The notes: generated by a model not told the origin, from the letters alone. A stretch of DNA of 64,000 bases from Prochlorococcus sp. AG-409-P03 (GCA_003215295.1 QCKN01000006.1:9159-73158), one strand, 5' to 3'; numbered from the stretch's first letter, positions 1 through 64,000 are shown. Translations and numbers: made by a program.

Positions 1-437
1 TCTGCAATGAACCAGATTCTTTCTTCCGAAACTGTGTGTTGATACTCTGTACTTAAAAGCAATGTGCCATCAGATAGAAAACTATAATATGATAAGACTT
101 TCATTTTTTCTGTATACCCCTCACTTCTAATAATGTACCCCTTCTTCGTGGAGATTGCGAAGGGTATTAATATAGTTGACCCAGAAGATGAGCTGCTAAT
201 GTTCTCATTCTCCCAATCACTTTCAGCTTCCCACTCCATAGAAAAGGGTATGATTATTTCACCTGGAACATTTGAATGAGTATTTATGATATCTACTACT
301 TTTTTATCATCTATGCTAAGAGAACTAATTTTGATACTACTTATTACTTGCTCGAACTGTCTGAATGCAAGTGAATGGCCGCTTCGCATTGACCTCCACT
401 CACCTTCGCTCTTATTAACAAACTCTTCAATTCCCAT
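1..437 (-). CDS. cpeS: CpcS/CpeS-family phycobilin lyase, N-terminal part only (C-terminus lies beyond the window start)
   Basis: Hand translation of the minus strand from ATG at 437 stays open to position 1: MGIEEFVNKSEGEWRSMRSGHSLAFRQFEQV...SEERIWFIA. The GEWxSxRSxH and EERIWF motifs are typical of CpcS/CpeS/CpeU lyases. It is absent from the ORF track because there is no stop codon inside the window. Confidence 0.7.
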   Translation of the reverse strand, partial: MGIEEFVNKSEGEWRSMRSGHSLAFRQFEQVISSIKISSLSIDDKKVVDIINTHSNVPGEIIIPFSMEWEAESDWENENISSSSSGSTILIPFAISTKKGYIIRSEGYTEKMKVLSYYSFLSDGTLLLSTEYQHTVSEERIWFIA

Positions 438-669
438 AAAGAGTTTTGTCCTGTATTCCTTCTAAAGGTTGGCTAAGTAATGACATGAAGAAGAGATTTA
501 AACATAGTTTGATTTTACAGATTGGGATCTTTCTTAAGGTCGGGTAGGGAGGCAAAGTCAATAATAGTGACTATTGGATATTATCAGGTTTAATTGAGGA
601 AAGATAATGATGATAACTATTTGTCAGAATCATTACTTGTGCTGGGTTGAGACTCCATGCAAGTTGTTG

Positions 670-1563
670 CTATCTGAGTTTTGGAAGGCTCTTGATTTCA
701 TTATTAACTCTGTTGGATAGCTGTTGTAATAGTTGGCTTTTCCCTGCAGGAGCAGTTATTGAAGTTTTGGTTCCATGTATTGCATTATCACTTGTTGCAA
801 AACTCCTAGATAAGATGGCCATCTTGTTGAACCCTGAAGTGGTAGCGTTGCAGGGTGAATTCCAGTAGCGAGGATATGGAACAGTGTTAGAACCAAAGAT
901 TTCTTCATACTCCGGGGAATCAATTAGCGCATCTATATGCTCATTATAACCTCTTTCAAATAGAATCTCTACTTGGCTAATTATCTCTAATTGGTTAATA
1001 GGTGGCCTGCCCAATAAGTGTTTAAAGCTAAGCTCTATGCACCGTTGCTGATTGACTCTATGAAAGTAATGGCGCTTATAAAAGTCAGACTTCGCTAGAT
1101 TCCGAATGAACTCTCTGATACTTATATCGCCATTACGAAGTCGTCTATGAGACTCTATACAGAGTTCACTATCCATAGGATGTAAATTCCCAAAAACCTG
1201 TCTATAAGCAGCTTCGATTGCCATTTGGAGAGACTCATCATCGCTGGGGTCATATTTGTCATATGTGAACCCATAGGGACAGGTTTCTATATCCCTTGGG
1301 CCACTAGCTAAATGCAATTTTCGACATGAATCGCGTTTGTAGGCACCGATTACTTGATTGTTATCTACTCCCAAATCTAAAGAGGGATTGCTTTGAGATG
1401 TTGTGCAGAAAATGTCAGGTTGCCCAGGCATTGACCCTGCCTTGGAGTGCATTATGTAGCTCATATTCTTACTGCCAGCCACTCGAATTTTAGAGTATGA
1501 AACGGGGAAATTGTTTATTCTTTCGGCCCCAAATCTTAGAGCATGAAATGGAATCAAAGACAT
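670..1563 (-). CDS. ppeC: Phycobilisome-linker-domain protein (phycoerythrin-associated linker, PpeC-like)
   Basis: The central region AIEAAYRQVFGN...LRNGDISIREFIRNLAKSDFYKRHYF...CIELSFKHLLGRPP matches the conserved PBS-linker domain. It lies next to a CpeS-type lyase. Confidence 0.7.
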   Translation of the reverse strand: MSLIPFHALRFGAERINNFPVSYSKIRVAGSKNMSYIMHSKAGSMPGQPDIFCTTSQSNPSLDLGVDNNQVIGAYKRDSCRKLHLASGPRDIETCPYGFTYDKYDPSDDESLQMAIEAAYRQVFGNLHPMDSELCIESHRRLRNGDISIREFIRNLAKSDFYKRHYFHRVNQQRCIELSFKHLLGRPPINQLEIISQVEILFERGYNEHIDALIDSPEYEEIFGSNTVPYPRYWNSPCNATTSGFNKMAILSRSFATSDNAIHGTKTSITAPAGKSQLLQQLSNRVNNEIKSLPKLR

Positions 1564-1999
1564 TTTGATTAACTGGCTTAGAGTTTCTTGAATTGGAGAT
1601 AGTTGGCAGAAGAGTTTCTGGCAAATTTTGAACTAGATTTTTTTAGCTTGCTTTAGAAGAAGAATTTACTTCTGTTATTGATTATTGCAAATTTCCTAGG
1701 GTTTTAACTTAACTAGGTGGAATTTTGATAACCAACTTTATTTTTCAATCTCTGCTTTGAGCTCTGCCCAATTCAGTCGCTAAGTCATTGGCCATAGCTG
1801 GATGGAGGATTAGAGAAGCTCTTGGTCATTCATTTCTTCCAGGATAGAAGATCCACGACGGGTGCTGACCAAACTCTTTTTCTTGAAGTCTATTTATTCT
1901 CTTTGTATGCTGGATAAAGCTATATTTTTTTTTCTTTTAGAGATGGACAGAAGGCTAATGATAGATATTATCATTATTATCGCTAAGGATTTGTAGCTT

Positions 2000-2458
2000 G
2001 TGGGATTAAATGAGTACTCTTCAGGTATAGAACAAAGATTTGGTCAGCAACTATTTCGACTCAGTGAATTGACTGAGATGTTGACATTGAGGCTATTGGA
2101 GTTAGAAGAACGGTTGTTAAAACTAGAAGAAGTTTCAAACTCTCCTATTGATGCCAAACAGGAGGATACAGTTCATCTTTTGCAAGAGAGTGAATTACGG
2201 GTAAAACACTTGCAGAGCTTACTTAGTCCTGATGGTTTGGAGCAAAAAGGTGTTCAGGATGTTTCATCAGGGAAGGAGAGCCTCAACGACTTTGCTCAAG
2301 AGGGAAATATAAGCTCTTCTCAAGAAGATGCATCTTTCGAGCTATTTGAACAGGAAGACTCAGGTATAGAAAGTCAAATGAATAACCCTCTTGACGGAGA
2401 AGTTTCTAATGAAACTGAATATGTGGATGACCCTCAAATGCCTTTGCTTTCAGCGTAA
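2000..2458 (+). CDS. Hypothetical acidic protein with a leucine/glutamate-rich N-terminal half that looks coiled-coil-like
   Basis: 152-aa ORF with a GTG start. The composition is protein-like and no family was recognised. Confidence 0.35.
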   Translation: MGLNEYSSGIEQRFGQQLFRLSELTEMLTLRLLELEERLLKLEEVSNSPIDAKQEDTVHLLQESELRVKHLQSLLSPDGLEQKGVQDVSSGKESLNDFAQEGNISSSQEDASFELFEQEDSGIESQMNNPLDGEVSNETEYVDDPQMPLLSA

Positions 2459-2467
2459 GACTTACTC

Positions 2468-2725
2468 TTATTTCAGCTTAAGTAATTTTATTCTGAAAAG
2501 TGCGACCTGTTTTGCTTGTAATGGTCTGCTTTGTAGAAATGGGTGACTATTGATAGATTGAAGAACAATATTGAGCTTGTCTTCTTTGGATAGTTGAGAC
2601 TGACTAAGATCTGATGAGAGTTGATTCCAGGCACTATCAAATTCAATCGCGAAGCTGTCTGCATTATCAAACAATCGATCACTTTTTTGATTTGCTGCAT
2701 CGAAAGACAAGTTAACCAACCTCAA
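2468..2725 (-). CDS. Hypothetical small protein
   Basis: 85-aa ORF with a TTG start, convergent with the previous ORF. No motif was recognised. Confidence 0.2.
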   Translation of the reverse strand: MRLVNLSFDAANQKSDRLFDNADSFAIEFDSAWNQLSSDLSQSQLSKEDKLNIVLQSINSHPFLQSRPLQAKQVALFRIKLLKLK

Positions 2726-2856
2726 CGAAGCTAAATTACAGAGCTTGAGTCTATCGCACTATTTACATATTCTAATTGAATATGCCTGAAGTAGAATGAT
2801 TTGAATAGTTTAAATTTCTTTTAATTAACTATTTCACCCTTACAAGGATTCTCTTA

Positions 2857-4023
2857 CTAGTGTTTTTTACGAAACAAATGGTAGCGAGAGTTGATCAATG
2901 TTACTGATAGAGTAATGCTCGTAAGAATAAGCAATGGAAGATTTACTTCACTATTTGAGAAAAATAATCCAAGCAATACAAACCATAGATTGGAAGTAAA
3001 TATTAGAGATACTACATCTCTGTGACTAAAGCCTCTTCGTAGTAGACGGTGGTGTAGATGTCTTCTGTCAGGGAAAAAGGGTGACTGTCTAGATCTTATT
3101 CTAGTCAAGATTACGGCAGCCATATCTACAAGAGGTAGAAATAATATTAATATTGGTAAGTGAATTTTGGTTACATAGAGAGATGTTGTTTCAGGTAACA
3201 TTTCATATGAGCACGCAACAAGACTTATTGCAGCCAGATTAAACCCAAGAAAATATGAACCACCATCCCCCATTAGTATTCTAGAGGGATATAAATTGTG
3301 TCGTAAAAAACCTATGCAACAACCTGCAAGTGATGCTGATAAAAAAACAGAACCTAATTGACCCTGGTTGAAACCGACTGCCATAAGTCCAAGAGCCGAT
3401 ACGCCAGAAAGACTTGCGGCTAAACCATCTAGACCATCCATCCAGTTGATTGCATTAGTGACACCCACTAGCCATACAATCGTTGCAATTACACTAATTA
3501 AAGTTGGTAGAATAAAGATTCCTCCATGTTCACCAATCCATGATAAATCTATAGCTTCAATGCGTATTCCTTCCCACCAAACTATCAATGCACCAGTTAC
3601 TTGTAATGCGAGTCTTATCCAAGGTGAAAGTGATAAAAAATCATCAGCCAACCCAATTAAAAAAAAGAAGAAAGAAGAGGATAAGATTATCAATATCAGT
3701 CTAGTGACATCAGGCTCTAGCGAGCTGAATCCACCCAGTATCCATGTGAAGCAACATCCTATAAGGCAGCCTATGAGCATGGCAATGCCACCAAGACGTA
3801 CCATTGGAGCCTTATGTTGTTTGCGGTCATTTGGCTGATCGGTGACTCCTAGCCTGACTCCCATCTCGCGAACTTTTGGCACTAATAAGATTGTGATAGC
3901 CGAGGCCACACCAGCACTCCAGGCAGTTAGTGCAATTGGGCTATTCACAATATTCAAGGTAGCTCCTATATGAGATTGACTTTGCAAATGGGATATAAGA
4001 CTTACCATAGTCAGTCTTAGCAT
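2857..4023 (-). CDS. Polyprenyl-phosphate HexNAc-1-phosphate transferase (WecA/MraY family, glycosyltransferase family 4)
   Basis: Multi-TM protein with the motifs DDFLSLSP and NAINWMDGLDGLA, which are characteristic of the MraY/WecA superfamily. ATG at 4023 is preferred over the TTG at 4038 given in the track. Confidence 0.85.
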   Translation of the reverse strand: MLRLTMVSLISHLQSQSHIGATLNIVNSPIALTAWSAGVASAITILLVPKVREMGVRLGVTDQPNDRKQHKAPMVRLGGIAMLIGCLIGCCFTWILGGFSSLEPDVTRLILIILSSSFFFFLIGLADDFLSLSPWIRLALQVTGALIVWWEGIRIEAIDLSWIGEHGGIFILPTLISVIATIVWLVGVTNAINWMDGLDGLAASLSGVSALGLMAVGFNQGQLGSVFLSASLAGCCIGFLRHNLYPSRILMGDGGSYFLGFNLAAISLVACSYEMLPETTSLYVTKIHLPILILFLPLVDMAAVILTRIRSRQSPFFPDRRHLHHRLLRRGFSHRDVVSLIFTSNLWFVLLGLFFSNSEVNLPLLILTSITLSVTLINSRYHLFRKKH

Positions 4024-4346
4024 TGTGATGCTCAGCAAATAGACGTTTCAGCACAAAAATAAGTCGATTAACTGGATTAAAGCTTACAGCCCTGCTTCAG
4101 TCGTTGTAGTTAATTGGCAAATAAGAGACTGAGGATACTTTAGCCCTGCAAATTGATTTATTCAAGGTTTTCTCTCTTTTAAGTACATATTTACTCCAAT
4201 CTGCTAATTGTAGAACTATTTGTTGATTTATGGAATTTAAATTGCAATGATTCAAGGCTTGATTTCCATCAAAATTTTTTATAAAAACATCAATTACTGC
4301 TTGGTATGCTTTATTTAGACTTGAAATAAAATATTGAATATATAAT

Positions 4347-5522
4347 CTAAATTACCTCTTTTGGTAGAGGATTTCCAAGTAGCATTTCATAGTGGTTAAG
4401 AGTATCTCGGTTCACAAGAGAAACTTGAAATTCAGCAACTACCTTTTCACGTGCAGTTTGCCCAAACCTCCTTGCTAAATCAGGATTATCAATCAGCAAC
4501 CTAATTGCTAATGACAATGCACGGCTATCTTGAACTGGTACTAATAACCCTGAGCGTCCATGGTCTACAACGTCTCTGCAACCAGGTACATCGGTAGTAA
4601 TAATAGGTCTTTCCATAGCTGCAGCTTCTATGAGTGAGCGTGAGAGCCCTTCTCTCCAAGAGGGCAGAACAACTAGGTCGCTCGAAGCATAAAGGCGGCG
4701 CATATCAGTCACGTGACCTAGACAGTGGATAAGAGGGTTTGCTTGGAGAGCTAAAAACTCCTCACCTGAAAGACTACTCCTGTTACCATCGTCGATATCC
4801 CCAGCAATTAATAACTCAAGCTTAACTCCTTTAGACCAAAGTTCTTTACAAGCAAGTAGGAGTTCTTTTATCCCTTTTTCTCTAATAACTCGAGAGGGGA
4901 AGAGAACTTTGATTGATTGCCCATATTGTCCAGCATTATCCTTTAATGGGATGAAGTGGTGGATATCAACTCCAGAACCTCTAATGAGACGAGTCCGCGA
5001 ATCATCAGTGATACCAAGATTAATTAGACGTTCTTGGTCGTCAGCATTTTGAAAAACTACAGTTGCTCGTCTGGCCATAAATACAGCCCTATACAAAGGT
5101 TTTAAACAATGTCTTAGAAGACGATGCCTTTTGCGATTTCCAAGAAATACATGACCTAGACCAGTGACTGCATTAATAACTTTATAAACCCCTGCAATTT
5201 TGGCCGCGATAGTGCCATAGAGGCAGGCTTTGATAGTGAAGTGATGGACTAAGGCAGGCTTTTTACGTCTGTAAATCCTTATTAGGTCAATAATTGCTCG
5301 GATCTCTAAAAAAGGATTTATTGAACTTCTTGACACTAGCCAAGGATCCACTTGCAACCCTTCCGACTTAAGAGATTCCGTGTAACCGTCATAGGGGGCC
5401 ACCAGGGAAACCTCATAACCATGTTTTCGGAGATCTTTAATGAGAGGCAGACGAAAGTTGTAGAGATACCAAGAAGTGTTGGCGATTAATAAAACGCTCG
5501 AATTGGCTTTTGAAATTAGCAA
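4347..5522 (-). CDS. Group 1 (GT4-type) glycosyltransferase
   Basis: C-terminal LPSWREGLSRSLIEAAAMERPIITTDVPGCRDVV is the typical GT-B E-x7-E region. The start codon is TTG. Confidence 0.85.
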   Translation of the reverse strand: MLISKANSSVLLIANTSWYLYNFRLPLIKDLRKHGYEVSLVAPYDGYTESLKSEGLQVDPWLVSRSSINPFLEIRAIIDLIRIYRRKKPALVHHFTIKACLYGTIAAKIAGVYKVINAVTGLGHVFLGNRKRHRLLRHCLKPLYRAVFMARRATVVFQNADDQERLINLGITDDSRTRLIRGSGVDIHHFIPLKDNAGQYGQSIKVLFPSRVIREKGIKELLLACKELWSKGVKLELLIAGDIDDGNRSSLSGEEFLALQANPLIHCLGHVTDMRRLYASSDLVVLPSWREGLSRSLIEAAAMERPIITTDVPGCRDVVDHGRSGLLVPVQDSRALSLAIRLLIDNPDLARRFGQTAREKVVAEFQVSLVNRDTLNHYEMLLGNPLPKEVI

Positions 5523-5741
5523 TGTGGTAGTAAACTAATGGGCTAGCTAGAGGGGAGTAAAACCTTATATACCAAAAGATACTAGCTGGTCGATAAATTT
5601 TTTGTATTAAACTTAATTTCGACTGAAATAGCAATGAAAATCAAGAGATATGTAGTAATAAAAACAAGAGATATTATTAATGAAAATGACTAAGCAATGG
5701 ATTTGGCGAATATTTAATCGAGGATTTTGTAATTATTACTG

Positions 5742-5779
5742 ATATAGTATTTAGAGTATTATCACTCTAAATACTATAT
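5742..5779 (-). terminator. AT-rich 16-bp perfect hairpin immediately downstream of the GT2 gene stop
   Basis: Arm atatagtatttagagt (5742-5757) pairs with actctaaatactatat (5764-5779) around a 6-nt loop. It starts 2 nt after the stop codon at 5781-5783. There is no clear U-tract. Confidence 0.4.
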
Positions 5780-5780
5780 A

Positions 5781-6842
5781 TTAAAAACCTTTTGACTGTA
5801 TTTTGTCTGATGAACACCTGGATAGAAATCTTCTTCGTATAGACCTAGATCTAATTAGAGCGACAATAAATGCAGTAAGCTTTGAACCATCAAGGACAAC
5901 GCATACAATGGCAATAGCTATCCATTGCAATGGTAAAAGTCGTGAAAGTTTAGTCCCTCTGTTCAGAGGCATAAGAAGGCCTCTTATCAAACCATAGGAT
6001 AAGATTAGTGCTGTTAGCGTAAGCTTTGTTATATTTGCAAAGTAAGGAAAACTAGATTCTTCCCAATTGGTCATTAGATCATTCCAATTAAAGGCAAAGA
6101 ATATTACTAATAGGTTGCTTACTAAGAAATATATTAGCTTCTGAGATTCAAGGTGGAAAACCACTGGGGAGCAGCTCCGATAGTTTCTAAACCACTTTTT
6201 GGATAACTCATAAATGTTGCTAGGAATTGAACGATAGATCAGTATTGGGGTATGTAAAACTCTATCAAAGTATCCAAATTGCTCTGCTCTTAGAAGCCAA
6301 TCTGTATCTTCTGCGGCTCTTATATCAGGCAGGAATAATCCTATATCTTCTAGGACTGAAACGTGTAAGATTGTACCAGGTAAGGTTGTGATAGCTTTTT
6401 CTCCAAAGGTTGATCTTATAAATAATCTTTTAATACTGTTATCACCTACATAACGAGTGAGGCCAAAGGCTATCTTTGCATTTTCCTGTTCAATGAGTGC
6501 ATAAGAATCAGTCAACCAATCTCCTTCAGGTATCGTATTGAGATCTAAAAATGCTAGCCAGGGTTGTGTGGCTTCCTTGATTCCACTGTTTCTTGCAGAC
6601 CCAGGAAATTGCTTCTTCTCTTGTGGAATAATCTTAACGATGTTTTTAAAGGCAATATCAAAACTATTTAATAAATTTGATATTGATTGCTGATTGTCAA
6701 ATATTTTGAGGCCAGCATCAATTATCAATATTTCACAGGGCAAAGAAGTACCTCTCGCTAGCGCAAGTAAAATTGGTGATAAAGCCTCAGAAGAAAGAGC
6801 ACATGGTATAACAACTGATATAGGTAGGACTTTGGGTGGCAT
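5781..6842 (-). CDS. Family 2 glycosyltransferase with a C-terminal membrane domain
   Basis: The N-terminus ISVVIPC...ILIIDAG...PGSARNSG...LAFLDLN resembles a GT-A fold with a DxD-like motif. There are several C-terminal TM helices. ATG at 6842 is preferred over the TTG at 6851. Confidence 0.8.
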   Translation of the reverse strand: MPPKVLPISVVIPCALSSEALSPILLALARGTSLPCEILIIDAGLKIFDNQQSISNLLNSFDIAFKNIVKIIPQEKKQFPGSARNSGIKEATQPWLAFLDLNTIPEGDWLTDSYALIEQENAKIAFGLTRYVGDNSIKRLFIRSTFGEKAITTLPGTILHVSVLEDIGLFLPDIRAAEDTDWLLRAEQFGYFDRVLHTPILIYRSIPSNIYELSKKWFRNYRSCSPVVFHLESQKLIYFLVSNLLVIFFAFNWNDLMTNWEESSFPYFANITKLTLTALILSYGLIRGLLMPLNRGTKLSRLLPLQWIAIAIVCVVLDGSKLTAFIVALIRSRSIRRRFLSRCSSDKIQSKGF

Positions 6843-7028
6843 ATGCTTCAAAATTCACGCTTGGCAAGCCGTGACTCAACAGTAATTTTAATTATAGCTA
6901 CGTATACTAGTCAATTAGTATTCATTCCGAATAACAATATTGTAATCCATTAGATTTCCTGCCTGCTTAAGGCATAATGACTCGTAAGAGACTAATCCTT
7001 AAGTAATTAATTTAATCTTCCTTGGCAT

Positions 7029-9017
7029 ATGTGTGGCTTTGCTGGAATCTATAGCTCAGAACAAGCATCTGAACTCCAACTAAGTCAATTGGCTTCAATG
7101 ATGGCATCAGAGTTGCAGCATAGAGGCCCTGATGATGATGGTTGTTGGTCAGATGATGTTTTTGCTGTTGCTCATAGGCGGCTTTCAGTTATTGATAGAA
7201 GCTCTTCGGGCTCTCAGCCTATGAAATCTCAATGCGGAAGATATGTAATTGCCTTTAATGGTGAGATATATAACCACAGAAATATGCGAAATGAAATTTT
7301 ATCATCGCAACCTTCACTATTATTGAAAGGACATTCTGATACTGAGACTCTCTTAGAAAATATATCTACTTTTGGATTATTACATACACTGGAAAATATT
7401 AATGGAATGTTTTCCTTTGCCTTATGGGATAGAAAAGATAGGAGCCTTTACCTTGCTAGAGATCGCCTAGGTGAGAAACCACTATATTGGGGGTGGTCAA
7501 ATCAATCACTAATATTTGGTTCAGAATTAAAGGCATTGAGAAAACATCCAGGCTTTTGCACTGAGATTTCTGAAATTGGACTGTTAGATTATTTAAGGTA
7601 TGCATATATTCCTGCTCCTTTAACTATTTTTAAGAACATATATAAGTTAGAACCTGGAACTTTCCTAAAGGCATCTGGTTCAATACCTATCTGTCCGCCG
7701 AATCAACCTATAAGACCAGGTCAATCACATTATTCAGTTTCCATCGAACATTATTGGAAACCAATTGATAGAACTCTCTCTTTAGAAATATCCGAGCCTC
7801 AAAGTGAGCAGTTCTATGTAGGTGAACTTCATTCTCGATTGAGATCAGCCGTATCTCGACAAATGTATGCAGATGTTCCAATTGGAGCTTTCCTATCTGG
7901 TGGCATTGATAGTTCATTAATTACAGCAATAATGTCAGAATACAGCTCACAAAAAGTTAATACGTTTACGATTGGTTTTCAAGACTGTGGATTCGATGAG
8001 GCTCCATATGCAAGGGAAATATCAAAAGTGTTAGATACTAATCATTTAGAATATTATTTATCTAATAGTGATGTTTTAGATCTTATACCACGACTTCCTA
8101 AGATTTACGATGAACCTTTTGCTGATAGTTCACAGATTCCCACTTGCTTGATCTCTGGCCTTGCTCGCTCTAAGGTGACTGTTGTTCTTTCTGGTGATGG
8201 AGCCGACGAAATTTTTGGAGGGTACCCTAGATATTTATTTGGAGAACAACAGTTTGCGCATTTGAGAAGAATTCCATTTGGATTACGTAAAAATATATTT
8301 TCGCCAGTATTAAGCTTTCTAGATGAGGAAACGATTAAGCAGCTATTTCTTAGAGGTTCATTGCTTTTTAGACAGAATAATATCTTAAATCCTTATTATA
8401 AAATAATCCGACTTTTGGAGAAGTTATCAAGTGTAAATAGCATTCTTGATATGAACTCTCACATGTCCAGTATTTGGACGCGGCCAGAATTAATTTTGAA
8501 AAGGGCTATTTCTGACCAAGGGGCTAGTCCAGAGACTTTGATCCAGATGACTGGAATTAGCTCTATAGACATGATGAATCATGATCTTTTAAAGTATTTG
8601 CCAGATGATTTGATTTGCAAAGTTGATCGTGCATCTATGAATTTTGGGTTAGAAGCTAGAATGCCATATTTAGATAATGAAATTGTTGAATTTGCTTTAG
8701 CATTACCATGCTCTATAAGAGGAACCAAATCTCAAACAAAATGGATACTCAAAAGGATTTTAGAAAGATATATCCCGAGCAAATTAATAGATAGGCCTAA
8801 GTCTGGATTTAGTATTCCACTAGCATCACTATTAAGAGATCCACTTAAGCCCTGGTGTGAAGAATTACTTTCTGAGTATGAATTAAGCAAGTCTGGCTAT
8901 TTTAAAACCGATATTATCCGAAGAACTTGGCGTGAACATTTGTCTGGACAGTATGACTGGAGTGGCCGATTGTGGAATATTCTTATGTTTCAAGCTTGGT
9001 ATCGGACACTTAGTTAG
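7029..9017 (+). CDS. asnB: Asparagine synthase (glutamine-hydrolysing)-type amidotransferase, AT-rich copy
   Basis: N-terminal MCGFAGIY supplies the Ntn catalytic Cys2, and SGGIDSS is the PP-loop. The ORF is full length at 662 aa. Confidence 0.9.
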   Translation: MCGFAGIYSSEQASELQLSQLASMMASELQHRGPDDDGCWSDDVFAVAHRRLSVIDRSSSGSQPMKSQCGRYVIAFNGEIYNHRNMRNEILSSQPSLLLKGHSDTETLLENISTFGLLHTLENINGMFSFALWDRKDRSLYLARDRLGEKPLYWGWSNQSLIFGSELKALRKHPGFCTEISEIGLLDYLRYAYIPAPLTIFKNIYKLEPGTFLKASGSIPICPPNQPIRPGQSHYSVSIEHYWKPIDRTLSLEISEPQSEQFYVGELHSRLRSAVSRQMYADVPIGAFLSGGIDSSLITAIMSEYSSQKVNTFTIGFQDCGFDEAPYAREISKVLDTNHLEYYLSNSDVLDLIPRLPKIYDEPFADSSQIPTCLISGLARSKVTVVLSGDGADEIFGGYPRYLFGEQQFAHLRRIPFGLRKNIFSPVLSFLDEETIKQLFLRGSLLFRQNNILNPYYKIIRLLEKLSSVNSILDMNSHMSSIWTRPELILKRAISDQGASPETLIQMTGISSIDMMNHDLLKYLPDDLICKVDRASMNFGLEARMPYLDNEIVEFALALPCSIRGTKSQTKWILKRILERYIPSKLIDRPKSGFSIPLASLLRDPLKPWCEELLSEYELSKSGYFKTDIIRRTWREHLSGQYDWSGRLWNILMFQAWYRTLS

Positions 9018-9106
9018 ATGTTTCGTATGATTCGCTTAATTGTATGGAGAAATAAGCCTCAGGCTTCAACTTCTTTTGCCCCTGGATACTGGAGCTGTAA
9101 TCAAAA

Positions 9107-10267
9107 ATGAGAATTTGTCTACTTACATATGATCAAACTATTCCAGGTGGAGTTAATAGAAGACTATTATCTTTATACAAATTACTATCAATGCATCATT
9201 CTGTGGAGATACTTTCTATTGTGGAATTACGTAAGAATATGAATGAGAAAACTCATTGTAAGCCAAACCTTTTCCTTGTATTACTCCGAATTCTTAGACT
9301 TCAACTCAATATTGGAACTGTATTGACTAGATATGATTTGGTAATAGCATTTTCACTTCTGCCTGGAATAATATCCTTATGGCCATCACGCAAACATATA
9401 TTTGTTGCCACAGGCTCAGCTTTCTATTCAAGAGACTCTCCAAGAGTATCAAGAATACTATGGACATTCTTTCTTCAACCTTTAATCTATATTTTTACTA
9501 GCGCTATAGTGCCAGCTTCACCTCATTTGGTACCCCCTATATTCAAATTGACATGGCTTAGAAACAAGATTCATTATATCAACGGTCTGATAGATCTAGA
9601 GAAACTAGAAAATCAACTATTGGCTGACCTCCCCTTCTCTTCTGATATTCTACTAAAACCATATATTTGTCTATCATCATCACTGACTAAACATAAAGGA
9701 GTCCTTCAGTTTTTAGATGTTTACTCAGAGTATCGTCATCTGAAAGATGGAAATAAATTAAATTTGGTAATTGTTGGTGATGGACCAGCTTATTTAGAAT
9801 GCTTTCAAAGGTGTAGGAGTTTGGGTTTAACTTGCTCGGATCTAAACCATTCAAAAGCCCATAAATCAAATGTCATGTTTGTTGGGCATCATCAAAATCC
9901 ACTACCTTTTATTCTTAATAGCTCCGTATTTGCCATGCCTTCATTTTACGAAGGCCTTTCGAATCAACTTCTTGAGGCAATCTATTGTTCTGTTCCTATA
10001 TTAGTATCAAATTGTCCCGGAAATGTAATAGTCATCAATAGCATCAGAGAGGTGGACAATACCAATTTTTCCACAACCCAATGTACGCTTTTGCCTGTTC
10101 TCAATAATCCTATCGACAAAAAGATATGGGTTAAGACTTTAGTTAATCTGGATCAGAGAAAAGACGAAAAACTAATTCCATCTTTACGAAACAATCTTTT
10201 GGTATCTCAGTTTAGTCTTTCTCAAAATTCAGCGAAATGGCTAAAACTTGTTGGCTCTTTTGGATAG
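9107..10267 (+). CDS. Group 1 glycosyltransferase
   Basis: PSFYEGLSNQLLEAIYCSVPILVSNCPG is the GT-B C-terminal motif. Confidence 0.75.
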   Translation: MRICLLTYDQTIPGGVNRRLLSLYKLLSMHHSVEILSIVELRKNMNEKTHCKPNLFLVLLRILRLQLNIGTVLTRYDLVIAFSLLPGIISLWPSRKHIFVATGSAFYSRDSPRVSRILWTFFLQPLIYIFTSAIVPASPHLVPPIFKLTWLRNKIHYINGLIDLEKLENQLLADLPFSSDILLKPYICLSSSLTKHKGVLQFLDVYSEYRHLKDGNKLNLVIVGDGPAYLECFQRCRSLGLTCSDLNHSKAHKSNVMFVGHHQNPLPFILNSSVFAMPSFYEGLSNQLLEAIYCSVPILVSNCPGNVIVINSIREVDNTNFSTTQCTLLPVLNNPIDKKIWVKTLVNLDQRKDEKLIPSLRNNLLVSQFSLSQNSAKWLKLVGSFG

Positions 10268-10298
10268 ATATTATTAGTACTAATTCTGATCTCCAAAG

Positions 10299-11345
10299 TT
10301 AAGTCCAAAGTAGGTTGTCGTATGGTATCCACATCACTGAATGCGTAGCAAAGTTGAGCCAGACAAATTGGACTGTGAATGCAAATATAATGACCAAGGC
10401 ATTCAGAACTTTTGGTCTTGCTTTAAATAGTTTGAAATCTGGAAATCTTGAGGCTACTAATAACTGTATTGGTATGGCGTATAGTGCAAGCCTGTCAATA
10501 ACCGTGCTGCTGCTTAAAAAGATTAGACCTAGCACACAAGCTAATGAGTAGAAAGACATCCATTTCCAGAGAATTTTCTCAGATTTTGCAAGAACCAATC
10601 TGTCACTATAGATTAAAAATAATATTGAAGGTATAACATTAAGTGCTACACGAACCAGTGCTCCATCTGATTGCATCCCCTCTTCAATATAAACAGACAC
10701 AAAGGTACTTACTCTAGAAAGCAGAAATATACGAGCCATGCCATAACCAGCTATCCCAAGCAGTATTGCTTTTAAAATTTTGTTTTCCAATTTCCCAGAG
10801 GTTAAATATGGGAAGGCTAGGGGCAAGACAATTAAACTTGTTTGTTGAAAGGCAGCGGCAAGACAAGTCCATCCCAGGAACCAAATCACTTTATTGTTGA
10901 CTAACGCGCTATATCCGAACATCAATAGACCTATTGCCGTGGCTTGTCTGGTGTAGCCCATCCCTACAACTATGACTAAATATGGTATTGCCATGGTCAT
11001 TGCAAGCCAAGGCCTGGCAGTGCTTTTACAGAACCAGACCAAACCAGAGCTAAATATTGCAGCACATACAAAATTGACTCCATATACTCCCATCTTCAAG
11101 TTGAGAGACATCCAGTTTAGAATTTCAAAAAGAGGCTCTCTAGCAAGACTAATTTCTCCACTTTCTTTCAGTCGCTCTATGTATTTCATATAACCAAACC
11201 AATCTCCGCCAACTTCATGCCGAAGTCCAATAATTATTACCAAGACTGTGCATATGCTGCAGGCTGTGATGAACCCCCATTTATGGCTTGCTTTAGCTAA
11301 ACCTCGCCATGCAGTTATGGCAAATAACAGCCAATAAATGACCAA
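10299..11345 (-). CDS. EpsG-family polytopic membrane protein (putative Wzy-type glycan polymerase)
   Basis: About 10 predicted TM segments, with the N-proximal motif GLRHEVGGDWFGY resembling the EpsG signature. It sits inside a glycan cluster. The start codon is TTG. Confidence 0.6.
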   Translation of the reverse strand: MVIYWLLFAITAWRGLAKASHKWGFITACSICTVLVIIIGLRHEVGGDWFGYMKYIERLKESGEISLAREPLFEILNWMSLNLKMGVYGVNFVCAAIFSSGLVWFCKSTARPWLAMTMAIPYLVIVVGMGYTRQATAIGLLMFGYSALVNNKVIWFLGWTCLAAAFQQTSLIVLPLAFPYLTSGKLENKILKAILLGIAGYGMARIFLLSRVSTFVSVYIEEGMQSDGALVRVALNVIPSILFLIYSDRLVLAKSEKILWKWMSFYSLACVLGLIFLSSSTVIDRLALYAIPIQLLVASRFPDFKLFKARPKVLNALVIIFAFTVQFVWLNFATHSVMWIPYDNLLWT

Positions 11346-11397
11346 GGCTAAACTCCTCCCACACTCTTTATTGGCTTTAGAAGTATATAGAGTATCT

Positions 11398-12120
11398 TCA
11401 AGAGGTAAGATCAGTTAGCTTGTTCAGTGAGATTAATTCACTTTCTGAGGCAATGGGCAGTGCTTCAACTGTATATCCTTGCATAACTAAATGCTTAATT
11501 ATATACAAGAAACCATGCTCTGCAGTGAGTCTTCCATACTTACCCTCTAGGTTTTCATTCAACAGATTCATTACTATAGAACGTTTAAATAAAAATACAC
11601 CTATATCTCTCTCTCCTTTTTTTGGGGTTAATTCATGTTCCCTAGTCTCTATTAGATCTATCACTTTACCATTCTTGTCTCTTTTAACCATAGTATAGGC
11701 TTGCTCGACATGTCTAGATATAAATGTGAATGTGTTTTTATTATGAAAATGTACTTGAACTAGCCGCGATAAAGTTGAACTTTGAACAAATGGTATATCT
11801 CCCCACATTAGTAGTATATTTTCAGATTCAAGACATATCGGCGAAGCATTAGCACTTAGCACTGCATTGCCCATTCCTAATGCTTTTTCCTGAATGACTA
11901 TATTCGCATCAAGATTATTTTTTCGCAAACACTCTACTATTTGTACCTTTCCTTTTGGGCTGACAATAACAGTTGGAAAATTATCATACAGCACCACACT
12001 TTTCATGATTCTTATGAGGATAGGTATACCATGAACCTCATGTAATGTCTTCGGGTATGGAAGCTTTGCTCTACTTCCTTTGCCAGCTGCTGCAATGACT
12101 GCGCTGATATTTTTAACCAT
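11398..12120 (-). CDS. Nucleotidyltransferase (GlmU N-domain / MobA-like NTP-transferase fold)
   Basis: AAGKGSRAKLPYPK is the G-x-G-S/T-R nucleotide-binding loop, followed by GMGNAV and LLMWGDIPF. It overlaps the upstream GT2 gene by 8 nt. Confidence 0.75.
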   Translation of the reverse strand: MVKNISAVIAAAGKGSRAKLPYPKTLHEVHGIPILIRIMKSVVLYDNFPTVIVSPKGKVQIVECLRKNNLDANIVIQEKALGMGNAVLSANASPICLESENILLMWGDIPFVQSSTLSRLVQVHFHNKNTFTFISRHVEQAYTMVKRDKNGKVIDLIETREHELTPKKGERDIGVFLFKRSIVMNLLNENLEGKYGRLTAEHGFLYIIKHLVMQGYTVEALPIASESELISLNKLTDLTS

Positions 12121-13027
12121 TAAAGTCTTTCCCTAATTGACCCTTTAGGCCTTTTATGATTGCACTGTAGAATATCTGCTTATACCTTCCGAACAGTAGA
12201 GAAAAGACCATATGCAAGCTATTTCTCTTCGCTGTTCTAATTGAAATAACTATGATGGTCAGGATGTTCCTAATACATATAATGTCGAAATATTTTTTGT
12301 TGATTATCAACGAATTCTTTATTAAATAATATATTTTTGGAACAGTGTAACTTCGTTTGCTGACATTGGGATGATAATGGTATGCACTAAGTAGAGAGAC
12401 TACTTCTCCATAACATCGAAGCCTAAAGAAATAATCCACCTCATCACCATAGATGAAATAATCCTCGTTAATATTACCTATGTGATGTACTGCTTTTATT
12501 GATATTAGTGCTCCATTGAAAAGATGCACAAAAGGATACTTGTCAGCATTTGTGAATTTCCTAAGCGCATTAATGGTTTTGATTTTCCTTGGAAAAGTGA
12601 AGATTGCAGGCAAGCCATTTTTATTTAAGACTGGGAAGGGGAAAACGAATGTCGAAGGCCTATCCTCTTCTACAACAACAGAGGAAATACAAGCGGTATT
12701 TGCCCTCAATTCATTAGCGAGCAATAGATGTGATTGTTGGTCTGGATACCCATCATCATCCATTAACCAAGCGGCATCAAAGTCATTTGCCATTGCATAA
12801 CTTAGCCCTCTTTGCCAACCACCTGCTGAACCAACATTTTCCTGATCAATACAAAAAACATCCATCTCTTTTAACATCTCACTTGTTCCATCAATACTCC
12901 CATTATTGATAACAACAATTTTTTCCACTGGCATTGTTTGCTCTTTCAAATAACCTATACATCTCCTTAAAAGCTCACGCCTATTGTGTGTTACAACAAT
13001 GGCCACTGTTTTGATGGGGGCTTTCAT
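12113..13027 (-). CDS. Family 2 glycosyltransferase (rhamnosyl/galactofuranosyl-transferase-like)
   Basis: VAIVVTHNRRELLRRCIGYLKEQT, NNGSIDGT, NVGSAGG and the LMDDDGYP (DxD) motifs. It overlaps the upstream HAD gene by 4 nt. Confidence 0.8.
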   Translation of the reverse strand: MKAPIKTVAIVVTHNRRELLRRCIGYLKEQTMPVEKIVVINNGSIDGTSEMLKEMDVFCIDQENVGSAGGWQRGLSYAMANDFDAAWLMDDDGYPDQQSHLLLANELRANTACISSVVVEEDRPSTFVFPFPVLNKNGLPAIFTFPRKIKTINALRKFTNADKYPFVHLFNGALISIKAVHHIGNINEDYFIYGDEVDYFFRLRCYGEVVSLLSAYHYHPNVSKRSYTVPKIYYLIKNSLIINKKYFDIICIRNILTIIVISIRTAKRNSLHMVFSLLFGRYKQIFYSAIIKGLKGQLGKDFNG

Positions 13028-13737
13028 GTTATTTCCAATTCTTGATTGATTAGTGTAAATGGGAGTTGATTTATATTGATAAAAGGAATTTTCGCATTTT
13101 TCGCGGCTTCGATTCCTGTAATTGAGTCTTCGAAAATTACTGACTGAGACCTAGTAAAACCTGCCAAACTGACTGCCTTGAGAAAAATTTCTGGTTCAGG
13201 TTTAGCTGCTTTAACATCTTCTGAACATAAGGCAAATTTAAAGAAATTACTTAATCCTAGCTTTTCTATTGCTAGTTTAACAGTTTCCCTAGAACCTGAG
13301 CTTGCAATAACGCTCTCAAATTTTGGTTGTGACCATCGAAGAAATTCTTTGGCTCCTGGCATGGGCAAAAAGTCCTTGTCATTTGAGATAAGCTCCCTAA
13401 CCATTTTTTGCTTTAGGAGAACTAGTTCATTTAGGTGGAAATCTGTTAGGCGATGATTTGCTTCTTCGAGGCAATACTTTAATGCCTGATAAGTATTTTG
13501 GCCTGCTATTTTACTATAGTCAACTCTAATTGAGAACTCATTAAGAACCATCTGGAAGGCCATCTTATGATGTCCTGATGTGTTAGCAATTGTCCCATCA
13601 AAATCAAAAATTAAAAGAGATTTGCTTGAAATGAATTCCTTGAGACTATCGACTTGATTCACAGTATGGAGGCTTAAATCTCGAGCCTGACTACTTTTAT
13701 TAATGTACTCTATCCTATTGATTACGCATAAGTTCAA
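13024..13737 (-). CDS. HAD-superfamily hydrolase/phosphatase (beta-phosphoglucomutase-like subfamily)
   Basis: LIFDFDGTIANT is HAD motif I, SSGSR is motif II-like and FEDSITGIEAAKNA is motif III/IV. The true start is uncertain; the track uses a TTG. Confidence 0.7.
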   Translation of the reverse strand: MNLCVINRIEYINKSSQARDLSLHTVNQVDSLKEFISSKSLLIFDFDGTIANTSGHHKMAFQMVLNEFSIRVDYSKIAGQNTYQALKYCLEEANHRLTDFHLNELVLLKQKMVRELISNDKDFLPMPGAKEFLRWSQPKFESVIASSGSRETVKLAIEKLGLSNFFKFALCSEDVKAAKPEPEIFLKAVSLAGFTRSQSVIFEDSITGIEAAKNAKIPFININQLPFTLINQELEIT

Positions 13738-13841
13738 ATCACATCTAGCACACTATAATATTTAACAAATCATTGCTGGTTAGGGCATTTTTGATTTTTG
13801 ATGTGAATATAAGCCTGTGAAATCTATCTTGCTCAATGATT

Positions 13842-15059
13842 TCATAGGCTTGATTTCAGCTCAAAAAGCTCTATTATTTTTCCTATAACTTTCTCGCCGT
13901 CATGTTTCCCTGGTGAAATCGCCGATTCAAAGTTGTCAATAATGCGCGTGATTTCTAGATCCTGGAATCCCTTTTCATCGTATTCAACGTAAGTCTCGTC
14001 GGCTTTGAGCTTACTTTGATTAATAAGAATTACACTAAACAAATCTTCCATATCATATTTCCTTTCACCGGATAACTCCATATAACGATGTGCTCCATAA
14101 ATATAGTCTGAAGCTTTATACATAGGGGTTTCATAATCAGCACCTATATTGGTAATGAAAACTTTTAATGCACTTTTGTTCCTTGCAATTGTCTCAGCCA
14201 ATCCAGTTGTCAAGTAGCTCGGATAAAGTGACGAATGCTGTGTTCCAGCTGAATAGATAATTATATTAGCTTGTTGTAAGGCAAGCTTAACTGAGGGTGA
14301 GATAGTGACATAGCAATGATGCCTATTTAAATAATAACGCTTTTCATTTGTAGTTAGCTTTTCAAAAGACTGGCGATTCAATTCTCTGTCTAAAAGGTAG
14401 ATCCTCTCAATTCGAACATTTGACCTTAGCTCTACAATTTCTGCTTCACTATATAGCATCTCTCCGTTCTCTCTTAGGGCGACTAAGTGCTTATTTTCGT
14501 TGCTTGTAGAAATTACTGTTCCTCTTAGCCTGAATAATCTTTCAATAAATAAATTAGCCTGCTCTATATTTCTCCCGAAGCGAAGAAATGCTCCAGCATA
14601 TATACAATTCATGATTGCACAGTCTGAGAAGTTGAATTTCTTCTCTTTTAGCTTCTCAATTGTTCTAAGACATTGTAGGAACTCACTTAACAGTGTCCTC
14701 AGGTTACTTGTAATGTGGTCAGATGTGAATGCTGAACCTGCTATGTAGTCACTGTCTCCACTCGCAAATTTGCTTATTTCTTCCAAAGCCTCATCTCTTA
14801 AGCAATTTATTGAAAATCTATGTTTAAAAAGTTTTAGATTGCTTGCAAAATCGGGATCATTAGTAGGGAGCATTAGCTCTTGAACTTTACGGATGTCAGA
14901 GGGGCCTAGCATCTCAAAAAATCTGCGAATTTCCCCCGTCGACTTTCCATCGTCGTATGCATTTACGACAGAAGTAACCTGGAATCCAGGCTGATTTAAT
15001 AGAGGAGGGATTAGCGCCCCTGCCCCTCTACCGCCATTTAATACGACTACGTTTAGCAT
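13842..15059 (-). CDS. CofD/YvcK (UPF0052) family protein, putative phospho-group transferase
   Basis: N-terminal VVVLNGGRGAG followed by VVNAYDDGKSTGEIRR matches the GGG-x-G and DDGGSSG-x-LR signatures of the 2-phospho-L-lactate transferase / YvcK family. Confidence 0.65.
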   Translation of the reverse strand: MLNVVVLNGGRGAGALIPPLLNQPGFQVTSVVNAYDDGKSTGEIRRFFEMLGPSDIRKVQELMLPTNDPDFASNLKLFKHRFSINCLRDEALEEISKFASGDSDYIAGSAFTSDHITSNLRTLLSEFLQCLRTIEKLKEKKFNFSDCAIMNCIYAGAFLRFGRNIEQANLFIERLFRLRGTVISTSNENKHLVALRENGEMLYSEAEIVELRSNVRIERIYLLDRELNRQSFEKLTTNEKRYYLNRHHCYVTISPSVKLALQQANIIIYSAGTQHSSLYPSYLTTGLAETIARNKSALKVFITNIGADYETPMYKASDYIYGAHRYMELSGERKYDMEDLFSVILINQSKLKADETYVEYDEKGFQDLEITRIIDNFESAISPGKHDGEKVIGKIIELFELKSSL

Positions 15060-15328
15060 TTCTAAAGCTCTAAATAACTCGCAATGATCTAGTAGAGGTC
15101 AGAATAGAGGTTTTCATCATTTCTTTATAGTACCTATTTTTACGAGAATCTAGGCATTGTGCTGACCACTATATCTACTGTCGCATAACGAAACCACTTG
15201 CTTACTTTCCCATAAAAGTAAAACTACTTAGATTTGATTGATCGAATTTTTTGTTCTACTTGTTCTTATAAATAAATTCGAATATCAGTATAGTTATGTT
15301 CATATCTAGCTTTCTATAATAAAGAAAC

Positions 15329-16597
15329 TTAGAATCTTTCTCTATTTTCTTTCAACTGTTTATACACTTTTGCATATAAACAGTTTGCAATCTCTAGTCC
15401 AAGCACTTTTCTCGAGGCTTCCCTTAGTCTATCTCCACCTAGCTCTTGCAAATTATCAAAATTAGATATTGCTTCTGATAAAGAATCTTTGCTTAAATCT
15501 TTTATGGTTAAACCAGCATTGAGTGTGCTTATCAGCTCTTCAACATCTCCTACGCCTTTATTGCATAAAACGGGAACTCCTGAAGCGAATGCCTCAGCGA
15601 TTTTTGTCGGAGACATAGATATCTTAGAGTATGAGGGCATGGTAAAGGCGACTAAAATATCCATTCCAACAATTAAGTTTGGAACCTGGTTTCTAGTAGC
15701 AGAATAAATATGAATAAATTGATGAATTTCTTTAGGGCAAAATTTATTTAATAGGGTGTTGAACTTTTCTCTGTCTTGTGTAACAACCAGTGCAGAGATT
15801 GCTTTTCGTGTTGTGCTGGCTAGCTTGAAAAGCTCTAAAAATGCTTCTGGCTTATACATAGAGCCTACTGAACCTAAGTAGCCAATAACGAAGGAATGAG
15901 CTGGAATTCCTAGTTTTTTTTTGATTTCCGACTTTTCTGCTTCACTCGCAATTCTAAAATGTTCATAATCTGCACAACAAGGTATTACGGTTACCTTGGC
16001 TTCTGTTTTCGCCCCCATTCTTATTACCTCGGGTAGAACAGATTTTGTTAGGACAACTAGTTGGTCGCATGATTCTAGTATCTTCTTTTCCTGTCTTTTA
16101 AAGTGATCGTATTGTAAACGATGTATCCAATTATTTATATTCCAGCTCCCTTTGTCAACTCGCTCGTCTACCCAAAGACCTCTGAAGTCAAAGATAAGCT
16201 TTGTGTTAAATAATGCCTTTAATAGCATCCCCACTTCTGCGGGTGCATGTGCTCTTGCATGGATGACATCAATTGATTTAAGTTTTACTAACCAAGTTGC
16301 CATTAAATACATTTTAACTAAGTCATATACCTTTCCGAACAATGACAATCCAGATGTAAACTGAAGAGGTATCCAGTTTATACCTTTTTTCATTAAGTGT
16401 GATTTAACTTTTGCTGATTGAGCTTTGTACCTATACCTCTTTTCAAAACTGAGAATATGGACTCTTTTTTCTTTTTCAGAGATTCCATATATATAGGGCA
16501 GTATTTGGCTTTCCCCAAGCGGGTCAAGAATCCCATCATATGTAATAAAAAGAATATTCAGCTCTTCCTTTTTATTAGAGAACAACTTTTGTTTCAT
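15329..16597 (-). CDS. Group 1 glycosyltransferase
   Basis: GT-B architecture. The start is reassigned to the ATG at 16597 (MKQKLFSNKKEELNILFITYDG...), which forms an ATGA overlap with the stop of the upstream asnB-like gene. Confidence 0.8.
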   Translation of the reverse strand: MKQKLFSNKKEELNILFITYDGILDPLGESQILPYIYGISEKEKRVHILSFEKRYRYKAQSAKVKSHLMKKGINWIPLQFTSGLSLFGKVYDLVKMYLMATWLVKLKSIDVIHARAHAPAEVGMLLKALFNTKLIFDFRGLWVDERVDKGSWNINNWIHRLQYDHFKRQEKKILESCDQLVVLTKSVLPEVIRMGAKTEAKVTVIPCCADYEHFRIASEAEKSEIKKKLGIPAHSFVIGYLGSVGSMYKPEAFLELFKLASTTRKAISALVVTQDREKFNTLLNKFCPKEIHQFIHIYSATRNQVPNLIVGMDILVAFTMPSYSKISMSPTKIAEAFASGVPVLCNKGVGDVEELISTLNAGLTIKDLSKDSLSEAISNFDNLQELGGDRLREASRKVLGLEIANCLYAKVYKQLKENRERF

Positions 16598-18618
16598 CCC
16601 CACTCCTTTAGCCATGCTTGCCACATCAAAATGATCCATAGCTTATGGGTATGGTCAAACCGGCCAGTGAGATGTTGTTCCCAAAGCTGTTGAATTGGCT
16701 GAGACTTCAGATAACCTTGGTTTTCTATAACTATTGGGTTTAGTAACTCTTCTGCCCATTCACGTAAGGAACCTCTTAGCCATTGACCGATAGGGATTCC
16801 AAATCCTGCTTTTGGCCTATCGATTAATTCTGAAGGCACATATTTGTAGAGAATTTGTCTTAAGGCCCATTTCCCAATTGCCTGAGTTTGCTTAGCACTC
16901 TTATTTCGTATCTTCATGGTCATTGGTAATTGCCATGCCATTTCTGCGACTCTGTGGTCTAGGAAGGGTGCCCTTGTTTCCAGACTTGCAGCCATTGCTG
17001 CACGGTCTAGTTTAGTGAGAATGTCATTGGGCAAATAATTCAAGGTGTCATAGGCCATCATTCTTTCTGCAGGATCTTCAGATATCAAACTTGGTAGTGG
17101 TAGGTTTACAGCACTTGGTGGTTCGAAGATCGGATAGCTGCTTTCTTCGCATTGCATTATTGAAAGAGGTTGCTTCCATTCACTAATTAATGAAAGATAG
17201 AGTTCATCAGAAGTCCGGACTCTTTGAAGTCGCTCAGCAAGTTTGTGGGCTTTATGTCCTACTTGGGGGATACCCAGTGCTTTTACTGCTCGATCCCATT
17301 TGCTAGGGGGGATATTTCTAATTGTGCAACCTAGTAAGTATCTCAGATGGAAAGGCATCCAATTGACACGGCTCCATATCTTTGGGCCCCAAAAATATCT
17401 GTTATAGCCGCCAAATAATTCATCGCCTCCGTCTCCACTTAGAACAACCTTTAGTCCGTTTTTGCGTGCCTCTCTACAAACTAGATGGGTAGGTATCTGA
17501 GATGAGTCCGCGAAAGGCTCAGAGTAGATTTTTGCTAAAGATGGGATGATTTCCATAGCCTCTGACGCGGTCAAGATTGTCTCGCAATGGTCGGTACCTA
17601 AGTGCTTTGCAACAGAACGCGCAAAGGGTGCTTCATTGAAATCTTCTTCTTCAAAGCCAATAGTGAAAGACCGGATGGGTTGTTGGTTGTTTTTTTGAAG
17701 GAGGGCAGTTATTAATGAAGAGTCAATACCTCCTGAAAGGAAAGTCCCTAGGGACACGTCAGCTAAACTTTGCTTCTCTATTGATATTTGGAGCGTCTTT
17801 TCTAGAGCATTTAGGGCTTCTGTTTCATTAAAAAAGTGAATATTAGATTGTCCTTGGTGCTGGTAATAACGTTGGCGTGATGCAGTTTCTGCAGAGGTTC
17901 TAAAGCACCACCATTGTTGTGAAGTAACAGGCTCTTCTAAATCACTTTCTCTAATTGTGAGTAAATGACCTGGTAAGAGTTGATTCATACCTTGATAAAT
18001 GCAGCATGGAGCTGATATGGCAGAAAACCGTAAAAGTTGAGAAAGTGCCTCTCGGTTGATTCGATTACTGAAGCCAGGGAAGCTCCTAATTGCTGCTAGT
18101 TCAGAAGCAAAAAGGAAAGTTTTTTGTGAACCTTCTCCTGTAAAACCGTAGTAAAGAGGTTTCTCTCCAAATCGATCTCTTGCGAGCTGAAGAACATGCT
18201 CTTTTCGATCCCAAATTGCTATTGAAAACATCCCTACAGTTCGTTCTAAAGTTTCTTCAATTCCCCAAGTTTCTATCGCTGTGATAAGAGTTTCGGTGTC
18301 ACTAGAACCTATCCATTGAGTTCCATTTCGTTGACTGTTGAGCTCTCTACGTAACTCAAGGTGGTTGTATATTTCACCATTGAAAACAATCACGTGCCTT
18401 CCAGAGTGACTAATCATGGGCTGGTGGCCAGCTCTAGAAAGATCTAAAATTGATAGGCGCTGGTGCGCTAACGCGATAACCTCATTTGCTTGCCACCACA
18501 CGCCAGAGTCGTCTGGCCCTCTATGGGCTATTGCAGCAGCCATCTTGCTTGCAACCTTTCCCAAAGAAGACCTGTTTGGGAAGTTTGGATTGGTCAAAAT
18601 GCCTGCAAAGCCACACAT
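16594..18618 (-). CDS. asnB: Asparagine synthase (glutamine-hydrolysing)-type amidotransferase, higher-GC copy
   Basis: MCGFAGIL supplies the catalytic Cys2 and SGGIDSS is the PP-loop. The protein is 674 aa. Confidence 0.9.
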   Translation of the reverse strand: MCGFAGILTNPNFPNRSSLGKVASKMAAAIAHRGPDDSGVWWQANEVIALAHQRLSILDLSRAGHQPMISHSGRHVIVFNGEIYNHLELRRELNSQRNGTQWIGSSDTETLITAIETWGIEETLERTVGMFSIAIWDRKEHVLQLARDRFGEKPLYYGFTGEGSQKTFLFASELAAIRSFPGFSNRINREALSQLLRFSAISAPCCIYQGMNQLLPGHLLTIRESDLEEPVTSQQWWCFRTSAETASRQRYYQHQGQSNIHFFNETEALNALEKTLQISIEKQSLADVSLGTFLSGGIDSSLITALLQKNNQQPIRSFTIGFEEEDFNEAPFARSVAKHLGTDHCETILTASEAMEIIPSLAKIYSEPFADSSQIPTHLVCREARKNGLKVVLSGDGGDELFGGYNRYFWGPKIWSRVNWMPFHLRYLLGCTIRNIPPSKWDRAVKALGIPQVGHKAHKLAERLQRVRTSDELYLSLISEWKQPLSIMQCEESSYPIFEPPSAVNLPLPSLISEDPAERMMAYDTLNYLPNDILTKLDRAAMAASLETRAPFLDHRVAEMAWQLPMTMKIRNKSAKQTQAIGKWALRQILYKYVPSELIDRPKAGFGIPIGQWLRGSLREWAEELLNPIVIENQGYLKSQPIQQLWEQHLTGRFDHTHKLWIILMWQAWLKEWG

Positions 18619-18675
18619 AATTAGACACTCCTCTTGTTCATTTCACTAAGAAAAAAAGTTTGAAGGATTTCGGAA

Positions 18676-20481
18676 TCAGTAATCTCGATTAATACCAAGG
18701 ATGGAGTTAGGTGATCCGTCTGAGACTACTTTCCCTTTGTCAAGGCGAATGACTCGATCGCATCTAGCTACAGTAGTAAGTCGATGGGCAATCAATAGAA
18801 CTGTTAGAGAACGATCGAGACCATCAATTGCTGACATTACCGCTTCTTCTGTTTCATTATCTAGAGCACTAGTAGCTTCATCTAAGACAAGAATCTGAGC
18901 TTGCCTATAAAGAGCTCTGGCGATTCCGATTCTTTGCCGTTGTCCTCCACTTAGTCTGACACCTCTTTCACCAACGAAGCTTTCATATCCATCGTGAATA
19001 CTTTCAATAAACCCAGCAATTTGGGCTTGTTCTGCAGCCATTTTGACACGCTTCATATCAATCATTTCACTGGGAAGTCCAAAACCAATATTTTCAGCTA
19101 TGGAGGAATCAGATAAATAAATACTTTGTGGTACATGTGCTATTGCAGATCTCCAAGATGCAACTCTTAGAGGATTTCGAGGATCATGAAGATCATTGCC
19201 ATCAATAAGTATTTTCCCTGAAGTTGGCTTGAGGAGTCCCATTAGCAAATCCATTGTCGTGCTTTTGCCGCTTCCTGTATTTCCGATGAAACCAATCCGT
19301 TGACCTTTAATTATTTCCAAGTTCATTTCCGATAAAACTTCAGATATGTCTGTGCCATAGCTAAAAGTGAGATCTTCAAATCTGATTGTCTTCTTTAATT
19401 GCAACGCTGCTGCATTTGGTAAAGCAGCTATGGCAGGGAGCTCTTGGTTAAGTAATAAAAGAACGTTATACATGCTTGTTTTGGCATTTTGGCCAAGTGC
19501 TAAACCCTCATAAACCTTTTGAGCCATTGGCAGCAGTTTTTGAGCCCCTAGTGCTAAAGCTCCTAGCATTGGTAGTGCTTGAACAACACTACCTTGTTGA
19601 ATGAGTAAAAAGCCCAACAAGGCGATTAAGGCCATACCTGCTGGCTCCATGACTAACCTTGGATAACTAGTTAGGAAGTTGGTATTTGCTGAGACCAACC
19701 TCATTGGGAGATCAGCTTTTCGATATTGACTTGTATAAAAGTTTTGGCTGCCATTTAATAGCACATCTCTAATTGCGCCAAGTCCTTCTTGGAGTGCTTG
19801 GATATGCATGCGGTTTAGTTGAGCACGAAGAGTTCCTTGACGTTTGAGCGGCTTGTGCCCAAGTCCAATTGCGAAGCTATAAACCAGAACAATTGCAAAC
19901 CCTGCACCGATGGCGACAACCAGGTCGATCGCCAACAGTGTGCAAACGAGGCTCAAGACTATTAACCCAGAGCTGATTAATTGCAAGAGAGGGTTCAGCA
20001 CTCCTCCAATCACCATCTCAACGTCACCATTAATCGTCGCAATCACAATGCTGCTATTGCGCTTTAGATGAGTTGAATATGGTTGGTATAGCGTTCTTCT
20101 GTATACCTCACAGCTTAAGTCTGAGCCAATTGCTGCAGCTAGCTGTCTGTTTAACCATTGGTTTAGCAGTCTTATTGCACCAGAAAAGATTGATGCAAAA
20201 GCGAAGGCAATAGTGACTGGCAATAAAAGCTCTTGAGGGGTGGTAATACCAACTTTTATTGCTAATTCTTGGATGAGCGGTTGTTCCCATAACGTCGCAG
20301 GGTCAGCTAAGACAGCTAGAAAAGGCAGTACAGCGGCAAGGCTTAGTACTTCTGCTCCACTACTCAGAAGCATTACCACCAGTAAGCAAGCAAGTTGAGA
20401 TTTTCTTTGCTTGCTGAGATGACTCCAAAGACCTAGAAGCATCTCTCGCATGCCTAGATCAGGATTAGTGAGATTCGGCAT
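18676..20481 (-). CDS. Fused TMD-NBD ABC exporter (MsbA/PglK-like half transporter)
   Basis: Six N-terminal TM helices, Walker A GNTGSGKST, signature LSGGQRQR and Walker B ILVLDEATSALD. ATG at 20481 is preferred over the TTG at 20484. Confidence 0.9.
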   Translation of the reverse strand: MPNLTNPDLGMREMLLGLWSHLSKQRKSQLACLLVVMLLSSGAEVLSLAAVLPFLAVLADPATLWEQPLIQELAIKVGITTPQELLLPVTIAFAFASIFSGAIRLLNQWLNRQLAAAIGSDLSCEVYRRTLYQPYSTHLKRNSSIVIATINGDVEMVIGGVLNPLLQLISSGLIVLSLVCTLLAIDLVVAIGAGFAIVLVYSFAIGLGHKPLKRQGTLRAQLNRMHIQALQEGLGAIRDVLLNGSQNFYTSQYRKADLPMRLVSANTNFLTSYPRLVMEPAGMALIALLGFLLIQQGSVVQALPMLGALALGAQKLLPMAQKVYEGLALGQNAKTSMYNVLLLLNQELPAIAALPNAAALQLKKTIRFEDLTFSYGTDISEVLSEMNLEIIKGQRIGFIGNTGSGKSTTMDLLMGLLKPTSGKILIDGNDLHDPRNPLRVASWRSAIAHVPQSIYLSDSSIAENIGFGLPSEMIDMKRVKMAAEQAQIAGFIESIHDGYESFVGERGVRLSGGQRQRIGIARALYRQAQILVLDEATSALDNETEEAVMSAIDGLDRSLTVLLIAHRLTTVARCDRVIRLDKGKVVSDGSPNSILGINRDY

Positions 20482-20524
20482 CAAAAAAACTCAAAAGCTC
20501 TAGGGAAGTTTTGAAGGTGATTAC

Positions 20525-21898
20525 TCAAAGGCGGAGTGCTTTCAGTTCTCGCTGCATTATGCCTTTGAGATCTAATAAGACTCCTTTTGGAATAAGAAGA
20601 CTCTGCCATTCTGTGGGACTTAGATCAGCAAATTGTCTATGTGCTACTGCGCCAATCACTGCTGAATAGCAATTCCCATTCGGGATTTCATTTAGTACTT
20701 CCAGTCCATATTCTTTGAATGCTTCGGAAACATCTATCCAGGGATCTACAACAGTTGCCTCCATTCCATAGTGTTTCAGGGCAGTAATTAAATCCACTAC
20801 ACGGGTATTGCGTAGATCAGGACAGTTTTCTTTGAAGGCAAGTCCGAGCACTAATACTTTTGCGCCCCCTACTAAAAGCCTTCGTTGTGCCATCTTTAGT
20901 ACTAATTGCTCAACAACCCAACCACTCATCCCATCATTGATGCGTCTACCGGCCAGAACTACTTGAGGGTGGTAGCCGGCTTGCTCAGCTTTGTGGGTTA
21001 GGTAATAAGGATCCACCCCTATACAGTGACCGCCCACGAGACCAGGACGAAAAGGTAGAAAATTCCATTTTGTTCCGGCTGCTTCTAGCACATCTAACGT
21101 GTCAATCCCAAGTCGGCTAAAGATGATTGACAGCTCATTTACCAAGGCAATATTGAGATCTCTCTGAGTATTTTCAATTACTTTTGCTGCTTCTGCGACT
21201 TTAAGGCTCGCGGCCATATGTGTACCTGCTGACACTATGGATCCATAAAAGTCGTCGATCCATTGAGCCGCTTCAGGCGTACTTCCACTAGTTACTTTTG
21301 TAATATTGCTCAACTTGTGTTCCACATCTCCTGGATTGATTCGTTCGGGGCTATATCCACAAACAAAACCAGCTCCTTTTTCGAGATTATTGAACTTAAG
21401 TCCTGACTCCCTTTCGATAATGGGAATACATACTTCTTCGGTAGCGCCTGGATACACAGTACTTTCGTAAATCACCACTGAAGTCGTTGCTGAAGCTTCT
21501 TTTTTTTGTCTAGAAGCTCGTTTCTTTAAAGCCTTGGCGACCGTAGTTGTGGCATTTTCCAGAGGGGTTAAATAAGGCCTTTTGGCTTTGTCAATTGGTG
21601 TTGGTACAGATATTACAAACACATCTGCTTCAGCAAGAATCTCGATATCGCTAGTGAATTCTAGGAGTGTGGCTGCTTTTAATTCTTCTTTACTTATTTC
21701 TTGGGTTCTTTCAATCCCTTGTTGCAGCTCGTTGAGTCTTTGTTGGTTAATGTCAAAGCCAATTACCTTTCGGCTCATCTGGTCATGTGTTCGTTTAGAA
21801 GCTTGTGGCTTTCCAAATTCAACGGCTAATGGGAGTCCGACATATCCGAGTCCAATGACGGCAACAGTACAAGTATTTAGATCTGGGAAACTTGTCAC
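20525..21898 (-). CDS. Nucleotide-sugar 6-dehydrogenase (UDP-glucose/GDP-mannose dehydrogenase family; UDP-HexNAc dehydrogenase-like)
   Basis: VIGLGYVGLPLAVEFG is the Rossmann motif and GGHCIGVDPYY carries the catalytic Cys. The start codon is GTG. Confidence 0.9.
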   Translation of the reverse strand: MTSFPDLNTCTVAVIGLGYVGLPLAVEFGKPQASKRTHDQMSRKVIGFDINQQRLNELQQGIERTQEISKEELKAATLLEFTSDIEILAEADVFVISVPTPIDKAKRPYLTPLENATTTVAKALKKRASRQKKEASATTSVVIYESTVYPGATEEVCIPIIERESGLKFNNLEKGAGFVCGYSPERINPGDVEHKLSNITKVTSGSTPEAAQWIDDFYGSIVSAGTHMAASLKVAEAAKVIENTQRDLNIALVNELSIIFSRLGIDTLDVLEAAGTKWNFLPFRPGLVGGHCIGVDPYYLTHKAEQAGYHPQVVLAGRRINDGMSGWVVEQLVLKMAQRRLLVGGAKVLVLGLAFKENCPDLRNTRVVDLITALKHYGMEATVVDPWIDVSEAFKEYGLEVLNEIPNGNCYSAVIGAVAHRQFADLSPTEWQSLLIPKGVLLDLKGIMQRELKALRL

Positions 21899-22024
21899 AA
21901 GCTGACTTTTAGGCTAATTGGAAGCCTGCTTTTTACTTATATGGTTAATCTAGCTTGGAATAATTCTTTCTTTGCTCTTCTTTAGAGATGAAAAACGATA
22001 TTAATTGTAGTTTCGTACTGGCAA

Positions 22025-23047
22025 TTAAACACCGTAAAAATCTCTATACCACTCTACAAATTTTTTCACGCCTTCTTTCACAGGAGTATTGGGCTTGAAG
22101 CCTATCCATGCTTCAAGTGCTGATGTGTCAGCAGCTGTTGCTGGCACATCTCCTTGTTGCATAGGAAGCAGTTTTTTCTTGGCTTTAGTATTTAATGCTT
22201 CTTCGATTGCGCCTATGTATTCCATCAGAGGCGTGGGATTGGAGTTTCCTATGTTGAAAATTTTATGTGGAGCCCAGCTGCCTGAGGGAGTAGGAGCATT
22301 GGGATTGAAGAGTGGGTCTGGAGTAGCAGGTTTATTTAATACACGTATAAGACTTTCAACTATGTCATCGATAAATGTGAAGTCCCTGATCATGTTCCCA
22401 TGATTGAAAACCTCAATAACTTCGCCTGCAAGAATTGCACGGGTGAAGAGGAATAAAGCCATGTCTGGTCTTCCCCAGGGACCATACACAGTAAAAAACC
22501 TTAGACCTGTTGCAGGAAGGTTATACAGATGGCTATATGTATGAGCCATCAATTCATTTGCTTTTTTGCTAGCAGCGTAGAGGCTGACAGGATGATCAAC
22601 ACTTTGGTTTTCTGAGAAAGGAAGGTTGGTATTGCCTCCATAAACTGAACTGCTACTTGCATAGACAAGATGATCAACTTTGTGATGTCGGCAGCCTTCA
22701 ATTATGTTCCCAAACCCTACTAAATTGGCCTGAATATAGGCCGATGGATTTTCAATTGAATATCGAACTCCTGCCTGAGCAGCTAGGTTTACAACCTTTT
22801 TAGGTTTGTTTGAGGCGAACACATTTTCGACAGAGTGCGAATCTTCTAGATCTATTCTTTCTAATAAAAATTCGTTGCCTGTTTTGTTGGCTGTCTCCTT
22901 TAGTTTTCCTAAACGAGCCTCTTTAAGTAAGGGGTCGTAATAGGAATTGAGATTGTCTATCCCAATTACTTTTGACCCACCTTCCAATAATCTTTGACTT
23001 AGGTGAAACCCTATGAATCCTGCGGCACCAGTAACTAGAACAGTCAT
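22025..23047 (-). CDS. NAD-dependent nucleotide-sugar epimerase (UDP-glucuronate 4-epimerase-like SDR)
   Basis: VLVTGAAGFIGFHL, IDNLNSYYDPLLKEARL and YAASKKANE (the YxxxK catalytic motif). Confidence 0.9.
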   Translation of the reverse strand: MTVLVTGAAGFIGFHLSQRLLEGGSKVIGIDNLNSYYDPLLKEARLGKLKETANKTGNEFLLERIDLEDSHSVENVFASNKPKKVVNLAAQAGVRYSIENPSAYIQANLVGFGNIIEGCRHHKVDHLVYASSSSVYGGNTNLPFSENQSVDHPVSLYAASKKANELMAHTYSHLYNLPATGLRFFTVYGPWGRPDMALFLFTRAILAGEVIEVFNHGNMIRDFTFIDDIVESLIRVLNKPATPDPLFNPNAPTPSGSWAPHKIFNIGNSNPTPLMEYIGAIEEALNTKAKKKLLPMQQGDVPATAADTSALEAWIGFKPNTPVKEGVKKFVEWYRDFYGV

Positions 23048-23181
23048 AAGGAGTTCAAATCTTTATTAGTTGTTCCTGTATTAGAGGAATATTCATCCAG
23101 AGTCTTTCAGAGACTTTCGAGGGTATGACTTGTGATTGCAAGAGCTACCCCAAAGCGGTGGTCTCTTGCAATCATTAGAGG

Positions 23182-23254
23182 TGCCAGGACCCAGATTTGA
23201 ACTGGGGACACGGCGATTTTCAGTCGCCTGCTCTACCAACTGAGCTATCCCGGC
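23182..23254 (-). tRNA. trnF: tRNA-Phe (anticodon GAA)
   Basis: The reverse complement GCCGGGATAGCTCAGTTGGTAGAGCAGGCGACTGAAAATCGCC...GGTTCAAATCTGGGTCCTGGCA folds as a cloverleaf. It has a 7-bp acceptor stem including one G-U pair, and the anticodon loop CTGAAAA. A full CCA is not encoded. Confidence 0.92.
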
Positions 23255-23304
23255 TTGTCGCGTCAGATACCTTTGAATTTTAGATCACAGCGTGAATTAA
23301 GCCT

Positions 23305-23577
23305 TTAAGTGCTACTTGTAGCCACCTTGAACATGGAAACCAATGTTTTGTGAGCATCCTCACTATCGACCAGGGTGTGGTTGAAGGCAATTGCAATCAG
23401 TTCTCCATCTACCTCTAATTTCATCTCTTTGGTATTTAACTCAACCATCTTGGCCTGAAGGGGGGGCTTACACCCTGCATAGTGTGTTGCATATGTGACC
23501 AAGGCCTTTGAATGATCATTATTCATATGCTTACAGATTCTTGCAGCCACATCATTTGTTAAAGGAGCATTTTTCAT
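23305..23577 (-). CDS. DUF2470-like small protein
   Basis: ICKHMNNDHSKALVTYATHYAG resembles the DUF2470 signature (hmN-DH). Confidence 0.55.
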   Translation of the reverse strand: MKNAPLTNDVAARICKHMNNDHSKALVTYATHYAGCKPPLQAKMVELNTKEMKLEVDGELIAIAFNHTLVDSEDAHKTLVSMFKVATSST

Positions 23578-23804
23578 GACTTTTCAATGATACTAAAGAT
23601 GACGAAAGTGCAAACTTGGTAGTTTCTTTAATATATACCCTAAGTGTACTTTAAATGGAAGTATATGTAGATACTCCTTTGCTTTTGCTGTTGCTGTTGC
23701 TGTTTTGCTAGCTTGTAATTTATGAGAAGAGATGAGTCCAAGATGCTTGATCATATATTCCATTGCGGATGAACCATAAGAAAATCTTTCTGATTAAGAC
23801 CAAA

Positions 23805-25076
23805 CTATCTTCTTAGCTGCTCGACTGACTGTAAGGCCAATAATGCAACACCAAGTGCAGGAGGCTCAGTACAAGTGCGAATGGGGATCCCAATATGTTT
23901 TTCTCGTAGGAATCTCCATTGTGGATTCCTTGCACCACCTCCAATGGTCACTATTCTTTTTGGGACTTCAATTCCTAGACTTATAAGTTTGTGCCATCCA
24001 TCTGCTTCTATTTTTGCGAAGGCTTCAAGTAAAGCATGGAGATACAGGGAATCACTTACTGGTCTAGGCTCCAAATTTGGCTCTAAATTGGGATCATTAA
24101 CTGGGAACCGCTCGCCCTTACAGGCTAGCGGCATGAGTCTTATTCCACTATCATTTTCAGTATTAATTTGTCTGCTTAATTCAATCAGCTCATCGTCAGT
24201 AAAGATTTTCTTTAGGACCGCACACCCTGAATTAGAAGCGCCTCCACACAACCATCGTCCTCCAACGTAGTGGTTGGTAATTCCTTCACCTTCAATTGGC
24301 TTTTGAACAAACCTTTTAAGAACAATCGTGCTGCCTAAAATAGTTATTCCTTCGTAGGATCTTGGATTACTTGCTAAAACTGAAGCATTGGAGTCAGTGG
24401 TGCCAGAAATTATAAGAACCTTATCCGGCAGATCAAGATTTTTTGATTGCAATTTATCAATTTTGGCAAGGACTTTTCCACTGGGAATAATTTCAGGCAA
24501 AGATTTTCTTAGAGAGTGTGTTGAGAAGTTAGTTGGCCATGATTTTTCAATAAGCTTCCATCCCATGCGCACATTGTTACCTTCTTCCCCCCATCTCCAG
24601 TCGCCAATTAACCAGCCTGTAATCCAGTCGGCTTGATGTCTTATTAGAAGGTTCTTCCCATTTTGATCTATTAGTCGAAGTGCTCGCGCAAGGCTGCTGT
24701 CAAGTCTTGCTGCAGATCCATTGCTAACAAGACTTGCTACTGCTTTATCTTGTTCCAGGCAACTTAAGTAGTAAGGCAGTGCCTTGCTAATCGGCTCTCC
24801 TGTTTTGTCGCAAGCTAAAACTGTGCCGGAGGTTCCATCTACAGCACAGGCCATAAGTTTACTTTTTATTTTTTTAGGAATAGCTTTAATTAGTGTTTGG
24901 CAGCAATACTTCCAGTCTTCCCATTCTTCGAGACCTTTTGGATAAGGCATATTTGCTGTATGAACTAACTCTCGCTTCGTGTTTATAACTGCGATTTTCA
25001 CACCACTAGTCCCAAGGTCTATGCCAAGCACCATGGCGGACTCCATCATGGTGCTTGAGGACGCTTTGCCTTGCAT
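23805..25076 (-). CDS. FGGY-family carbohydrate kinase
   Basis: VLGIDLGTSGVKIAV is the phosphate-1 motif, GTTDSNAS follows, and the C-terminal GGGARNP is the FGGY signature. The true start may be one of the internal Met codons (MMESAM). Confidence 0.8.
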   Translation of the reverse strand: MQGKASSSTMMESAMVLGIDLGTSGVKIAVINTKRELVHTANMPYPKGLEEWEDWKYCCQTLIKAIPKKIKSKLMACAVDGTSGTVLACDKTGEPISKALPYYLSCLEQDKAVASLVSNGSAARLDSSLARALRLIDQNGKNLLIRHQADWITGWLIGDWRWGEEGNNVRMGWKLIEKSWPTNFSTHSLRKSLPEIIPSGKVLAKIDKLQSKNLDLPDKVLIISGTTDSNASVLASNPRSYEGITILGSTIVLKRFVQKPIEGEGITNHYVGGRWLCGGASNSGCAVLKKIFTDDELIELSRQINTENDSGIRLMPLACKGERFPVNDPNLEPNLEPRPVSDSLYLHALLEAFAKIEADGWHKLISLGIEVPKRIVTIGGGARNPQWRFLREKHIGIPIRTCTEPPALGVALLALQSVEQLRR

Positions 25077-25089
25077 TAAGAAGATGGCT

Positions 25090-26316
25090 TTAAAGCTGAG
25101 ATAGCTTTTCTATGTGATTTTTCACATCTTCCCAAGGAAGATTTAGGTCAGGACGCCCAAAATGCCCGTATGCCGCAGTATCTCTATAAAATTTGCCTCC
25201 TCTTAATGAGGGTAGCTTTCGTAGATTGAACTGCTCAATAATTGCGCCTGGACGGAGATCGAAATTATCTTGCACAATTTGGGTTAAATCTAAATTTGAT
25301 AATTTGCCTGTTCGGAAGGAATCAACCAAAATTGAGACAGGTTTAGCTACTCCTATTGCATAGCTAAGTTGGACTTCTGCCCTTTTTGCAAGACCGGCCG
25401 CAACTAGACATTTTGAAACGTGTCTTGCTGCATAGGCTGCTGATCTATCTACTTTTGTTGGATCTTTGCCTGAGAAAGCCCCCCCTCCATGTCTGGCATA
25501 TCCGCCATATGTGTCCACTATGATTTTTCTTCCAGTAAGGCCAGCGTCACCTTGTGGTCCACCAACCACAAATTTACCAGTTGGGTTAACAAGGAAGCGC
25601 GTTTTCTCCTTGTTTGGCTTTAATACCAAATCAGCAGTGGCTGGCTTTACAACATGCTCCCAGAGATCTTGCGTTATTTTTTTCTGGATTGCTTCTTCAT
25701 TTGTTAATCCGTTTATTTCTGCCGTGTGCTGGGTTGAGATCAATATTGTGTCAATAGCTACTGGCTGGTCATTTTCGTAGACCACACTCACTTGTGTTTT
25801 CCCGTCGGGCAAGAGGTATTCCAATGTCTTGTTATGCCGCACAAATGCAAGTCTTCTTGATAAGCGGTGGGCCAGACTTATTGGGAGAGGCATTAATTCA
25901 GGCGTTTCATCGCAGGCATAACCAAACATGATGCCTTGATCACCAGCTCCAACTTGGTCGAGAGGATCATCTGAGTGATCTTCTGCCTCATTTACACCTT
26001 GAGCGATATCCGGTGACTGTTGATCTAGCGCAACTAGTACTGCACAGCTATTAGCATCGAAACCTCCTGCACGGGCACCTGAATATCCAATTTCTCTAAT
26101 TACGTCTCTTACGAGATGGATGAAATCAACTTTTGCTGTGGAAGTTACTTCTCCTGTTATTAAGCAGAGGCCTGTATTGACGACAGTTTCACAAGCAACA
26201 CGACTAGCTGGGTCTTGAGCAAGCAATGCGTCTAGCACGGCATCACTAATCTGATCACAAATCTTGTCTGGGTGACCTTCTGTAACTGATTCAGAAGTAA
26301 AAACGTAGCGACTCAT
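25090..26316 (-). CDS. metK: S-adenosylmethionine synthetase
   Basis: [36 protein letters not shown] and [16 protein letters not shown] are canonical MetK motifs. Confidence 0.97.
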
Positions 26317-27116
26317 AAAACTCCAATTTTGTTGTGAACTTTAGGTTTTGGTTGAAGATTCAGTTCATCCCAGTGATGTATTAAATGATGGTGTTCGGTG
26401 AGGCGAGGGGGCTTGGTCCAGCCTCCTGAGTAGCCCAAAGCTATTCCAATGCCAGCTTGTCTGGCCATCTTTAAATCTGTATCTGCATCTCCCACTAGGG
26501 CACATTCGGATGGTTGAAGTTGAATGATTTTGCAAAGTTCCAATACTGCACCTGGATTAGGTTTGGTAGGTTGATTGTCTGCACTCCATAAACCGTATAT
26601 ATCGTTTGTAACGTCATTTGTTTCTAAGAAATTGATAATACCTTCCCTAGTGTCATTGCTTATCATTGCGCATTTGACGCCAGCTTCTTTTAAATTCTGC
26701 AATAGGTTTTGTACTCCTGGTAGCAAAGTTCTTTTAATTGGCTCTTTATATGTAGCTCTATCTACTAATTGGAATATTTCATGAGCCATAGCAACGGCTT
26801 TTGACCAGTCGACTCCTAATAGACAAAGCACACTGGCGGTGGAGATTAGGTTGTGTTCACGAGAAGCAATAGCAATTGAACCGTTTGGACTTAGTCCATG
26901 AGAGGTGAGTCCATATACAGACGATAAAAAATCTTCTAATTTTTTGACTTCATGGCCACTTCTATTCATCTTTATAAAGAGCTTTGCGCCTTCATTGACT
27001 CTTAGTTGTGCAAGTTGCAGAAGGTGCTCCTCGCTTTTAGAAAGAGTGCCATCTTTGTCAAATAGCACTCCTTTGATATCGCCGATTGGATTCCCTCTAA
27101 GCAAAAGTTCTGGCAT
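26313..27116 (-). CDS. HAD-superfamily hydrolase
   Basis: [10 protein letters not shown] is motif I and [15 protein letters not shown] is motif IV. Its stop overlaps the metK start as ATGA. Confidence 0.75.
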
Positions 27117-27132
27117 AGGATTCTCTATAAGG

Positions 27133-28233
27133 TCAGATCATCATTACAGGGGTTGAATCTTCTCCTTCTTCAGCCTGTTCAAGCAGCATTTGCTTGTAGC
27201 GGGCAGCCATTTCTTCAGCTTTATCAAAGACTTTTTGTGGGTCTGTAAGCATGTCACCTGGCTCTGGTTCAAGTGCCTTAGTGGATAACGAAATACGGCC
27301 CCGCTCAGCATCTAGATCAATAATCATGACTTTCATTTGATCGTTCACGTTGAGTACTGAATGGGGTGTCTCAATGTGTTCGTGACTGATCTCTGATATG
27401 TGTAGCAGCCCACTTACTCCGCCAATATCTATAAATGCTCCGTATGGCTTTATCCCTCGAACTGCACCTATAACGACCTCGCCAACTTCTAGGCGGTTCA
27501 TTTTTCTTTCTACCAAGGCTCTTCTATGGCTAAGAACAAGGCGATTACGTTCTTCGTCAACTTCTAGAAACTTCAATGGTAAGAAGTCAGCTACAAGCTC
27601 TTCTTTCGCTTTACGAGTACTGATGTGTGACCCAGGAATAAACCCTCTTAGTCCTTCTACACGAACGAGAGCGCCTCCGCGATTGGTTGCAAAAACTTCA
27701 GAGTAAATAGTTGCATCTTCTTTTTGAAGCTGTCTGACACGTTCCCATGCACGTTGATATTCAATTCTTCGAATGGAAAGAGAAAGCTGCCCATCTTCAT
27801 TTTCCTCGCTCATTATGAAAAATTCTCTTACCTCGGCTGGTTGCAGTACATCACTTAGTCCTTCAACTCTGTTAATTGACACCTCTTGCATTGGCATGAA
27901 AGCGGCTGTCTTAGCTCCTATATCTATCATTGCTCCTTTGGATTCAAGAGCAAAAACCGTTCCGTTGACTATGTCCCCTGGCTTGAAGTTGTAGTCGTAC
28001 TTGCTGAGGAGAGATGCGAATTCATCGAGAGTGAAGCCTGCGCTCTCAAGGTCATTTTTATTTACTCTGCTTGTTGGATCATCAGCTGATGGAACGTCTT
28101 CAGGAATGCTGAGATCTTCTTGGGTAGTTTCTTCAATTTGACCAGTCTCTGCCTCATGACTTTGGGCTTGCTCAGTTGGAATATTGTTTTCTACAACTGA
28201 ATCTGTGGTCGCTTCAGAGGAGGTAGCAGACAT
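27133..28233 (-). CDS. rpsA: 30S ribosomal protein S1 (cyanobacterial short form)
   Basis: Three to four S1 (OB-fold) repeats, for example GDIVNGTVFALESKGAMIDIGAKTAAFMP and GEVVIGAVRGIKPYGAFIDIGGVSGLLHISEIS. Confidence 0.9.
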   Translation of the reverse strand: MSATSSEATTDSVVENNIPTEQAQSHEAETGQIEETTQEDLSIPEDVPSADDPTSRVNKNDLESAGFTLDEFASLLSKYDYNFKPGDIVNGTVFALESKGAMIDIGAKTAAFMPMQEVSINRVEGLSDVLQPAEVREFFIMSEENEDGQLSLSIRRIEYQRAWERVRQLQKEDATIYSEVFATNRGGALVRVEGLRGFIPGSHISTRKAKEELVADFLPLKFLEVDEERNRLVLSHRRALVERKMNRLEVGEVVIGAVRGIKPYGAFIDIGGVSGLLHISEISHEHIETPHSVLNVNDQMKVMIIDLDAERGRISLSTKALEPEPGDMLTDPQKVFDKAEEMAARYKQMLLEQAEEGEDSTPVMMI

Positions 28234-28339
28234 AAACTAATTGGCGGTCTGTCCTTGGACAGTAAGAAAGGTACCCCCGCATAGCCCGCCGACTAAGGGA
28301 AGTAGTTAGCTACTCTACAGATCTATTGCTTATTAAGCT

Positions 28340-28816
28340 TCACCCAATGGTTGCGAATTGACTTTTATCAGTTTTAAAGCTTTCTAGCGTGGCCACAAAG
28401 TCATTTATTCCATGGAAATTGCGATATACAGATGCAAATCGTATATAGGCCACTTCGTTAATACCTTTTAGTCGCTCTAATACCATTTCTCCTATCTCGA
28501 GGCTCTGGATTTCACGAATATTGCTTTGATGCAATTGAGTTTCTAGCTCATCAACAATAATTTGAACCTTATTTCCCTCAGTAATTGTCTTTTCACAAGC
28601 TCTGGTGATTCCGTTAAGGAGCTTGCTCCGACTAAATGTTTCTCGATTACCGTTTCTTTTTATCACTGTAATTGGAACAGTTTCCACTCTTTCATAAGTG
28701 GTGAAACGAAAATCACAATTTAAGCATTCTCTTCTTCTACGCACACTTCTACCTGCATCGGCAGCGCGTGACTCAAGGACTCTGCTATCTGTGTTTTGGC
28801 ATGAGGGGCATTGCAT
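28340..28816 (-). CDS. nrdR: Transcriptional repressor NrdR
   Basis: [17 protein letters not shown]...[16 protein letters not shown] is a zinc ribbon, followed by an ATP-cone domain. Confidence 0.93.
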
Positions 28817-28986
28817 ACTGCCCTATCAACTCAAAGTATTTACTTACCAACTGTATACATTTATTTGCCTAATGAGAAGCCCTTTGTTTAATGATCTCTA
28901 CCAAAGAGTTTTTATAAGGGTCTTGTTTAGCGATGCGATTTGATCTTGCATTCAATAGGAATCCAAGAGATTGGAGAGATCTAGGC

Positions 28987-29018
28987 AAAAAAAAAGCCCT
29001 GCTGTAGATAGCAGGGCT
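28987..29018 (-). terminator. Rho-independent terminator downstream of psbB-psbT
   Basis: On the minus strand, agccctgct / agcagggct form a 9-bp stem with a 6-nt loop. A run of 9 U follows (A-run 28987-28995 on the plus strand). The stem starts 5 nt after the psbT stop. Confidence 0.8.
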
Positions 29019-29023
29019 TGTGA

Positions 29024-29122
29024 TTAACGCCTTTTGTATTTTGGCGGATCGCGGAACGCGACACAGAAAAACAGGGTAATAATCGCTAAAGCGAGAATTA
29101 GTACGTAGGTAAAAGCTTCCAT
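29024..29122 (-). CDS. psbT: Photosystem II reaction-centre protein T
   Basis: Hand translation gives [32 protein letters not shown] (32 aa), starting 45 nt downstream of psbB. It is below the ORF-track size cut-off. Confidence 0.9.
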
Positions 29123-29167
29123 AGAGAAGTTTGGTTAGGGAACTATCAGCTTGGGGTGACCTTGATA

Positions 29168-30724
29168 TTAGGCACGCCCAGCGACACGGCGTGTGGATTC
29201 GTCTCCAAGTTTCTTGAAGAGTCCGAATTCAACTTGATCTCCGATATCTGGATCAATTCCAGCAAAGACATCCTTATAAAGGGTTCTTGCTGCATGCCAC
29301 CAATGACCGAAGAGATAGAGCAAACCAAAACTGGCATGTGCAAATGTAAACCAGCTTCTTGGAGAGCTTCTGAAAACACCATCGGACTTGTAGCGATCCC
29401 TATCGAACTTAAAGGCTTCGCCAAGTTGAGCTTTACGTGCAAGACGCTTAACAACTACTGGGTCGTTAAAAGTCTTGCCATCTAGTTCGCCACCATAAAT
29501 GGTCGCCGTAACACCAGTTTGCTCGATGGAATACTTCGCTTCTGCGCGACGGAAGGGGATGTCAGCACGAACATTCCCGTCTTTGTCTTCAAGGATGACT
29601 GGGAAGTTCTCGAAGAAGTTTGGAATTCTTCTAACTTCTAGATCATTGCCTTCTTTGTCTTGGAAAGAAACATGACCTTGCCATCCTGTTGGTAATCCAT
29701 CACCGTTGACCATGGCACCAACCCTGAAAAGTCCTCCTTTAGCAGGGCTATTGCCAACATAATCATAGAAAGCAAGTTTCTCGGGGATGGAAGCATAGGC
29801 TTCTGCTTTAGATGCTCCGCCATCCATTGCTGCTTGTACTCGACGGTTGATTTCAGCTTTGAAGTAGCCAGAATCCCACTGGTATCGAGTCGGACCAAAT
29901 AGCTCAACAGGAGTGGTGGCAGAGCCATACCACATTGTTCCTGAGACGACAAAAGAAACAAAGAGAGTTGCTGCTAGTGCACTAGCTAGAACACCTTCAA
30001 GGCTTCCCATCCTTAGGTTTCTATAGAGCCTTTCTCCTGGACGGTTGGTGATATGGAATATCCCACCAACCATTCCAATGATTCCTGCACCTATGTGGTT
30101 GGCAACAATTCCACCAGGGTTGAATGGGTTGAAGCCTGCTGCACCCCAAGCGGGTTTGACAGGCTCTACATGGCCTGTTAGTGCATATGGATCAGAAACC
30201 CATATGCCAACTGTGCCGCAATGGAAAGCACCAAAGCCGAAACAAACTAGTCCTGCGAGGAAAAGGTGGATTCCGAAGATTCTGGGCAGGTCTAGAGCAG
30301 CCTCGCCTGTGCGGGAATCTTCCCAGAGTTCAAGATCCCAGTAAGTCCAGTGCCATATGGCAGCAAGGATCAGCAGACCGCTGAAGAGGATATGTGCTAC
30401 TGCAACGCCTTCAAAGGTGGAGAACGGAAGAGCCTTCCCCCAGAATCCTAATGAATCAAGATCAAACGATGCAGTCGCACCGGTTAGATCCCAGCCACTC
30501 CAGCTACTTGTAACGCCTAGGCGGGCCATGAAGGGCATGACATACATGCCCTGCCGCCACATTGGATTAAGGACTGGATCAGAAGGATCAAAGATGGCCA
30601 ATTCGTAAAGGGCCATGGAGCCGGCCCAGCCGGCTAAAAGAGCTGTGTGCATGAGGTGCACGGCCAGTAATCGACCTGGGTCATTGATTACGACGCTGTG
30701 CACCCGATACCAGGGCAATCCCAT
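29168..30724 (-). CDS. psbB: Photosystem II CP47 chlorophyll apoprotein
   Basis: [43 protein letters not shown]... is unmistakably CP47 along the whole protein. Confidence 0.98.
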
Positions 30725-30958
30725 GGGTCAGGTTCGTGGTACGAAGCTGCTTAGTGCAGCCAGACCGACTGATCGTAAAGCTTCTGCCTTTTTCTAAGGG
30801 GGTTCTTGTTGTTAGCTGAAACTTGTGTTGACACTTCAATTTTCTAGAAATTAGCTTTATGTCGCTGGGTGAGGACGCTTTGGGAGTCCAATATTCTTTG
30901 AAATCTTTGGTCACAAATCGCAATGCCAAAGGGTCTAAATCGGTAGAACCGAAGCTTT

Positions 30959-31204
30959 TTAGAGGTCCTGTTGAGTTCCTTCTTCATTCAATTTTGTGAT
31001 TTTTGATGGCATTAACTCCATTAATCCTTTTCTAAGCAGCCCCCTAATTTTTTTGAGGGATGGTCGGATTTGAGATCTTGATATTGAATGAGACTGAGCT
31101 TTGAAATGCTTTTGCTCTAACTCATATTTTTCTTGCTGATCAGCGCTTGGGTAGCCAAACGGGAAATAAGTTGTATCCCCATTCGCTTTGGAAACGCTCT
31201 CCAC
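30959..31204 (-). CDS. Hypothetical protein (doubtful)
   Basis: 81-aa ORF with a GTG start in the psbB-psbM spacer. No motif was recognised. Confidence 0.25.
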   Translation of the reverse strand: MESVSKANGDTTYFPFGYPSADQQEKYELEQKHFKAQSHSISRSQIRPSLKKIRGLLRKGLMELMPSKITKLNEEGTQQDL

Positions 31205-31458
31205 CTAATGCTTGGACACCTAAAAAATTGTCCTGACATAGTCACAATTCGCCATCCCCTGTTTTCTTGTTTTATTGGATTGTCGTTTGATCAGAATCTT
31301 TCGAAATGATTCTCCTCATTAGGGATTCAATAGATCAAAAAACCATAATTCTGACTTTTCTACTCTTGATTAGCTGCTAAGGCCAGTGACGAGGGCCTAC
31401 ATGAATGAGTTTTATCGTCCCTGTCGGTGATACCTTCTCTGTATAGCCATTTGCGGTA

Positions 31459-31611
31459 ATGGAAACCACCAACTTCGGCTTTATAGCCAGCCTCCTATTC
31501 GTTGCTGTCCCAACAATCTTCCTGATTGGTCTTTACATTTCGACCAGTGATGGGGAGAAGTCAAGCTTCCTTTCAACTAAGGGAAAGGGCAAGATTGGAC
31601 CAAGCGTATAG
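31459..31611 (+). CDS. psbM: Photosystem II reaction-centre protein M
   Basis: Hand translation gives METTNFGFIASLLFVAVPTIFLIGLYISTSDGEKSSFLSTKGKGKIGPSV (50 aa). This is the picocyanobacterial PsbM pattern. It is below the ORF-track cut-off. Confidence 0.85.
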   Translation: METTNFGFIASLLFVAVPTIFLIGLYISTSDGEKSSFLSTKGKGKIGPSV

Positions 31612-31631
31612 ATCAGCCTAGCTATTCAAAA

Positions 31632-31781
31632 TTATTCAGAAACGCTTTCTTCTTTGATCGTGGTCATAGCATGGTCATTGGGTATGGCTACTTTTTTGCG
31701 TCTATTTAGTCGTTTAACTAGAGATTCTTGTAGTTTATTTCTTGTTTTGACGGCATGCCTCCTAAGCAGAATTTTTGGCAT
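31632..31781 (-). CDS. Possible small basic protein (doubtful)
   Basis: An internal ATG of the 84-aa track ORF gives MPKILLRRHAVKTRNKLQESLVKRLNRRKK... The longer version would overlap the thioesterase start. No family was recognised. Confidence 0.2.
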   Translation of the reverse strand: MPKILLRRHAVKTRNKLQESLVKRLNRRKKVAIPNDHAMTTIKEESVSE

Positions 31782-31802
31782 TTTTGATGCAGTTGCCTTG
31801 TA

Positions 31803-32252
31803 ATGGAAACCTTTAATAGAAGGCCTTGGCAGCTTTTTAAGCGTGTTATGCCTCAGCACACTGATCAGGCTGGGGTTATGTGGCATGGGACATACATTGC
31901 CTGGCTTGAAGAATCAAGAGTTGAGGCGTTATCTCAAGTTGGATTGCCTTATAGCGATCTTTCTCAGGACGGATATGAGATGCCTGTGACTTCTCTTGAA
32001 ATCAATTATTTCAGTCCTCTTGTGCATGGTGAAGAGGTTTTGCTTGAGAGTTGTCTATTACCAAGGAAAGGAGTCCGTTGGCCTTGGCAAGCTAGGTTTT
32101 TACGAGTTTCTGATGGCTCTTGTGTTTCTGAAGCTAGTGTGAATTTGGTTTTGGTTGCTCGTGGTGGCGACGAATTTCGAGTGGTTCGGCGAACGCCTCG
32201 ACGTATTCAGCAAGCATTGGAAAGATTGCATTTAGGACCAGTTGTTAGCTGA
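31803..32252 (+). CDS. 4HBT/YbgC-type acyl-CoA thioesterase (possibly the DHNA-CoA thioesterase of phylloquinone synthesis)
   Basis: The hot-dog-fold signature VMPQHTDQAGVMWHGTYIAWLEESRVEAL, with a size of 149 aa. Confidence 0.7.
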   Translation: METFNRRPWQLFKRVMPQHTDQAGVMWHGTYIAWLEESRVEALSQVGLPYSDLSQDGYEMPVTSLEINYFSPLVHGEEVLLESCLLPRKGVRWPWQARFLRVSDGSCVSEASVNLVLVARGGDEFRVVRRTPRRIQQALERLHLGPVVS

Positions 32253-32349
32253 TCAAAAACATTGCTTAAGTGATCAGTTAAGACAACTAAATACAACCTC
32301 TTTAGATTCTCTTGCTAGCAGCACTTTCGAATCACCTTGAACTCAGGTT

Positions 32350-33222
32350 ATGAATGATCTAAGGCTCTCTTCACAAGATTTTTTTGATTGGAGAAAAGCC
32401 CTTTTAAAAAAAGGAGGTCGAGTTGTTGATCTCGATTGGCTTTTGGATATTGGTGGCGGTATCAGCTGGTCGCAACTGCAATTGCTTTCTTTAGATGCAT
32501 TCAGCTCAATTGAGCTGAATGCATCTAAAGATCAGATAGAAGCCATATGGGAAATTCATTTGGAACATCACACGCCGCTTCAGCATCTTTTAGGGCGTTG
32601 CCCTTGGAGGGATTTTGAGTTGGAAGTAAGTTCGGATGCCCTTATTCCACGTCAAGAGTCTGAATTGTTAGTGGACTTTGCGCAGGAACTCGTTGGAGAA
32701 CAGGATGAAGGGACATGGGCTGACTTGGGAACAGGGTCAGGTGCTTTGTCAGTAGCATTAGCTAGGTCATTGCCAGGCTGGATTGGTCATGCAGTTGATT
32801 GCAGCACGAGAGCATTGAGTCTTGCTAAGAAAAATTTGCAAAGACTTGCGCCTAATGAAAATGTTCATTTACATATTGGTTCTTGGTGGCAACCCATAGA
32901 ACCGTGGTGGGGGGCAATTGATTTAGTTTTAGCTAATCCTCCCTACATCCCAGATGATTTGGTAAAAGATTTAGATCCCGTTGTTCGCGATCATGAGCCT
33001 CATTTGGCACTTTGCGGTGGGTCTGATGGTTTAAGTAGTTCTAAGTTAGTAATCTCTGGAGCTATGGAGGGGTTAGCAGTAGGAGGATGGTTGATTTTGG
33101 AGCATCATTTCGATCAAAGTGAATCTGTTATGGAAATAATGCATCAAAACGGATTAGAAGAGGTCACTTACAAGAATGACTTGCAGGGAATTAGCCGCTT
33201 CGCAATTGCACGTCGTCCTTGA
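32350..33222 (+). CDS. prmC: Release-factor glutamine N5-methyltransferase
   Basis: DLGTGSGAL is the SAM-binding motif and LANPPYIP is the NPPY catalytic motif. The size and layout are those of HemK/PrmC. Confidence 0.85.
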   Translation: MNDLRLSSQDFFDWRKALLKKGGRVVDLDWLLDIGGGISWSQLQLLSLDAFSSIELNASKDQIEAIWEIHLEHHTPLQHLLGRCPWRDFELEVSSDALIPRQESELLVDFAQELVGEQDEGTWADLGTGSGALSVALARSLPGWIGHAVDCSTRALSLAKKNLQRLAPNENVHLHIGSWWQPIEPWWGAIDLVLANPPYIPDDLVKDLDPVVRDHEPHLALCGGSDGLSSSKLVISGAMEGLAVGGWLILEHHFDQSESVMEIMHQNGLEEVTYKNDLQGISRFAIARRP

Positions 33223-33234
33223 TAAAGAGTACAG

Positions 33235-33840
33235 ATGACACTTTCTTGGGAAGCATCATTACTTGATCAAAATCACTTAATAAAAACTCTGCTTTCTGGC
33301 TCAGCAGCTTTGTTCCCTACTGATACTGTGCCTGCAATAGCTGCATGCCCAAAGTATGCAAAACAGTTGTGGACCATTAAGAAGAGACCATTAGAGAAGC
33401 CTCTAATACTTATGGGCTCGGACTCTGATGAACTTTTTAAGAATATTTTACCGTTAGCACTCAAAGATGCCAAGGAAATAGCAGAACGATATTGGCCAGG
33501 AGCTTTGACTATGGTTTTGCCATATTCGGGCAAATTAGTTCATACCTTGAACCCAGGATCTTCTAGCCTCGGGATAAGAGTTCCTGGTTGCCAAATTGCA
33601 AGGAATCTCATTTCCAGGACAGGGCCACTGGCTACTACTAGTGCAAATATTGCAGGGTTACCTCCCGCGCTTAGTGCACAGCAAGCGGCAAATTCTTTCC
33701 CAGGGGTTCCTTTGTTAGGCCCTGAACCTTGGCCTTCTCCTTCAGGTCTAGCAAGTACTGTTATTAAGTGGGAAGATCCTGGAGAGTGGAAAGTGTTACG
33801 AGTAGGTGCTGTGATGCCAGAAGGGATAGATAAAAAATGA
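33235..33840 (+). CDS. tsaC: L-threonylcarbamoyladenylate synthase (YrdC/Sua5/TsaC family)
   Basis: LFPTDTVPAIAA, KKRPLEKPLILM, LGIRVP and LATTSANIAGLPP are YrdC-domain motifs. Confidence 0.8.
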   Translation: MTLSWEASLLDQNHLIKTLLSGSAALFPTDTVPAIAACPKYAKQLWTIKKRPLEKPLILMGSDSDELFKNILPLALKDAKEIAERYWPGALTMVLPYSGKLVHTLNPGSSSLGIRVPGCQIARNLISRTGPLATTSANIAGLPPALSAQQAANSFPGVPLLGPEPWPSPSGLASTVIKWEDPGEWKVLRVGAVMPEGIDKK

Positions 33841-33998
33841 CTTGGCTTTTCCTGTTGCTAATAGCTCTGCAATTGTCCTTTTTTTGGTTTCTGAAACCTG
33901 CAATTGTTTCTATAACCCCAATCTTGGAATTTCGAAGCTTGTGGTTACTTGGTTTGCTAGTTGTGATCTGGTTGTTTTCTGGCCGAGGTAATGAATAG
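33837..33998 (+). CDS. Possible 53-aa two-helix membrane peptide
   Basis: Hand translation gives MTWLFLLLIALQLSFFWFLKPAIVSITPILEFRSLWLLGLLVVIWLFSGRGNE. Its ATG overlaps the tsaC stop as ATGA. It is below the ORF-track cut-off. Confidence 0.3.
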   Translation: MTWLFLLLIALQLSFFWFLKPAIVSITPILEFRSLWLLGLLVVIWLFSGRGNE

Positions 33999-34069
33999 TC
34001 CTTCTATGGATGGATTTACCATGAGTAAAAGAGATTAAATACTTATTCTTTAAGGATTTTACTTGCTTA

Positions 34070-34141
34070 AGCCGGCTAACGGATTTGAACCGATGGCCTT
34101 CGCTTTACAAAAGCGCTGCTCTACCACTGAGCTAAGCCGGC
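34070..34141 (-). tRNA. trnT: tRNA-Thr (anticodon UGU)
   Basis: The reverse complement is GCCGGCTTAGCTCAGTGGTAGAGCAGCGCTTTTGTAAAGCGAAGGCCATCGGTTCAAATCCGTTAGCCGGCT. It has a 7-bp acceptor stem, the anticodon loop TTTGTAA and the T-loop GGTTCAAATCC. Confidence 0.85.
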
Positions 34142-34392
34142 AGTTTGTCGATTACAACTTTATTATTATAAGGAGTGATTCTCCTTTTGTGGTTAGAAAT
34201 GATCTTTTCTTAAATACGTTTGGAAATGTCTTTAATCTCTAACTTGAGTTAACTATTGCATGAATAATTCTATTAAGTGGAAAAGATCTGAGTAGGGAAA
34301 TTGTTGTTTTCTGACTGCCTTTTGGGATATTAATTCCCTTTCTTGAGAGATGGGTGCTTTAGGGAAAGAATCATATTCTCTTGGAAAATTAC

Positions 34393-34698
34393 TCAATCTG
34401 AGGATTCTTTCACAGGTTCTTTTACTTGGATGGCTCCTGATAGGGATCTCTTGATAGGTAAATTTGCTACTAGGGCAGTCATTCTGTCTTCGGTTTCTAA
34501 GCTCACAGCACCTTCCTCAAGGTCGATCTCAACGTATTTGGCAACGACCTCTAAAATCTCTTTTCTCATCTGATCAAGCAGCTCTGGACTTAGGTCTGAA
34601 CGGTCATGGGCTAGAACAAGTTGAAGTCGTTCTCGTGCAGTGCTGGCGCTGGATTCTTGGCGACCAAGCAATTTGTTGATGATGTCACGTAGTGTCAT
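34393..34698 (-). CDS. minE: Cell-division topological specificity factor MinE
   Basis: [39 protein letters not shown] is the MinE signature. It lies downstream of minD. Confidence 0.92.
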
Positions 34699-34702
34699 GA
34701 GT

Positions 34703-35518
34703 TTAGAAAATCTTGGTTTGCATCAGCCTTCTGAACTTGTCCCTTATCCCTGAGCCTTCTTTGGAAGGGTCAATCAGGGGAATTTCTTCCCCTTGCATTC
34801 TTTTGGCGATATTTGAATAACATCTGGCAGCAGGAGACTTGCTCCCAGTAAGAGTCAAGGGCTCGCCTCTGTTTGTGCTCACAATCACTTGTTCATCTTC
34901 AAGAACAATTCCAAGTAAAGGCAGAGCAAGAATATCTGTCACGTCTTCTATCGAAAGCATTTCTTGACTTGCCATCATTCTTGGCCTGACCCTGTTGAGG
35001 ACAAGCTGGATTGGTTTGATTCCGTGGGTGTTTAAAAGACCTATCACTCGGTCGGCATCTCTAACCGCTGATACTTCAGGGTTTGTTACGACAATTGCTT
35101 CTTTGCTTGCGGAAACAGCATTTTTGAATCCATCTTCCACTCCTGCAGGACAATCGATTAAGACATAATCAAACTTGTCAGTGAGCATTGAGACTATTCG
35201 CTGCATGTCATCTGGCTTTAACCAATCAAGCATGCGTGGGTTCCCAGCTGGTAAAAGTGAAAGATTTGGCTCCTGTTTATGTTTCACGAGAGCTTGATCC
35301 AATCGGCAGCTCTCTTCCAGGACTTCTTGTGCGGTATAGACAATTCGATTTTCTAGTCCAAGCAGAAGATCAAGATTGCGGAGACCAAAATCCGCATCTA
35401 ATACTGCTGTCCTAACCCCTTGCCTGGCAAGGGAAATACCTAAATTGGCGGTTAGGGTTGTCTTGCCAACACCTCCTTTGCCTGAGCAAATAAGGATTAT
35501 GCGTGTCTTTGTCTCCAC
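34703..35518 (-). CDS. minD: Septum-site-determining ATPase MinD
   Basis: [10 protein letters not shown] is the deviant Walker A, and the C-terminus is an amphipathic helix. The protein is 271 aa. Confidence 0.95.
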
Positions 35519-35662
35519 GGACCTCTTAAAAGTGGCCGCAGTTTAGGTGGCCTTTGGCATCCTTTAAAAAGAAAAGGGTGAAGGTTTGCATTTGAAGGTC
35601 TTCTGTTTTTTGAAAAGGCGAAGTTTGAAGACAGTTTTGGGTTGCGCTCGTGAGTATTGAAC

Positions 35663-36337
35663 TTAAGCAGTTCTTAGTGAATTGATTCTTGCGGGTTTGA
35701 TAATTATTTGCCCTGATTCAAGAAGAGCTTCCTCCGCTAAACCTTCTTCAGGCTTTTCTTGTGGGCCACGTGCAACTTTATTTGCAATTCTCAATTGCAG
35801 AGGCCTTAGTTGAAGTGCAACTATTTTTGAATTTATGTCCCCTCTTTTCCCGGCATGGGCAATACCAAGTAATCGTCCCCAAATCAACACATCTCCTCCT
35901 GCGGAGACCTTTGCGCCTGGATTGACATCGCCAAATAACAAGATATCTCCATCAGCTTCGAGATGTTCTCCTGAGCGAAGAGTCCCTTGATGGAAAGTTA
36001 AAGGCTCAGATTCTTTCTTCTTGGCAATATCTTCAGTGATTGATGAAGTTGAACACTGAGGCTGTTTAATGTTTAAAGACGCTTGGAGGCCTAATGAAGA
36101 TGCACTGACTATTGTTTCCGGGATATCTGCTCTAATTAAATTAATCTTTAAGTGGAACTTTTCCAGAAGGGTTAGTATATTCATAAAGTCCTTGTAGCTT
36201 AAAGACCAGTCACGACAATCAAGTTCTAATAAGCCTGGTTCGCACTCATTGATTTGTCTTTTCAATGATTCTCGCCAATCAGAATGGCGCGAAACAGGAA
36301 GTATTATTGTCTGAAGACAAGAGTCCTTTCGCTGCAT
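35663..36337 (-). CDS. minC: Septum-site-determining protein MinC
   Basis: The C-terminal beta-helix region GDVNPGAKVSAGGDVLIWGRLLGIAHAG, with a position upstream of minDE. Confidence 0.85.
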   Translation of the reverse strand: MQRKDSCLQTIILPVSRHSDWRESLKRQINECEPGLLELDCRDWSLSYKDFMNILTLLEKFHLKINLIRADIPETIVSASSLGLQASLNIKQPQCSTSSITEDIAKKKESEPLTFHQGTLRSGEHLEADGDILLFGDVNPGAKVSAGGDVLIWGRLLGIAHAGKRGDINSKIVALQLRPLQLRIANKVARGPQEKPEEGLAEEALLESGQIIIKPARINSLRTA

Positions 36338-36357
36338 ATCTTTTGCTTTTTATGGAA

Positions 36358-37623
36358 TTAAAAAATCTTAGAACCTAGGTCTAAAAGATTTAGCTCCTCT
36401 TTAAGCTTTTTGTGGATTTCTTTTGGGTAAATCAACCAAGAGGAACCCACGGGACTGATTAAGCCTTTGACTAATTCCGATACTTGCTCTAGCGAATTAA
36501 GGTTTTCTCCATCCCAAATACGGAGGCCTCCTTTGTAGGGTTCATAGCTACGGAGGTTTTTGTGTCGTAGCCCACAAAAAATATCTGGATTCAGTCCTTG
36601 TCTTTCGGCTAGTTGTCTCGCAACTGAAAGAGCCGTTAATTGATCCTCATTGCTTAGTTTCTCAAGGCCTAAAGCTTTTAAAAGCCGTCTGTTCAGAAAA
36701 CGCTTGCAAAGTTCACTTAACTGGGGCGGAGCTTCTTCTTGCCAGCGCAGAAGGTGATAACCAGTACGCACATCGTCATTTGCCAAAAAAGTTTCGATGT
36801 CAATGTCGTTTGTATTCCAAAGCCATTTGGCCATATAGGCATCAGCCCAGATTTCTTGGGGGCTTAGCTCTCTTGCGGATTTGATTAGTTGTTCCAGAAG
36901 CCAGCTGCAAACCTCATTTAGCCTGTGGTTGTATACGCTGCGATACATCAAGTTGCGAATAACCAGATAGTGCTCAACTGCCATTAAGCCTTTTGGATGA
37001 ATTGCAAGTTCTCTATCTGGTGCAATTGTTAATGCAGCAAGGATTCTCTCTACGTCAAGTTGGCCATAGCGTGTTCCCGTACTGTGGCTATCCCTTAACA
37101 AATAGTCCATTCGGTCGCAGTCAAGTTGGCTACTAACTAGTGCTTTTATGACTCTGCTAGTTGCGATGCCTTCTGTAAGTAAATCGGCGACTGCATTGCT
37201 AGTTCCTTTGGCAAAGTTCTCAAGGGGTTGACTGATTTCCTCATGATTGAGAACTAAACGGCCTGACCATTGTTCATGTTGTATTCCAAAAACTTCTTCA
37301 CTCGTATGGCTTAAGGGCCCATGCCCAAGATCATGAAGTAGCGCGGCCCCATAAAGCAGACCTCTGAATTCTTCAAGGTCAGAATCCAATTTCAATAAGC
37401 TCTCAAATGCTCTTCGTGCTAGATGGAAAACCCCTAATGAATGTGTAAACCTGCTTGATTCCGCCCCATGGAAGGTCAAGAAGGCAGGCCCCAGCTGTCG
37501 AATGCGCCTTAGTCTCTGAAAAGGATATGAATCAATTAAATCCATCACCATTGCTTCACCTGGCTTGCTGCTATCTAGGCAGATGCCGAGATGAAGTGGA
37601 TCGTGATATACCCTTCTAGTCAT
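36358..37623 (-). CDS. HD-domain metal-dependent phosphohydrolase (dNTP triphosphohydrolase-like)
   Basis: TRFTHSLGV...AALLHDLGHGPLSH is the HD motif, followed by DCDRMDYLLRDS. Confidence 0.8.
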   Translation of the reverse strand: MTRRVYHDPLHLGICLDSSKPGEAMVMDLIDSYPFQRLRRIRQLGPAFLTFHGAESSRFTHSLGVFHLARRAFESLLKLDSDLEEFRGLLYGAALLHDLGHGPLSHTSEEVFGIQHEQWSGRLVLNHEEISQPLENFAKGTSNAVADLLTEGIATSRVIKALVSSQLDCDRMDYLLRDSHSTGTRYGQLDVERILAALTIAPDRELAIHPKGLMAVEHYLVIRNLMYRSVYNHRLNEVCSWLLEQLIKSARELSPQEIWADAYMAKWLWNTNDIDIETFLANDDVRTGYHLLRWQEEAPPQLSELCKRFLNRRLLKALGLEKLSNEDQLTALSVARQLAERQGLNPDIFCGLRHKNLRSYEPYKGGLRIWDGENLNSLEQVSELVKGLISPVGSSWLIYPKEIHKKLKEELNLLDLGSKIF

Positions 37624-38956
37624 TGATTATTTGACTGGATTTCCCTGAATTAATTGCTGGATCAGATGTGCTGTCATGAAGCATTGATTGCTCTAGGTTA
37701 TTGCGATCAAGATTTGCCCCCATCAAGATTTCTGCATCATGAAGCCAGCGATCTTCGCTACTTCCTGGATTAAGTGGCTCTGGTAGCTCTAAGACCCGAT
37801 CAGGCTCTATGCCTTGATTTTGAATATCTCTTCCATTAGGAGTTAAATAACTTGCAACTGTTACAGCAAGACCACTCCCGTCGCTGAGGTTGGTTAAAGA
37901 TTGGATTAATCCTTTCCCGAAAGTACGGCTGCCAAGAAGTTGTGAGCGATCATTGTCTTGCAGCGCGCCAGCGAGAATTTCGCTAGCACTTGCGGTTCCT
38001 CCATTTACGAGAGTGACCATGGGTCCTTTATAGAGGCGTCCTGTTCCAGCAGGTATAGCGTCATTAATTCCTTCTTTGTTTCTTGTTTCTACTATTGCTT
38101 GATTGCTTAGGAAGGCATCTGCAACTGCAAGGCCAGAGCTGACTAATCCTCCAGAATTATTTCTTAAATCCAATATCAATCCCTCTACTTCTTTTTGTGA
38201 CAGTTCTTGGAGGGCTTCTTTGACTTGCTCGGGAACTCCTTCGCTGAATTGAGTTATGCGCAGGTAACCAATTGTGTGTGATTCATTCCTAAGCCGGCGA
38301 GTGCGCACGGGACGTAAGTCCACGCTTCGACGTTCCAGGGTTATTTCTTCTGGTTCTCTATTTGGTGCTTGAAGCTCTACTACCACTGATGACCCCACTT
38401 CTCCTCTCAGCCTTGCTGCAGTGGCCTCTAGTCCGAGGCTTTTAGGAGACTCACCATTGACAGTGATTAATACTGTCCCACTCACTACTCCGGCATCTGC
38501 CGCTGGCGAGCCTTCAAGGGGGGCAATTACAACAATCTCTCCATCTTGATTCCTAGCTCCGAGTTGAAGGCCTACGCCATTAATTTCACTCCCAAGATTG
38601 CTTTTTTTTAAAGCTTCATAGTCCTGTGGCCTGAGAAGTCTTGTGTATGGATCTTCCAAAGGAAGGAGCATCTCCTCTATGGCTGAATAAGCTTCGTTAC
38701 TTGTTGAAATAGGTTTCTCGAGTGCTTTTTGACGTAAGCGTTTCCATTGGATTCGGTCAAATTTAGTTGGATCTAGATAGCCAGCATTAACCAGTTCCCA
38801 GCTCTCTAAAACCAGTTGCTGCCCGTCGTTTAGGGCAATTACAGGTTGGACAACTAGTAGGCAGCAGAGCGAAACACTAAGCAGTGCACAGAGAATGCTC
38901 TGCAAAGTTTTAAGCCAGTATTTAACAGATGGAGGCATTGGATTAACCCCTGACAC
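37616..38956 (-). CDS. ctpA: Carboxyl-terminal processing protease (S41 family)
   Basis: N-terminal signal/TM segment, a PDZ region, GTASASEILAGAL with the catalytic Ser, and TFGKGLIQ with the catalytic Lys. The start may instead be the ATG at 38938. Confidence 0.88.
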   Translation of the reverse strand: MSGVNPMPPSVKYWLKTLQSILCALLSVSLCCLLVVQPVIALNDGQQLVLESWELVNAGYLDPTKFDRIQWKRLRQKALEKPISTSNEAYSAIEEMLLPLEDPYTRLLRPQDYEALKKSNLGSEINGVGLQLGARNQDGEIVVIAPLEGSPAADAGVVSGTVLITVNGESPKSLGLEATAARLRGEVGSSVVVELQAPNREPEEITLERRSVDLRPVRTRRLRNESHTIGYLRITQFSEGVPEQVKEALQELSQKEVEGLILDLRNNSGGLVSSGLAVADAFLSNQAIVETRNKEGINDAIPAGTGRLYKGPMVTLVNGGTASASEILAGALQDNDRSQLLGSRTFGKGLIQSLTNLSDGSGLAVTVASYLTPNGRDIQNQGIEPDRVLELPEPLNPGSSEDRWLHDAEILMGANLDRNNLEQSMLHDSTSDPAINSGKSSQIIND

Positions 38957-39007
38957 GATCCGTGGAGCACATTCAGTAGAATCTCCGTATCAAAGCTCAC
39001 CTAGTGC

Positions 39008-39664
39008 ATGGCGAACTCCTCACCTGTCTACGACTGGTTCCAGGAACGTCTTGAAATTCAGGACATAGCAGACGACGTCACTTCAAAATACGTCCCCCCT
39101 CACGTAAATATCTTTTATTGCTTAGGGGGAATCACACTCGTTTGCTTTTTAATTCAGTTCGCGACTGGCTTCGCGATGACTTTTTATTACAAACCAACTG
39201 TTACGGAAGCCTATAACTCTGTCAGTTATCTCATGACTGATGTGAGTTTTGGATGGTTGATTCGTTCAGTTCATAGATGGAGTGCCTCGATGATGGTACT
39301 CATGCTCATTCTTCATGTGTTTCGCGTTTATTTAACTGGAGGCTTCAAGAGGCCTAGAGAGCTGACATGGGTAACTGGTGTGACCATGGCTGTTATTACA
39401 GTGGCTTTTGGGGTTACTGGGTATTCATTGCCTTGGGATCAAGTGGGTTATTGGGCGGTCAAAATTGTCTCAGGTGTCCCAGCTGCAATACCTGTCGTGG
39501 GAGATTTCATGGTTGAGTTGCTTCGTGGAGGAGAAAGTGTTGGTCAGTCAACCCTCACCCGCTTCTATAGTCTTCACACTTTTGTCCTGCCATGGACTCT
39601 GGCTGTATTCATGCTCATGCACTTCCTCATGATTCGGAAGCAGGGCATTTCAGGTCCATTGTGA
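39008..39664 (+). CDS. petB: Cytochrome b6
   Basis: [44 protein letters not shown]... is canonical PetB. Confidence 0.98.
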
Positions 39665-39758
39665 TTAGATGGCTTGGTTCAATTCGATTTCCCATTTCAA
39701 GAGGATAATCAGTTAAACCAATCGATAACCTTCCCCAAATATTTTATTGAACACAATT

Positions 39759-40241
39759 ATGACCATTCTCAAGAAGCCTGACTTATCTGACCCAAAACTA
39801 AGGGCCAAGCTTGCTAAAGGAATGGGACATAATTATTACGGTGAGCCTGCTTGGCCTAATGACCTTCTTTATATATTCCCTGTAGTTATTCTTGGAACTA
39901 TTGCCTGTGTTGTGGGTTTAGCAGTATTAGATCCAGCAATTCTTGGTGACAAGGCTAATCCATTTGCTACTCCTTTAGAGATTCTTCCTGAGTGGTACTT
40001 GTACCCGGTTTTTCAAATTTTGAGAGTTGTACCTAACAAACTTTTGGGCATAGCCCTGCAAACTTTAATTCCTCTTGGATTAATGCTTATCCCATTTATT
40101 GAGAACGTCAATAAGTTTGCAAACCCATTTAGGAGACCTGTAGCAATGGGCTTTTTCCTCTTTGGTACTGTTATAACGATTTACTTAGGCATAGGTGCGT
40201 GTTTGCCTATTGATAAGTCCTTGACTCTTGGCCTTTTTTAA
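39759..40241 (+). CDS. petD: Cytochrome b6-f complex subunit IV
   Basis: [38 protein letters not shown]... is canonical PetD. ATG at 39759 is preferred over the TTG at 39747. Confidence 0.96.
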
Positions 40242-41692
40242 GTTAATAGCTCATCTAAATCGAGCATCATTACATCATCTGGGCAGACTCTTAAGAGGTG
40301 ATGGAGTAAGAGAAATCCAACAATGGTCCAAGTTTGATAAGTTCTTGATTGCTGGCCTACCCAAGTTCCAGTTGGCCCATCAAAGTATTCGGCCCATTTT
40401 TGACGTGGCAGTTGGTTGAGCTGGCTCCAATAACATTCTTCCAGTAGGGCACGCATTTGTCCCATAAGAAGCACATCAGCTTGGGGGTAGCGTTTTTCAT
40501 GCAAAAGAATTGATGCACCAAAAAACCAAAGGAGACTTGGCCAATGTCCACCATTGTGATAGCTCCAGGGCCAATTTTTTGGATCTGAGCCAGTTTTGTT
40601 TTGCCACTCGGCTCCATCCATTGGAGGGTGACAAATCCTCATTGGCATTTGAGCCATCAAGTGGTGCCTATTGTGAAGCACTAATCGAAACAAGGCTCTT
40701 TGCTGAGGAGCAGTTAAAACTCCAAACATGCATGCCAGGGAATTTCCAAGGCTGTAAAAACGAAAATCTGGTCTGCCGGTTCGTATATTTCCAATTAAAT
40801 AACCGCCACGATTTTCTAGCCAGTCTTGTAACCACGAAGGAACTACCTGTGGCTGAACATTAAATTCGTTTTGGTGTTGGTCTTCTCCATATTGTTCTGT
40901 TGGCCTTCTTCTTAAAACTTGCATGGTCTTACTGGTTACCCAGTAATGCTTTAGAAGGAATTGACGTAGATCATGAACCCATTGTCTTGTAAGTACTAGG
41001 CGTTGATCCAATAGTCGACTTACCTGGTGTTTTCTACTTTGTTCCATAAGCTCTATGCAGCTTCGTAGGCATGCATAGAGAAGTACTTCTACTTCTAAAG
41101 GAGCGCCCCATACATCCATTGGACGATCAATCATGAAGGCGCAGTCTGGAACGAATAAGACAGGAGTTCCTTCAAATGTTGGATGAAGAACAAGGTCTAG
41201 GAGTAATTGCACCCCTCGTTGAACTCTTTGGCTTGTACCAAAGTCGCTATCTCCACTTCTTCGGACATAAAGCCAGCAGAGAATTGGCCACCAAAGGCTT
41301 GCATCCGCTGAGGTTATTCGGCCAATCGACCTTTGCCCATAATCTGCAATTAGCTCTCCCTCCTCTTCTACAAAACTTGTGGGGAAGACACCTCTTGTTT
41401 GATATGTCGTGCTTTGCAGATCAAGGCAAACACCTAAAAATTTTCGAACTACGTCATAACGTTTTTGGGTTAGGAGGTAGATCATTACTGGAACATTGTC
41501 TCGTAAGAAGATCTCTCCATAGTTCAGGGCTTCGTTGTTTGCGGGATGCTCCAGAGCGGCAACACTTCCTGCAACACTCCCTGAAATTTCAATCAGAGTG
41601 CGTTCGAAATGCTCTTTGGCTCTTGAGATGACTTGATCTTCGTTGGAGTTCGGGCGCACTCGTTGGTGCTCTTGACTAAAGCGTCCTGCCAT
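40238..41692 (-). CDS. Alkaline/neutral invertase (GH100)
   Basis: [18 protein letters not shown], the (alpha/alpha)6-barrel-type pattern and SYHNGGHWP resemble cyanobacterial/plant A/N invertases. Confidence 0.8.
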
Positions 41693-41898
41693 TTACAGAT
41701 TCCCATTGCCCATTGTTAAAAGGTAGTTATTTCATCTCTGTTTCACAGTGGAAGCAAGTCTAGAGATCTTGGTTTGAGATTCTTGTTGCAAGTGGGTCGC
41801 TTTATGGTTTATGTTTGATTGATGTGCATTGGGCTGAGACCTGAGGCACAAAACCACAGTGCTGATAAGACGAGAGTCTTCATTTGTTCTGTGGCTCT

Positions 41899-41937
41899 CT
41901 TACAACACATGAAGGAGTGATCCTCTGGTGTTGTAAG
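41899..41937 (+). promoter_or_regulatory. Hairpin in the rRNA operon leader (possible processing or antitermination structure)
   Basis: cttacaacac (41899-41908) pairs perfectly with gtgttgtaag (41928-41937) around a 19-nt loop, about 440 nt upstream of the 16S gene. Confidence 0.3.
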
Positions 41938-42379
41938 TTAAAGAGCTGTCTTCTGACAGCAAAACCGTCTTCTCCCTTTGGGGAGTTGAAGGTTAGAACC
42001 TGGACAACTGAAAAGTTTAGGAACTGACGCTTTTGTTGCGTTCCGACTCGCAAAATTGCTGTGAAGCCTTTTTGTTGTAGTTGGATCGATATGCAACGAA
42101 GGTGTGAGGTCCCGTCAAAAGAAATAAGTTGCTTAAGCCTGTTTCTGCACGACTTCCTGATTTTCACGGATTGGGGTTGTGTGAAAGGTGTTACAGGTGG
42201 AGGCAACGACCGGATCTGAGATCCTGGAAAGTCACGGAAGATATTCTGAAGTGCACTCTTTGAACCCTTCTGTCAGAAGAAGGTGGCATCAACTGCTTAT
42301 TTAGTACGCCAGTGCTGATAAGTGGGTGAAGCAAATCAGACTGAGTAAGTAGTTACTACTTATAAAAGGGCCTGATCTA

Positions 42380-43862
<1,483 letters not shown>

Positions 43863-44017
43863 ACAGGGAGACAACAACTGATTTTGATGTCTAAGTTCTT
43901 TATATTCTTAGGCCAAAATCCTGTCACCTTAGGTCGATCGGTACCTCAATTTGTTTTACTTTATAATCAAATTCAGTTCCTAAACTTGTCTAGGTCACAC
44001 CCAATAAGGGTACTCCT

Positions 44018-44091
<74 letters not shown>

Positions 44092-44100
44092 TTCGGTGTT

Positions 44101-44173
44101 GGGGGTATAGCTCAGTTGGTAGAGCGCCTGCTTTGCAAGCAGGATGTCAGCGGTTCGAGTCCGCTTACCTCCA
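44101..44173 (+). tRNA. trnA: tRNA-Ala (anticodon UGC) in the ITS
   Basis: GGGGGTATAGCTCAGTTGGTAGAGCGCCTGCTTTGCAAGCAGGATGTCAGCGGTTCGAGTCCGCTTACCTCCA, with the G3:U70 identity pair present. Confidence 0.95.
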
Positions 44174-44494
44174 CTGATCGACCTCCTTAACGAATATGAA
44201 GGAGATAGTTCTTATTTGGATGTGATTTAGACTGATTTTACTTGAAAGAACCTAGCTTCTTATCATTCCTTTTTTCGAGATTCAAAGAATCTCATTGGTT
44301 GGTAGGACGCTGGGCTCACTGTGAGTTCATTGCTTGCAGGAAAGTTCAGTAGAACCTTGACAACTGCATAGGTAAGTCTGTAATGAATAAAGCATCTCAT
44401 GGATGCACAGTTTGAAAAACAATTGTGCTTAATTCTTGAGCAAAGAGCTGAGCTTCTATATCGATATTTTGAATATTCGATATAGATAAATTAT

Positions 44495-47371
<2,877 letters not shown>

Positions 47372-47459
47372 TTTGCTCTTTTTAAGTAGCTTTTTCAATA
47401 CAGATGGCTAATGCATTGCCTATGCAGTTCTCAGGGCTCATCCTTGAGAACTTGTTCTA

Positions 47460-47577
47460 TCCTGGTGTTCATGGCGTTGTGGCACCACTCCGATCCATCT
47501 CGAACTCGGTTGTGAAACGCAGCAGCGGCGACGATATTTGGGGGGCAGCCCCCTGAGAAAATAGCTCAATGCCAGGT
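47460..47577 (+). rRNA. rrf: 5S ribosomal RNA
   Basis: TCCTGGTGTTCATGGCG...CCGATCCATCTCGAACTCGGTTGTGAAAC...GCCAGGT is the cyanobacterial 5S pattern. Confidence 0.93.
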
Positions 47578-47617
47578 AAAACAATTTCTTATAGATTTAC
47601 TTGATGTTGGTTAAACT

Positions 47618-47673
47618 ATTCATCAAGACAAAAAAACTGTCCTGGAAGACAGTTTTTTTTTGTCTTGATGAAT
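47618..47673. terminator. Long hairpin, probable bidirectional terminator between the rRNA operon and mutM
   Basis: attcatcaagacaaaaaaactgtc / gacagtttttttttgtcttgatgaat form a stem of about 24 bp with one bulged T, around the loop ctggaa. A/T runs inside the arms give a U-tract on both strands. Confidence 0.7.
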
Positions 47674-47762
47674 AGAACTTTATGAATTTGTCGTAAGATT
47701 CCGTACTATTTGATTCACCTAAGTTCTAATCGCTCGAATTGTTTTACTTAGCTTGCCTTTCT

Positions 47763-48644
47763 TTATTCAGGTTGACATTTAGGACACCAATGGGAACTCC
47801 TGCCAGCGATCTTTTCTCTTTTAATTTTGGTTCCACATACTCTGCATGGTTGATTGACGCGCCTATAGACCCAAGCTTGGCCTCCATAGTTACCATTAAG
47901 ACCTTCTAAATCTCGAAAATCACTAAAAGTTGTTCCCCCTTTACCAATACTTATTTTGAGTACTTTTACAAGGCTGTTGCAGATTAGTGCGAGTTCTTCT
48001 TCCTTTAGTTTCCCTGACTCCCTTTTAGGGCTGATTCCAGCTGAAAATAAACTTTCATCGGCATAAATGTTGCCAGCTCCGGCAACTAGTGTTTGGTCTA
48101 ATAGGGATGATTTTATAGACCTGGTTTTTCCTTTCAAGCGCTCTTTTAGATAAGAGGCATTAAATGTGCTGCTAAATGGCTCAGGGCCTAGGGTCTTTAG
48201 GCCTTTGATGATTTCTTCAGGAAGATTGTCAGGAGCTATCCACCACATTTGTCCAAAACTTCGAGTATCTACAAATCGGAGCTCTTCTCCTTTTTGGTTC
48301 CAGAACCTTATTCGTGTATGTGGACAGGCTGGCGACGCAAGCTTATGCCATTGAAAATGACCTGTCATGCGAAGGTGCACACACCACCAACCGTGACTTT
48401 GAGAGGTTTGAGTAGAAGTACTTGTTTGAATATGTTTTTGCCCGTGTAGAGAAGCAATCAAATATTTTCCACGACGATACCATTTTCCTACCTCAGCACC
48501 TTTCATCATTTTGATGAATTCGCTAGAACCACCTGAACTGGCAATGGTTTTTTCTCTACAAACCTCTATTCTTTTTATCCGAAAAGAAGCAAGACGATTC
48601 TCTAGTCCTTTGCGAACCGTCTCTACTTCTGGTAATTCCGGCAA
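47763..48644 (-). CDS. mutM: Formamidopyrimidine-DNA glycosylase
   Basis: The N-terminus (M)PELPEVETVRKGL, with catalytic Pro2/Glu3, and the C-terminal zinc finger CRVCGTKI...HWCPKCQ. The start codon is TTG, 4 nt after the psaE stop. Confidence 0.92.
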   Translation of the reverse strand: MPELPEVETVRKGLENRLASFRIKRIEVCREKTIASSGGSSEFIKMMKGAEVGKWYRRGKYLIASLHGQKHIQTSTSTQTSQSHGWWCVHLRMTGHFQWHKLASPACPHTRIRFWNQKGEELRFVDTRSFGQMWWIAPDNLPEEIIKGLKTLGPEPFSSTFNASYLKERLKGKTRSIKSSLLDQTLVAGAGNIYADESLFSAGISPKRESGKLKEEELALICNSLVKVLKISIGKGGTTFSDFRDLEGLNGNYGGQAWVYRRVNQPCRVCGTKIKREKIAGRSSHWCPKCQPE

Positions 48645-48648
48645 ATGA

Positions 48649-48858
48649 CTAGACGACTTCTAATTCGCTTTCGGCGAAGTTGTTTGATGCTGCACCTCCA
48701 TCTACACCTTGTATGGCGTTGTAATTAACTTTGTCGAATCGGACAATAACAGGGTATTTAATACCCGATGTGTCAACTGAGGCTACTTTGCCTACTTCGT
48801 TGAACCAGTATGACTCTGGGCGCTTGATGCGTACGTTGTCACCTCGAGAGATCGCCAT
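48649..48858 (-). CDS. psaE: Photosystem I subunit IV
   Basis: [29 protein letters not shown]...[12 protein letters not shown] is canonical PsaE. Confidence 0.95.
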
Positions 48859-49170
48859 CGCTCTGCCGAAAGATTTTCACTATAAATATTATCGTGCTAC
48901 TGCTCCTGTAGGCCTAAGCGTCACAGAATGTCGTCCCTTTTTTGATGCCTTTGTTCGCTAGGGACTCTTTGCATAAGCTAAGGGTGGATTTTTTTTGCTA
49001 TTGACGTTCTCGCTTAGATAGCTCAAAGCATGATTTTAAGAACTTATTTGATAAATAGCCGCCTTAGATACTGTTTATTGATGAATCATTGAAATAGCTG
49101 CTATCTCAGGGGCGGTTGGTCACGGCACCTCTTTGTGCTAAATACGATACAGAGATTTAGTGAATTTGGT

Positions 49171-49223
49171 AGGAGGCTCTTTTCATTATTGAGACATTGT
49201 CTCAATAATGAAAAGAGCCTCCT
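49171..49223. repeat. Perfect inverted repeat (26-nt arms) ending exactly at the ATG of the next ORF
   Basis: aggaggctcttttcattattgagaca (49171-49196), then t, then tgtctcaataatgaaaagagcctcct (49198-49223). The arms are exact reverse complements, and the ATG at 49224 follows immediately. Confidence 0.95.
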
Positions 49224-49508
49224 ATGAACTCTCGCCAGCCTTTGGAAATCTTGAACGAGTTTAAATTTATGGTTCGATCATCGAGTCCAGATGTGTTGGA
49301 GAAACTATGTGAGCAGTTTGTTTATGATCATGAGGGTGCGATTAATGCTGTAATGGGATTTGCTGCTAACTATGACTTGTCCTTGACCCAAGATCAAGTT
49401 AAGGAGCTTATAACTTTGATGCATAAAGAAGGTGATTTCGACCACGTAAAATGCTGGGGATTACCCCTTGGCTCTAATGATCTTTGCAGAAAATTTTACC
49501 CTAGATAA
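49224..49508 (+). CDS. Small Nif11-domain-like protein with a Cys-containing C-terminal tail
   Basis: LNEFKFMVRSSSPDVLEKLCEQ...AVMGFAANYDLSLTQDQVKEL follows the Nif11 pattern (F-x3-V-x5-L-x-EKL ... A-x3-G/x-F/L-x-hS/T-x-D/E-h, h = hydrophobic). This is by-eye similarity only. Confidence 0.5.
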   Translation: MNSRQPLEILNEFKFMVRSSSPDVLEKLCEQFVYDHEGAINAVMGFAANYDLSLTQDQVKELITLMHKEGDFDHVKCWGLPLGSNDLCRKFYPR

Positions 49509-49738
49509 TATAATTTTTGACTGTTTCTTTTGATTAGTACCTGGTAAAAATTGCTTTGATAGGCCTATTTGACTGTCATCATAGTAGCTCGATATAGCCT
49601 TGAATAATGTTGATATTAGAAAGTTAATTTCTTTTCCTTAAAAGCTCTTCATTTTCTATTTGCGTCAAAGAGAATTGTTTGCGTTGTTAACTTAGGTGAT
49701 GGAGAACTAGGTTAGGAGGAAAACAACTTTGCATTTCT

Positions 49739-50782
49739 TTGGTGGCATCGAAAGTAGCTCCAGACCCTTTGGTTCTGACCTTTGACCTGCCTGACCCTGA
49801 GCAGGATGATTTAACTAATGGTGAGTTTATAGAAAGATTGGATAAGGCATGGGCTGTCTGTGACCGCTTTGATTTGCATACAGAGATTTGGAGAGGAAGG
49901 ATTTTGCGAGTAATTAGAGATCGAGAGAAATCTGGTGGAGCAGGACGGGGTGCAGGCTTTTTGCAGTGGTTACGAGAAAGAGAAATTAGTAAAACACGAG
50001 CTTATGGGCTAATACAACTGGCAGACTCTTCCGATGACCTTGTTGGAGAAGGCTTGTTGAAGGAGGCAAGTGTGAATAATTTTTCGAGGAGAGCTTTTAT
50101 TGAGACAGCCCAGTCTTCTCCTGAGGTTCAGCAGATAATTTCAGAAGCGGCAAATGAGGGCCAAGAAATTACAAGGAAGCAGGTTCGCAGGTTGACAGAT
50201 GAATTCACTTCGGCAACTAGCCCTCTTTTGCCTGATGAAATTCGTCAGCGGACACAAGCTAATTTGTTGCCTTCGAGAGTTGTAGCACCTTTGGTTAGGG
50301 AGTTATCTAAGCTGCCTGAGACTCAACAGGATGATTTGCGAAAGGCTCTTAGAGAAGAGCCAGGTATTGAATCGATTAAGGATGTCACAAGTACTGCACG
50401 ATGGATGGGACGGTCAATCGATGCGTCACTTGCTCTGAGAGCCTTGCAACTTGAGCACTTGGATATAGAAAAGGCGATGCAAGAGGCTAAAAGACTAGAA
50501 GCGTTAGGTTTATTGGCTGATGCCTTCTCTCAGGCTCAGGCTATCGAGACTTCAGTTTTGAAGCTTCACACTGCTTGGTGCAGGCTTTGTGGGCTTCATG
50601 AGAGATTGTGGCTGGAAAGTGGAAGTAGTACTCCTTACTTGAGAGATGTACTTGATGTGCTGCAAAGCCTTACTGGGGCAACGATGAAGGTCTCGCTTGG
50701 CGAGCTGTCAGGAGGGAAAAAGGTTCGCTTGCAGATTGTCGAAGAGGCTGCAGACCAGCTCGAACCTCCGCTTATTCCCTGA
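49739..50782 (+). CDS. Hypothetical protein (helical, charged)
   Basis: 347-aa ORF with a TTG/GTG start region. No family was recognised and the composition is protein-like. Confidence 0.5.
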   Translation: MVASKVAPDPLVLTFDLPDPEQDDLTNGEFIERLDKAWAVCDRFDLHTEIWRGRILRVIRDREKSGGAGRGAGFLQWLREREISKTRAYGLIQLADSSDDLVGEGLLKEASVNNFSRRAFIETAQSSPEVQQIISEAANEGQEITRKQVRRLTDEFTSATSPLLPDEIRQRTQANLLPSRVVAPLVRELSKLPETQQDDLRKALREEPGIESIKDVTSTARWMGRSIDASLALRALQLEHLDIEKAMQEAKRLEALGLLADAFSQAQAIETSVLKLHTAWCRLCGLHERLWLESGSSTPYLRDVLDVLQSLTGATMKVSLGELSGGKKVRLQIVEEAADQLEPPLIP

Positions 50783-50843
50783 AAATCAACCTGGTTATAA
50801 GTTTGCGACTTGGTTATCTTGCGATAGTTCTTTCTGGTGGGCT

Positions 50844-52340
50844 TTGGATCCGCTGATCTCGTCATTGCGAACGCACTATGGGTGGCGTTTCTTTAAAGAG
50901 GGTCAACGTTCAGTTATTGAAGCAGTCCTCTCTCGAAAAGACGCCTTGGCCGTTTTGCCTACAGGAGGCGGTAAATCACTGTGCTATCAGCTCCCTGCCT
51001 TGATTCAAGGAGGTTTGGTGGTTGTTATCTCGCCATTAGTGGCGTTAATGGAAGATCAGGTAAGGCAACTTCATAGCAGAGGGATAGAAGCTGTTTGTTT
51101 GCACGCTGGGTTGGATGCAGCTTGTCTTGCAGATGCATTGCAGTCCTTGCAGAAGGATTCTTTACGATTGCTTTATTTGGCTCCTGAAAGATTGAATGGA
51201 AATACTTTTCGAACACTCCTTTCTCGAAAGGCAAATGAAAAGAAAATCGTTGCTATAGCCATTGATGAAGCACATTGCATTAGTGCTTGGGGGCACGACT
51301 TTAGACCGGATTACCGTAGGCTCGGAGATCTTCGTTCTTTATGTCCAGGGGTTCCTTTAGTTGCGCTTAGTGCAACGGCTGCACCAAAAGTTCGAGCAGA
51401 CATTATTCGGCTTCTAAATCTTAGAAATCCTTTTGTTCATGTGGCCTCAGCTAGAAGAAGTAATCTGCATTATTCAATGAAGAGAAGGCCAAAAGAAGCC
51501 TTAGATGAAGTTGTTAAATCAATTACTGGATCTAGAGGCGCAGTTTTGATTTATGCACGGACCCGACGAGCAGTAGAACGTTGGACAAAATCTTTGCGTG
51601 AGGTTGGTATCCCTGCGTTGCAATATCACGCTGGCCTTGACTCATCGGCACGCCAGCATGCGCTAAACCACTTTTTAGGAACTCCTTCTCCTGTTCTTGT
51701 GGCAACCAGTGCTTTCGGAATGGGAGTTGATAGAGCAGATGTTGGACTGGTTCTTCATCTTGATCTGCCAGCAACGCCAGAAGGATATTTGCAGCAATCA
51801 GGACGAGCGGGAAGAGATGGTTTGCCGGCTAAATGTGTAATTTTATTTTCTCCTGGCGATAGGGTTAAATTGGGATGGGCAATGCATGCTTATTGCGGTC
51901 GGGACGACAGAGCTTCTTTAGTTACACCTCAAGAAAAAGAAAGGTTGGAATCGGCACAGGATCAGTTGCGTAGAATGGAGGCGATTGCTGAAGGTCATCT
52001 ATGTAGAGAGCAATCTCTTTTGCTCTCTATTGGAGAGTTGGTGCAGCCTTGTGGTCGATGCGACAGGTGTAAAGACTCTGGCTCTTTTAGAGATTGGTCT
52101 GAACAAGCTTTGATTTTATTGAACGCTTTACATAGTAAAAATAGCCTTGAAATTTATAACCTTATTAAAACCCTTCCTACATTAGAAGTGGAAAAAGATG
52201 AGACTTGGGGTTGGTTGGTTAGAAGACTCGTTCAGGATGGATTGATTTGGGAGTCAAGTGATGGAGCGCAAAGGCTTTCATTGAAAGATAGTGGGATTAG
52301 GTTTTTAGCTAAACCATGGCCACTCAATTATGCAGCCTAA
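50844..52340 (+). CDS. recQ: ATP-dependent DNA helicase RecQ (short form without an obvious HRDC domain)
   Basis: FKEGQRSVIEAVLSRKDALAVLPTGGGKSLCYQLPAL is motif I, DEAHCISAWGHDFRPDY is DEAH and the zinc cluster is C-x..-CGRCDRC. The start is uncertain. The TTG at 50844 is proposed because the track start at 50697 adds 49 non-homologous residues and overlaps the upstream ORF. Confidence 0.88.
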   Translation: MDPLISSLRTHYGWRFFKEGQRSVIEAVLSRKDALAVLPTGGGKSLCYQLPALIQGGLVVVISPLVALMEDQVRQLHSRGIEAVCLHAGLDAACLADALQSLQKDSLRLLYLAPERLNGNTFRTLLSRKANEKKIVAIAIDEAHCISAWGHDFRPDYRRLGDLRSLCPGVPLVALSATAAPKVRADIIRLLNLRNPFVHVASARRSNLHYSMKRRPKEALDEVVKSITGSRGAVLIYARTRRAVERWTKSLREVGIPALQYHAGLDSSARQHALNHFLGTPSPVLVATSAFGMGVDRADVGLVLHLDLPATPEGYLQQSGRAGRDGLPAKCVILFSPGDRVKLGWAMHAYCGRDDRASLVTPQEKERLESAQDQLRRMEAIAEGHLCREQSLLLSIGELVQPCGRCDRCKDSGSFRDWSEQALILLNALHSKNSLEIYNLIKTLPTLEVEKDETWGWLVRRLVQDGLIWESSDGAQRLSLKDSGIRFLAKPWPLNYAA

Positions 52341-52354
52341 ATTAACACTAGTGA

Positions 52355-53227
52355 CTAGCTATTTTGAGCCTTGCAGAGGTCATCAATCAATTTAAATTCA
52401 AACTCATCTTCTGGAGAAATCCAGCTTCTCCACTCACCATTAATTCCCGTTGCATTAAGTCTTCCAGAAGAACAGTTTATTGCTAGATAGAACGCCTTTC
52501 CTTTTTTGTGAAGTGTTGGAGTGTAGAAACTCCCGTTCATTGGCTTCCACCCCGACCAATTAACTTTCAGTGGCCCATAGCTTTTCCAATTAGTTCTTTT
52601 GTATTCATTGTATGTATTTTCTCCTTGCCCGGATTGTGTAAGTGGGAGTACAGATGAATTTGTTTTAGTCCCTAAAGAGATTTCCTCTCCTGGAGACAAA
52701 ATGTTTGGCTGGGATAGTTTGTTTATGGCAATCAAGTCTTCAGTTGATAAATTATGATCTTTTGCAATTGAGGATAAGGTTTCGCCTCTTTTTACAACAT
52801 GGGAGTGGACTATTCGCTTGGATTTAACCTTTTTTTCGGTAATATTTGGAGGCAGTGCAAGACGTTGACCTAGATATAAATAATTAGCATCCCTAAGATT
52901 ATTCAGATCAATCAATTCCTGTGGGCTGATTCCATATTTCAGTGCAATTGTGCTCAGGTTTTCTCCACTAGTAACAAGGTGATCTTTCTTCCTAGAGCTT
53001 GTTAAACCTTCAGAGCCAGGCAATCTGAGTATCGTACCAGCGTTTATCTCATTTGAGTCTCTAATGCCATTTAGCCTCATTAGTGTTTCCAGTGAAACTT
53101 GATGTTTCTCGGCAATCTCAGAAAGAGTGTCTCCTGCGCCGATGGTTATGCTGCCAGCCAAGCTAGGTGCTGAGAATAAAGATGTAATAGCAATTGCTGC
53201 AAAAAAGACTCTGGGCATGAACTTCAA
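52355..53227 (-). CDS. Secreted LysM-repeat peptidoglycan-binding protein
   Basis: N-terminal signal peptide and three LysM repeats: GDTLSEIAEKHQVSLETLMRLNG, GENLSTIALKYGISPQELIDLNN and GETLSSIAKDHNLSTEDLIAINK. The C-terminal domain of about 100 aa is unassigned. Confidence 0.85.
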   Translation of the reverse strand: MKFMPRVFFAAIAITSLFSAPSLAGSITIGAGDTLSEIAEKHQVSLETLMRLNGIRDSNEINAGTILRLPGSEGLTSSRKKDHLVTSGENLSTIALKYGISPQELIDLNNLRDANYLYLGQRLALPPNITEKKVKSKRIVHSHVVKRGETLSSIAKDHNLSTEDLIAINKLSQPNILSPGEEISLGTKTNSSVLPLTQSGQGENTYNEYKRTNWKSYGPLKVNWSGWKPMNGSFYTPTLHKKGKAFYLAINCSSGRLNATGINGEWRSWISPEDEFEFKLIDDLCKAQNS

Positions 53228-53311
53228 ACAGCTGGACGAACGATAAGCCCCCTATGAATATCTGCCAGTCTTTCATTGACATACTTACAAAGTCTTTGAA
53301 GGAACCTTTGC

Positions 53312-54745
53312 TTAGCCAAGTATTTTTTTTAGGAACGAGATGTCTAACTTGTATGGAGGATAGCGAAACTCTAGATCAAGCCAGAAAGGGCGCCGCAAAA
53401 TGGATTTTGTGTGTGAGAAGGTTGTGAAGCCAGCTTTTCCATGGTAATGACCTATCCCGCTAGCACCTACCCCTCCAAAAGGTAGTTCTGGAATTCCTGC
53501 TTGCATAACCACGTCATTGAAACAAACTCCACCAGAGCTTGTCGTATTTAGTAGTTGCTCTTGTTGTTGGTTATTTCCGCCGAACATATAAAGGGCTAAG
53601 GGTTTGGGCTGTTGCCTTATCTCCTGAAGCGCAGACTCAAAACTTGAGATAGGTAGCATAGGTAAAAGAGGGCCAAATAATTCCTCTTCCATTAGAGGAT
53701 CCTGGGAGTTTTTTATTTCGAGAATGCTTGGTGCTATTAGTCTTTTCGGTACATCAATCTCTCCTCCTAAAAGGATTTGCTGCTTCTGTCTTGCTGCTTC
53801 AAGTAAGGTCTTTAATCTTGAGAAATGATGGGAATTTATTATTCTCGCCAAATCTTTTGAGTGAGTTGGATTTGATCCATAAAAGTTTGTTCGAGCTTTC
53901 TTCATCTCAGTAAGCAGAGGAGCTATAAGTTCTTGCTGAACAAAGAGATGGTTGGGAGCTATGCATGTTTGCCCAGCATTAAGCCCTTTACCCCATATCA
54001 ATCGCCTTGCTGTTACTTTTAGGTCTGCTCCTTCTAATATTATTGCTGGGCTTTTTCCTCCAAGTTCAAGAGTGACAGGGGTTAAATTTTCAGCAGCGGC
54101 AGCCATCACTTTCTTTGCTATGTTTCCACCGCCTGTAAAAAAAATATGATCAAAGGGTTGTTTAAGAAGCTCAGCCGCAATTAATCCATCTCCTTGAAAA
54201 ACGTTTACTACATCTGATGGGAAATATTTAGGAACTAGAGTTGCAATTAGCTCAGAGGTTGCAGGAGCATTTTCTGATGGTTTCAATACCGCAGTATTTC
54301 CGGCAGCTAATGCACTAACAAGAGGTTGGAACGTGAGGGAAAAGGGATAATTCCACGGTCCGATAATTAAGACGCATCCAATTGGCTCGTGTAGGACATG
54401 TGCCTCACCTGGCTTGAAGCTGATAGGGACACTTATTTTTTTTGGTCGCATCCATCTAGTGAGCTCCTGCTCAGCAAGCTTTAATTCTTGGCGGACAGCA
54501 ATTAGTTCAAAAAAACCTTCTGTGGCGGGCTTTCCCATATCATGTTTTAGAGCCAGTAGGATTTGAGCCTGATGGTTCTCAGTAAGTTGCTTGAGGCGTT
54601 TGAGTTGAAGTCGACGCCATTTTTCAGATCTGGTTTTACCTGAGAAGACTGTCTTGCGAAGTTCGCTAGACAGAAAGTTTTCTGGAAGCAAGGGACTGAC
54701 TATGTTGCACGGATTGTCTACCAGTGTTGCAGTGGTAAAGGCCAT
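53312..54745 (-). CDS. Aldehyde dehydrogenase (class-3-like, NAD(P)+)
   Basis: FSGKTRS...LELGGKSP (catalytic Glu region), GQTCIAPN (catalytic Cys) and EELFGP. Confidence 0.88.
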   Translation of the reverse strand: MAFTTATLVDNPCNIVSPLLPENFLSSELRKTVFSGKTRSEKWRRLQLKRLKQLTENHQAQILLALKHDMGKPATEGFFELIAVRQELKLAEQELTRWMRPKKISVPISFKPGEAHVLHEPIGCVLIIGPWNYPFSLTFQPLVSALAAGNTAVLKPSENAPATSELIATLVPKYFPSDVVNVFQGDGLIAAELLKQPFDHIFFTGGGNIAKKVMAAAAENLTPVTLELGGKSPAIILEGADLKVTARRLIWGKGLNAGQTCIAPNHLFVQQELIAPLLTEMKKARTNFYGSNPTHSKDLARIINSHHFSRLKTLLEAARQKQQILLGGEIDVPKRLIAPSILEIKNSQDPLMEEELFGPLLPMLPISSFESALQEIRQQPKPLALYMFGGNNQQQEQLLNTTSSGGVCFNDVVMQAGIPELPFGGVGASGIGHYHGKAGFTTFSHTKSILRRPFWLDLEFRYPPYKLDISFLKKILG

Positions 54746-54754
54746 TGAGTTGAA

Positions 54755-56431
54755 ATGACTGAAAAAGATTCTTGGTGGGAAGGTGCTGTTATTTATCAGT
54801 TAATTCCACGTAGCTATGCAGATGGCAATAGCGATGGCATTGGCGATCTGCAGGGATTAATAGGCAGACTGAGCTATTTGCGATGGTTAGGGGTTGATGC
54901 TCTTTGGCTGACTCCCATCTATCCATCACCTTTAGAGGACGGAGGATATGACATTACTGACTTTGAAAATATTCACCCTGAGCTTGGAGACTTGTCGGCT
55001 TTTCATCGGTTGCTAAAAGCTGCTCATGACCAGGGTATAAAAATCATCATTGATCTTGTTCTTAATCACACCAGCGTTCTTCATCCATGGTTTCAAAGAG
55101 CCCGTTGGGCTCCTAAAGGAAGTACAGAACGAGAGGTATATGTGTGGAGTGATGACCCAAATAAGTACGCAGAGGCTCCAGTCTTGTTTCGAAACTTTGA
55201 GTCTTCTAATTGGGAATGGGATGATGTAGCAGAACAGTACTACTTACATCGATTTCTTAGACATCAACCTGACCTCAATTATGAAAACCCTTGGGTTCAG
55301 GATCAAATGCTTGGAGTCGTTGATTTCTGGTTAGAGAGGGGCGTTGATGGTTTTAGGTTAGATGCCGTCCCATTTCTTTTCGAGGCAGAAGATAGTCGAT
55401 GTGAGGGGTTGCCTGAAACGCATGGTTTCTTACGTCAGGTTCGGGCGAGAGTCGAAGAAAGTGGAAGAGATGTTTTGCTATTAGCAGAGGCGATACAGCC
55501 AGTAAAAGAGGCTGCTCCATATCTTGCAGATGATGAATTGCATGGAGCCTTCAATTTTGTTCTCACTGCTCATTTGTTCGCTGCTGTAGCTAGTGGGAAC
55601 TGCAAGCAGCTGAAGTTATGTCTTCAGGAAGCCCAAACTGTTGTGCCTGGATGTAGATGGGCATTGCCTCTTCGTAATCATGATGAGCTCTGGCTAGGTG
55701 ATGGTCATCTGGTTCCTGAAGGGGTGATTCAGACTATTCGCGCTGGACTGCATCAAGGGCATGGGCACTGGCTGAATTGGGGTATAAATCGACGACTGGC
55801 TCCATTATTGAATGGTGATCCTCGCGCCAACCGCTTGCTTCATGCTCTTCTTTACAGCCTCCCAGGCATGCCCTGCCTTTATTACGGAGATGAGTTAGGT
55901 ATGGGCGATTGGCCTGGGCTGAGGGATAGAGACCCTAACCGCACACCCATGGCTTGGACTCCTGCAAGAAATGGTGGGTTCTCTAGCGCTCCAGATCCTT
56001 TGCTAGTGCTTCCAGCGATTACTGCCCCTGGGTATGACTATCGCGTCGTGAATGTCGAGGTGCAGAAACAACTACCTGGCTCCCTCTTGAATTGGCATCG
56101 TCGAATGCTCACCTGCCGGAGGCTATTGCCTGCTCTTAGACGTGGAGATTTTGAAGTCCTTGAGTCAAGACATGCAAGCGTAATGGTTTATTTGCGTAGC
56201 GTTGAGAGCATGACTGTTCTGGTTGCTGCAAATCTTTCTGGTGCGGGAGCCTCATTAAGTCTAGATTTAAGTAGATGGAATGGAGCTCGAACCAGAGAAG
56301 TTCTTTGGGGTTGTGAGTACCCTCCAGCCAATGAAGATTGGTTTGTTTATTTGCCTTCATATGGTTTTAGTTGGTGGCTAATTGGAGAAGTTGATGGGTC
56401 TGATCCTTTAAATGCAGATTTACACAATTAA
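54755..56431 (+). CDS. GH13 alpha-amylase-family enzyme, trehalose-synthase / oligo-1,6-glucosidase-like
   Basis: WWEGAVIYQLIPRSYADGNSDGIGDLQG, DLVLNHTS, GVDGFRLDAVPFL (nucleophile Asp region), LLAEA and RNHDEL. Confidence 0.85.
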   Translation: MTEKDSWWEGAVIYQLIPRSYADGNSDGIGDLQGLIGRLSYLRWLGVDALWLTPIYPSPLEDGGYDITDFENIHPELGDLSAFHRLLKAAHDQGIKIIIDLVLNHTSVLHPWFQRARWAPKGSTEREVYVWSDDPNKYAEAPVLFRNFESSNWEWDDVAEQYYLHRFLRHQPDLNYENPWVQDQMLGVVDFWLERGVDGFRLDAVPFLFEAEDSRCEGLPETHGFLRQVRARVEESGRDVLLLAEAIQPVKEAAPYLADDELHGAFNFVLTAHLFAAVASGNCKQLKLCLQEAQTVVPGCRWALPLRNHDELWLGDGHLVPEGVIQTIRAGLHQGHGHWLNWGINRRLAPLLNGDPRANRLLHALLYSLPGMPCLYYGDELGMGDWPGLRDRDPNRTPMAWTPARNGGFSSAPDPLLVLPAITAPGYDYRVVNVEVQKQLPGSLLNWHRRMLTCRRLLPALRRGDFEVLESRHASVMVYLRSVESMTVLVAANLSGAGASLSLDLSRWNGARTREVLWGCEYPPANEDWFVYLPSYGFSWWLIGEVDGSDPLNADLHN

Positions 56432-56445
56432 CTTCATTAATCTTC

Positions 56446-58011
56446 CTACCTTGTAAGACATATGTTTTGACTGATTAGCCCAGCATTTTCAAGGTGCTCA
56501 TTTACTAGAGGAAGAAGTCTATTGGCTTCCTCTAGATCAACCATTGCTAATCGACAACGGCGAGCGAGAATATCTGTGGGAGTTAATGCATGTTCGTTTT
56601 TAATTGAATGCTTAATTTCTTCTTCACAGACCGGGATTGTTTCACTCAGAGGTTTGATTCTTTCAGCAGTTCCTTTTGAGATAATTGATAGTGCTTCTAG
56701 GCCATAATTAGCCTGAAGATAATCAACCTGCCTAGCTTTTAGTTCTGAATCAGGAAGAATTTGAAAGAGCAAATCCTTTTGCTTTAGAAGACTAGAGATG
56801 GTTTCCGTTGGGCGACTTGCTGTTCCGATGAGGGGTAGCGTTTTTGGTTTTGGAAGTGAACGCTCTAAAACAGATTCAACAGCGTTTAGGGTATCTAAGG
56901 CAATGCTTCGACAGGTTGTCCATTTACCTCCCATTGCGCTTATTAAACCGCAAGGCAAGATTTCTATTTCATGTTCTCGCACTACCCTGCTGCTATTGGT
57001 AGTGCCTTCATTTTGGGTCAAGAGTGGTCTTCCTCCTGCCCAAGAACTTTTAATTAGTGGATCTTTAATGTCTGGGAACCAGCGCTTTATGTAATCAATC
57101 AAATAATCTTTTTCCTTTTCTGAAGGGAATTTTGCATCTTCTTTTGCGCACGATATGTCAGTTGTTCCAATTTGTGTGTGATTGAAGAATGGAAGTATGA
57201 ATAAAACTCTTCCGTCGTCAGTTGAAGGTACTAATAAGCCAATTCCATTTGGGCATAGGTTCTGCTTGATAACTATATGAACTCCTCTGCTTGTCATAAC
57301 CCTTGGTGATGCATTTTGATCAACATATTGACGAAGTGTGTCAACATTTATCCCTGTAGCATTTACAATTGCCTTGGCTTCCCATAGCTCTTGATTGCCA
57401 GATGTGTCTTCACTAATTGCTCCTCTAAGTTTTCCATCTTTTGTTAGTTTAAAATCTAAGACTCTGCAATGGTTTCTGATAGTTGCACCTTCTTTTTCAG
57501 CTGTTAGTGCTAATAGAAGGTTTAGCCTTGCGTCGTTAAATTGCCCATCGCTATAACTGACTCCACCATTTAAGTCTCCCCTGATAAGTGGGAAGTTTAT
57601 TTTTAGTTGTGAGGTTGAAATAGCATGAGAGTTTCCAATGTTGTTCTCTCCTGAGAGAGCGTCGTATAGGCCTAAGCCAAACCGGTAATATTGTTTTCCT
57701 AAACAGTTGCTTGTCGGGAGTGCGAGTTCGACTCTCTTCGCTAAGAATGGTGCCTGTTGCAGCCAATAATGTCTTTCTAGTAATGCTTGCCTTACTAGAC
57801 GAAGTTGTGAAAGGTCTAAGTTTTTGAAAGCTAGTTCGAGGTATCGAACGCCTCCATGCAATAGCTTTGTGCTTCTTGAGCTGGTTCCAGAGCTGATATC
57901 CCCTGCATCTAAAAGAGCGACCTTTAGTCCTCGCCTGACAGCCTCATAGGTAACGCATGCCCCACTCGCGCCAGCGCCGATTACAAGAAGATCAAACGTT
58001 TTATTGTTCAT
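56446..58011 (-). CDS. glpD: FAD-dependent glycerol-3-phosphate dehydrogenase
   Basis: DLLVIGAGASGACV is the FAD dinucleotide fold and SGTSSRSTKLLHGGVRYLE is the GlpD signature. Confidence 0.9.
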   Translation of the reverse strand: MNNKTFDLLVIGAGASGACVTYEAVRRGLKVALLDAGDISSGTSSRSTKLLHGGVRYLELAFKNLDLSQLRLVRQALLERHYWLQQAPFLAKRVELALPTSNCLGKQYYRFGLGLYDALSGENNIGNSHAISTSQLKINFPLIRGDLNGGVSYSDGQFNDARLNLLLALTAEKEGATIRNHCRVLDFKLTKDGKLRGAISEDTSGNQELWEAKAIVNATGINVDTLRQYVDQNASPRVMTSRGVHIVIKQNLCPNGIGLLVPSTDDGRVLFILPFFNHTQIGTTDISCAKEDAKFPSEKEKDYLIDYIKRWFPDIKDPLIKSSWAGGRPLLTQNEGTTNSSRVVREHEIEILPCGLISAMGGKWTTCRSIALDTLNAVESVLERSLPKPKTLPLIGTASRPTETISSLLKQKDLLFQILPDSELKARQVDYLQANYGLEALSIISKGTAERIKPLSETIPVCEEEIKHSIKNEHALTPTDILARRCRLAMVDLEEANRLLPLVNEHLENAGLISQNICLTR

Positions 58012-59509
58012 GCCATTTGAGACTTCTTGTTACGGCGTTTTCCCAACGAGCACGCCATCTCGCACGGGACTGGGGATCGATATTTGGGTGAAACAGTTCT
58101 GCTCCCTTTTCACGTTCTTTTGCAAGGTTGTTGAGGTCTGGTATTGCTCCTGATTGGACTCCTGCAAGGAAAGCGACTCCTCTTGCTGTACTTTCTAAAT
58201 TACTTGGACGTCTGACTTGAAGTCCTGTTACGTCAGCTTGCGACTGGAGGAGTGGGTTGGATGCGGCAGCTCCACCATCTACAGCTAATTGATGTAGTTT
58301 GTTTCCCATTGACTCTTCTGCTAATTCAACTAAGGTCGCTACAGATAAGGCAATTCCTTCCAGAGCCGCTTTAGCAATATGACCTCTATTACTGCTTCTA
58401 GTAAGACCAAGAATTAAGCCACGCGCACTGGGATCCCAATGAGGAGTGCCCCACCCCGTAAAGGCTGGCACAAGCATTACCCCTGCACTGTTTTCTACTT
58501 CATTGGCAAGATCATTTATTTGAGATGCCTTTTCGATGATTTTCAGTTCGTCGCGCAGCCATTGCACGACAGTCCCTGCGTTGAACAGACTACCTTCAAG
58601 ACAATACGTAGGCATGCCTTTTGCATCAGTCCACCCCAGGGTGCTTAGTAGTCCAGCATTTGAACGATGAATTTCATGACCAGTATTAATAACTAGAAAA
58701 GCGCCAGTGCCATAGGTGCATTTTGCTTCTCCTTTTTTTAGACACAATTGACCTAGGGTGGCTGCCTGTTGATCACCCAGTAAAGCTTGTATTGGAGTTC
58801 CAGCGAAGGGTATACCTTCTGAGATCTGACCAAAGTTTCCTCTGCAGGGAACTAGTTCTGGTAGAGAACTTGGAGGGAGATTGATTACATCGCAAAAGCT
58901 TTCCATCCATTCAAGACGCTCAAGATCCATTAAGAGCGTTCGACTGGCATTGCTCATGTCAGAGCAGTGACGCTTGCCAGACGTGAGATTCCAAAGGAGC
59001 CAGCTTTCTACTGTCCCAAAGCAGAGATCCTGCTCTGCTAGTGCTTGAGCAACTGAAGTTTCATGTTTAATTAGCCATTGTATTTTGCTTGCGCTGAAGT
59101 ATGGGTCAAGAACAAGGCCCGTGCGCTCTCTCCATTCACTTTCTAGTCCTTCAGATTTCCATTGCTCGCAGATATCTGAGGTTCGTCCGTCTTGCCAAAC
59201 CAAGGCAGGGCCACATGGTTCTCCATTGCTTCGTCGCCAAAGTATCGTTGTCTCTCGTTGGTTTGTAATGCCACAGCTAACGATGGCAGCTTTCTGTTCG
59301 GGATTAAGTGTTTTTTCGAGATCTGCCATTGCCGTTTGTTGGCTGATCCATATCCCACGAGGGTCTTGTTGAACCCATCCATCTGAGGGGTATTCGATTT
59401 CTAAAGGTGCGCTGCAACTGGCTATAAGCTGTCCTGTTGTATTGAACAGGGCAGCTCTAGAGCTACTAGTGCCTTGATCGAGAGCTAGGAGGAGTGGCTG
59501 ATGAGCCAT
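58001..59509 (-). CDS. glpK: Glycerol kinase
   Basis: LALDQGTSSSRA, GITNQRETTILW and GDQQAATLGQ are canonical FGGY/GlpK motifs. It overlaps glpD by 11 nt. Confidence 0.95.
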   Translation of the reverse strand: MAHQPLLLALDQGTSSSRAALFNTTGQLIASCSAPLEIEYPSDGWVQQDPRGIWISQQTAMADLEKTLNPEQKAAIVSCGITNQRETTILWRRSNGEPCGPALVWQDGRTSDICEQWKSEGLESEWRERTGLVLDPYFSASKIQWLIKHETSVAQALAEQDLCFGTVESWLLWNLTSGKRHCSDMSNASRTLLMDLERLEWMESFCDVINLPPSSLPELVPCRGNFGQISEGIPFAGTPIQALLGDQQAATLGQLCLKKGEAKCTYGTGAFLVINTGHEIHRSNAGLLSTLGWTDAKGMPTYCLEGSLFNAGTVVQWLRDELKIIEKASQINDLANEVENSAGVMLVPAFTGWGTPHWDPSARGLILGLTRSSNRGHIAKAALEGIALSVATLVELAEESMGNKLHQLAVDGGAAASNPLLQSQADVTGLQVRRPSNLESTARGVAFLAGVQSGAIPDLNNLAKEREKGAELFHPNIDPQSRARWRARWENAVTRSLKWHEQ

Positions 59510-59549
59510 GGCTGTTGTCTTTCTCTATTGCTAGCGATGGGTTGATCTA

Positions 59550-61004
59550 ATGAAAAGCGAAATGCTTCAGAAGAATTTTCTTTTTAATCCTCCAGAGTGG
59601 GTTTCGAATGCGATTGTCTATCAGATTTTTCCTGATCGTTTCAGGAAAAGTGGATCTGTAGAGGCTCAACGAAATTTGATTTTCCAGAGATGGGGTTCAA
59701 ATCCTGCTTTGCAGGGGTTTCATGGTGGAGATTTATATGGAGTCGTCGAAAAGCTTGACTATCTTGAAAAGATGGGGATTAATTGTCTTTATTTAACTCC
59801 AATCTTTGCCTCAGCAGCTAATCACAGATATCACACTTTTGATTATTTCGAAGTAGACCCCCTTTTAGGAGGAGACTCTGCATTAGAGGCTCTGATTGAT
59901 GCATTACACCTTAGAGGTATGAGAATTATTTTGGACGGTGTTTTTAATCATTGTGGCAGGGGGTTCTGGGCATTTCATCACCTTTTAGAAAATGGCGAGA
60001 ATTCGCCTTATAAAAACTGGTTTCATATTCATAAATGGCCTTTAAGTCCCTATCCCTATGAAGGTCAGGACTGTGGATATGGGTGTTGGTGGAATGATCC
60101 TGCTTTACCAAAGTTTAATTACCAGCACTTACCAGTGCGCGAGTATTTCCTTTCAGTTGCTTCTTATTGGCTTGATAAAGGAATAGATGGATGGAGGCTA
60201 GATGTACCTGACGAGGTTCCCATTGATTTTTGGGTTGAATTTCGTAAAACAGTCAAGTCAATTAATAGCGAAGCTTGGATTATTGGAGAAATCTGGGGTG
60301 ACGCAAGAAAGTGGCTTAAAGGAGATTGCTTTGATGGTGTAATGAATTATCGAGTTAGTTGGAGCACTTTGTCATGGGTAGCAGGTGCAAACTTGAATAC
60401 CAGCTATGCAAATCCTTCCTACCCATTAGAACAGATTAATGCGACTGCCTATATTGATGTTATAAATAGAGCTTTTGACTTCTATTTACCTCAGGTAAAT
60501 AGAAGTCAGTTGAATTTATTAGATAGCCATGATGTTCCAAGAGCACTTTGGACACTTCTAGGAGATGAAAGTGCTTTGAAACTTGCATTATTATTGATTT
60601 TTTTACAGCCCGGTGCACCTTGTATCTACTATGGAACGGAAGTGTGTCTTTCGGGTGGAGTTGAACCTGAATGCAGGGAAAGCTTCCCCTGGAGTGATTC
60701 TTTGAACATCGATTTTATTTCTTTTTTACAGTCATTAATTGAACTTAGGACGGAATACAATCAGTTAATAAATGATGGTTTCAAGTGGAGCTCTATAGGC
60801 GATGATGCTGTTTTCTTCCAAGCTAAAGATGATTCAAATCACTCTGAAGTTTCCCATCCTAAAATATTAGGTTTGATTAATCGAAGTCGAACATCGTGGT
60901 TAAAGTACGATGTTGTTCCTCATAAGGTTGTTTTTTGTCTTGGTAAAGCTCAAATGAAAAATAGAGGCCTAGGTCCCCAATCAGCAATATTATTTAGATC
61001 TTAA
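59550..61004 (+). CDS. GH13 alpha-glycosidase (neopullulanase/cyclomaltodextrinase-like catalytic domain)
   Basis: IVYQIFPDRF, GGDLYGVVEKLDYLEKMGINCLYLTPIF, DGVFNHCG, GIDGWRLDVPDEV, GEIWG and LLDSHD. Confidence 0.88.
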   Translation: MKSEMLQKNFLFNPPEWVSNAIVYQIFPDRFRKSGSVEAQRNLIFQRWGSNPALQGFHGGDLYGVVEKLDYLEKMGINCLYLTPIFASAANHRYHTFDYFEVDPLLGGDSALEALIDALHLRGMRIILDGVFNHCGRGFWAFHHLLENGENSPYKNWFHIHKWPLSPYPYEGQDCGYGCWWNDPALPKFNYQHLPVREYFLSVASYWLDKGIDGWRLDVPDEVPIDFWVEFRKTVKSINSEAWIIGEIWGDARKWLKGDCFDGVMNYRVSWSTLSWVAGANLNTSYANPSYPLEQINATAYIDVINRAFDFYLPQVNRSQLNLLDSHDVPRALWTLLGDESALKLALLLIFLQPGAPCIYYGTEVCLSGGVEPECRESFPWSDSLNIDFISFLQSLIELRTEYNQLINDGFKWSSIGDDAVFFQAKDDSNHSEVSHPKILGLINRSRTSWLKYDVVPHKVVFCLGKAQMKNRGLGPQSAILFRS

Positions 61005-61273
61005 TTGAATTAGTTGATACACCTCAACCTTGATAGCTTCATTAAAGCTTTGGATTGATTATGATGATTTAGTGACTGTTTATATTTCATATGGTTTGTT
61101 TTTAGAATTTCTTGGAAGCCTCTAAGCTTGTAAGACGCTTGACCTTGATTTCATTCAGCTCTTATTTGATGAATTAATTTTCTTACCTCTACCTATTGCT
61201 TCTCAAAAGAGAAATTGCGTTAGTGGCCAATTCTTGAATGTTTGATAAAACTAAGAGAGCTTCTTACCCTTTG

Positions 61274-61354
61274 ATGTTTCATCAGATTGTTTTGCAGATC
61301 CTAGTTACATTGGTGGGGTTCACGATCCTTCTTCGTCTTGGTAAAACTCGGTAG
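61274..61354 (+). CDS. Candidate 26-aa hydrophobic peptide (speculative)
   Basis: Hand translation gives MFHQIVLQILVTLVGFTILLRLGKTR, one TM-length helix plus a basic tail. There is no obvious SD. Confidence 0.2.
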   Translation: MFHQIVLQILVTLVGFTILLRLGKTR

Positions 61355-61373
61355 ACATAAGAAACTGGCTCAT
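61320..61373 (-). CDS. Candidate 17-codon mini-ORF with a strong Shine-Dalgarno, antisense to the 26-aa ORF (speculative)
   Basis: The minus strand reads AAGGAGG, then 7 nt, then ATG AGC CAG ... TGA (MSQFLMSTEFYQDEEGS). It overlaps the 3' 35 nt of the plus-strand mini-ORF. Confidence 0.2.
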   Translation of the reverse strand: MSQFLMSTEFYQDEEGS

Positions 61374-61552
61374 AGAATACCCTCCTTTGCAGATGCACTG
61401 CTGTCGGTTGAGGGCATCTCCTTGAGTGTCCAAAGAATTAAGATCTTAGATATTTGATTAGTGCGAGCCAAAAGGTCTGCATTCTAAAAATTTGTAGACT
61501 GCTCCCTCCTAGAAGCTTGCCTATTGATCTCGGTTGTTAGTCAAGGTGATGG

Positions 61553-61589
61553 AAAGAAAGAAAAGATCTAAGAGATCTTTTCTTTCTTT
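61553..61589. terminator. 17-bp perfect hairpin (possible bidirectional terminator)
   Basis: aaagaaagaaaagatct (61553-61569) pairs with agatcttttctttcttt (61573-61589) around the 3-nt loop aag. The arms are purine- and pyrimidine-rich. Confidence 0.4.
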
Positions 61590-61723
61590 AGTGATCGAAG
61601 GTATCTTTTGCGTTGACCGCTGCCTTCAATGTCGACGTGCCATCCGCAAGCGAGTCGATGATCTAATTCTTCGAATTGTGGGTTTGTTTCTAGCTTCGAA
61701 AGCTTTTTTTTAGGTTTGTCCAT
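61568..61723 (-). CDS. Candidate 51-aa basic protein (speculative)
   Basis: Hand translation gives MDKPKKKLSKLETNPQFEELDHRLACGWHVDIEGSGQRKRYLRSLKKEKIS. The stop codon lies inside the 61553-61589 hairpin. Confidence 0.25.
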   Translation of the reverse strand: MDKPKKKLSKLETNPQFEELDHRLACGWHVDIEGSGQRKRYLRSLKKEKIS

Positions 61724-62835
61724 ATATAAATTAAACACCATTGCAGGAACTCTTGGCTTGGTTCAGTGCAACCTGATCTCGAAAATCTTGTTCTAGCAAT
61801 AGATCTCAGGGTTTGTTGCGACGAACACGTCGGTTTTTTCAAAACCCGTTATCTTGTTGTGGATCTTGAGTTTTTGCACGATGAATTCTGCATTGCAACA
61901 AACAAGTCTTCATTGGGCACAAAAGGCGGCCATTTATGTGTTTTCTTCTGGAATTTTTCTTTGGGGTTTAGATCGATCAATCCCTTCTTTCGATGGTTTT
62001 ATTAGGGGCTTGTTTGCTTGTCATGGAGGTTGACCCCCGTGGCGGCCCTGTGTCCAGTGATTAAAGTCTGAAGCCCATAGATTGGAAGTTTTCTAAGAGA
62101 TCACCTTTAGGTGGCTTTTCTCTCCAAGACTTGAGGTTCTGTGATTAGAGCGTATTTGTCTGACTTAAATGTTTTTGGGTATAACAATCAGTGTTAGGTA
62201 AAGCAACATCGATTCACTTTATTGAATGATAAATAATCAACTGCCATTGACTTAAGTAGCACTTGCCTCACAATCCCATTAAATCATCATAGAGACAGTA
62301 CTATAGAAATTACTTGAAGAAGTGTTTGTAGTATTTATATTGGTCAGAGTTGATTTGCCAAGCCAGCATATTGACTTGCTAGAATACTCTTCATTAGGTT
62401 TTCTGATACCTCTTCTCCCACCTGTATTCAGGAACTCTATTTATTTTCTTTATTACTAAAACCTTTCCTGTAAACTAATTTATTGTGGCCCATTTAAGGT
62501 TTTGTTATGAGTTTGGGTTAACAGGCGATCTCATTTTATTTGAGATCTAAGTAGATGGTATATCTATGTCTCTAGCTATACCTTCGTTAGAGTTTTTGAT
62601 TTGTATTTTAATAGTTCATTGTGTTGTCAAGAGTCTTCTCTAAGACTTGATCAAGGAGATATTGAGTTCAAAGGTTGACATGGATGTTCTTCGTCGGCTA
62701 CATCGTGTATCAGTTCGAGTCTTTATTTTCCTCTGCAGTTCATAATGCTATGCATTGGATTTTTTACTCGACTTCTCACCCTCGCTCCTTTTTTGGGGGC
62801 GAAGGCACGCTACGGTATGAGATTACAGAGGTCAA

Positions 62836-63462
62836 ATGATGGTTGTTAAATTTCTCTTAATAGATATCTCTGCATTACTTTTAGTGGTTGCATTCTTATT
62901 GCTTTTTAAAAGGCGAAATAGTCAGATATCATTATTCAAGTTAATGAGTAATGATACAACGTTGGATGCGGAATCTGTCTTTTTGCCAGATCTGAATGAA
63001 CTTTTGGATCTGGAGAAGCATGCCAGAAAAAACGGCTCAAGCATTGAATTTGATTCCTTAATTGGCTTGTGGAAATTCCTCTCTGTTTGGAAGCAAGACT
63101 CAGATAAGGAAAACGTTTTAGCCAGTTCATTGCTGCGGATTTTTTCTGCAAGCTTGGAACTAAGAAAAGAATCCTTTAAAGAAGACCAAGTGAAGTTTAG
63201 GATTGTGAACTCTATTCAATTTGGATCCTTGTTAATTAGATTTATTGGCACTGGTGAACTGAAAGGATCTCAACCACTCTTGCCTTTCTTTTTTGAACTT
63301 ATAGAGCTCAAATTAGGGGATAGTGTGTTGTTCAAGCGTGCCTTGGAGATCCCTGATGAGAAAAACAGACCTTTTTTTGCTTTAATTGCTATGGGAGATG
63401 GAGGCAGTTGGCTCTCCGCAAGAGGGCGTGGAGGTGGACTAGCCCTTTGGTTAAAAGATTAA
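62836..63462 (+). CDS. Hypothetical N-terminally membrane-anchored protein
   Basis: 208-aa ORF with an ATG start and the N-terminal TM helix VVKFLLIDISALLLVVAFLLLF. No family was recognised. Confidence 0.45.
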   Translation: MMVVKFLLIDISALLLVVAFLLLFKRRNSQISLFKLMSNDTTLDAESVFLPDLNELLDLEKHARKNGSSIEFDSLIGLWKFLSVWKQDSDKENVLASSLLRIFSASLELRKESFKEDQVKFRIVNSIQFGSLLIRFIGTGELKGSQPLLPFFFELIELKLGDSVLFKRALEIPDEKNRPFFALIAMGDGGSWLSARGRGGGLALWLKD

Positions 63463-63728
63463 TTTGTTGCTCAAATCACTTCGGCCCCTCGTCGGGACTT
63501 GAACTAGAGGCTACTTCCTTGGTCCAGGGAGTGCTTATTTTTTGATTTGACGTCCACTTTTAAGGTCTTTTAGTCCACTCCAGCAGCGGTGATATCCCGA
63601 TAGAGGGGAGGATCGTTATATCGCCTAAATGAAGTAGCCCTTGGAAATCTGAGATTAAAAAAGTTGGACATTGATAGATCCCAAATAGGATCAAAACCCC
63701 ATAGCTTTGACTAGTGACAACTTTAGAA

Positions 63729-64000
63729 ATGAATAGTGCCAGTAAATCAGTTCGATTCTTAGTTCCTTTAGTTTTAATTGGAATCGCTTGGGTTCAGGAG
63801 CTAATTGATCAGGTCTGGTTTGGTGGGAATTGGAACCTTCTAATGGGAGGGGGGTATCCATGGTGGGGACTTTTTACCGCCCCTTTCAGTCACAGTGGAT
63901 TTATTCATTTGCTCTCAAACACACTTTTGTTTCTCCCTTTGAGCTGGTTCGTCCTTTCAAAAGGACTAGGTGATTACATCTCAGTTTGGGCCTGTGTTTT
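63729..64000 (+). CDS. Rhomboid-family intramembrane serine protease, N-terminal part (continues beyond the window end)
   Basis: Hand translation gives MNSASKSVRFLVPLVLIGIAWVQELIDQVWFGG...LFTAPFSHSGFIHLLSNTLLFLPLS. The H-x4-H-x3-N motif is typical of rhomboids. It is not in the ORF track because there is no stop inside the window. Confidence 0.65.
   Translation, partial: MNSASKSVRFLVPLVLIGIAWVQELIDQVWFGGNWNLLMGGGYPWWGLFTAPFSHSGFIHLLSNTLLFLPLSWFVLSKGLGDYISVWACV

What the first reader, a model, noticed from the sequence alone, without database searches (positions are those of the whole stretch)
11398..15059. CofD/YvcK-like transferase, GlmU-like NTP-transferase, HAD phosphatase and GT2 module inside a glycan island
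Four consecutive minus-strand genes are involved. The last three are translationally coupled, with a 4-nt overlap at 13024-13027 and an 8-nt overlap at 12113-12120.
- A 405-aa protein with the GGxG...DDG-S-G-x-R signatures of the 2-phospho-L-lactate transferase (CofD)/YvcK family.
- A HAD phosphatase.
- A GT2 glycosyltransferase.
- A stand-alone nucleotidyltransferase.

In F420 biosynthesis, a MobA-fold nucleotidyltransferase (CofC) activates a phospho-acid and CofD transfers it to an acceptor hydroxyl. Picocyanobacteria are not known to make F420.

The same enzyme logic placed among glycosyltransferases, a Wzy-like polymerase and an exporter suggests an uncharacterised route. That route could attach a phosphodiester-linked substituent, such as a phospho-lactyl, phospho-glyceryl or phospho-sugar group, to a surface glycan. 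I know of no characterised example of a CofD-family enzyme acting in O-antigen or exopolysaccharide decoration.
Basis: partly seen in the sequence, partly recalled or inferred. Interest (0 to 1): 0.75.

Follow-up and report, generated by a model that had tools for sequence, protein, structure and literature searches.

The report
Orphan YvcK-like enzyme glycan cassette
Four (really five) co-transcribed genes in a picocyanobacterial surface-sugar island form a widely shared, horizontally moving cassette built around an uncharacterised relative of the YvcK/CofD enzymes, whose chemistry is unknown but now cleanly testable.

Summary
Four minus-strand genes at 11398-15059 encode a CofD-superfamily protein, a HAD hydrolase, a GT2 and a stand-alone nucleotidyltransferase, with the stated 4-nt and 8-nt overlaps.

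The grouping is not chance. In 79 named-genome loci from many phyla, HAD (85%), nucleotidyltransferase (85%), GT2 (80%) and an upstream GT4 (68%) accompany the CofD-like gene in fixed order. The same domains are also fused into single polypeptides, up to all four in one protein.

Three cassette types exist. Only the CofD-like protein is never replaced:
- GlmU-like nucleotidyltransferase is swapped for a HIT/GalT-like one.
- HAD-IA is swapped for HAD-IIB.
- The GT is GT2, GT4 or GT1.

The 405-aa protein belongs to the YvcK branch (TM 0.86 to YvcK structures, about 0.6 to CofD/FbiA). Its partner is a GlmU-type sugar-1-phosphate nucleotidyltransferase, not a CofC. A nucleotide-sugar is therefore more likely than a phospho-acid.

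My leading mechanism (about 0.35) is transfer of sugar-1-phosphate from the NDP-sugar to the sugar installed by the co-encoded GT. The main rival (about 0.3) is a dedicated NDP-sugar supply line. I found no characterised example in the literature library.

The parts
13842..15059 (-). CofD-superfamily, YvcK-branch protein (405 aa): the invariant core of the cassette
   Evidence: PF01933 98.5 bits. Below the YvcK TIGR01826 cut-off (90.5/196) and the GAK TIGR04357 cut-off (102.6/340). AlphaFold model pLDDT 93.8. Foldseek: YvcK structures TMt 0.85-0.87, CofD/FbiA about 0.6. 35 positions are >=90% conserved over 112 sequences.
13024..13737 (-). HAD-IA hydrolase, beta-phosphoglucomutase-like; the true start is probably the GTG at 13662
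   Evidence: HAD_2 107 bits. Beta-PGM 1lvh E 1e-12 with DxD, His20, Lys145 and Glu-Asp conserved, but Arg49 replaced by Thr. Adjacent to the CofD-like gene in 67/79 loci. Start codon inspected.
12113..13027 (-). GT2 glycosyltransferase (WbbL/GlfT1-like), start overlaps the HAD stop (ATGA)
   Evidence: PF00535 59 bits; the closest named model is GlfT1, 107.5 bits, below its cut-off of 330. Present in 63/79 loci at 37-55% identity. Junction shown.
11398..12120 (-). Stand-alone GlmU-N-terminal-like sugar-1-phosphate nucleotidyltransferase, 8-nt overlap with the GT2
   Evidence: NTP_transf_3 45 bits; GlmU models about 88 bits covering 6-239. S. pneumoniae GlmU 4aaw E 1.4e-16. Catalytic Arg/Lys, Gln and Asp conserved; sugar-contact residues changed. 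Present in 67/79 loci. Junction shown.
15329..16639 (-). GT4 glycosyltransferase immediately upstream, a fifth frequent member of the cassette
   Evidence: Glycos_transf_1 / Glyco_transf_4. A homologue lies directly upstream of the CofD-like gene in 54/79 loci, usually 3-50 nt away.
10299..11345 (-). EpsG-family (Wzy-like) polymerase, a frequent neighbour
   Evidence: PF14897 156.5 bits. Within 6 kb in 27/79 loci.
16594..18618 (-). AsnB-like glutamine amidotransferase, a frequent neighbour (a second paralogue lies at 7029-9017 on the + strand)
   Evidence: Asn_synthase plus GATase_6/7. Within 6 kb in 33/79 loci.

Best explanation
The genes GT4 - CofD-like - HAD - GT2 - nucleotidyltransferase form one self-contained, horizontally mobile cassette that makes, activates and installs one special residue of a surface glycan.

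Shown:
- The cassette is a conserved unit.
- Its invariant component is a YvcK-branch CofD-superfamily protein with enzyme-like conservation.
- It always travels with a nucleotidyltransferase, a HAD hydrolase and a glycosyltransferase, although each of these three can be swapped for a non-homologous equivalent.

Inferred:
1. The HAD supplies a sugar-1-phosphate (as a mutase or bisphosphate phosphatase), or it pulls the next step.
2. The GlmU-like enzyme converts the sugar-1-phosphate into a (probably uridine) NDP-sugar.
3. The CofD-like enzyme binds that NDP-sugar, as every studied member of the superfamily binds an NDP-linked ligand.
4. It then performs the one firmly established catalytic reaction of the superfamily. 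An acceptor hydroxyl attacks the sugar-proximal phosphate and NMP leaves, so sugar-1-phosphate becomes attached by a phosphodiester to the sugar that the co-encoded glycosyltransferase has just installed.

The donor is most likely a nucleotide-sugar, not a phospho-acid.
For: - Module reality: co-occurrence of 80-85% in fixed order across Proteobacteria, Bacteroidota, cyanobacteria and others. Fusions include HAD-NT-CofD-GT2 (P0204), NT-CofD-GT2, CofD-GT2, GT2-CofD and CofD-HAD-NT. The CofD::GT2 fusion family is large (2293 hits).
- Three cassette types have non-orthologous replacement of the partners but never of the CofD-like protein.
- Enzyme-like constraint: 35 positions >=90% conserved, mostly Asp/Arg/Lys/Asn/Ser/His, over 112 sequences down to about 30% identity.
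- Superfamily chemistry: structures of CofD with GDP and FbiA with GDP are the next-best fold matches after YvcK. YvcK/GlmR binds UDP-GlcNAc and is reported to act on GlcNAc-1-P plus UTP.
- Partner specificity: the nucleotidyltransferase keeps the GlmU catalytic Arg, Lys and Asp and the uracil-reading Gln. The Clostridial substitute is an Apa2/GalT-like enzyme.
- Precedent for fused glycosyltransferase + HAD phosphatase + phosphodiester-forming transferase fed by a nucleotidyltransferase: Hib Bcs1/Bcs3 (PMC10299916).
- CofD::GT2 fusions fit two transferases acting in turn on one acceptor.
Against: - No biochemical data exist for any member.
- The motifs are YvcK-type, not CofD-type, and YvcK catalysis itself is disputed.
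- A glycosyltransferase of some family is always present, and the fused GT2 looks like a polyprenyl-phosphate sugar synthase with GtrA and GT-C genes nearby. This fits equally well, or better, with the trio simply making a special NDP-sugar for that transferase.
- The tightest pairing is CofD-like with HAD (overlapping genes and fusions). That suggests consecutive steps and is not obviously explained by this model.
- The only solved glycan near a CofD-family gene (M. fermentans glucofuranan) carries no phosphate, although the gene there is split and its subfamily was not checked.
Confidence: 0.35

Rival explanations
1. Dedicated NDP-sugar supply line. The CofD-like enzyme, the HAD and the nucleotidyltransferase together make an unusual nucleotide-sugar, which the co-encoded glycosyltransferase transfers.

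There are two possible roles for the CofD-like enzyme. It could phosphorylate a sugar phosphate at the anomeric position, with the HAD trimming the other phosphate as in the HldE/GmhB/HldC heptose route. Or it could remodel the NDP-sugar after the nucleotidyltransferase step.
For: - A glycosyltransferase is always present but its family varies (GT2 of two kinds, GT4, GT1), as expected if it only consumes the trio's product.
- In Clostridia the trio plus a GT1 sits in a polyketide cluster, like a classical sugar-biosynthesis sub-cluster.
- Type II cassettes look like Gtr/Arn pathways, with a polyprenyl-phosphate sugar synthase, a GtrA flippase and a GT-C.
- CofD-like and HAD are the tightest pair.
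- The HAD keeps an anion site at the distal-phosphate position, and the nucleotidyltransferase has an extra Arg in its sugar pocket.
- Methyltransferase and radical-SAM partners suggest modification at the sugar-nucleotide level.
Against: - No member of the CofD superfamily is known to be a kinase, mutase or NDP-sugar-modifying enzyme.
- All known ligands are NDP-linked, which places the enzyme after, not before, the nucleotidyltransferase.
- The most common fusion is CofD::GT2, and those two steps are not consecutive in this scheme.
Confidence: 0.3
2. GlmR-like regulator or scaffold. The CofD-like protein binds the NDP-sugar and allosterically controls or organises the partner enzymes without catalysing a reaction.
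For: B. subtilis GlmR/YvcK is described as a UDP-GlcNAc-binding activator of GlmS (abstracts). [quoted passage not shown] The window protein is structurally closest to YvcK.
Against: - There are about 35 near-invariant, mostly charged or polar positions over very distant sequences, including family-specific ones (R81, D146, E205, D308).
- It is the only component never replaced.
- It is covalently fused to enzymes in thousands of proteins.
- The partner enzymes vary in family, which is difficult for a specific protein-protein regulator.
Confidence: 0.1
3. One reading: an F420-like route in which a phospho-acid (phospho-lactate, phosphoenolpyruvate or phosphoglycerate) is nucleotide-activated and transferred to the glycan.
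For: Membership of the same superfamily as CofD/FbiA. AsnB-like amidotransferases lie nearby in 42% of loci; they could amidate a carboxylate, but this is speculation.
Against: - The nucleotidyltransferase has no CofC signal and is GlmU-like along its whole length.
- The Clostridial replacement is a GalT/Apa2-like enzyme.
- The protein is not detectably related to CofD/FbiA by sequence profile.
- No cofC, cofE or cofG/H genes were found among the neighbours scanned.
Confidence: 0.07
4. Soluble initiating enzyme. The CofD-like protein transfers sugar-1-phosphate from the NDP-sugar to polyprenyl phosphate, the same chemistry as WecA or PglC, priming the glycan that the fused GT2 then extends.
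For: The reaction type is the same as that of CofD (NMP leaves). Only 9 of 46 fully flanked loci show a classical initiating transferase within 10 kb.
Against: The window itself has a WecA-like gene (2857-4038), and 13 other loci also carry a WecA- or PglC-like gene. The model shows no membrane-anchoring element. Initiating enzymes are often encoded outside glycan clusters, so their absence is weak evidence.
Confidence: 0.05

Closest known systems
YvcK / GlmR / CuvA (UPF0052, TIGR01826)
   Same: Same fold (TMt 0.85-0.87 to 2o2z, 2hzb, 2ppv). Shared motifs: GGxG, DDGxSxG, PxDxR, GN, GxxxxSS and the C-terminal His. Expected to bind a UDP-sugar.
   Different: - About 95 residues longer, with a helical insertion at about 85-146.
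- Scores below the family cut-off.
- Never next to yvcJ/whiA; instead it is embedded in glycan or polyketide-glycoside clusters and fused to HAD, nucleotidyltransferase and GT2 domains.
CofC/CofD (FbiD/FbiA) of coenzyme F420 biosynthesis
   Same: Same superfamily and Pfam family. Same pairing of a nucleotidyltransferase with a CofD-fold protein. Provides the one firmly established catalytic reaction of the superfamily (phospho-X transfer with NMP leaving).
   Different: Only a distant fold match (TM about 0.6, 11-14% identity) and undetectable by profile. The partner is GlmU-like, not CofC. No F420 genes were found among the neighbours scanned.
Hib capsule Bcs1/Bcs3 and related teichoic-acid-like polymerases (PMC10299916)
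   Same: Same architecture logic: a nucleotidyltransferase feeds a multi-enzyme protein that combines a glycosyltransferase, a HAD phosphatase and a phosphodiester-forming transferase.
   Different: No homology of the phosphotransferase (TagF-like GT-B in Bcs3, CofD fold here). Bcs3 uses PRPP and CDP-ribitol; the donors here are unknown.
Nucleotide-activated heptose pathway (HldE/HddA kinase, GmhB HAD phosphatase, HldC/HddC nucleotidyltransferase); from my own knowledge
   Same: Same kinase-phosphatase-nucleotidyltransferase logic for making a special NDP-sugar from a sugar phosphate. This is the model for the main rival explanation.
   Different: The kinase there has a GHMP or ribokinase fold. 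No CofD-fold enzyme is known to be a kinase.
Gtr / Arn type polyprenyl-phosphate-sugar decoration systems; from my own knowledge
   Same: Type II cassettes carry an AglJ/PpgS/ArnC-like GT2 (fused to the CofD-like domain), a GtrA-family flippase and a GT-C.
   Different: Those systems have no CofD-fold component. The window's type I cassette has a WbbL/GlfT1-like GT2 instead.

Membership tests
CofD / FbiA 2-phospho-L-lactate (EPPG) transferase | Matches Pfam PF01933 above the gathering score | tested here: met
   98.5 bits against a cut-off of 30, residues 4-372.
CofD / FbiA 2-phospho-L-lactate (EPPG) transferase | Equivalog-level sequence similarity to characterised CofD/FbiA | tested here: not met
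   No NCBIfam CofD/FbiA model at E<=0.01. The family profile does not find 3c3d or 6uw1 even at E<=10. Foldseek TMt 0.53-0.68 at 11-14% identity.
CofD / FbiA 2-phospho-L-lactate (EPPG) transferase | Partner CofC/FbiD guanylyltransferase and other F420 genes nearby | tested here: not met
   The partner hits NTP_transf_3, NTP_transferase and IspD, plus GlmU models; there is no PF01983 hit. The neighbours scanned are glycan genes.
CofD / FbiA 2-phospho-L-lactate (EPPG) transferase | Catalyses phospho-X transfer from an NDP-X with release of NMP | not testable with these tools
   Needs an enzyme assay.
YvcK / GlmR (TIGR01826) | Scores above the NCBIfam subfamily cut-off | tested here: not met
   90.5 bits in three stretches against a cut-off of 196.
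YvcK / GlmR (TIGR01826) | YvcK fold and signature motifs | tested here: met
   TMt 0.85-0.87, E 1e-19. Profile E 1e-33. The DDGxSxG, PSDxRK, GN, GTQHSS and C-terminal His motifs align.
YvcK / GlmR (TIGR01826) | Conserved yvcJ-yvcK-whiA operon / cell-wall context | tested here: not met
   In the window and in 79 plus about 10 further loci the neighbours are GT4, HAD, GT2, a nucleotidyltransferase, EpsG, AsnB, or polyketide synthase genes.
YvcK / GlmR (TIGR01826) | Binds UDP-GlcNAc or UDP-glucose | not testable with these tools
   Needs binding assays. The His of YvcK's C-terminal 'RH' motif is invariant here (H386), but the preceding Arg is Lys, Ser or another residue.
GAK-system CofD-like protein (TIGR04357) | Scores above the model cut-off | tested here: not met
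   102.6 bits against a cut-off of 340.
GlmU (for the 240-aa nucleotidyltransferase) | Uridyltransferase domain with catalytic Arg, Lys, Gln and Asp | tested here: met
   Aligned to 4aaw, 2v0h and 1fwy. The GxGxR...PK, Q...G-x-G and GD-x-P motifs are conserved and family-wide.
GlmU (for the 240-aa nucleotidyltransferase) | C-terminal left-handed beta-helix acetyltransferase domain and GlcNAc-contact residues | tested here: not met
   The protein is only 240 aa and matches GlmU positions of about 2-230. Thr82, Gly140 and Asn169 equivalents are changed, with 'GERD' in place of 'EINT'.
Beta-phosphoglucomutase (for the HAD) | HAD catalytic motifs plus the distal-phosphate site (Arg49, Ser116, Lys117, Asn118), and a score above cut-off | tested here: inconclusive
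   The catalytic motifs, His20, Lys76 and Ser-x-Ser-(Lys to Arg) are conserved, but Arg49 is a conserved Thr. TIGR01990 scores 90 against a cut-off of 189. In other cassettes this HAD is replaced by a Cof-type HAD-IIB.

The most novel reading that the evidence does not exclude
The YvcK-branch enzymes of this cassette are true catalysts and form a new class of glycan-building phosphotransferases. They would transfer sugar-1-phosphate from an NDP-sugar, with a fold unrelated to LicD, TagF-like, Stealth or polyprenyl-phosphate phosphoglycosyl transferases. They are spread by horizontal transfer from picocyanobacteria to Patescibacteria and recruited into a Clostridial polyketide pathway. If true, this would also give the first clean biochemical handle on what the long-enigmatic YvcK/GlmR fold does.
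Probability: 0.3. Interest if true: 0.85.

Novelty: new variant of a known kind. Interest (0 to 1): 0.65.

Why it matters
- **A better handle on YvcK/GlmR.** This protein is important for cell-envelope integrity and virulence in Gram-positive bacteria, but its catalytic function is still disputed. Here a sister subfamily sits in a defined biosynthetic setting, physically fused to its presumptive upstream and downstream enzymes. That makes substrate guessing and in-vitro reconstitution much easier than for YvcK itself.
- **Wide distribution.** About 400 relatives were found among one-genome-per-species representatives, and thousands of fusion proteins exist. Hosts include abundant marine groups (Prochlorococcus, Synechococcus, SAR86, Pelagibacteraceae), wastewater organisms (Accumulibacter, Competibacter) and Patescibacteria.
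- **Ecological relevance.** Whatever residue the cassette installs is a common but unrecognised feature of microbial surfaces. That matters for phage and grazer recognition in picocyanobacterial genomic islands.
- **Misleading annotation.** Public records call these genes 'CofD family' or 'YvcK family'. This wrongly suggests F420 biosynthesis or gluconeogenesis.

Tried and rejected
- **F420 biosynthesis, or action on the Fo chromophore.** Rejected: no CofC, and no F420 genes among the neighbours scanned. The protein is on the YvcK rather than the CofD branch.
- **Housekeeping YvcK.** Rejected because of context, length and sub-threshold score.
- **Chance adjacency.** Rejected by co-occurrence and fusions.
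- **PRPP-type ribofuranosylation (CriT/CrpP logic).** No structural similarity to anything but YvcK, CofD and FbiA. I kept it only as an analogy.
- **Link to M. fermentans glucofuranan (PMC11658790).** Suggestive because the window GT2 is GlfT1-like. It is unusable as evidence, because the CofD gene there is split and its subfamily could not be checked.
- **CDP-2-glycerol pathway literature.** It gave no family information.
- **Plasmid collection.** No hit.
- **Pfam, NCBIfam and PDB sequence searches of the Clostridial 285-aa protein.** Nothing found. Only the fold search resolved it.
- **Context look-ups for P0164, P0188 and P0167.** They returned contigs too short to help. The look-up for P0001 returned no record.
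- **Promoter and terminator scan.** At the level expected from shuffles.

Full report
**1. Observation**

The junctions read from the sequence are ATGA (13024-13027) and ATGGTTAA (12113-12120).

| Gene | Pfam result |
|---|---|
| 405-aa protein | PF01933 CofD, 98.5 bits (cut-off 30) |
| HAD | HAD_2, 107 bits |
| GT2 | Glycos_transf_2, 59 bits |
| Nucleotidyltransferase | NTP_transf_3, 45 bits |

The HAD ORF as listed starts at a TTG. An in-frame GTG at 13662 would give 212 aa, like its homologues.

The genes sit in a glycan island that runs from about 2.8 to 23 kb. It contains a WecA-like PF00953 protein, GT4 and GT2 genes, two AsnB-like amidotransferases, EpsG, an ABC exporter, UDP-glucose dehydrogenase and an epimerase. 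The island lies between a phycobilisome-linker gene and tRNA-Phe, followed by metK, rpsA, nrdR and psbB. The host is therefore a picocyanobacterium.

**2. What the 405-aa protein is**

- It is a member of the CofD superfamily, but it falls below the curated cut-offs for YvcK (90.5/196) and for the GAK CofD-like family (102.6/340). No CofD/FbiA model is hit.
- By sequence, the closest solved structures are YvcK/UPF0052 proteins (E 1e-13 for the single sequence, 1e-33 for the family profile). CofD and FbiA are not found even at E<=10.
- A high-confidence model (pLDDT 93.8, pTM 0.92) superposes on YvcK structures with TMt 0.85-0.87. It superposes on CofD/FbiA with TMt 0.53-0.68.
- Compared with YvcK it has a helical insertion at about residues 85-146 and is about 95 residues longer.
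- Across 112 homologues (62 fusion proteins, identity down to about 30%), 35 positions are at least 90% conserved. Most are Asp, Arg, Lys, Asn, Ser or His. They include the YvcK-type motifs (GGRG, NAYDDGxSTG, GPSDxRK, GN, GTQHSSLxP, TN, C-terminal His) and family-specific R81, D146, E205 and D308. This looks like an active site rather than a scaffold.

**3. The module is real**

Homologues at about 65% identity lie in the same cassette in unrelated flanking contexts. A scan of one genome per species found 401 relatives, and I kept 79 loci. Hosts include:
- Proteobacteria: Accumulibacter, Polaromonas, Methylococcales, Competibacter, SAR86, Sphingomonadaceae, Brevundimonas, Pelagibacteraceae, Geomonas.
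- Other groups: Chitinophagaceae, Clostridia, Acidobacteriota and a Woesearchaeote.
- Only some Prochlorococcus and Synechococcus single-cell genomes.

A rough neighbour-joining tree is incongruent with taxonomy, which indicates horizontal transfer. The window's protein groups with a marine clade of picocyanobacteria plus a SAR86 genome.

Within 6 kb of the CofD-like gene, the 79 loci contain:

| Partner | Loci with a homologue |
|---|---|
| HAD | 85% |
| Nucleotidyltransferase | 85% |
| GT2 | 80% |
| Upstream GT4 | 68% |
| AsnB | 42% |
| EpsG | 34% |

The order is nearly always GT4 - CofD-like - HAD - GT2 - nucleotidyltransferase on one strand. These loci are the best 80 of 401, so they are biased towards close relatives.

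**4. Rosetta-stone fusions**

An exhaustive representative search found 2034 relatives. From about 36% identity downward, most are proteins of 650-1150 aa. The architectures include:
- HAD - nucleotidyltransferase - CofD - GT2 (P0204)
- nucleotidyltransferase - CofD - GT2
- CofD - GT2
- GT2 - CofD
- CofD - HAD(IIB) - nucleotidyltransferase
- CofD - HAD(IIB)

The fused HAD, nucleotidyltransferase and CofD domains are full-length homologues of the window's separate genes, at 33-36% identity. The fused GT2 is of a different subtype, closest to AglJ, PpgS, ArnC and dolichyl-phosphate hexose transferases. A profile of the fused CofD-like domains retrieves 2293 proteins at E<=1e-20. Nearly all of the top 120 are CofD::GT2 fusions, and NCBI names them only 'CofD family' or 'YvcK family' protein.

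**5. Three cassette types**

| Type | Where found | Gene order | Evidence |
|---|---|---|---|
| I | The window and most named loci | GT4 - CofD-like - HAD - (methyltransferase) - GT2 (WbbL/GlfT1-like) - nucleotidyltransferase | |
| II | Bdellovibrionota, Saccharimonadales and others | radical-SAM - SAM methyltransferase - HAD - nucleotidyltransferase - CofD::GT2 - short GT2, genes overlapping | |
| III | Six Clostridial genomes | unknown 285-aa protein - CofD-like - HAD - GT1 (EryCIII-like), inside a trans-AT polyketide synthase cluster | |

- In type II, GtrA-type flippase or GT-C (PMT_2) genes lie nearby. Its HAD, nucleotidyltransferase and methyltransferase are homologous to those of type I.
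- In type III, the 285-aa protein has no hit in the local Pfam, NCBIfam or PDB sequence searches. Its model (pLDDT 91) matches the Ap4A phosphorylase Apa2 (TM 0.72, E 7e-15), then ADP-glucose phosphorylase and GalT. H136, H138 and Q140 are invariant.

Three functions are therefore retained by non-orthologous replacement: the nucleotidyltransferase (GlmU-like or HIT/GalT-like), the HAD (IA or IIB) and the glycosyltransferase (GT2, GT4 or GT1). The CofD-like protein is the only constant.

**6. The partners**

- The nucleotidyltransferase resembles the GlmU uridyltransferase domain along its whole length. It keeps the catalytic Arg and Lys, the uracil-reading Gln and the Mg-binding Asp. It changes the GlcNAc-contact residues: Thr82 becomes Met, and 'EINT' becomes a family-conserved 'GERD'. 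It has no CofC signal.
- The HAD keeps the beta-phosphoglucomutase catalytic residues and a Ser-x-Ser-Arg at the distal-phosphate site, but it has a conserved Thr in place of Arg49. Whether it is a mutase or a phosphatase cannot be decided. Its replacement by a Cof-type HAD-IIB elsewhere points to a generic sugar-phosphate phosphatase or mutase role.

**7. Mechanism**

What is shown: this is a conserved, mobile unit whose invariant core is an enzyme-like YvcK-branch protein. That protein always works with an NDP-X-forming enzyme, a HAD and a glycosyltransferase.

What is inferred: every studied member of the superfamily binds an NDP-linked ligand (CofD and FbiA bind GDP; YvcK/GlmR binds UDP-GlcNAc). 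I therefore place the CofD-like enzyme downstream of the nucleotidyltransferase.

The one firmly established catalytic reaction in the superfamily is phospho-X transfer with NMP leaving. Applied here, the leading model is sugar-1-phosphate transfer from the NDP-sugar onto the sugar installed by the co-encoded glycosyltransferase. That would give a phosphodiester-linked residue (confidence about 0.35). The Hib Bcs1/Bcs3 machine is a precedent for fusing a glycosyltransferase, a HAD phosphatase and a phosphodiester-forming transferase fed by a nucleotidyltransferase.

The main rival (about 0.3) is that the trio makes a special NDP-sugar for the glycosyltransferase. Four things favour it:
- A glycosyltransferase of variable family is always present.
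- Type II cassettes look like Gtr/Arn systems.
- The Clostridial polyketide context looks like a sugar sub-cluster.
- CofD-like and HAD are very tightly paired.

Lesser rivals:
- A GlmR-like regulator (0.1).
- A soluble initiating transferase (0.05).

**8. Comparison with the known, and novelty**

The protein is not a CofD/FbiA and not a canonical YvcK; defining features of both were tested and not met. It is a distinct, large, uncharacterised subfamily of the same fold. Full-text searches found no characterised CofD-family enzyme in polysaccharide or natural-product glycosylation. The only mention is a split CofD-family gene next to a nucleotidyltransferase and the glucofuranan synthase of M. 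fermentans. I rate this a new variant of a known kind, with interest 0.65. The module is well supported and widespread, and it offers a tractable route to the disputed biochemistry of the YvcK fold. Its chemistry remains unproven.

Noticed in passing
L072:8976-16787 (Lachnotalea glycerini); the same operon in L069, L071, L073, L079, L082: In Clostridia the CofD-like/HAD pair (overlapping genes) lies inside a trans-AT polyketide synthase cluster, next to an EryCIII-like GT1, ECH and HMG-CoA synthase. It is preceded by a conserved 285-aa protein that has no hit in the local Pfam/NCBIfam copies (precomputed PF26217). That protein's model matches the Ap4A phosphorylase Apa2 and GalT-type HIT nucleotidyltransferases, with an invariant HxHxQ.
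   Followed up: yes
L090:3903-10758, L091:5580-10743, L092:4109-10723, L007:3100-9766, L004:5698-9144: A second, very conserved cassette type in Bdellovibrionota, Saccharimonadales and other lineages: radical-SAM - SAM methyltransferase - HAD - nucleotidyltransferase - CofD::GT2 fusion - short GT2. GtrA-type flippase or PMT_2 GT-C genes lie nearby, which suggests a polyprenyl-phosphate-sugar decoration pathway.
   Followed up: partly
window 23180-23254 and 1-16000: A tRNA-Phe gene abuts the end of the glycan island. The left part of the island (1-16 kb) has 35-39% G+C, against 41-46% for the flanking core genes. This fits a horizontally acquired, hypervariable island.
   Followed up: partly
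window 7029-9017 (+) and 16594-18618 (-): Two AsnB-like glutamine amidotransferase paralogues bracket the cassette. An AsnB homologue lies within 6 kb in 42% of related loci. Together with the UDP-glucose dehydrogenase at 20525-21898, this suggests uronamide residues in the glycan.
   Followed up: no
window 13662-13737: The HAD ORF as listed starts at a TTG and is about 25-30 aa longer than its homologues. An in-frame GTG at 13662 is the more likely start, leaving about 180 nt between the CofD-like stop and the HAD start.
   Followed up: partly
window 16594-16639: The listed GT4 ORF (ATG at 16639) overlaps the 3' end of the AsnB gene by 46 nt. An internal Met 14 codons downstream may be the real start.
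   Followed up: no
window 42379-47577; 28241-28322: A complete rRNA operon (16S, tRNA-Ile, tRNA-Ala, 23S, 5S), and a cyanobacterial ribosomal-protein-S1 leader upstream of the S1 gene. Both are ordinary, but they confirm a cyanobacterial chromosome.
   Followed up: yes
L001:11858-12748; L014, L015, L061, L062, L066-L068 at the equivalent position: In a subset of type I cassettes, a SAM-dependent methyltransferase homologous to the one in type II cassettes (26-29% identity) is inserted between the CofD-like or HAD gene and the GT2. The window lacks it.
   Followed up: partly
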